A stretch of DNA of 32,000 nt from Acinetobacter sp. MD2 (GTDB taxonomy: Bacteria > Pseudomonadota > Gammaproteobacteria > Pseudomonadales > Moraxellaceae), in assembly GCF_035615575.1 (NCBI RefSeq), contig NZ_VTDK01000005.1, positions 1-32,000 of the forward strand, in the 5' to 3' direction. Below, piece after piece: positions 1 to 32,000 of this stretch (the first letter of the stretch is position 1; each line of letters opens with the position of its first letter). The notes under the pieces are model-generated. The model was not told where the DNA came from. It saw nothing but the letters and a program-made list of their open reading frames with translations, and did no database searches. The position numbers and the translations under genes are program-made.

Positions 1-198
1 ACGGCTTCAACGGCTTCAACGGCTTCAACGGCTTCAACGGCTTCAACGGCTTCAACGGCTTCAACGGCTTCAACGGCTTCAACGGCTTCAACGGCTTCAA
101 CGGCTTCAACGGCTTCAACGGCTTCAACGGCTTCAACGGCTTCAACGGCTTCAACGGCTTCAACGGCTTCAACGGCTTCAACGGCTTCAACGGCTTCA
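1..198. repeat. Perfect 9-bp tandem repeat (ACGGCTTCA) x22, running off the left window edge. It is in frame on the minus strand and encodes (EAV)n.
   Basis: Read directly. Positions 1-198 are 22 identical 9-mers, and the reverse complement GAA GCC GTT gives E-A-V in the frame of the RNase HI ORF. Confidence 0.97.
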
Positions 199-737
199 AG
201 CTGATCCATTTCAGTTTCATCATCAAAATCTAACCCAAAAGGGTCGTTTAGCAGCCAATCGGTCTCAGGCTTTTTTGTATCTTGCATGGGTGAATGAGTG
301 GTTTTATTGGGTTGTGTGGCTTGATCTGCACCTAAATTGGCTAAGTGATCCGCCATTTCATTGCCTGCATGACCTGCATGGCCTTTAATCCAGTTCCATT
401 CAATGTTACGGCCTTGGCAAACTTGATCTAGTTTTTGCCAAAGATCAGGATTTTTAACATCTTTCCAATTTTTCTTTTTCCAATTGTGAATCCAACTGGT
501 AATGCCATCTTTGACATATTTGGAGTCTGTCCAAATAATCAGATGGGCCTGTTGAGGGCAGGCGAGTATCCCTTCAATTGCTGCGGTCAGCTCCATACGG
601 TTGTTGGTTGTGCCAAGCTCTCCACCATAGATTTTCTGTTCGTGATCTGCATGGATAATATAAGCGCCCCAACCACCTATTCCACCCGGATTTCCGCGAC
701 AAGCGCCATCAACATATAGTGTGATTGTTTGTGACAT
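1..737 (-). CDS. rnhA: Ribonuclease HI domain, the 5' part of an ORF that stays open to the window edge. Probably the N-terminal half of an RNase HI-DnaQ (Pol III epsilon) fusion.
   Basis: ATG at 737 on the minus strand. My translation is [62 protein letters not shown], which matches RNase HI motifs. It continues ..DDETEMDQL(EAV)n with no stop, so it is absent from the ORF track. The fusion to dnaQ is inferred from known Acinetobacter architecture and is not visible here. Confidence 0.85.
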
Positions 738-947
738 GATACAAAACCCAAACTCAATTGAAAAAGAAAACGTAATATTCTAAACCCAAAATCGTAATAT
801 TCGTGCATTGATGCCAACTTTTTAATTTCTTGTAACATTTATCTCTAAATCAGCAGGAGATATAGCCTTGTCTGCTGCGTATGCTTCAATACAATGGCTT
901 GATGTGAATATTACAATTCTCACGACTTTGTTTGGAATCTTACTTAT

Positions 948-3900
948 ATGTTTAAACCCACTACGGCATTGTGGCAATTTCCTGCACCGCAATTTTTTAA
1001 ACTTACGCTTTTAAGTTCAACGATGGCCGCTTTGGCACTCACAGCAGGTTGTAGTTCAACCACCACAACGACTCAGCCTACAAAATCCAAACAAGTCGGG
1101 AGTGGCGATTATTTAGATGCATCATCTTTAGACTCTTTAGAAGACTTATTATCTGCTACAGATATGCGTGCTGTAGAGGGTGACCGGTTACTGATTTTAA
1201 AACATGGCGATGTGTGGAAGCGCATGACGGTTGGTTTTAAAATGGATGAAAATCATTGGGATCCACGAATTGATGCACAGCGTAATTGGTTTATTTCTCG
1301 TCAGCCATATTTAGACCGTTTGAGTGCCCGTGCCAGTCGTTACTTGTATCATACTGTAAAAGAAGCTGAACGCCGTGGTATGCCAACCGAATTGGCCTTA
1401 TTACCTGTGATTGAAAGTTCGTACGATCCTGCTGCAACTAGCTCGGCCGCTGCCGCCGGGTTATGGCAGTTTATTCCAAGTACAGGACGTATTTATGGCT
1501 TACAACAAGTCGGTTCTTACGATGCTCGTCGTGATGTGGTTGAATCAACCCGCGCTGCGTATGAGTTTTTAGGTAGTTTGTATAATCAATTTGGTTCGTG
1601 GGAGCTGGCTTTGGCCGCTTATAATGCAGGCCCAGGACGCGTACAACAAGCAATTAACCGCAATGCTGCCGCAGGCTTGCCAACTGACTATTGGTCGTTA
1701 AAGTTACCTGCAGAAACCATGAACTATGTGCCACGATTCTTGGCTGTGGCACAAATTGTGAAAAACCCACGAAACTACGGTGTGGTTTTACCGCCGATTG
1801 CCAATCGTCCCCATTTCCGTGAAGTGAAAGTGCCTGCGGGCGCATCGCTAACCGATATTGCAAATTTAGCAGGGTTAAGTCGACCAGAATTGTATTCATT
1901 AAATCCAGGTTATCGTGGGGATACGGTTGAGCCTTCAAGTCCTGCACGGATTTTAATTCCATCTGATATTAGCCCCGCGATTGACCGTAAATTAATGGCA
2001 TTACAAACCAATTATGCGGGAACCTCTGGTGGTCTTTGGGCAAATAACACGACTGTAACGACAACAACCTCACCCAATAGTACGGTATTAACACCAAGTA
2101 AAACGACACCACCACCAATTCAAGCTGCAAAAAATACCGCCAATAATGCGAATCTAACAGCTTTAACTGCTGCAATTAGCCAACCAAGTAGTAATGGTTC
2201 AGTGGGACGTACGCAAAAAACGACCCCGCAAAGTGCAGATGCTTTGGCGATGTTTGCCAATAATGCTGACGTACCAAGCGCACCACGGATTCCTGTTGCA
2301 GTCACTACATCAACAACAGTAAAAAGTCCCATTTCTGTAGAACCACCAGTTTCACAAAAAGAACGTGAACGGATTTTGTCGGAAATTCGTCAAGATGATT
2401 TGAAAAATGAAACTGTGAATAAAGTGGTGAATCCTGTTGCAACAACAGCACAACAACAGCAAGTTGTGAATGAAATTAAGGCGATTGCCCCTGCAGGAAC
2501 TGAAATTGTTGATCCTTATGATGGAAAAATTAAGCTAACGGCGATTCAAACCAGTTTATCTGTTGCCGAAAATGAAGGAAAAGAGGTCAGTAAAAGTTTT
2601 ACTTATCCAAAACAATTAGTGGATGCCACGCCTGCCAATTCAGATGAAATGCAGCGTAATAAAGGCAAAAATGTTATTAAAACCGACACAGATATAGTTG
2701 TAGTTGCGCCAAAGGGGCAACGTAGCACCTATAAAGTGATTGCAGGTGATACCTTAGCTGTTATTGCTATGAAGAACGGTGTTGCTTGGCGTGATATTGC
2801 CAAATGGAATCAGATTGACCCTGACGCACCGTTATTTGTGGGTACAAGCTTATATTTATATGATGCTAAGCCACAAAATAATACGCCGCCATCGGCAGCA
2901 AAAGTATCTAAACCTGATAGTTATACAGTGAAAGCGAATGATAGCTTAACTGTGGTGGCGAGTCAGTTTGGGTTAACTGTAAAACAATTGGCAGATTGGA
3001 ATAAGCTTACGCCAAGCAGTAATTTGTTTGTGGGTCAGAAGCTAAGCCTAGTTGCACCAGATGAAGATAAAACAGCAGTTGCTGAAACAACGAAAAACAG
3101 CAAAATCAGTAAAGTCAAAACCAAAGTTTATTTAGTAAAACGTGGTGAATACTTAAAAGTGATTGCAGACCGTTATGGATTGTCGGTACAAGAGTTGGCA
3201 GATTTAACCCCTGACTTAACTGTTGCGAGTACCGTAATGGTGGGGCAAAAAATCAATGTGCCTTTACATGAAGTTGTAGATGCGCCTGATACTTCAGTTG
3301 CTGACGCGCGTCGTAGTGCAGATAAAGACACCACAGTCACCGAAAGTTATAAAGTACAACGTGGCGAGAGCTTAGCCAGTATTGCCAATAAAGCCAAAAT
3401 GTCGGTGGCTGATTTCGCTAAATTAAATAACTTGAAAGTAAATAGTACGATTCAGGCAGGGCAAAGTTTGAAGGTGCCTCAAGGTGTTATTGTGCCCGAT
3501 GTTTATACGGTAAAAAGTGGTGATCATCTGTCGAGTATTGCCGCTCAATATAATTTAACGGTCGATTATATTACTAAATTAAATGGTTTGAGTCGTAATG
3601 CGGGCGTGCGCGTTGGGCAACATTTGAAATTGACTGGGTATGTACCTGAGCCAACCAACAGTAGCCGTAATGATTCAGCGGATGCTAGTCGTTATGTGGT
3701 GAAATCTGGCGATACTTTAGCAAGTGTGGCAAAAAAATATCATTTCCAAGTGGCATATTTGGCACAGCTGAATGATTTGAAAACCTCATCTAAGCTACAT
3801 AGTGGGCAAACTTTGACAGTCACAGACGATTCTACACCTGCTAAAGAAGCGAAAAATACGGCTGCTGCAAATACTGCGAAAACACCAGTTTCGACAAAAA

Positions 3901-4199
3901 GTAGTGAAAGTTATGTCGTACAATCGGGTGACTCTTTAACAAGCCTTGCTAATCAATATAGTTTAAGCGTAAAAGAGCTGGCCGAAATGAATGGCTTGAG
4001 TGCAAAAACCAGCTTGCGCCGTGGACAAAAAATCGTTGTGCCGAAATTAACCACGACATATAAGGTGAAGTCAGGCGATTCATTGATTCGTGTAGCGGCT
4101 AAATATAATCTCGATGCGAAAACCTTGGCTGACATGAATGATTTAGAGCCGAATGCTGCACTGCGTTTAGGCACAACATTAAAAGTGCCAAATTTATAA
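948..4199 (+). CDS. mltD: Membrane-bound lytic murein transglycosylase D-like lipoprotein with an SLT domain and 8 C-terminal LysM repeats
   Basis: Signal/lipobox-like ..ALALTAGCSS. SLT motif ..LPVIESSYDPAATSSAAAAGLWQF..AYNAGPG. Eight repeats of Y.V..GD.L..IA....L....L...N.L......GQ.L.V between about aa 590 and 1083. Confidence 0.9.
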   Translation: MFKPTTALWQFPAPQFFKLTLLSSTMAALALTAGCSSTTTTTQPTKSKQVGSGDYLDASSLDSLEDLLSATDMRAVEGDRLLILKHGDVWKRMTVGFKMDENHWDPRIDAQRNWFISRQPYLDRLSARASRYLYHTVKEAERRGMPTELALLPVIESSYDPAATSSAAAAGLWQFIPSTGRIYGLQQVGSYDARRDVVESTRAAYEFLGSLYNQFGSWELALAAYNAGPGRVQQAINRNAAAGLPTDYWSLKLPAETMNYVPRFLAVAQIVKNPRNYGVVLPPIANRPHFREVKVPAGASLTDIANLAGLSRPELYSLNPGYRGDTVEPSSPARILIPSDISPAIDRKLMALQTNYAGTSGGLWANNTTVTTTTSPNSTVLTPSKTTPPPIQAAKNTANNANLTALTAAISQPSSNGSVGRTQKTTPQSADALAMFANNADVPSAPRIPVAVTTSTTVKSPISVEPPVSQKERERILSEIRQDDLKNETVNKVVNPVATTAQQQQVVNEIKAIAPAGTEIVDPYDGKIKLTAIQTSLSVAENEGKEVSKSFTYPKQLVDATPANSDEMQRNKGKNVIKTDTDIVVVAPKGQRSTYKVIAGDTLAVIAMKNGVAWRDIAKWNQIDPDAPLFVGTSLYLYDAKPQNNTPPSAAKVSKPDSYTVKANDSLTVVASQFGLTVKQLADWNKLTPSSNLFVGQKLSLVAPDEDKTAVAETTKNSKISKVKTKVYLVKRGEYLKVIADRYGLSVQELADLTPDLTVASTVMVGQKINVPLHEVVDAPDTSVADARRSADKDTTVTESYKVQRGESLASIANKAKMSVADFAKLNNLKVNSTIQAGQSLKVPQGVIVPDVYTVKSGDHLSSIAAQYNLTVDYITKLNGLSRNAGVRVGQHLKLTGYVPEPTNSSRNDSADASRYVVKSGDTLASVAKKYHFQVAYLAQLNDLKTSSKLHSGQTLTVTDDSTPAKEAKNTAAANTAKTPVSTKSSESYVVQSGDSLTSLANQYSLSVKELAEMNGLSAKTSLRRGQKIVVPKLTTTYKVKSGDSLIRVAAKYNLDAKTLADMNDLEPNAALRLGTTLKVPNL

Positions 4200-4203
4200 G
4201 TTT

Positions 4204-6048
4204 GTGGCATTCGCTGCATTGAGTTTAAGGTGTTGTGCTTGGTTGGGACTTGTTTTGGCAAGTCCTGTTACTTTAGCACAGCTACAAACAACGCCGTATT
4301 TGGCACTTGGTCATGCATCGCCTTTATCTTATTTAAAGGCGATGCCTTATGCGAACCCTACTGCGCCTAAAGGCGGCATATTAACGCGTGCAAGTTATGG
4401 CACTTTTGATAATTTAAATAGCATGAATGGTAAAGGTAGTGCCACCGAAGGGGTGAACTACTTATTTGATAGTTTGATGAGCAAATCATTAGACGAACCG
4501 AATATCTTTTATCCTTTGCTTGCTACTCGTGTCAGTTATGAGCCAAATCATCTCCATTTCATTATTTTTCATTTAAATCCTGCCGCACGCTTTAGTAATG
4601 GTCAGCCTTTAACTGCCGATGATGTCAAATTTAGTTTTGATACCTATCAAAAGAAATCTAATTTTGGCTTACAAATGTATTTAGCCGATCTTGCTAAAAC
4701 GGAAGTTTTATCTAAATATACAGTTAAATTTAGTTTTAAGTCGCAAAATAATCCCAAGATGCCTGCCATTGTGGCAAGTTTGCCCATTTATGCTCGGGCA
4801 GACTGGCAACATAAAGATTTTACCCGTGTCAGTTTGGCACCCATTTTAGGTTCAGGGCCTTATTTAATTGCAGGGATGGATGCAGGACGCAGCATTCGTT
4901 ATCAACGTAATCCACATTATTGGGGCAAAGATTTGCCGGTAAATAAAGGGCGTTATAATTTTGATCAGCTAATTTATCGTTATTATCGTAGTGTAGACAG
5001 TGCCTTTGAGGGCTTTAAAGTGGGGCAATATACCTTACAAGAAGAAACCGATGCTAGACGTTGGGTGACAGGCTATCATTTTCCTGCGGCCCAAGCAGGC
5101 AAAGTCGTGCAGTACCGTTTTGCACATCGTAACCCGATTATCCCACGCAGTTTTGTGTTTAATACCCGCCGTGCGCCATTAAATGACATTCGTTTACGTC
5201 AGGCCATGACCTATGCTTATGATTTTGAATGGCAAAATAAAGCCATGTTTTATGGGCAGTATCAACGGTTGCAAAGTTATTTTGCCAATAGTGAACTTGC
5301 CGCTACAGGTAAGCCGAGTGCGCTTGAGTTAAAGTGGTTGCAGCCTTGGTTAAAACAAATTGATCCGATTGCACGCCAAGGGGTGTTAAGCGATTGGCAT
5401 TATCCTGTTTCGGATGGTGATGGTTTTAATCGTCATAACCTCATTCAAGCACAGCACATTTTAAAGCAAGCGGGCTATGTGATTCGGCACAATCAATTGT
5501 TCGATCCGCATGGCAAAGCGGTTAAATTTGAGTTTTTATTGAATCAAGACGCCATGCAGCGGGTGCTGATGCCATTTGCCCGTAATTTAAAAAAACTCGG
5601 TATTCAACTTAATATTCGCATGGTAGATACCCCTCAATATATCGAGCGTATGCGCCGTTACGACTTTGATTTAAGTACGAATGATATGCCGCAAAGCCTG
5701 ACGCCAAGTCATGAGCAAGCACAGTTTTGGGGCAGTCGTGCGGCAACAGAAATAGGTAACTATAATTATGCAGGGATTCAAAATCCTGTCATTGATGCGG
5801 CAATTACTGCCATTGTTCAGGCACAAAATCGTCAGCGATTGATTTTGGCAACCCATGTTCTCGACCGTTTGTTACGGTCAGGCTATTATCAAATTTTAAC
5901 CTACGGCACAGGCGAAACATGGTATGCCTATTGGAACATGTATCGACAGCCGAGCCAAAAACCAAAACTGAGCGCAGGGATTGACTATTGGTGGTCGGAC
6001 CCAAAAGCTGCACAGCAGTTACAACAGCATGATTTAAAATCATTTTAA
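4204..6048 (+). CDS. yejA: ABC transporter periplasmic substrate-binding protein, family 5 (YejA-like peptide/microcin C type)
   Basis: GTG start and an N-terminal signal peptide. Length of about 610 aa. It sits first in a 4-gene SBP-permease-permease-double-ATPase operon, as in yejABEF. Confidence 0.8.
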   Translation: MAFAALSLRCCAWLGLVLASPVTLAQLQTTPYLALGHASPLSYLKAMPYANPTAPKGGILTRASYGTFDNLNSMNGKGSATEGVNYLFDSLMSKSLDEPNIFYPLLATRVSYEPNHLHFIIFHLNPAARFSNGQPLTADDVKFSFDTYQKKSNFGLQMYLADLAKTEVLSKYTVKFSFKSQNNPKMPAIVASLPIYARADWQHKDFTRVSLAPILGSGPYLIAGMDAGRSIRYQRNPHYWGKDLPVNKGRYNFDQLIYRYYRSVDSAFEGFKVGQYTLQEETDARRWVTGYHFPAAQAGKVVQYRFAHRNPIIPRSFVFNTRRAPLNDIRLRQAMTYAYDFEWQNKAMFYGQYQRLQSYFANSELAATGKPSALELKWLQPWLKQIDPIARQGVLSDWHYPVSDGDGFNRHNLIQAQHILKQAGYVIRHNQLFDPHGKAVKFEFLLNQDAMQRVLMPFARNLKKLGIQLNIRMVDTPQYIERMRRYDFDLSTNDMPQSLTPSHEQAQFWGSRAATEIGNYNYAGIQNPVIDAAITAIVQAQNRQRLILATHVLDRLLRSGYYQILTYGTGETWYAYWNMYRQPSQKPKLSAGIDYWWSDPKAAQQLQQHDLKSF

Positions 6049-6067
6049 TGATGAGCGTGGAGGGTAA

Positions 6068-7132
6068 ATGGGGCGTTATGTATTGAAACGGCTCGTATTG
6101 ATGTTGCCGACTCTATTTGTCATTTTATTGATTAATTTTGTGATCGTGCAAATTGCCCCAGGTGGTCCTGTCGAGCAAGCGATTTTACAGGCACAGCAGT
6201 TTCAAATTGAACCAAATCACCCGCACACAAACATGGATGATGCACAGCATTATCAAGGAGCGCAAGGTTTAAGCCCTGAAATGTTGGCTCAACTTAAAGC
6301 ACAATATGGTTTTGACCAACCCATGGATGTACGATTTTGGCAGATGCTCAAACGTTATGCTCAGTTGGATTTAGGCGAGAGCTTTTTTAAGGGCAAGGCG
6401 GTGAGTCAATTAATTTGGGAAAAACTGCCCGTTACCTTGTCGCTAGGTGGATGGAGTTTGCTGCTGATTTACCTGATTGCCATTCCATTAGGCATATATA
6501 AAGCCAAGCGGCACGGCAGTCTCTTTGATCGTACCACTTCGTTACTTTTGGCAATGGCTTATGCTGTGCCAAGTTTATTGTTTGGGGTGCTATTGCTGAC
6601 TTTATTTGCAGGGGGGAACTATTGGCATTGGTTTCCGCTACAAGGTTTAACGTCTGAAAATATTCAACACTTAAGCTTTGTTGGAAAAATAAAAGACTAT
6701 TTTTGGCATTTAACTTTACCTGTTTTGACCCTCACTTTAGGCGGTTTTGCAAGCTTAACTTATCTTACCCAAGCATCGTTTATAGAAGAAATGCACAAAA
6801 CATATGTGCTTGCTGCACGAGCCAAAGGTTTGAGCGAAACACAAGTATGGATAGGGCATATTTTTCGTAATGCCATATTGGTGGTACTTGCAAGCTTGCC
6901 TGAAACCATTGTTGGGGTATTTTTTGCAGGAACACTATTTGTGGAAATTTTATTTAATTTAGATGGCATTGCCTTGTTGGGTTTTGAGGCGGTATCTGAG
7001 CGAGATTATCCAATTATTTTTGGAATATTATTGTTGTATACCTTATTGGGTTTAATACTCAGATTAGTGGGCGATATGTTGTATCACTGGATTGACCCTC
7101 GGATTACTTTTGATTTAGAGCGAGCGCCATAA
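6068..7132 (+). CDS. yejB: ABC transporter permease (YejB-like)
   Basis: Multi-TM protein with a binding-protein-dependent transport (EAA-like) region ..YVLAARAKGLSE... GGAGGG Shine-Dalgarno upstream. Operon position. Confidence 0.85.
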   Translation: MGRYVLKRLVLMLPTLFVILLINFVIVQIAPGGPVEQAILQAQQFQIEPNHPHTNMDDAQHYQGAQGLSPEMLAQLKAQYGFDQPMDVRFWQMLKRYAQLDLGESFFKGKAVSQLIWEKLPVTLSLGGWSLLLIYLIAIPLGIYKAKRHGSLFDRTTSLLLAMAYAVPSLLFGVLLLTLFAGGNYWHWFPLQGLTSENIQHLSFVGKIKDYFWHLTLPVLTLTLGGFASLTYLTQASFIEEMHKTYVLAARAKGLSETQVWIGHIFRNAILVVLASLPETIVGVFFAGTLFVEILFNLDGIALLGFEAVSERDYPIIFGILLLYTLLGLILRLVGDMLYHWIDPRITFDLERAP

Positions 7133-8145
7133 TGTCGCGGTTATGGTCTGAACGTGTGCAACGTTTTAAGCAAAATCGTTTGGGATATTTCAGCTTGATT
7201 GTATTGGGGCTAATTTTTTTCATTTCAATGTCGGCCAAGTGGATTGCCAATGACAAACCGTTACTGGTTTATTATCAGCAGCAGTATTATTTACCTATTT
7301 TAACGTCTTACCCTGAAACGACTTTTGGGGGCGTATTTGAAACAGAAGCCGATTATAAAGACCCTGTGGTACAACGCTTAATACAAACACATGGTTGGAT
7401 GTTGTGGCCCATGATTCGCTATGCAGCCAATACGCCTAATTTGGACTTACAGCGGTCTGTACCATCACCCCCTAGCCAAGACAATTGGTTGGGCACAGAT
7501 GACCAAGGGCGTGATGTTTTGGCACGGGTATTATATGGGTTGCGTAACGCCTTGCTGTTTAGTTTTGCTTTAAGCTTAGCCTCGGCGGTTGTAGGTATTT
7601 TGGTCGGGGCGATACAAGGCTATTATGCAGGATGGATTGATTTAATTGGGCAGCGCATTTTAGAGATTTGGAGTGGTTTGCCGATGCTCTTTATTGTGAT
7701 GATTTTAGTGAGCATGTTTAGCCCAAGTATTTATTGGTTATTTGCAATCATGCTATTTTTTGGTTGGACAAGTTTGGTGAGTCTGATTCGTGCAGAGTTT
7801 TTGCGGAGTCGTCATTTAGATTATGTCCGTGCGGCGAAAGCCATAGGTGTCCCCAATTATTTGATTATTTGGCGCCATATTTTACCCAACGCTATTACCT
7901 CAAGTTTGTCACAATTGCCCTTTTTGTTGATGGCCAATATGACTGCCTTAACAGCACTCGACTTTTTAGGTTATGGTTTGCCGCCAGAAACTGCTTCGTT
8001 AGGTGAGTTGCTATTACAGGGTAAAAATAATTTAACTGCGCCGTGGTTGGCATGTGCGGGCTTTATCAGCTTAGCATTGGTGCTAGCTTTATTAATATGT
8101 GTTGGAGATGCCATTCGTGATGCCACTGATCCAAGACAACTTTAA
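7132..8145 (+). CDS. yejE: ABC transporter permease (YejE-like)
   Basis: The ATG overlaps the yejB stop (TAATG). N-terminal TM, then a periplasmic loop ..WLGTDDQGRDVLARV.. typical of OppC/DppC-type permeases, and ..YVRAAKAIGV... Confidence 0.85.
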   Translation: MSRLWSERVQRFKQNRLGYFSLIVLGLIFFISMSAKWIANDKPLLVYYQQQYYLPILTSYPETTFGGVFETEADYKDPVVQRLIQTHGWMLWPMIRYAANTPNLDLQRSVPSPPSQDNWLGTDDQGRDVLARVLYGLRNALLFSFALSLASAVVGILVGAIQGYYAGWIDLIGQRILEIWSGLPMLFIVMILVSMFSPSIYWLFAIMLFFGWTSLVSLIRAEFLRSRHLDYVRAAKAIGVPNYLIIWRHILPNAITSSLSQLPFLLMANMTALTALDFLGYGLPPETASLGELLLQGKNNLTAPWLACAGFISLALVLALLICVGDAIRDATDPRQL

Positions 8146-8173
8146 AGGTGCTTTTTGCAGGCATGAGGATGGC

Positions 8174-9730
8174 ATGCTCTTAGATGTTCAACATTTGCAA
8201 ATTCGGACTGAACAACAGCTTTTACTTGAGGATTTAAGCTTTCAACTGCGGGTAGGACAGACTTTGGCTTTTGTGGGGGAGAGTGGTTCGGGAAAATCGC
8301 TGACGCAATTGGCAATATTGGGTTTGGCCGCGAAAAATTTAAAGGTTACGGGGCAGATTGAATTTCAAGGTCAAAATTTACTTCAGTGTTCAGAACAATA
8401 TTTGCAGCAAGTTCGTGGTAAAAAGATTGCGTTAATCTTTCAAGAACCCATGAGTGCTTTAAATCCATTACATACGGTTTTGCACTTGGTTGGGGAATGC
8501 TTTTTTTTACAAGGGATGCAGCGAGATACTGTCCAACAGCGTGTTATTGCACTGCTAACTGAAGTTGAATTGGCAGATGCCCATCATTACTTAAATGCTT
8601 ATCCACATCAGCTTTCGGGTGGTCAGCGACAGCGAGTGATGATTGCTGTTGCTTTAGCGCAAGCACCTGATATTTTAATTGCCGATGAAGCCACGACTGC
8701 TTTAGATGCTCATTTGCAAATACAAGTTTTACAGCAACTTAAACGGATACAGCAACAACGCAATATGGCGCTCATTTTAATCAGTCATGATTTGGCTTTG
8801 CTACGCCATTTTGCTGATGATGTGATTGTAATGAAACAGGGGCGTGTCATAGAGCAAGGCAATCTTGAGCAGATTTTTTCACATCCCCAACACAGATATA
8901 CCCAGCAATTGTTAACATGTGATTTTGGCCAAGCTGCTGCGCTTGTACCGAATCGATTAAATTCATTGCTTGAACTTAAACAGTTAAGCATTCGTTTTGC
9001 AAAACCTCGGACAAAATTTTGGCGTAAAAAGCAGTTCAAAACGGTATTGACTGCACTCAATTTGACATTACAGCAAGGTGAGTCGATTGGCGTGATTGGT
9101 GAAAGTGGTGCAGGTAAAACATCGTTGGCTTTGGCTGTGGCGCGTTTACTACCTAGTCAGGGTGAGATTGTTTTTTTAGGGCAAAACTTAAATCAATGCC
9201 AAGAAAAAGCATTACTGGTGTATCGCCACCAATTGCAAATAGTGTTTCAAGATCCTTATAGCAGTTTAAACCCACGTTTGACAGTTGCAGAATCAATTGG
9301 GGAAGGGGTAGATCCAAGCTTAAAGCAAATAGAACGTCAACTTAAAATTGAACAGGCTGTGACTGAGGCTGAATTACCACTGTCATTATTGATGCAATAT
9401 CCACATCAACTCTCGGGTGGGCAGCGTCAGCGTGTGGTTCTCGCGCGTGCGATGATTTTAAAACCCAAGTTACTTATTTTAGATGAACCGACGTCTGCAT
9501 TAGATCGAGCGACGCAACGTGAAATTGTGTATTTATTGCGGCGTTTACAACGGCAATATCAAATGAGTTATTTGTTAATTAGTCATGATTTGGATTTGGT
9601 TCGTGCTTTATGTCAGCAGGTACTTGTGTTACATCAAGCAGAAGTCGTAGAGTTCCAAGCTACAGAGCAGCTTTTTCAATCACCTAAACATTTTTATACC
9701 CAACAACTTTTGAAAGCGAGCAGATATTAA
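8174..9730 (+). CDS. yejF: ABC transporter ATP-binding protein with two fused ABC domains (YejF-like)
   Basis: Two Walker A motifs (GESGSGKS, GESGAGKT) and two signature motifs (QLSGGQRQRV twice). I chose the ATG at 8174, preceded by GAGGA. The track ORF starts at 8099 and overlaps yejE, so the start is uncertain. Confidence 0.88.
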   Translation: MLLDVQHLQIRTEQQLLLEDLSFQLRVGQTLAFVGESGSGKSLTQLAILGLAAKNLKVTGQIEFQGQNLLQCSEQYLQQVRGKKIALIFQEPMSALNPLHTVLHLVGECFFLQGMQRDTVQQRVIALLTEVELADAHHYLNAYPHQLSGGQRQRVMIAVALAQAPDILIADEATTALDAHLQIQVLQQLKRIQQQRNMALILISHDLALLRHFADDVIVMKQGRVIEQGNLEQIFSHPQHRYTQQLLTCDFGQAAALVPNRLNSLLELKQLSIRFAKPRTKFWRKKQFKTVLTALNLTLQQGESIGVIGESGAGKTSLALAVARLLPSQGEIVFLGQNLNQCQEKALLVYRHQLQIVFQDPYSSLNPRLTVAESIGEGVDPSLKQIERQLKIEQAVTEAELPLSLLMQYPHQLSGGQRQRVVLARAMILKPKLLILDEPTSALDRATQREIVYLLRRLQRQYQMSYLLISHDLDLVRALCQQVLVLHQAEVVEFQATEQLFQSPKHFYTQQLLKASRY

Positions 9731-9911
9731 TTTTTACTGTTGTGATTATTATCGTCTTTCATGTGTTGTTTTGTGATTTAAATCAATATTTATGGTGTGA
9801 TTGTATTATTTTTTATATAAATAACAAATGCATAACAATTAAATCTTAAAAAAATAATATAAAAAATTTAATATTAAGCACTCTACTTGATTGTTTAGGA
9901 AATTATTTTTC

Positions 9912-11132
9912 ATGTTGAATCTTGCACGCGTTTATTCTACAGGAATGGTGTTAGGCGCCAGTATTTTTATGATTCAAACTGCTTCTGCAGCAGACACACG
10001 TACAGTAAAGGAACCTGTAATTCCAAGCGCATGTACTATTTTGAAGGCAACAGGCGCAGATGCGACTCAAGTTATTCAAAAAGCGCTTAATGGTTGTTCG
10101 AGTGGTCAAGCGGTGAAATTAGTTGCCAATGGTTCGCAAGGTAATTTTTACTCAGGCGCTTTGGTTATTCCAACAGGGGTAAGTTTGTGGATTGATCAAG
10201 GTGCAACCTTACATGCATTAAATAAAGCCAGTGCTTTTGACAATGGTAGTGGAACTTGTGGGACTTTAGACACGAAGGGGAATGGTTGTTCTGCACTCAT
10301 TACCATGAATAGCGCAACTAATTCAGGTATTTATGGTTTAGGGACGATTGACGGACAAGGTGGTGCAACTTTAAGCGATAAGAACGTAAGTTGGTGGACG
10401 TTGGCACAACAAGCCAAAACTGCGGGAAGCAAGCAAAATGCACCGCGTTTAATCCAAATTAATAAAGGGAAAAATATTACGTTATATAAAATTACGTTAA
10501 AAAATTCACCAAACTTTCATGTGGTATTTAAACAAGGTGATGGCTTAACAGCATGGGGTGTAACCATTAATACGCCAAGTACAGCACGTAATACCGATGG
10601 TATTGATCCAATTTCATCTAAAAACGTGACTGTTGCACATAGTTATATTAGTACTGGCGATGATAATGTCGCAATTAAAGCCAATGCTGGTGCTGGTTCA
10701 TCAAGCTATATGAGCTTTATTGATAATAATTTTGGTGCGGGGCATGGCTTATCTATTGGTAGTGAAACGACAGATGGTGTTTATAATATTGATGTAAATG
10801 GTTTGACTTTAAATGGTACAACCAATGGTTTGCGTATTAAGAGTGATGCATCAGCTTCGGGTGAAGTTGCGAATGTGAACTATAATACGGTGACCATGAC
10901 CAATGTTGCAAATGCATTGATGATGGATACCATTTATGAGAAGAAATCAGGAAGTACCAAAGCGAATTGGCACGATGTGAGCTATAACAATATTACGGTG
11001 AATGGCAAATCTAAGTTCATTTTTAATGGAACGAATGCTTCAAAGCCATTAGCTGCAACCATGCGTAATATGCATTTGTCTAATGCAAATATTACGTGGA
11101 CCAAAGTGAATGCGAATATTTTGCAATATTAA
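9912..11132 (+). CDS. Secreted glycoside hydrolase family 28 (polygalacturonase-like) right-handed beta-helix protein
   Basis: Signal peptide ..FMIQTASA/AD. The four classical GH28 motifs occur in order: NTDGIDP, GDDNVAIK, GHGLSIGSE and RIKS. An alternative TTG start lies at 9891. Confidence 0.8.
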   Translation: MLNLARVYSTGMVLGASIFMIQTASAADTRTVKEPVIPSACTILKATGADATQVIQKALNGCSSGQAVKLVANGSQGNFYSGALVIPTGVSLWIDQGATLHALNKASAFDNGSGTCGTLDTKGNGCSALITMNSATNSGIYGLGTIDGQGGATLSDKNVSWWTLAQQAKTAGSKQNAPRLIQINKGKNITLYKITLKNSPNFHVVFKQGDGLTAWGVTINTPSTARNTDGIDPISSKNVTVAHSYISTGDDNVAIKANAGAGSSSYMSFIDNNFGAGHGLSIGSETTDGVYNIDVNGLTLNGTTNGLRIKSDASASGEVANVNYNTVTMTNVANALMMDTIYEKKSGSTKANWHDVSYNNITVNGKSKFIFNGTNASKPLAATMRNMHLSNANITWTKVNANILQY

Positions 11133-11164
11133 TTGATATTTTATGACTTAATATAAAGGCGTAG

Positions 11165-11201
11165 AGAATGTATTGATAGTGTATCAGTACATTCTTTTTT
11201 A
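11165..11201 (+). terminator. Rho-independent terminator downstream of the GH28 gene
   Basis: 14-bp stem agaatgtattgata/tatcagtacattct with one mismatch, a 3-nt loop and a following T6 run. Confidence 0.6.
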
Positions 11202-11233
11202 TTGTGATAGGTGGTGATTAAGTATTTGAGTCA

Positions 11234-11266
11234 TAAAAAAATCCCAACTATTGCTAGTTGGGATTT
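11234..11266 (-). terminator. Rho-independent terminator that originally followed the tRNA-Glu operon, now separated from it by the prophage
   Basis: 9-bp stem atcccaact/agttgggat. On the minus strand it is followed by T7. It lies immediately 3' of the displaced tRNA-Glu fragment. Confidence 0.65.
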
Positions 11267-11274
11267 TTCGAATT

Positions 11275-11321
11275 TGGCGTCCCTACGGGGATTCGAACCC
11301 CGGTTACCGCCGTGAAAGGGG
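11275..11321 (-). repeat. Displaced 3' fragment of tRNA-Glu, the 46-bp att core and left prophage junction
   Basis: TGGCGTCCCTACGGGGATTCGAACCCCGGTTACCGCCGTGAAAGGG is identical to 19380-19425 of the intact tRNA-Glu. Identity stops in the anticodon stem-loop. Coordinates are +/-1. Confidence 0.9.
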
Positions 11322-11335
11322 GCTTGCCCCCTTTC

Positions 11336-12190
11336 TTATTCTTTTTGTAAACTTTTGTAATCTTGCGTTAAAACAGGCAAAACATTTAAGCAATCGTGTA
11401 AATTTTCGGGTGCTAAATGGGCATAACGCTGGGTGATTCTTACATCGCTATGACCTAATAATTGCGACACATGGTAAAGCGGAACAGCTTGTTTTATCAA
11501 AAAGCTTGCAAATGTATGTCTCAAATCGTGAATTCTCACATCGCCAATCTCTGATCTATCAACAGCATTCTTAAAACCTTTGTAAAAGCTTTTGATGTTT
11601 GTATTGGTTTTTTCATTATAAAACACATATTTCTTATGGTTTTTTAACCTAAAAAGGGCATGTATTGATGTGTCATTCAGTGGCTTATAAATCGTCTTTT
11701 TGTTTTTTGATAATGAATTGCGAATGATGAAATATTTTTCATTAATGAAAACATTATCCCATGTGAGCGTGAGCAACTCTCCAGATCGACAGCCCGTGTT
11801 TAATAGCAGCAATATGTAATCATGCAATGCCTGATTGCCATATCGTTTTGAACACTGGAGAAGCTTGGTGCATTCAGAAGCATTTAAAAAGCGTGGAATA
11901 AAATCTTGCTCGAAAAGCTTAAAACCATTAAAAGCATTTTTAAAATTTGCTGTATGTTTGTGTTTTAAATAATAGTTCATTGCAGATTTTATGACATGCA
12001 ATTCTCTATTTATTGTTGAATTTTTAACACCATCTAACTGCCTAAGCGTGCAATATTCATTGATGATTTCAATTGTAATCTCGTCAAAAGCATAAAAAAA
12101 TTCCAAATTTTGGAATTTTTCTTGATAACCATGCTTGGATTGAAACAAACCATTTTTGGCATAAAACTGCATTATTTCCCTAACATTCAT
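11336..12190 (-). CDS. int: Tyrosine recombinase / phage integrase (small, XerC/D-like)
   Basis: Catalytic signature R (..TGCRSGELL..), HxxR (IHDLRHTFAS), H (LLGHSD) and Y (TQRYAHL). It abuts the att core. Confidence 0.9.
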   Translation of the reverse strand: MNVREIMQFYAKNGLFQSKHGYQEKFQNLEFFYAFDEITIEIINEYCTLRQLDGVKNSTINRELHVIKSAMNYYLKHKHTANFKNAFNGFKLFEQDFIPRFLNASECTKLLQCSKRYGNQALHDYILLLLNTGCRSGELLTLTWDNVFINEKYFIIRNSLSKNKKTIYKPLNDTSIHALFRLKNHKKYVFYNEKTNTNIKSFYKGFKNAVDRSEIGDVRIHDLRHTFASFLIKQAVPLYHVSQLLGHSDVRITQRYAHLAPENLHDCLNVLPVLTQDYKSLQKE

Positions 12191-12229
12191 GTGTCACCCA
12201 AAAACAAGAGCAAAAGCAAAGGCAACATC

Positions 12230-12418
12230 TTGGGGCGTTGCCCCAAACCCCATGAGGGGGATAATCCCCCTCAACCCTTAAAACTGTTCACAGTTTTATC
12301 AATCGGGAAATGAGCGCAGAAGCGCACATTTCCTCTTGATAAGTGTGTTTCTATTTATGCGCTGATCAATATGTTTTCCGATAAGCCGAGGCGCTACGCG
12401 CCCCGTTTAGTCGGAAAA
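12230..12418. other. Cluster of five stable stem-loops in the 450-bp non-coding region between int and zot. Candidate inovirus origin or packaging-signal region.
   Basis: H1 12230-12246 (tggggc/gcccca). H2 12254-12272 (gaggggga/tccccctc). H3 12279-12298 (aaaactg/cagtttt). H4 12306-12333 (12-bp stem, 1 mismatch). H5 12374-12418 (ttttccga/tcggaaaa enclosing ggcgc/gcgcc). Confidence 0.5.
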
Positions 12419-12639
12419 ATATTGACAGTGTATTAGGCATTGCGAACTCAAATAAAAAGCAAAAAGAATTGTAACAGACTGAAATACATTGTTTATAAAG
12501 CAAAAACTCATGTTTTCAAAAAACAAACATCGCTCAAAACGCACAGATTTGCGTTTTAAGCGATGTTTATATAAAGACATACAAACACCAAGGCACACAC
12601 GATAAAACGCAAATTTGACAATAGCTAAAATTTATGCTT

Positions 12640-14088
12640 CTAAACGCTAGGTTTTGTAATGTCCTTTTCAGGAAATGTTGAAGTGTTTTCTACAACACGA
12701 ACATTTGATTGATTTAAATTATTGTCAGTATTAGACGTTTGATTAGAAACCAGAGTGGTATTAGTAGCATTAGAGCTATGAGAGCGAAAATAGTCATAAG
12801 GGCGGTCTCCAGCCATAATTTTTTTACAATCGTTTTGTGAAACTTTTAGTTTTGTTCCTTGTTCCGTATAAGCGGTGTATTGTCCGTTATATTTAACGCA
12901 TCCTGCAAAAACGGGTTTGTTGACGACTGTGTACTGTATTGTGTTTGCAATATTTGAATCATCAAAAGGCTTGCTAGGATTATAAGACACACTATTAACT
13001 TGGGCATTTTGTTGCACTCCAACCGAGGCACCGCTTTTTGATAACTGATCAAACCATTGTTTGCACTCAGGTTTGTCTAGATTTTCTGCATGCCTACATT
13101 TATCAGCTAATTGCTGATTTTGATTGTTCGATGCAATCGTTTTAATTGTTTGTTGGTTAGCACTGGAGAGCTGCTGCACATGCTCTTTTTCTGTTTTGTT
13201 AATTTCTCTCTTATCATTCAGACCCCATAAAAGCATAATTGCAGCACAACCAACAAAAAGGGCAAGGGGAATTAAACCCGCAGGCAAGCGTTTTTGGTGT
13301 GTATTAATTGTTGTCGATTTATACAGCTTGAAAATACGGTCTTGTGGTTTAAATGAAAACTTAGATTCGCAGTTGAGCTTATTAATAAGCGTGTTTGGGT
13401 ATTGTCTTGTTGAACCGAATTGATAAACCTTTGGTGTACGTCCGTAGGGCCGTGTGATGTGATAATGCACACCAATCAATTCTTTGACTGTAGGATGTAA
13501 AAAAGATGGTGACTGCGTAATAAAATAAAAGTCAAAACCTCGGTGACGATGGACTGTTAAGTCTTGAACGATGTCATCCTTCTTTTTTGTATCTGAATAA
13601 GGTTCAACAAGTTGAACCTCATCAATAACGAATATTGAACCATCTGGCGCTTCTCTCCAGTCTTTAATTAATGCCCTTGTGTAATCAATTTTTAAAGCGT
13701 TAATGTTGGAGTAGATTGTTCTTACATCTTGAAGATATTCAAACTTTTGTTTGCCTTCTCTCTCATTAATGCGCTCAATAATTTCATTGTATTGTGTTGA
13801 GCGTTGAAAATAAAAGTCGGGGCGCAAATCATCAAAATCTTGTGTCAAAAAGTCAAAATAGTCATTCGGCAATACTTGCAAATGTATTTTTAGCTCATGC
13901 GCTGAACCTGTTTCAATCTCAAGATAGCCAAAATCAGAACGATATATTTCAAACAATGGCATATTGTGAGCATAAACAACTTTATTTTTCTGCAAATGCA
14001 CTTTGTTTTTGCGCTCAATTTCATCAAGCTTTGTAACAACAAAAGCGGTTTTGCTTGCACCTGGAACACCCGTGACTAAATGTAACAT
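12640..14088 (-). CDS. zot: Zot / pI-like assembly ATPase (zonula occludens toxin family), with an N-terminal P-loop domain, one TM and a C-terminal domain
   Basis: N-terminus MLHLVTGVPGASKTAF (Walker A). Walker B-like ..IFVIDEVQ... TM LIPLALFVGCAAIMLLWGL near aa 270. It is the last gene of the morphogenesis block. Confidence 0.88.
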   Translation of the reverse strand: MLHLVTGVPGASKTAFVVTKLDEIERKNKVHLQKNKVVYAHNMPLFEIYRSDFGYLEIETGSAHELKIHLQVLPNDYFDFLTQDFDDLRPDFYFQRSTQYNEIIERINEREGKQKFEYLQDVRTIYSNINALKIDYTRALIKDWREAPDGSIFVIDEVQLVEPYSDTKKKDDIVQDLTVHRHRGFDFYFITQSPSFLHPTVKELIGVHYHITRPYGRTPKVYQFGSTRQYPNTLINKLNCESKFSFKPQDRIFKLYKSTTINTHQKRLPAGLIPLALFVGCAAIMLLWGLNDKREINKTEKEHVQQLSSANQQTIKTIASNNQNQQLADKCRHAENLDKPECKQWFDQLSKSGASVGVQQNAQVNSVSYNPSKPFDDSNIANTIQYTVVNKPVFAGCVKYNGQYTAYTEQGTKLKVSQNDCKKIMAGDRPYDYFRSHSSNATNTTLVSNQTSNTDNNLNQSNVRVVENTSTFPEKDITKPSV

Positions 14089-14155
14089 TTTTTGATTTCT
14101 CCTTTGGCGCTGCTATGGTCGCTCGTCGAAGCTCCTCGCTCCCTAGCGCAGCGCC

Positions 14156-14431
14156 TTATTTTTTTCTTAAAACGAGTTTTGAAATGTTGGCTTGATGCTT
14201 AGCGACCATTGCGCCAAGAATGAGCGAAAAAAAGATGTCGAATCCCGACAAACCCATAAGCTGCATTAGTGCAGATGGAATAGAGTTGGCTGTTTGCTCA
14301 AAATAGTTAATTGCTTGATGCAAAGCGACTAATGTGACTCCAGTGGTTCCAAGTGCAACGCCTGCACCCTCCAATACATTTTTGAGAAAACCCTTTTGAG
14401 TGCTTTTTAAGATCGTAGCTAAATTAATCAT
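14156..14431 (-). CDS. Small membrane protein, a pVI-like minor coat candidate
   Basis: 91 aa with two hydrophobic segments. It sits between the pIII-like gene and zot, as in CTXphi/Pf-type inoviruses. The call is positional only. Confidence 0.5.
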   Translation of the reverse strand: MINLATILKSTQKGFLKNVLEGAGVALGTTGVTLVALHQAINYFEQTANSIPSALMQLMGLSGFDIFFSLILGAMVAKHQANISKLVLRKK

Positions 14432-15719
14432 CTGTTGTTCGAACCCCGCCTAAAATTAAAGCAGCGATAAAAGCACCCATTGCAATAAGAACAGGTCGCA
14501 CATAAGTCGAGAGAATTGTGCAAAAGTCTGTAAATTCAAACTTCCAGTCAATATCTATATCTGCAATTTGACCACTTGCTAATTGAATTGATGCAGGGCA
14601 TTGACCGCTAAAATTGAGATTAGGCGCTTCTTGGTTATCATCCTCTTGTTTTATATCAAGCTCATCGTCTGATGAATCAGGTTCGCCCTTAAAATAGTCA
14701 ACTGCATCGTTGTATGCAGCTTTAATGCCATCAGCCCACTGGACGGGTTTTTGTATAATTACTTGCATGGCTTCACATACAGACGGCATCCATCCACAGG
14801 CAGCAGGTATATCAGTCGTAGATGTTGATGTTGTTGTGCCGTCGGCATTGGTTTTTGTATCTGTTTTTGTGTCAGCGGTCGTATCACTCGGATATGTTGC
14901 TGTATTATCTAATTGCGTGACAATTGGTTTTGCTTTTGTATCGTCTTTTTCAGCATCTTGAACAATATCAGCAGCTACAGCACGAACTAATGCCTGTGCA
15001 TCTGCATCACCTGCTTTGGCTTTATCTAAAACTTGTTGCGCAACATCTGAAAGCGGTCTTGTTTTTGTTTCATTTTGATTATTTGCTTCAGTTTCGTCAT
15101 AATTTGGATTGATAATCACATTTAAAGCTGCACCGATATTGCCATTATAATTATTTGACCCCCCCATCAACTTGCAGTAATCATCTTCGAAATAAACAGT
15201 GGGAGATATTGAACCAAAACCCCTTGTATCAAATGCTGAACATGCAGCAGAACCCGAACTATAGAATTTTCCGTCATATTTATACAAATATTGAGCATAT
15301 CTACAATCTAAACCATTTTGATTACATGTTGTTGAAGCAACTTTCGGCTTATATTGAACAGTATTATTTGCAGGATCTAAAACGTAATCAACACCATTCA
15401 ACAAGCCATCTAATACAGTCGTCACTACAGCAGCAGCACCGACACGGCCAATGAATTTTGCAATATCTGCCGCCACTGGAGCAATTGTAGCTGTACCAGT
15501 TACAACTTTGTTTGCACCATTTATCAAAACATTTCTAACACCGTCATAAACAACAGTAGCACCGTGAGAAACAGGGTTTGATAAAGACCATGTAGAACCT
15601 GCAAGAGAAGCAGATGCGTTTTTAACAAATATGAATTGAGAAACAATAAGCATTGCAACGAGCAAAAAGACATTTGTTCGATGTATTAAAAGACTTTTAG
15701 AATTGCCCATGTTGCGCAT
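14424..15719 (-). CDS. pIII-like minor coat / receptor-binding protein candidate
   Basis: Signal peptide ..IFVKNASA. Thr/Asp-rich linker (TADTKTDTKTNADGTTTSTSTTD). C-terminal TM anchor VLIAMGAFIAALILGGV. It overlaps the next gene by 8 nt. The ATG at 15719 follows GGTGAT, whereas the track start is a TTG at 15743. Confidence 0.55.
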   Translation of the reverse strand: MRNMGNSKSLLIHRTNVFLLVAMLIVSQFIFVKNASASLAGSTWSLSNPVSHGATVVYDGVRNVLINGANKVVTGTATIAPVAADIAKFIGRVGAAAVVTTVLDGLLNGVDYVLDPANNTVQYKPKVASTTCNQNGLDCRYAQYLYKYDGKFYSSGSAACSAFDTRGFGSISPTVYFEDDYCKLMGGSNNYNGNIGAALNVIINPNYDETEANNQNETKTRPLSDVAQQVLDKAKAGDADAQALVRAVAADIVQDAEKDDTKAKPIVTQLDNTATYPSDTTADTKTDTKTNADGTTTSTSTTDIPAACGWMPSVCEAMQVIIQKPVQWADGIKAAYNDAVDYFKGEPDSSDDELDIKQEDDNQEAPNLNFSGQCPASIQLASGQIADIDIDWKFEFTDFCTILSTYVRPVLIAMGAFIAALILGGVRTTDD

Positions 15720-15816
15720 ATCATCACCAATATTGGTATCCAATTTAAGACAGAAGCCGATTCGATCATTTCAGAACCTCAAAGAAGAAGCCCCCCATCA
15801 CTGGAGGGCATTCGCA

Positions 15817-16101
15817 TTAAGCAGAGTTTGCACCGCGTTTTGTATAACGCCATGCTACAAACAAGCCTAAAACGACAAGCGCAGCAGCAAAGATGATTTT
15901 CACGTTAGAGCTAACAGACTGTAAGCCCGTTTGGAATGCTGTTACATCAAGTGATGAATCACCATCCGCAGCATGTGCAGAACCAATCGTTAATGCTGTT
16001 ACAGTTGCAGCAGCACCGACTTTGGCATAATTGTTGTCAAGAATTTGTTTAACACGAGCTAAACGACTTTTTTTTGATTCATAAACAGCTAATTGATTCA
16101 T
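15817..16101 (-). CDS. Major coat protein (pVIII-like) precursor candidate
   Basis: Leader ending ..GSAHA/ADGD. Acidic N-terminus of the mature part, a hydrophobic core IIFAAALVVLGLFVAW and a basic C-terminus RYTKRG, which is the layout of inovirus major coat proteins. Confidence 0.6.
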   Translation of the reverse strand: MNQLAVYESKKSRLARVKQILDNNYAKVGAAATVTALTIGSAHAADGDSSLDVTAFQTGLQSVSSNVKIIFAAALVVLGLFVAWRYTKRGANSA

Positions 16102-16126
16102 AAGAATCTCCTTTCAGGTTGGTTTT

Positions 16127-16327
16127 TTACAGCAGTTTTGCTGCCTTTCCGACAGCGACAAAGCCAATAAACAGAACGCAGATTTTTGAAAATTCAACAT
16201 AAAGAACTTTTGCTTGCGCTCCAGTAATCGCTATTGATTTAAATAAATCGGGTTCAGTGTAAATAGCCCATTGAACACACGTCTGGACGTTGTCTATTGT
16301 TTGTAAAACCTCACAGACGTATGCCAT
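16127..16327 (-). CDS. Small hydrophobic phage protein of unknown function (possible minor coat)
   Basis: 66 aa with a C-terminal TM ICVLFIGFVAVG followed by KAAK. Tight spacing within the operon. Confidence 0.45.
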   Translation of the reverse strand: MAYVCEVLQTIDNVQTCVQWAIYTEPDLFKSIAITGAQAKVLYVEFSKICVLFIGFVAVGKAAKLL

Positions 16328-16331
16328 TTCT

Positions 16332-16523
16332 TTAATTCCTAATTGTTTCGAGCATTCCCGCAGTAAAACCGCGGCGATACTCTGCTAAAAATTCGCGCAT
16401 TAATTCATTCGAGTTGTCGACTAAATCAATGATGTCTTGTTCCAATGGCACATCATTCGTGTATTTTCCAAATGCAAAGCCCTTGGCAAATGCAGCGTCT
16501 TGAACGCGCTGTAGTTCACTCAT
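16332..16523 (-). CDS. Small soluble phage protein, unknown function
   Basis: 63 aa. 4-nt ATGA-type overlap with the upstream gene. No recognisable motif. Confidence 0.4.
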   Translation of the reverse strand: MSELQRVQDAAFAKGFAFGKYTNDVPLEQDIIDLVDNSNELMREFLAEYRRGFTAGMLETIRN

Positions 16524-16810
16524 TTTTGAGCCGTTGTAATTGGCTGAACATCGTGAATAATTGTGGTTTGACGAGAACCTGTAGTCACAATTTCAAGCAC
16601 GATTTTGGCGTTGAATGGAAAATTCAAATCCTGAATTTTTTTAATGTTTTCTGACGAACCCCATTTGTATTCAACAGTTGCTTTGCCAAATCCACTTTGT
16701 TCAGCAAGATCTGTCATAACAAAGACTTTGGTGAAATCGTGCTTAACGCCATCAATCGCGTTGTTATAGTGTTTAGCACCAGTAATCACAGCTTCAGTTG
16801 TAAATTTCAT
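16520..16810 (-). CDS. Candidate ssDNA-binding protein (pV/RstB position)
   Basis: 96 aa, immediately downstream of the replication initiator, with a good RBS context. Assignment is by position only. Confidence 0.4.
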   Translation of the reverse strand: MKFTTEAVITGAKHYNNAIDGVKHDFTKVFVMTDLAEQSGFGKATVEYKWGSSENIKKIQDLNFPFNAKIVLEIVTTGSRQTTIIHDVQPITTAQK

Positions 16811-16849
16811 GTTGTATTTCCTTTTAATAGCCTAAGTTAGAACCTTGTC

Positions 16850-18178
16850 CTATGCTGGCAATGGCATAGGGGGCATGGATTTTGAGTAATCAAGGTAGAG
16901 CGGTTTTAATCGGTCTGGATAGTCATATTTGTCATGTGTCAGAATGTCTAAAAGCAAAGCATCATCTTCATAGAATGATCTGAATGCAGATAGGTATTTA
17001 CCGAACTGGTGACGTGTGACCGAAATGGCTTTTTCCCATGTAATTTCGGCAGTCTTTTTGATTGTTTCAAATTTCAAAGGCTGCATTTGATTGTCAAATG
17101 TATGAAAGCATGGATATGCTGCTAGAAAGTGCTGTGAGGGATGAAGCAAAGCATCTAGTGGGATGTGAAAATCCTTGCCTTTATATTCAACTTCAACACG
17201 TACCCAAGGCGATTCTTTACAACCAAGTTGTTTGCCTTTTTCATAAATACGACAGAATTTTGATGATTTTCGATTGCCAATATATGCAGTAGTGCCACTG
17301 CCATCAGGTTGCCAATAGTCACCAATAATATTGAACTGGGGAGGGCGACCACCACTTTGGAATCCTTTTAATTCGAATTGTTCCTTGGCCCATTGAACAT
17401 TTGCAATTTGACCGTCGTGATCATCAAATGCGTAATCAATACGTGTGATTTTGGGGCGATCTGCAAATAAGCATAACCAAGCATGCAAATCTGCTTCCCA
17501 TCCATAATATCCAAGGGTACAGCCGACACCAGTGATGCTAATTAGCATTGTGTCACGTTGTGAATCACCACCAACGCAGATAAATCCACAACCATTTTCA
17601 AGCTTGTAAGCTTCTTTATAGTGGTTAATACCACCATTCATTTTGCATTCGATACCGAATCCGAATATGTCTTTAATCACAGTGCCCATTGCATAAGCAT
17701 AATCTGAATCAGACACGTAACAATCGGGTAGGTTTAAATGCTCATAACCTTTTAATTTTTCTCTTTTCATTGAGCTAAATGTAGATTTATTCAATGTAAA
17801 ATTGAGCCAATCTGTTACTGCAACCTCACAATGTGCAGGTCGTCTGAATAAAACAGGTTTTTCACCATCGTCAGTTAAGACCATTTGTGTGTCTAAAAGC
17901 GGGTAATCACGGTATTCTTCTTTTAGTGCAAGCTTGATTTCTTCAATTTCTTTTTCAAATTTTCCAACAATAACGGCTTTTTCTTCACTATCACTGGTGT
18001 GAATCATTTGCTCGATATAGCTTTTGCGTATCCGAGTTAACGCACGGTTTGCTGATTCCAACTTTTCCCCCGTATTACTAAGGGGGTTAACTCCAGCCCA
18101 TTCAAATACCTTTCCCCACAGTGGCAATGTGGAGAAAGTCCCATTTGTATGTAATGAATTAGTAGCCATAACGGTCAT
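16850..18178 (-). CDS. Rolling-circle replication initiation protein, Rep_trans (pII/RstA-like) family
   Basis: Motifs ..ITRIDYAFDDHDG.. and ..AYIGNRKSSKFCRIYEKGKQLG..WVRVEVEYK.., as I recall for RstA/Rep_trans proteins. Size of 442 aa. Confidence 0.75.
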   Translation of the reverse strand: MTVMATNSLHTNGTFSTLPLWGKVFEWAGVNPLSNTGEKLESANRALTRIRKSYIEQMIHTSDSEEKAVIVGKFEKEIEEIKLALKEEYRDYPLLDTQMVLTDDGEKPVLFRRPAHCEVAVTDWLNFTLNKSTFSSMKREKLKGYEHLNLPDCYVSDSDYAYAMGTVIKDIFGFGIECKMNGGINHYKEAYKLENGCGFICVGGDSQRDTMLISITGVGCTLGYYGWEADLHAWLCLFADRPKITRIDYAFDDHDGQIANVQWAKEQFELKGFQSGGRPPQFNIIGDYWQPDGSGTTAYIGNRKSSKFCRIYEKGKQLGCKESPWVRVEVEYKGKDFHIPLDALLHPSQHFLAAYPCFHTFDNQMQPLKFETIKKTAEITWEKAISVTRHQFGKYLSAFRSFYEDDALLLDILTHDKYDYPDRLKPLYLDYSKSMPPMPLPA

Positions 18179-18407
18179 CTCCTAATTCAGAGAGAAGGTC
18201 TTTACATTTTTGATCTTCTGTTAATAGGTCGTCGGCTAAAGCTGTAATGATTGATGATTCAATGCTTTGGGTTTTTAAATATTCTTCAAGATAAACTAAT
18301 AGTGATGCTGTATAAGTGCATGGGTTTCCCCCAGCTAAGGTTTCAACACCATCAGCATGAATTTTTTTTGCTATTTCTTCATAGCATTTTAATTCTAAAT
18401 CTTTCAT
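18159..18407 (-). CDS. Small acidic phage protein, unknown function, first gene of the leftward operon
   Basis: 82 aa. Its 3' end overlaps the rep start by 20 nt. No recognisable motif. Confidence 0.45.
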   Translation of the reverse strand: MKDLELKCYEEIAKKIHADGVETLAGGNPCTYTASLLVYLEEYLKTQSIESSIITALADDLLTEDQKCKDLLSELGDDRYGY

Positions 18408-18553
18408 TTTTGGGGTTCCTTAGTTTTCTGGGCGTTCCCTTCGGGCGGGCTTGTCGGTAAACTCAAGCCAAAACGATGAAGCTGTTTTGTCTTGCCCCTT
18501 CGGGCGACATCCCTAACGCAAAAGCAAAAGCAGCACGAATAGAGAAAATGTGA

Positions 18554-19003
18554 ATGAGCAAAATATTTTTATTATTGATGGGCATATTTATTGGTTTTTT
18601 GATGGGGAGAAGCTCAGTCAAACAAGTCAAAGAGCAAGAACCCAAAAAACCAACTAGACGTGCATTCACGTATAGCCAAAGGCAATACTTAAAAGTGATG
18701 TATGCATCGGATGCAGATCGAATCAGAGAGCTAAATCTTTTATCGGCAAATGACAGCATTTTTTTAAGATTGCTAAAGCAAGAATTCTCGAATAAAGATG
18801 TCGTAGTAAAAGACAAACGATTCTTTATTGTTGATGGTGAGAAATTTCCAATAGCGATTTTTGAATACAGAGATGGAGTGCAAGGGATGAGAACAATGAC
18901 CATCGAAGATGGTTTACCTTTGTTTTTATACAAAGGCATACTTTCAAGCGAAAAGATACGTGAAGATGCAAAGCTCATTGATGAGCAGTATCTACGCAAA
19001 TAA
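18554..19003 (+). CDS. Orphan membrane-anchored protein of unknown function (prophage accessory gene)
   Basis: N-terminal TM IFLLLMGIFIGFLMG, then a K/E/D-rich 120-aa domain. Purine-rich first codon positions favour this strand over the antisense 184-aa ORF. Several AGA/ATA codons. Confidence 0.55.
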   Translation: MSKIFLLLMGIFIGFLMGRSSVKQVKEQEPKKPTRRAFTYSQRQYLKVMYASDADRIRELNLLSANDSIFLRLLKQEFSNKDVVVKDKRFFIVDGEKFPIAIFEYRDGVQGMRTMTIEDGLPLFLYKGILSSEKIREDAKLIDEQYLRK

Positions 19004-19027
19004 GTATTCTCTTTCATAAAAAGCCCC

Positions 19028-19121
19028 TTGATTTTTTACTCCATGAACTTTATGTTCAGGAGTAATAAATACCCCAAATGGATAATTATCCTTTTGGGTA
19101 AATTAATACTCCATTTGGGGT
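19028..19121 (+). promoter_or_regulatory. Putative promoter and operator region of the prophage XRE regulator
   Basis: TTGATT (19028-19033), 17 nt, TATGTT (19051-19056). Inverted repeat 19036-19065 overlaps the promoter. A perfect 12-bp inverted repeat accccaaatgga (19071-19082) / tccatttggggt (19110-19121) has a third related copy, ccttttggg, at 19090. Confidence 0.4.
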
Positions 19122-19139
19122 AAGTCAAGAGGTGAGAAT

Positions 19140-19436
19140 ATGTGCAAAGAGTTGGTTGATCTAATAGATCGTGCAAGATGGAAACTAGGAAGCTACAAAA
19201 ACGTAGCTGAAAAAATGGGAATTAGTGCAGGAAGATTATCTGATTTTAAACATGGAACACGTGTGCCGTCGACACTAAATATTTGTCAACTTGCTGATAT
19301 TGCGGAATTAAATGTTGCAGAAACGCTATTCCAAATAATGGAAAAGCTCGACATTGAAAATGCCGAGCTTTACCGAATGTGGCGTCCCTACGGGGATTCG
19401 AACCCCGGTTACCGCCGTGAAAGGGCGATGTCCTAG
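19140..19436 (+). CDS. XRE/Cro-CI-type helix-turn-helix regulator of the prophage. Its 3' end is read from the tRNA-Glu att core.
   Basis: GAGGTGA Shine-Dalgarno. HTH segment ..YKNVAEKMGISAGRLSDFKHGTRVPS... The last 19 codons (WRPYGDSNPGYRRERAMS*) lie antisense inside the tRNA gene. Confidence 0.7.
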   Translation: MCKELVDLIDRARWKLGSYKNVAEKMGISAGRLSDFKHGTRVPSTLNICQLADIAELNVAETLFQIMEKLDIENAELYRMWRPYGDSNPGYRRERAMS

Positions 19437-19455
19437 GCCTCTAGACGATAGGGAC
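19380..19455 (-). tRNA. tRNA-Glu (anticodon UUC), copy 1, the integration target
   Basis: The reverse complement GTCCCTATCGTCTAGAGGCCTAGGACATCGCCCTTTCACGGCGGTAACCGGGGTTCGAATCCCCGTAGGGACGCCA folds as a 76-nt cloverleaf. Anticodon loop is CTTTCAC, and it is close to E. coli tRNA-Glu. Confidence 0.95.
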
Positions 19456-19481
19456 TTCTAGAGTCTTCTGAAAAAATTAAG

Positions 19482-19557
19482 TGGCGTCCCTACGGGGATT
19501 CGAACCCCGGTTACCGCCGTGAAAGGGCGATGTCCTAGGCCTCTAGACGATAGGGAC
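19482..19557 (-). tRNA. tRNA-Glu (UUC), copy 2, identical to copy 1 with a 26-bp spacer
   Basis: Identical 76-nt sequence read directly. Confidence 0.95.
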
Positions 19558-19575
19558 ACATCAGAAGTTGGGCGT

Positions 19576-19604
19576 ATATTAGGGTGAATTGAAAAAACTG
19601 TCAA
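19576..19604 (-). promoter_or_regulatory. Sigma70-type promoter of the tandem tRNA-Glu operon
   Basis: On the minus strand, TTGACA (19604-19599), a 17-nt spacer and TAATAT (19581-19576). A GC-rich discriminator (cgccc) follows, an AT-rich UP-like tract lies upstream, and the tRNA 5' end is at 19557. Confidence 0.6.
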
Positions 19605-19718
19605 ACACTTTTTATAGAAAAAAGCAGTTTTTTCAATTGATTGTTTAAAAAATAGTAAATTTAACTTAAAAAAATCTTTTTTGATGAAAGTACCATCAAA
19701 TTTAATAGGTTGTAAATT

Positions 19719-20645
19719 TTATATAGGTATTAGGCTGTGTGAATTTATAGGAAAATTTAACCCGGGATGTTGATCTAAAATACAACGAATAACTTGAGGG
19801 TGTTGTAAATACCCAATAATTTCATGCGGTTTATCAATAAAGGTGTTAATGAGATGATTCTGCACCGCAGGCTCGAAGTTAAAAAGAGGTGCTTGCATGG
19901 GAAAGGTGGTGAGATAGTCATCTTGTGCAAAGAAATTATACCAATCGCCTGTTAATGCTTTTGGTCGTTGCACCGCATGATCAAGATGTCGTTGTACTAC
20001 ATTAAAAGGTAGTGGCGATGCGAGGGTAATAAAGCGCTCGATTTGATAATGTTGCTGTAATTCTTGCAGAACATTGTAGGAAATGACGGTGCCTAGTGAG
20101 TGTGCAATGACAATATGCTTTTGGTTAGGCTCAAAACAGGCGTGAATGCGTTCATGCACTTGCTGTTTAAACAGTGGATCATACCAATACAAATAAGCTT
20201 CAGAAATAAATTTCTCGACGAGAGACTCGTGTAAATTTGGAAAGTGATTGAGTAAAATCACCATTTCTTTTAAAACACGATCTTTGGCCAATTGCGAGAG
20301 CAAGAAGAATTTGTTTTTAAGTGAATAAGGTTGATCTTGCGCATAATGTGGCAATAATGGAATTTCAAAGGCTTTTTGCAGACTTTGGCGATGATGTTCG
20401 CGAAATTTTGGCAGTTTGTTAAAAAAAGCCCAGTTAGGCAGCATGGTATTAATATCAAGTGCATTTTTATGGTTATGTTGAGTCAGAATGTCGCCATAAA
20501 AAGGAAAAGACAATTTCAAAGCATCGACATCAACGGCTAAATTATTTTTTTCTAGCCCCAAGTTGAAAACTTCTCGCCAATGTTGCTCAAAGCTGTTTGC
20601 ATCTAAATTTTGTTGATTGATGCCATGAATAAAAATAATTTTCAT
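19719..20645 (-). CDS. Alpha/beta-fold serine hydrolase (lipase/esterase-like), function unknown
   Basis: N-terminal MKIIFIHGIN (oxyanion region) and nucleophile elbow VIAHSLGT (GxSxG type). 308 aa. Confidence 0.6.
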   Translation of the reverse strand: MKIIFIHGINQQNLDANSFEQHWREVFNLGLEKNNLAVDVDALKLSFPFYGDILTQHNHKNALDINTMLPNWAFFNKLPKFREHHRQSLQKAFEIPLLPHYAQDQPYSLKNKFFLLSQLAKDRVLKEMVILLNHFPNLHESLVEKFISEAYLYWYDPLFKQQVHERIHACFEPNQKHIVIAHSLGTVISYNVLQELQQHYQIERFITLASPLPFNVVQRHLDHAVQRPKALTGDWYNFFAQDDYLTTFPMQAPLFNFEPAVQNHLINTFIDKPHEIIGYLQHPQVIRCILDQHPGLNFPINSHSLIPI

Positions 20646-20700
20646 CTTATTTTAACGTGCTGCCATTGTATTCCATTGAGCATTTAGTATAGGTCGATAT

Positions 20701-20730
20701 AAAAAAAGTGTAGCATTTAGCTACACTTTT
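20701..20730 (-). terminator. Rho-independent terminator after the amino-acid permease gene
   Basis: Stem agtgtagc/gctacact with a 5-nt loop, flanked by A7 and T4. On the minus strand the hairpin is followed by T7. Confidence 0.6.
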
Positions 20731-20755
20731 ATAATAAAAAACAGATGTCTAGCAA

Positions 20756-22177
20756 TTAATGGTTTTGTTTGCGGTAAAATAAGTAGTGACTTAAATAACA
20801 CAGTGCAATAAAAGCTAAGCAGCTATAAAAGCCAGGTAGCATTGAGCTGTCTTGGGTCATACTAATGCCTGTAATTACGCAGAATACAAAACCTAAAATT
20901 GGCGTGAGTGGAAACAGGGGGGCTGCAAAGCGTAAGTCGGATACTTTATGCCCCGACTTATACCACTGGCGACGGAAACTAAATTGGCAGATACAAATTG
21001 CAGTCCATACAATCACCATGGTAAATGCGGCCACACCTAACAAGTTTTTGAAGATGGTTTCAGGTGCGAATTGTTCTGAAAGTAACCCTGGAAGTGCGCC
21101 AAACATCGTGACAATAATGGCAACAATCGGCGTGCCTGATTGAGTTAATTTCGAGAAAACACGTGGTAATTGTTTTTTAGCAGATAAAGACCACATCATG
21201 CGCGACGCTGCATATAAGCCTGAATTGGCAGCCGATAACAATGCAGTAATAATCACAAAACGGATAATATCTTCTGCATATGGAATACCGATATAACCAA
21301 ATACAGTCACAAATGGGCTGCTACTGACGTGACTTGCGCTTAAACCTGCTTGTTGATATGGCAGTAAGGCGCTAATGACCACAATCGTTCCAACAAAGAA
21401 AATAAGCAAACGCCAAATTGCTGCATTAATCGCTTTGGGTACATTATGTGCTGGATTTTCAGTTTCTCCCGCGGCAACACCAATCAATTCTGTGCCTGAG
21501 AAGGCAAAGTTTACAATCAGCATGGTCGAGAAAATAGGGAGTAGCCCTTGTGGGAACCAGCCTTGAGCAGTGAGATTGTGGAACAGTGGTGCTTGGTGTG
21601 CGCCATGCATTGGAATTAAACCAAAAATGGCAATCAGTCCAAGCAAAATAAAGCTAATGACTGTCACGACTTTGACCAATGCAAGCCAAAATTCAGATTC
21701 GGCAAACATGCGAGTTGAACCAATGTTTAAACCAAAAACCAAGGCTGCAAAAATGACGGTCCAAATCCACATCGACACATGTGGGAACCATTCTTGCATG
21801 AGCAGTGCTGCCGCAGTAAATTCAGTACCAAGCGTTGCCGTCCAAGTGAGCCAATAGACCCAAGTAATCATATAGCCTGTGCCTGGCCCAATGTATTGAT
21901 TGGCATATTCGCCAAAAGAGCCTGAAACAGGCATGTGTACAGCAAGTTCACCTAAGCAGAGCATGACCATATAAGCAATCAGTCCGCCAAGGAAATAAGA
22001 AATAATGGCACCTACAGGCCCCGTTTGTGCAATGACTTCACCCGAACCTAAAAATAGGCCTGTGCCAATGGCACCACCTAGTGACAACATCACCAAGTGT
22101 CGGGTACTCATAGCGCGTTTAAGTGGCGCAGAATTGCCCTGATGCGAAGCATCATTCGGAGAGTGAGATGGCTGCAT
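20756..22177 (-). CDS. lysP: APC-family amino-acid permease, LysP-like (lysine-specific permease candidate)
   Basis: 12-TM protein. ..RHLVMLSLGGAIGTGLFLGSG.., ..LGELAVHMPVSGSF.. and ..FSGTELIGVAAGETENP.. closely parallel E. coli LysP as I recall it. Substrate is inferred. Confidence 0.7.
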   Translation of the reverse strand: MQPSHSPNDASHQGNSAPLKRAMSTRHLVMLSLGGAIGTGLFLGSGEVIAQTGPVGAIISYFLGGLIAYMVMLCLGELAVHMPVSGSFGEYANQYIGPGTGYMITWVYWLTWTATLGTEFTAAALLMQEWFPHVSMWIWTVIFAALVFGLNIGSTRMFAESEFWLALVKVVTVISFILLGLIAIFGLIPMHGAHQAPLFHNLTAQGWFPQGLLPIFSTMLIVNFAFSGTELIGVAAGETENPAHNVPKAINAAIWRLLIFFVGTIVVISALLPYQQAGLSASHVSSSPFVTVFGYIGIPYAEDIIRFVIITALLSAANSGLYAASRMMWSLSAKKQLPRVFSKLTQSGTPIVAIIVTMFGALPGLLSEQFAPETIFKNLLGVAAFTMVIVWTAICICQFSFRRQWYKSGHKVSDLRFAAPLFPLTPILGFVFCVITGISMTQDSSMLPGFYSCLAFIALCYLSHYLFYRKQNH

Positions 22178-22332
22178 AAAATTAGTAAATACAGGAAATG
22201 AAGCGGGCTATTGTAGAGAAAACCAATAAATGTGCAATAGTGAACTTAATTTGGCTATATTCATCACTGCTGTTGAAAAATGCTACATTAGCAAAAGTTT
22301 TTGATATCACTTAAATTTGGATAAAAATTAAA

Positions 22333-23235
22333 ATGCTGAGTTTATTATTTACTTCATTGGCCCCCATTTTGTTGGCTTTGGTTTTAGGTTGGGGATTCGG
22401 AAAATTTGCTGCTACATCGCTCAAGCAAAAATTGATTGGTAGTATTACCTATTTAGTGTGGCTGTTGTTGGTCGCGATAGGTTTTCAGTTTGCCGAAGTG
22501 CTTGCGAATCCTAAAATTGGTGTATCGGTATTGTGGCATGCTTTCTTGTATGCATCGATATTATCAGGCATCACCTTTTTATGTTTGTATCGAAACACAG
22601 CACAGCAGTCAACCGCATGTCTCGCAACACGTAGTTTAAAAGACCTGTTAAGCCCAATTAAAGAATGCATCATTGCCATGTTGATGGTGGTGCTTGGGGT
22701 GGTGTTGTATGTGCTATTGAATCATAAAATTTCGACAGGGCATTTATCGAGTAATTTATTATATGTGCTGATCTTTTTAATTGGTGTGGATTTATCGACT
22801 GTACAATTGCAAAGTTTAACTAAACGCCATTTTAGTGTGCCTGTGGTGGCGGTTGTTGCAATGCTGATTTCAGCAGGGATTTTATCATTACTTAGCCATT
22901 ATTCTTTCTTAACGTTAATGATGGTTGGCAGTGGTTTTGGTTGGTTTAGTTTATCGGGCTCATTGATTGCGACTTTGACCAATCCTGAATTGGGTAGTTT
23001 TGCACTTTTAACTGATTTAATGCGTGAATTTTATGCAATTGCTTTGTTGTATTTGTTGGGACAGCGGATGCCATATCCTGTGATTGGTGTATGCGGTGCA
23101 ACTTCAATGGATTCGACTTTACCGTTTGTGAAAAAGAACTGTTCACAATTAGAGGTACAGGTTGCAATTTTTAGTGGTTTTGTATTGACGCTGATTGCAC
23201 CATTTTTGATTGTGCTATTTGCATCGTTTCAATGA
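22333..23235 (+). CDS. lysO: LysO/YbjE-family lysine exporter
   Basis: 300-aa polytopic membrane protein. Motifs GSGFGWFSLSG and CGATSMDSTLP match the YbjE motifs ASGFGWYSLSG and CGATSMDFTLP (recalled). Confidence 0.75.
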   Translation: MLSLLFTSLAPILLALVLGWGFGKFAATSLKQKLIGSITYLVWLLLVAIGFQFAEVLANPKIGVSVLWHAFLYASILSGITFLCLYRNTAQQSTACLATRSLKDLLSPIKECIIAMLMVVLGVVLYVLLNHKISTGHLSSNLLYVLIFLIGVDLSTVQLQSLTKRHFSVPVVAVVAMLISAGILSLLSHYSFLTLMMVGSGFGWFSLSGSLIATLTNPELGSFALLTDLMREFYAIALLYLLGQRMPYPVIGVCGATSMDSTLPFVKKNCSQLEVQVAIFSGFVLTLIAPFLIVLFASFQ

Positions 23236-23249
23236 ATATTGAAAATAGA

Positions 23250-23325
23250 TGGCGTCCCTACGGGGATTCGAACCCCGGTTACCGCCGTGAAAGGGCGATG
23301 TCCTAGGCCTCTAGACGATAGGGAC
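23250..23325 (-). tRNA. tRNA-Glu (UUC), copy 3, identical to copies 1 and 2
   Basis: Identical 76-nt sequence, located 20 nt downstream of the rnt stop on the same strand. Confidence 0.95.
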
Positions 23326-23345
23326 GCTGCGAGGATGGCGGTATC

Positions 23346-24005
23346 TTATTGATCCGCCGTCATCGTGTCAAGTAGGTTGGGTGCGAGTTTGTTCAAAATA
23401 TAGCAAAACAGTTCCGCAGTCTTTTGTGTGTCGTATAAAGCAGAGTGTGCTTCTTTACCATCAAAATCAATGCCTGCCTGAATACATGATTTGGCTAATA
23501 CCGTTTGACCAAACATAACTGCGCTTAAAGTTACGGTATCAAATACCGAAAAACTATGGAACGGACTTTGATTTTTGGTGCCTGTACGTGCGACAGCAGC
23601 TTGTAAAAAGCCTAAGTCGAAGTGGGCATTGTGTCCAACAAGTACAGCATGGGTACATTCTTGTTCACGGCGAATTGCAGTCAGTTCTTTAAAAATACGC
23701 TTTAATGCCGATTTTTCATCTTCTGCCATTGCCATGCGCATAGGATTGAATGGATCAATACCAATAAAATCTAAAGAGCGGCGGTCTAAATTTGCCCCTT
23801 CAAACGGATTAATATGCGCATGTAACGCTTTCCCCGGTACAAATTCACCTTGTTCGTTGTATAAAATAGGGATACAGGCAATTTCAAGCAGTGCATCGGT
23901 TTTGGCGTTAAAGCCTGCTGTTTCAACATCGACAACAATCGGCAAAAAACCACGAAAACGTTGACCGATAATGGGTGCAGTTATATCTGTCACACTTTTC
24001 TCCAT
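23346..24005 (-). CDS. rnt: Ribonuclease T (DEDDh exoribonuclease)
   Basis: ..[28 protein letters not shown].., ..VGHNAHFD.. and ..AHSALYDT.. are nearly colinear with E. coli RNase T. Confidence 0.92.
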
Positions 24006-25024
24006 TGAATGGTTTTACCTGCATAAAGCGGAATAATTTTCTGATTATCTAAATAATCAAAACTTTCGGGGATGATTTGGTCTTCTTTTACCAAGGTAAT
24101 GGTATTGGTATTACGTGGCAGACCATAAAAATCTGCACCAAAATGACTTGCAAAGCCTTCTAAACGCTCAATTTTTCCCACTTGGTCAAATGCTTGTGCA
24201 TAAAGTTCAATGGCGGTTGGTGCGCTATAACAACCTGCACAGCCACAAGCATTTTCTTTAGCATCTTGGGCATGTGGTGCGCTATCTGTACCTAAGAAAA
24301 ACTTAGGGTTGCCACTGGTTGCCACTTCAAGTAAGGTTTGCTGATGAGTTTGGCGCTTTAAAATAGGTAAGCAATAGAAATGCGGTTTCACGCCACCGAC
24401 TAACATGTCATTACGGTTAAATAATAAATGTTGTGGCGTGATGGTGGCAGCGACATGACGACCTTGTTCTAACACAAAATGTGCGGCTTCACTGGTGGTG
24501 ATGTGCTCAAGTACCAATTTTAAGTCAGGGAATTGTTTTAAAAGCGGTGCTAACACGTCATCTAAAAAGCGTTTTTCACGATCGAAGATATCGACATGTG
24601 AATGTGTCACTTCGCCATGAAGTAGTAATGGTACTTGATACTTTTCAAGTTGCTCAATCACCGCATAAACTTTGCGAATATCACTCACACCGTTGTCTGA
24701 ATTGGTGGTTGCACCGGCAGGATACAGTTTGATGGCATTCACATGTGCAGAATCTTTAATTTTTTTGACCTCACTTGGCGAGGTGTGGTCGGTAAAATAC
24801 AACACCATGCGCGGGTCAAAGGCAATCCCTTCAGGGATATGCGCGAGAATTCGTTCACGATACGCTTCAGCCTCAGCAACCGTTTTAACCGGTGGCACCA
24901 AATTTGGCATACAAATCGCACGGTGGAATTGTTTGGCTAAGTCAGGAACGGTACGTTTAAGTGCAAGACCATCACGTAAATGTGCGTGCCAATCATCTGG
25001 CTGAATGAGGGTGATTGTATTCAA
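23990..25024 (-). CDS. pyrC: Dihydroorotase (class II, homodimeric type)
   Basis: ..[11 protein letters not shown].., ..[13 protein letters not shown].., ..LLHGEV.. and ..LGTDSAPH.. motifs. 344 aa. Confidence 0.92.
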
Positions 25025-25130
25025 GGGAATTCAAACTGAAAATAAAGCAAATGATAAAGCATTTAGGTCAGAATGATAATCCGAGATTCAGATAATTGTT
25101 GTAATTCGGATGAGATATTAGATTTGGCAT

Positions 25131-25160
25131 AAAAAACCAACATCGAAATGTTGGTTTTTT
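25131..25160 (-). terminator. Rho-independent terminator after argG, preceded by a second hairpin at 25164-25190
   Basis: aaaaaaccaacat-cgaa-atgttggtttttt, and on the minus strand the stem is followed by T6. The upstream 10-bp stem is tttcttacac/gtgtaagaaa. Confidence 0.7.
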
Positions 25161-25201
25161 AGTTTTCTTACACAATAGACGTGTAAGAAATTGAATTTAT
25201 C

Positions 25202-26599
<1,398 letters not shown>

Positions 26600-27014
26600 T
26601 TAAACGCTTTATTGTAGCACTATCATTCTCATTTTTTTGCGAAAAGTAAGCCACGTGCGAAATTTAATTAAAATTTTAATCGGTCAAAATTTTATGACAT
26701 CAATTTAACCATTTCATTTTTTAAAAATTAAGCTGTGTTGTGCAAGCCAAAAATGTATGCCTACGCTGTTACTGTGCTTGAAGATTGCCAAAACTTAAAA
26801 ACGCATTAAGATATAAAAAATATAAATTTGTTGGTTTTAGCTTTATTTTTATTAAAATGATAATCGATTTAAAGTATTAAAAAATATGCGTTATTTAAAT
26901 AAAAACGTATTCTTTTGTTTTCTTATTAAGCTAATTTAAGTTTGGGTTAAGCTTTCTGCCGTCATTACATTTTATGCTTTGGGTGAAAAATGGACAGAAG
27001 ATAGGGAGCATCAG

Positions 27015-28325
27015 ATGGTGCAAGCTCAAGCGGAGCAACAAAGTACATCTCGAGTACGGGCAATTTTTAATGTTACTAGTGGTAACTTCCTAGAGCAATA
27101 TGATTTCTTTTTATTTGGTTTGTATGCCAAATTTATTGGAGAAACTTTTTTTAAGTCTGAAAGTGCTTATGCTGCGTTAATTAAAACATTTCTGATTTTC
27201 GCAGTGAGTTTTTTAATGCGTCCAATTGGCGCTTTGGTACTAGGCCCCTATGTAGATCGAATTGGGCGGCGCAAAGGTTTAATGTTGACCTTAACCATTA
27301 TGGCATTTGGTTCTGTGGTCATTGCATTTACCCCAGGTTATGAAACTATTGGGATTGCCGCAGCGGTTTTAATTTTTGTTGGTCGATTGGCGCAAGGATT
27401 CTCGGCAGGTGTAGAGCTTGGCGGCGTGTCGGTTTATCTGTCTGAAATTGCAGATGAACATAACAAGGGGTTTATTACTAGTTGGCAGTCTGCTAGTCAG
27501 CAAGTGGCTGTTATTTTTGCAGCATTACTTGGTTTTGGGATTCATCAAATTTTTACCGAACAGCAAGTTTCGGCATGGGCATGGCGAATTCCTTTTATTG
27601 TGGGCTGTTTAATTATTCCCGCAATTTTTTACTTGCGTGGTAATTTACAAGAAACGGAGGATTTCGCTTCACGTAAGCATCATCCAACCACCAAAGAAAT
27701 TTTATCGACATTGGCAAAAAATTGGAAAATTGTGATTGCAGGTATGCTCATGGTGGCAACCACAACCACCATGTTCTATTTTATTACCGTTTACACTCCA
27801 ACGTATGGCAAGGAAATTTTGCATTTAACCAGCACGCAAAGTTTGATTGCGACTATTTTTGTTGGTGCAAGTAATTTTATTTTCTTACCAATAGGCGGCA
27901 TATTGGCAGATAAATTTGGTCGTAAAGTCATTTTATTGAGCATGACCATTTTAATTTTATTTAGTGCCTATCCGTTACTCAATTGGTTAACTCACGATAT
28001 TAGTTTGGCACATATGCTAGTCGTACTTTTTGTGTTGTCGGTTCTATATAGCTTTTATAACGGTGCTTTGGTGGTGACACTTACCGAAATTATGCCAAAA
28101 ACTGTGCGTACAGCAGGATTTTCAGTGGCATATAGCTTAGCAACTTCGGTGTTTGGTGGTTTAACGCCAGTTATCTCTACTTATATTGTTGAACAAACTG
28201 GCAGCCAAAGCGCTCCTGCATTTTGGTTAATGACAGCGGCTGTGGTGAGTCTAATTGCGACCTCTTATGTATTTATGGTCGCCAAAATGCACGTTGTGCC
28301 TAAAGCAGCTGCTGTGGAATTGTAA
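27015..28325 (+). CDS. MFS metabolite:H+ symporter, citrate/tricarballylate (CitA/TcuC-like) type
   Basis: ..[15 protein letters not shown].., ..[13 protein letters not shown].., ..[24 protein letters not shown].. and ..[11 protein letters not shown].. closely parallel Klebsiella CitA as recalled. ATG at 27015 follows AGGGAG. The track start is a TTG at 26979. Confidence 0.8.
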
Positions 28326-28447
28326 GTTTAGATCCTCATTTGAAATTATTCTTTAATTGAGATGCTTTAAAGTTGTGTAAATTTAAATCATAAATTGATT
28401 TTTTGGTGAAACAATATGCAGTTGTTTGTTTTTGATTGAAATATTAC

Positions 28448-28476
28448 TTGATCAAAATCAAGAATCTTTATATGAT
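28448..28476 (+). promoter_or_regulatory. Sigma70-type promoter of tRNA-Ser
   Basis: TTGATC (28448-28453), 17 nt, TATGAT (28471-28476), then a GC-rich discriminator ggcgc. The tRNA starts at 28486. Confidence 0.55.
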
Positions 28477-28485
28477 GGCGCACAT

Positions 28486-28575
28486 GGAAGCGTGGCAGAG
28501 CGGTTTAATGCACCGGTCTTGAAAACCGACGAGGGTGTGAGTCCTCCGTGAGTTCGAATCTCACCGCTTCCGCCA
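28486..28575 (+). tRNA. tRNA-Ser (anticodon UGA), 90 nt with a long variable arm
   Basis: GGAAGCG...CGCTTCCGCCA acceptor stem, anticodon loop CTTGAAA and a long extra arm. It is close to E. coli tRNA-Ser(UGA). Confidence 0.93.
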
Positions 28576-28583
28576 AATTTTAA

Positions 28584-28616
28584 ATAAGCCCTTGTTTTTA
28601 CAAGGGCTTATTTTTT
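28584..28616 (+). terminator. Rho-independent terminator after tRNA-Ser
   Basis: Perfect 11-bp stem ataagcccttg/caagggcttat with a 6-nt loop, followed by T6. Confidence 0.8.
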
Positions 28617-29052
28617 GTCTGTATGTTTACCCATCAATTTACTCCTTATCAAATTTTGGATTCCATAATATTTAAGATGATATCTTTTTACTGGTTTGGA
28701 TGGTTTTGTAAGTACATGAATAGATAGATTGTCTAAGAACTTCATACAATAGATCATCTAATAATACACGAGCATGGACATTATTTTTGCTAAGATCATT
28801 GGTTGATTTTTATGAACCGATCTTTTATTTATGTCTCGTTTTAGCCAAAAATAAAATGGTGAAATTAAAATATGAAGTGCTTGAGTTATTAAGGTAATTG
28901 GCATCATTGGTGTTTCGCATAGGCATACCAGACTGATTTTCTTTGGCAAAGTTGCTGCCATATTTTTTAGAAATCTATGTTTCATTGCTGCATTTTTGCT
29001 GTAAATTATATCTGTGAAGAAGTGGCGACATCCTTGTTGCCATATGTTGTGG

Positions 29053-29940
29053 TTATGTAGATGCCGAAAAGAAGCGTTTTTGAATACGTGGGTTACACAG
29101 TAAAATTGCAAAAATAATAATCGCAATACCAATTAAACTGGATGTGTCTGGCAGTTCGTGCCAAAAAATAAAGCCCCAAATCCCTGCAAAAACAATTGCA
29201 ATATAGTTCATTGGGCCAATTTGTCCTGCAGGGGCAAGGCTATAAGCATAAGACATAAATAGTTGACTGGTATTGGCAAGTAAGCCTGCGGCAACCAATA
29301 ATGCAAGTTCATTCCATGTAAATGCTCGCCAATGCCAAAACATTGGAACTGATGAGATAATTGTGCCGAAAATACAGAAATAAAAGACGATACGTTCTGG
29401 TGGTTCGGTATTGGTGAGGGCGCGAACCGTTACAAAGGCCATTGCCGATAAGAAACATGCACCTAAGCCAATAAAAGATAATGCATTAAACATGCCTTGG
29501 TCAGGTTTGGCGACAAAGAGCACGCCAATTAAGCCAATTACAGCTGCAAAAATCATTGATTTGGTGACTTTTTCTTTTAAAAATAACCATGCAATCAGTG
29601 GAATAAAAATGGGAGATGAGTAACTAAATACCATCGCATTCGAAAGTTTTAAATTGGCAATTGCATAGAAAAAACCATACATTGCGGTAAGTCCCACTAG
29701 ACTGCGCCAAGTATGCATCCAAAGTTTTTCGGTTTTAACAAAGTTTAAGCCTTGCTTGAACAACATCGGAATAAAAATAAACAGCCCAACAGCATTACGG
29801 AAAAAGACGATGGTGGCATTGTCGACTGTATGTGAAGCAAAGCGAATACAAACGCCCATAATTGAAAATAAAAATGCTGATGTCATTAAACACATTAAAG
29901 CCTTGGCAAGCGAAATGTCTTTGGTGGCAGGATTCTGCAT
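29053..29940 (-). CDS. DMT-superfamily (EamA-like) transporter
   Basis: 295 aa with about 10 predicted TM helices arranged as two EamA-like halves. No substrate can be inferred. Confidence 0.7.
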   Translation of the reverse strand: MQNPATKDISLAKALMCLMTSAFLFSIMGVCIRFASHTVDNATIVFFRNAVGLFIFIPMLFKQGLNFVKTEKLWMHTWRSLVGLTAMYGFFYAIANLKLSNAMVFSYSSPIFIPLIAWLFLKEKVTKSMIFAAVIGLIGVLFVAKPDQGMFNALSFIGLGACFLSAMAFVTVRALTNTEPPERIVFYFCIFGTIISSVPMFWHWRAFTWNELALLVAAGLLANTSQLFMSYAYSLAPAGQIGPMNYIAIVFAGIWGFIFWHELPDTSSLIGIAIIIFAILLCNPRIQKRFFSAST

Positions 29941-30142
29941 AATAGGGGTGGGGGAAAATGGAAGACGACCATAGTCTAACAGTAATTATCAGATTGAGTG
30001 AAAAATAGCTTAAGAAATTAGACGACTGACATGTGATCAGTCATAAATGAATAAAATTGAAGGATGATGCTTGTGAAAAAAAGCCCGACTGCTGATTTAA
30101 AAAGCACTCGGGCATTATAAGTCGGTATAAATCTAGGTCTTT

Positions 30143-31690
30143 TTAGGTCACAGGTGCAGGGTTAAATACGGCAAGTGAATTATGGATGCCCCAGCGATCT
30201 GACCATGTTTGTTGTTCACCACTTGCGACTCGTAAAATCATTTCAAATAATGTCCAACCCACTTGCTCAATGGTTTTTTGACCAATTGCAATGTCACCTG
30301 CACTGATATCAATCAGATCATACCAACGATTAGCAATGGTATTGCGGCTAGCCATTTTAATGACAGGAACAGCCGCTAAGCCATAAGGTGTGCCACGCCC
30401 TGTGGTAAATACTTGCAGAGTAATGCCTGATGCCATTTGCTGTGTGCCACAAATAAAATCGCTTGATGGGGTTGCTGCAAAAATTAAACCTTTTTTAGTT
30501 GGCTTTTGCCCTGGCGATAGTACCTCAACAATTGCAGATGTTCCTGATTTAGCAATTGAACCCATGGCTTTTTCAACAATATTATTCAAGCCACCTTTTT
30601 TGTTGCCCGGTGTGGTGTTAGCACTACGATCTACTCGACCTGCAGCCAAATAATCATCGTACCATTTCATTTCACGAATTAAGTCTTGCGCGACTTCCTT
30701 GGTTGCTGCACGTGGAGTCAGTAGGTGAATGCCATCACGCACTTCGGTTACTTCAGAAAACATCACGGTACCGCCACAGCGTACAATTAAGTCTGAAGCA
30801 AAACCAACAGAAGGATTTGAAGTGACACCCGAAAAAGCATCGCTACCGCCACATTGCATCCCCACTACTAAGTTTGATGCATCGACTTCTTCGCGTTGGC
30901 GTAAGTTAAGTTTTTCTAAATGCTGTTTGGCGACCTCTAAAATATGATTGACCATACTTTCAAAGCCATTATGGCGTTCATCTTGCAATTGAATGATGTC
31001 TTCGCTGGCAAGCGGAATACGCTTATTTTCACTGCTAATATTAAGTAAACGCTCAGGTTGCATTTTTTCGCAGCCAAGGCTGACCACCATAATTTCACCA
31101 CCAAAATTTGGATTTAAAGCCAAATTATGAATGGTGCGAATAGGTACAATCGCCGCAGGTGCATCAATTGCAACACCGCAGCCATATAAGTGATTGAGTC
31201 CAACCACACCATCAACATTTGGAAACTGTGGTAGTAAATCGCGTTCGATAATTTTCACTACATAATCAACAATGCCTTCGACACAGTTTACACTGGTGGT
31301 AATGCCCAACACATTTTTAGTACCTACGCTGCCATCTTTATTTTTATAACCTTTAAAGGTGTAGCCCGTTAATGGCTCTAATTGCGGTGCAGGGCGGGTG
31401 GCCATTTCGAGTGAGTCCAGTTCAGGAGCTGTTGGCATTTGGGTGACTGCTTCATTGACCCAAGCCCCAACTTCTAAGTCGATGTTGGCATAGCCAATAA
31501 CTTCGCCATAACGAATAATTGGTTCACCTTGTTTTAAACCATGTAGTAATACTTTATGGCCTTGTGGAATATCATCAACTAAGGTGATGTTATGGTCTTC
31601 AATAAAGGTTGATTTCGCTAAACCACCTTCATTAACGACAATCGCAACATTATCCTGTGGGGTAATTTTGATGAGTAGTGGTTTTTGCAT
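30143..31690 (-). CDS. garD: Galactarate dehydratase (UxaA/GarD family)
   Basis: N-terminal SAF domain ..[19 protein letters not shown]... ..[15 protein letters not shown].., ..[13 protein letters not shown].., ..[11 protein letters not shown].. and the C-terminus ..[10 protein letters not shown] are nearly colinear with E. coli GarD as recalled. ATG at 31690 follows AGGAAG. The track start is 31744. Confidence 0.88.
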
Positions 31691-32000
31691 GATTCTTCCT
31701 TGAGCGATGATGAAATTACATTGCATTGAGCAGTGTAAAAGCATCTAGTTTTTACTTTTATGATGTATGACATCGTATAACATCATTATGAGTTTGGCAA
31801 TTATTTAATAAAAAATGAAAGCCTGCTGTCAAATTTTATTTGATTCGTTTTTGATTGTTTTTTATTTTATATATAATTGTATTTAAAGTATATTTATTAT
31901 TTTTTGTATATTTAATTTGTATTGGATTAAAGATGGAGTAATGTAATTTTTTAAAATAAGTCTTCTTGCAATTCTAGGTGGAATGTTATAGATATGATGT

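Follow-up and report, generated by a model that had tools for sequence, protein, structure and literature searches.

A complete-looking inovirus prophage in a tRNA-Glu gene of Acinetobacter, with a regulator frame that crosses the attachment site

Integration of filamentous phages

The Vibrio phage CTXphi encodes Zot, an initiator of the Rep_trans type (RstA) and a repressor that is transcribed divergently; it relies on a host secretin and integrates at dif via host XerCD. The Neisseria phages MDAphi and Nf carry a TspB-type adsorption protein and integrate with the help of a transposase. Neither group is known to have a tRNA attachment site or a tyrosine integrase of its own. The Pseudomonas Pf4/Pf1-like phages belong to the integrase-encoding (int-type), tRNA-targeting class of inoviruses. 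The absence of a secretin gene is common in autonomous inoviruses, e.g., CTXphi, Pf and MDAphi.

An integrase combined with tRNA direct repeats was the criterion applied to 582 prophages by Roux et al. 2019 (PMC6813254), and Int-encoding inoviruses have been noted in gamma-proteobacteria (PMC12715192). The Af phages of A. baumannii have been described with a transposase, or with host XerCD and tandem arrays, in a text that does not contain the words 'integrase' and 'tRNA' (PMC11209303). In the mycobacteriophages BPs, Brujita and Charlie, attP lies within the regulator coding sequence, rep and int are transcribed in the same direction, and the regulator encoded by the viral genome has a proteolysis tag with demonstrated function (PMC3694055, PMC4557955).

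The prophage and its tRNA-Glu locus

The element presented here occupies positions 11275-19425 of the window, i.e., the whole 32,000-nucleotide stretch of Acinetobacter sp. MD2 DNA that was analysed, and is very probably a complete-looking prophage of a temperate filamentous phage (Tubulavirales, Inoviridae in the broad sense), inserted in tRNA-Glu by means of its own integrase. The host is an Acinetobacter of the nectar/pollen/bee clade; the products of 149 and 96 aa match 'Acinetobacter sp. MD2' proteins at 100% identity. The element is 8.1 kb long and looks intact, and its type is ordinary, as int-type, tRNA-targeting inoviruses without a secretin are an already known class. All 12 ORFs between the repeats are uninterrupted, ten of them on the minus and two on the plus strand. 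The features of the locus are as follows.

11234-11266, minus: host terminator hairpin of the tRNA-Glu operon, homologous to the sequence 3' of the second tRNA-Glu in L002, L005, L006 and L008
11275-11320, minus: attL core, 46-nt copy of the tRNA-Glu 3' part, identical to 19380-19425 (repeat search, direct reading)
11314-11335, plus: GC-rich hairpin with T-run, across the boundary between core and phage arm
11336-12190, minus: tyrosine integrase, 284 aa, of XerC/D-like two-domain size (Phage_integrase, PF00589, 1.8e-29; phrog_1, 4.6e-49)
12191-12639, minus: intergenic hairpin-rich region with four or five strong hairpins (ssDNA fold z = -8.2)
12640-14088, minus: pI/Zot-like morphogenesis ATPase, 482 aa (Zot, PF05707, 3.4e-13; phrog_197, 4.3e-58)
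14156-14431, minus: pVI-like minor coat protein (DUF2523, PF10734, 3.5e-10; phrog_1242, 2.8e-15)
14424-15743, minus: pIII-like adsorption protein with TspB-type C-terminus (phrog_7568, 1.9e-65)
15817-16101, minus: candidate major coat protein (pVIII-like), 94 aa (weak profile matches, sequence features)
16127-16327, minus: 66-aa ORF with hydrophobic tail, candidate minor coat protein in the pVII/pIX position (phrog_13391, 1.5e-5)
16332-16523, minus: 63-aa ORF kept in close relatives (62-64% identity in L011-L013)
16520-16810, minus: candidate ssDNA-binding protein (pV analogue), 96 aa, predicted OB fold (phrog_4994, 4.4e-22)
16850-18178, minus: rolling-circle replication initiator, 442 aa (Rep_trans, PF02486, 3.4e-24; phrog_453, 1.3e-77)
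18159-18407, minus: o82, acidic 82-aa ORF, first in the leftward operon, position kept in relatives
18554-19003, plus: o149, membrane-anchored 149-aa protein (phrog_23897, 1.8e-46)
19059-19122, no strand: candidate operator region, 13-mer TACCCCAAATGGA as inverted pair with a degenerate third copy
19140-19436, plus: XRE/Cro-CI-type HTH regulator, prophage form of 98 aa (phrog_638, 2e-12; weak HTH_3 match)
19343-19371, minus: terminator-like hairpin carried in by the phage, immediately 3' of the restored tRNA-Glu
19380-19455, minus: promoter-distal tRNA-Glu(UUC), whose 3' 46 nt (19380-19425) are the attR core (ARAGORN, Rfam)
19482-19557, minus: promoter-proximal tRNA-Glu(UUC) of the tandem pair, left untouched by the insertion (ARAGORN, Rfam)

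The 46-nt core spans the tRNA-Glu sequence from the CCA end to just beyond the anticodon loop. An exact repeat of this length is impossible by chance in 32 kb. The stretch 11275-11320 represents a fourth, partial tRNA-Glu copy, the third tRNA-Glu(UUC) being located at 23250-23325 (ARAGORN, Rfam). The sequence-only reading had described the repeat correctly as exact and tRNA-Glu-derived, but had placed its end at 11321, where the identity already breaks (G vs C); the last identical position is 11320. The tRNA-Glu pair is present in seven related Acinetobacter species, and the empty site was found in related species (L002, L005, L006 and L008), where the pair is directly followed by a terminator homologous to window 11229-11274. 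The insertion moved the host terminator 8.1 kb away from its tRNA. The integrase very probably recombined the attP core with its exact counterpart, the 3' part of the second tRNA-Glu(UUC) gene, with a crossover likely in the anticodon-loop region, and the phage-supplied copy restores an intact tRNA. The phage-borne hairpin at 19343-19371 is degenerate in L011/L012, so its role is uncertain. In A. boissieri, the same tRNA locus holds an apparent decayed remnant with the o149 homologue only.

The circular junction was observed in relatives and not in the element itself. Among these relatives are circular contigs of approximately 8 kb that share the 46-nt core exactly and bear the predicted attP junction. 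One of them, L038, is a circular 8.1-kb contig with a 30-nt terminal overlap and Zot split across its ends; it carries XRE, the core and Int, and its arms are homologous to the 19379 and 11321 sides of the window. AttP-type junctions were also found in L039-L042, and in the close relatives L011 and L012 (Int 87%, Rep 84%) both contig ends break at the same core.

Profile matches, att repeats, the empty site in related species and the circular junction in relatives support the earlier proposal of an inovirus prophage with its own tyrosine integrase in the promoter-distal tRNA-Glu, whose ORF set and orientation had also been read correctly. The leftward operon runs in the order o82, Rep_trans, OB-fold SSB candidate, two small ORFs, coat, TspB-type pIII, pVI and Zot/pI. 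The catalytic residues R...HxxR...H...Y are readable in the integrase, which matches the XerD, XerC and XerA models below their cut-offs. Zot contains the Walker A motif GVPGASKT and an internal hydrophobic segment, and the pIII-like protein matches NF041109 VF_TspB_C_term at 2.8e-7, above the cut-off of the model. The product of 15817-16101 is a candidate pVIII-like major coat protein, judged from weak Pfam matches (Phage_Coat_B 0.013, below cut-off) and phrog_2374 (8e-5), as well as from a signal-peptide-like N-terminus ending in AHA, followed by an acidic part, a hydrophobic core and a basic C-terminus; the syntenic genes in L013 and L039 do match PF05356. L009, L015-L017 and L038 have homologues of the 66-aa ORF in the equivalent place. 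As had been noted before, no ORF of the element matches a secretin family in Pfam and phrog profile searches; likewise, no excisionase (Xis/RDF) was recognisable among them by profiles.

The ORF in the pV position is a predicted OB-fold protein and an SSB candidate. Its model is all-beta (AF2 pLDDT 89), and nearly all of the top 50 Foldseek matches in PDB are SSB, PriB, RPA or other OB-fold proteins, with probabilities of 0.8-1.0, TM of 0.36-0.61 and E values of 7e-3 to 8e-2, none being <= 0.001. Homologues of o82 occupy the same position in L011-L014, L020 and L038-L042 (28-51% identity), and o82 had no family match in profile searches. The 149-aa ORF had been regarded as an orphan but belongs to phrog_23897, with homologues in 124 clusters whose source names are all Acinetobacter. 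Of the 30 related inovirus-sized loci compared, 26 contain this gene; wherever both were detected in such loci, it runs rightward on the strand opposite to the Rep operon. The protein consists of one N-terminal TM helix followed by an alpha/beta domain; its confident model (AF2 pLDDT 88) had no PDB or BFVD match with E <= 0.001. The hairpin-rich non-coding region, put at about 450 bp earlier, is the 449-nt gap between int and zot; folded as ssDNA it reaches -84.3 kcal/mol, none of 100 shuffles folds as well, and it includes a perfect hairpin with 19-nt arms at 12525-12568.

The XRE regulator and the att core

The XRE frame crosses attR, a feature absent from the sequence-only reading. The att core is read in antisense as codons 80-95 plus the first base of codon 96, after which the prophage form runs on into host tRNA sequence and meets its stop codon there. 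The frame has no stop before the core, so that XRE is 98 aa long when read from the prophage and 133 aa from the excised circle; both length classes are found in public data. As the attachment site lies inside the regulator gene, the prophage and the free phage genome specify different regulators. Exact copies of TACCCCAAATGGA at 19070-19082 and 19110-19122, the only ones in the window, flank the degenerate copy at 19089-19101, and the candidate operator region ends 18 nt upstream of the XRE start. In the circular form, XRE and int converge on the hairpin at 11314-11335, which resembles a terminator on the XRE strand; hairpins with other stem sequences occur at the equivalent position in L020, L038 and L039, and are missing from L011/L012, L040 and L041.

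The arrangement resembles the integration-dependent immunity of mycobacteriophages, and a regulatory role is putative. In BPs, Brujita and Charlie, as in the element, the C-termini of the viral and prophage regulators differ and the prophage form is the shorter one. Unlike in these phages, XRE and int point towards each other, no obvious tag is present in the extension, which runs antisense to int, and the phage is an inovirus of a Gram-negative host. The overlap may instead be a by-product of genome compaction with no regulatory meaning, the 98- and 133-aa forms being equivalent, a view that we consider on balance probable. For the window, L011 and L012, two thirds of the trials that resampled synonymous codons at the int 3' end again gave the 38-codon antisense tail (P ~0.67), the hairpin within the long XRE ORF is missing from several lineages, and no ssrA-like motif was found at the ends of the XRE tails. 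Against it, the frame enters the core without an earlier stop in all sequenced XRE homologues of either length class, and the same read-through is seen in a lineage whose target is tRNA-Arg(CCG) and whose integrase shares only 40% identity. Moreover, the 62-codon tails of L020, L038 and L039 exceed the expected length (P 0.003-0.015, synonymous resampling), and the tails hold a hydrophobic stretch of TM grade (Kyte-Doolittle 1.4-2.0 over 17 residues).

Mobility, relatives and proposed life cycle

It is unlikely that the element is a cryptic remnant that looks intact but is no longer mobile and yields neither excision nor virions. The circular junctions do come from relatives rather than from this copy, no excisionase was found among its ORFs, and the A. 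boissieri remnant indicates that decay at this tRNA site does occur. However, the 46-nt repeats are perfect, the twelve ORFs are all open with lengths matching those of relatives known as circles, and the catalytic residues of Int are intact; we infer that this copy is active. An integrative plasmid or a phage satellite with borrowed inovirus genes is a highly improbable reading, despite the assembly of relatives as small circles that may be mistaken for plasmids, a homologue source labelled 'plasmid' and the missing secretin. The morphogenesis genes form a full set arranged canonically (Zot/pI, pVI-like, pIII-like, coat-like and small hydrophobic ORFs) and are accompanied by SSB and Rep, and autonomous inoviruses commonly lack a secretin.

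The element shares a Rep_trans-type initiator, Zot, a divergently transcribed regulator and the lack of an own secretin with CTXphi, and the TspB-type adsorption protein with Neisseria MDAphi/Nf. With int-type, tRNA-targeting inoviruses it has in common its own integrase, tRNA direct repeats as att sites and chronic-infection genes without a secretin. Unlike that class at large, its lineage is specific to Acinetobacter and tRNA-Glu and combines Rep_trans, a small XerC/D-sized integrase and an attP-spanning XRE, with no recognisable Xis/RDF. The A. baumannii filamentous phages (Af1, groups A-J; M02, OQ693633) have the same host genus, the same gene order (Rep, SSB-position ORF, small ORFs, coat, TspB-like CoaA/pIII, DUF2523, Zot) and no secretin; identity is low, however (Zot 35%, pIII 29%), the Rep of M02 has no detectable similarity, and M02 lacks an o149 homologue. 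Among deposited or catalogued phages, the best match to the morphogenesis module is Dulem virus 65 from a lemur saliva virome (PP511900; Zot 51%, pVI 44%), and that to the replication module is IMG/VR UViG 2537562058_000001 (L001; Rep 41%, o96 30%). Each of them matches one module only, which reveals a mosaic make-up, and both, unlike the element, are devoid of the integrase, the XRE-att arrangement and o149. Even the nearest phages deposited in GenBank are remote, with identities of no more than 51% for Zot and 37% for Rep, so function is extrapolated from the family level.

The lysogeny and replication module is conserved among the relatives, and the morphogenesis module is swapped. The leftward operon would drive rolling-circle ssDNA replication and, because the phage encodes no secretin, extrusion through a secretin of the host. 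The 449-nt hairpin-rich region would contain the packaging signal and/or the complementary-strand origin. Switching between the silent prophage and chronic production would fall to the rightward XRE, which has candidate palindromic operators immediately upstream of it.

Gene content and insertion site of the prophage

The element is 8.1 kb long and has a run of ten successive - strand ORFs, an arrangement that fits the compact 5-15 kb genomes of inoviruses with their core genes on one strand. Its genes are as follows.

Predicted genes of the element (window coordinates, strand, assignment)
11336-12190, -, integrase of 284 aa; PF00589 1.8e-29, catalytic motifs, XerC/D-like size and profile coverage
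12640-14088, -, Zot/pI ATPase; PF05707 3.4e-13, 49.9 bits (cut-off 20.3); phrog_197 4.3e-58
14156-14431, -, pVI-like protein; DUF2523 40.7 bits (cut-off 22.1)
14424-15743, -, pIII-like protein; phrog_7568 1.9e-65, TspB C-terminal domain above cut-off
15817-16101, -, coat-like candidate of 94 aa; weak matches to Phage_Coat_B (16 bits, cut-off 23.5) and phrog_2374 (8e-5)
16127-16327 and 16332-16523, -, two small ORFs; kept in relatives
16520-16810, -, o96, a 96-aa ORF; phrog_4994, OB-fold model
16850-18178, -, Rep_trans initiator; PF02486 3.4e-24, 86 bits (cut-off 29.6); phrog_453 1e-77
18159-18407, -, o82, an 82-aa ORF; kept in relatives, without family match
18554-19003, +, o149, a 149-aa ORF; phrog_23897
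19140-19436, +, XRE-type HTH regulator; phrog_638 2e-12

The Zot, Rep_trans and phage-integrase assignments proposed in the sequence-only reading were all supported by profile searches (PF05707, PF02486 and PF00589). The integrase is a tyrosine recombinase (103 bits to PF00589) with the catalytic motifs GCRSGE, HDLRHT, LGHSD and RYAHL in its translation. No secretin-family match was found among the ORFs of the element, in agreement with the earlier view that it encodes no pIV-type secretin; such absence is common among inoviruses and is known for CTXphi, Pf and MDAphi. The sequence of the 94-aa coat candidate has the layout of such proteins, a signal-peptide-like start being followed by an acidic stretch, a hydrophobic core and finally a basic C-terminus, and the syntenic genes of relatives match PF05356. 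The suggestion that o96 occupies the pV position gained backing from its structural model, built from 28 homologues (pLDDT 89, all-beta): the best PDB matches were nearly all SSB, PriB, RPA and other OB-fold proteins (TM 0.36-0.61, probability 0.8-1.0), with E-values of only 7e-3 to 8e-2.

The 449-nt gap between int and zot, folded as ssDNA, is far more structured than its shuffled versions (z = -8.2), consistent with an inovirus intergenic region containing a packaging signal or complementary-strand origin. The region 18400-18560, between o82 and o149, showed no unusual structure (z = -0.4). Two close relatives, L011 and L012, carry extra small membrane-protein ORFs in the int-zot gap (L011 1226-1534, 102 aa; L012 1249-1485, 78 aa), mutually unrelated; in the window this stretch holds only hairpins, and it seems to be a site for variable cargo.

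ARAGORN and Rfam identified a tandem tRNA-Glu(UUC) pair on the - strand (19380-19455 and 19482-19557) and a third copy at 23250-23325. The repeat flanking the prophage proved real and exact over 46 nt (11275-11320 and 19380-19425), extending from the CCA end to just beyond the anticodon loop; the end of its left copy had been placed one base too far, at 11321, where the identity has already stopped. The tRNA-Glu at attR is intact and scores equally to the other copies, and the affected gene is, as first read, the promoter-distal member of the pair. Within 4 kb there are three identical tRNA-Glu(UUC) genes, any of which could serve this phage family as attB; the prophage occupies only the distal member of the tandem pair. 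Immediately 3' of the restored tRNA-Glu, a phage-derived hairpin of 13 pairs with a T-rich tail (19343-19371, - strand) is laid out like the native terminators of other species and lies within the C-terminal coding sequence of the XRE gene. A deliberate mimic of the host terminator was considered for it and set aside, as the homologous stretch is degenerate in L011 and L012 and encodes the XRE C-terminus.

Comparators for an unoccupied site came from a genome scan with the flanking hydrolase, which gave seven nectar, pollen and bee Acinetobacter (62-82% protein identity), including A. nectaris, A. pollinis, A. apis and A. boissieri. All seven possess the tandem tRNA-Glu pair. At four of these loci (L002, L005, L006 and L008) a homologue of the terminator at window 11229-11274 comes immediately after the second tRNA-Glu; they provide the predicted empty attB, in other species at about 70-82% nucleotide identity. 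Because the pair directly precedes the terminator homologue there, the 8.1 kb is an insertion. Exact-protein look-ups with the hydrolase, Zot, permease and o149 returned no record of an empty or occupied site in the same species. The predicted attP reads …ACCGAATG, the 46-nt core and GGCTTGCC…, and the predicted restored attB consists of tRNA-Glu followed by AATTCGAAAAATCCCAAC….

On the host side, attL adjoins a GH28 polygalacturonase gene (Pfam 1e-63; 9891-11132, +), which in L002 is found ~1.7 kb beyond the terminator. The region upstream of it (948-9730, +) encodes an ABC transporter of the oligopeptide type and an MltD-like protein that contains eight LysM repeats. A GH28 gene is in keeping with the pollen/nectar Acinetobacter clade indicated by the flanking genes. 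Within the element, the o149 and o96 products match proteins of Acinetobacter sp. MD2 at 100% identity.

Inoviruses with an integrase of their own and att repeats in tRNA genes form an established class (Roux et al. 2019; PMC12715192). The element belongs to this class. Both the original observation and its interpretation were correct. For A. baumannii Af phages a transposase or XerCD has been described, with no mention of an integrase or a tRNA site (PMC11209303), and the integrase-type lineage targeting tRNA-Glu is therefore an addition for the genus.

Relatives, module exchange and the o149 family

Among GenBank phages the element has only distant relatives. The sole match in a megablast search was the tRNA, and a scan of viral contigs with Rep gave no match; the best Zot identity was 51% (Dulem virus 65), with 35% for A. 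baumannii phage M02, and Rep did not exceed 37%. L011 and L012 are much closer (Int 87%, Rep 84%, o96 89%, o149 84%), and both ends of each of these contigs break inside the identical tRNA core. Relatives are already present, unannotated, in IMG/VR and NCBI.

One of them, L038, is circular: the ends of its 8.1-kb contig overlap by 30 nt, and Zot is divided between them. In L038 the XRE gene, an identical 46-nt core and int are contiguous, with arms homologous to window positions 19379 and 11321. The circular attP junction is thereby present in a relative exactly in the predicted form, the window's own element being known as the prophage. Junctions of the attP type also occur in L039-L042. Such junctions need not always come from free circles, since L042 (ENA ERZ1305919, 15.6 kb) holds two phage genomes in tandem, 97.3% identical and offset by 7630 nt. 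Its internal junction is of the attP type and carries the long form of XRE, and the two copies appear to differ in that one has an o149 homologue (150 aa) and the other a 103-aa ORF.

Similarity among these relatives is unevenly distributed. Int, Rep, o96 and o149 of L011 and L012 are 84-89% identical to those of the element (conserved parts 11336-12190 and 16332-19003), against merely 31-42% for Zot, pIII and pVI (12640-16101). Zot alone is 32-42% identical in L011/L012 and 58-61% in L038 and L042; for all three proteins the best matches lie in other genomes, those of Zot in L038 (61%), L042 (58%) and Dulem virus 65 (51%). By this comparison of sequences the element is a modular mosaic: among these relatives the lysogeny/replication module has been kept and the morphogenesis module exchanged.

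The 149-aa ORF, first taken for an orphan, belongs to a family, phrog_23897 (1.8e-46); its homologues fall into 124 clusters, all named sources of which are Acinetobacter. The gene was detected in 23 contigs of IMG/VR, 4.8-11.6 kb in size, as well as in L011-L014 and L042, and is absent from L038-L041. At every locus where both were detected, o149 runs rightward on the strand opposite to the Rep operon. In the confident AF2 model (pLDDT 88) a single TM helix at the N-terminus is joined to an alpha/beta domain. A tblastn search of GenBank phages gave no match, nor did a comparison of the fold with PDB and BFVD at E <= 0.001. A conserved D...E-Y-R pattern raised the idea of a degenerate nuclease of the PD-(D/E)xK or DUF2726-like type, which the structural comparison did not support (no PDB or BFVD match at E <= 0.001, TM < 0.4).

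A chromosomal homologue of o149 is found in A. boissieri ANC 4422 (L008 12783-13286, - strand; 69% aa identity over 123 residues). It lies 1.6 kb downstream of the tandem tRNA-Glu pair, oriented as in the window, between a GATase/DUF2726-like pair and an MltD-like LysM gene; the latter has its syntenic counterpart at window 948-4199. Nearby there is no further phage gene. This copy is probably a prophage remnant. The opposite reading, that o149 is a captured host gene, was rejected: 26 loci of inovirus size carry a member of the family, and in A. boissieri the gene has the same tRNA-Glu as its neighbour and the same orientation. As a guess, the conserved, membrane-anchored o149 family may represent a new inovirus-specific function, e.g., superinfection exclusion.

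The XRE regulator across attP

No stop codon precedes the core in the XRE ORF of the window, of L011, L012 and L038-L042, or of L018 and L021 from the tRNA-Arg sister lineage; the contig of L020, another related locus, ends shortly before the core with the ORF still open. Trp80 is encoded by TGG, the complement of the tRNA CCA end, and codons 80-95 with the first base of codon 96 are the antisense of the core. The prophage form has 98 aa, ends in ...RRERAMS and takes its stop codon from host tRNA sequence. In the joined circle (19379 / core / 11321) the ORF extends to 133 aa, and its 38 extra residues (GLAPFLILFVNFCNLAL...) are antisense to the 3' end of int. A database search with the 133-aa form recovered both classes: short proteins of 95-98 aa ending in RRERAMS, on contigs reaching 0.15-2.9 Mb and thus chromosome scale, and about twenty clusters of long proteins of 130-165 aa with tails of this kind, on contigs all <=15.6 kb. 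The sister lineage, integrated at tRNA-Arg(CCG), has XRE genes (L018 4410-4714, L021 8472-8756) whose products are 57-68% identical to that of the window, Int being merely 40% identical, and there too the ORF continues straight into sequence antisense to the 3' end of the tRNA (...LWEKW-CARRGSNP...).

This layout is formally that of the integration-dependent immunity of mycobacteriophages BPs and Brujita, in which rep contains attP and a degradation tag is lost on integration (PMC3694055). A full-text literature search for integration-dependent immunity together with inoviruses returned nothing beyond one passing mention. On one possible reading, integration into the tRNA would exchange a hydrophobic C-terminal extension of 35-62 aa for just three residues (AMS) and a stop codon provided by the host. 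The extended protein would be the episomal or tandem-junction form, in some lineages also shortened by a terminator inside the ORF, and XRE would sense the integrated state and set the choice between silent lysogeny and chronic virion production.

Selection for an open antisense tail was examined by synonymous resampling of int. For the window the 38-codon tail has just the length expected from the int coding constraint (P about 0.67), so selection keeping the antisense tail open in this lineage was rejected. The 62-codon tails of L020, L038 and L039 are longer than expected (P 0.003-0.015), and in these lineages there may be selection to stay open. The tails are hydrophobic, with a TM-grade stretch; an ssrA-like C-terminus was not seen on the long tails. 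On the XRE strand a hairpin followed by a T-run spans the end of the core (window 11314-11335). It would be expected to end the episomal XRE transcript before the stop of the long ORF, possibly leaving a non-stop mRNA. It recurs with differing stem sequences in L020, L038 and L039 and is absent in L011/L012, L040 and L041; a terminator inside the long ORF is not universal, being present in four of the nine different junction sequences, or in five of the ten loci, L011 and L012 sharing one. Two exact copies of the 13-mer TACCCCAAATGGA form an inverted pair around a third, degenerate copy, in a cluster that ends 18 nt upstream of the XRE start; the window holds no further exact copies, and these are plausible candidates for XRE operators.

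Because the functional tests were mixed (tail length, hydrophobic stretch, ssrA-like end and hairpin), the regulatory role of XRE is kept as a hypothesis, and we consider it rather unlikely that the overlap with attP acts as an integration-sensing switch.

Significance for Acinetobacter filamentous phages

The prophage adds to the filamentous phages of Acinetobacter an integrase-type, tRNA-Glu-targeting lineage that is spread over many species and occurs as free circles. Two leads are worth experiment, the XRE-attP overlap and the o149 family. The latter is well populated and confidently folded, in a very small genome where each gene is likely to matter. As for the former, the XRE gene spans attP and public data hold both its short prophage and its long episomal forms, which makes for a concrete and cheaply testable hypothesis. 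A difference in behaviour between the two forms would account for the way in which a phage that does not lyse its host settles on silence or on chronic shedding. If true, it would extend a switch known only from mycobacteriophages, as the first among filamentous phages and among phages of Gram-negative hosts.
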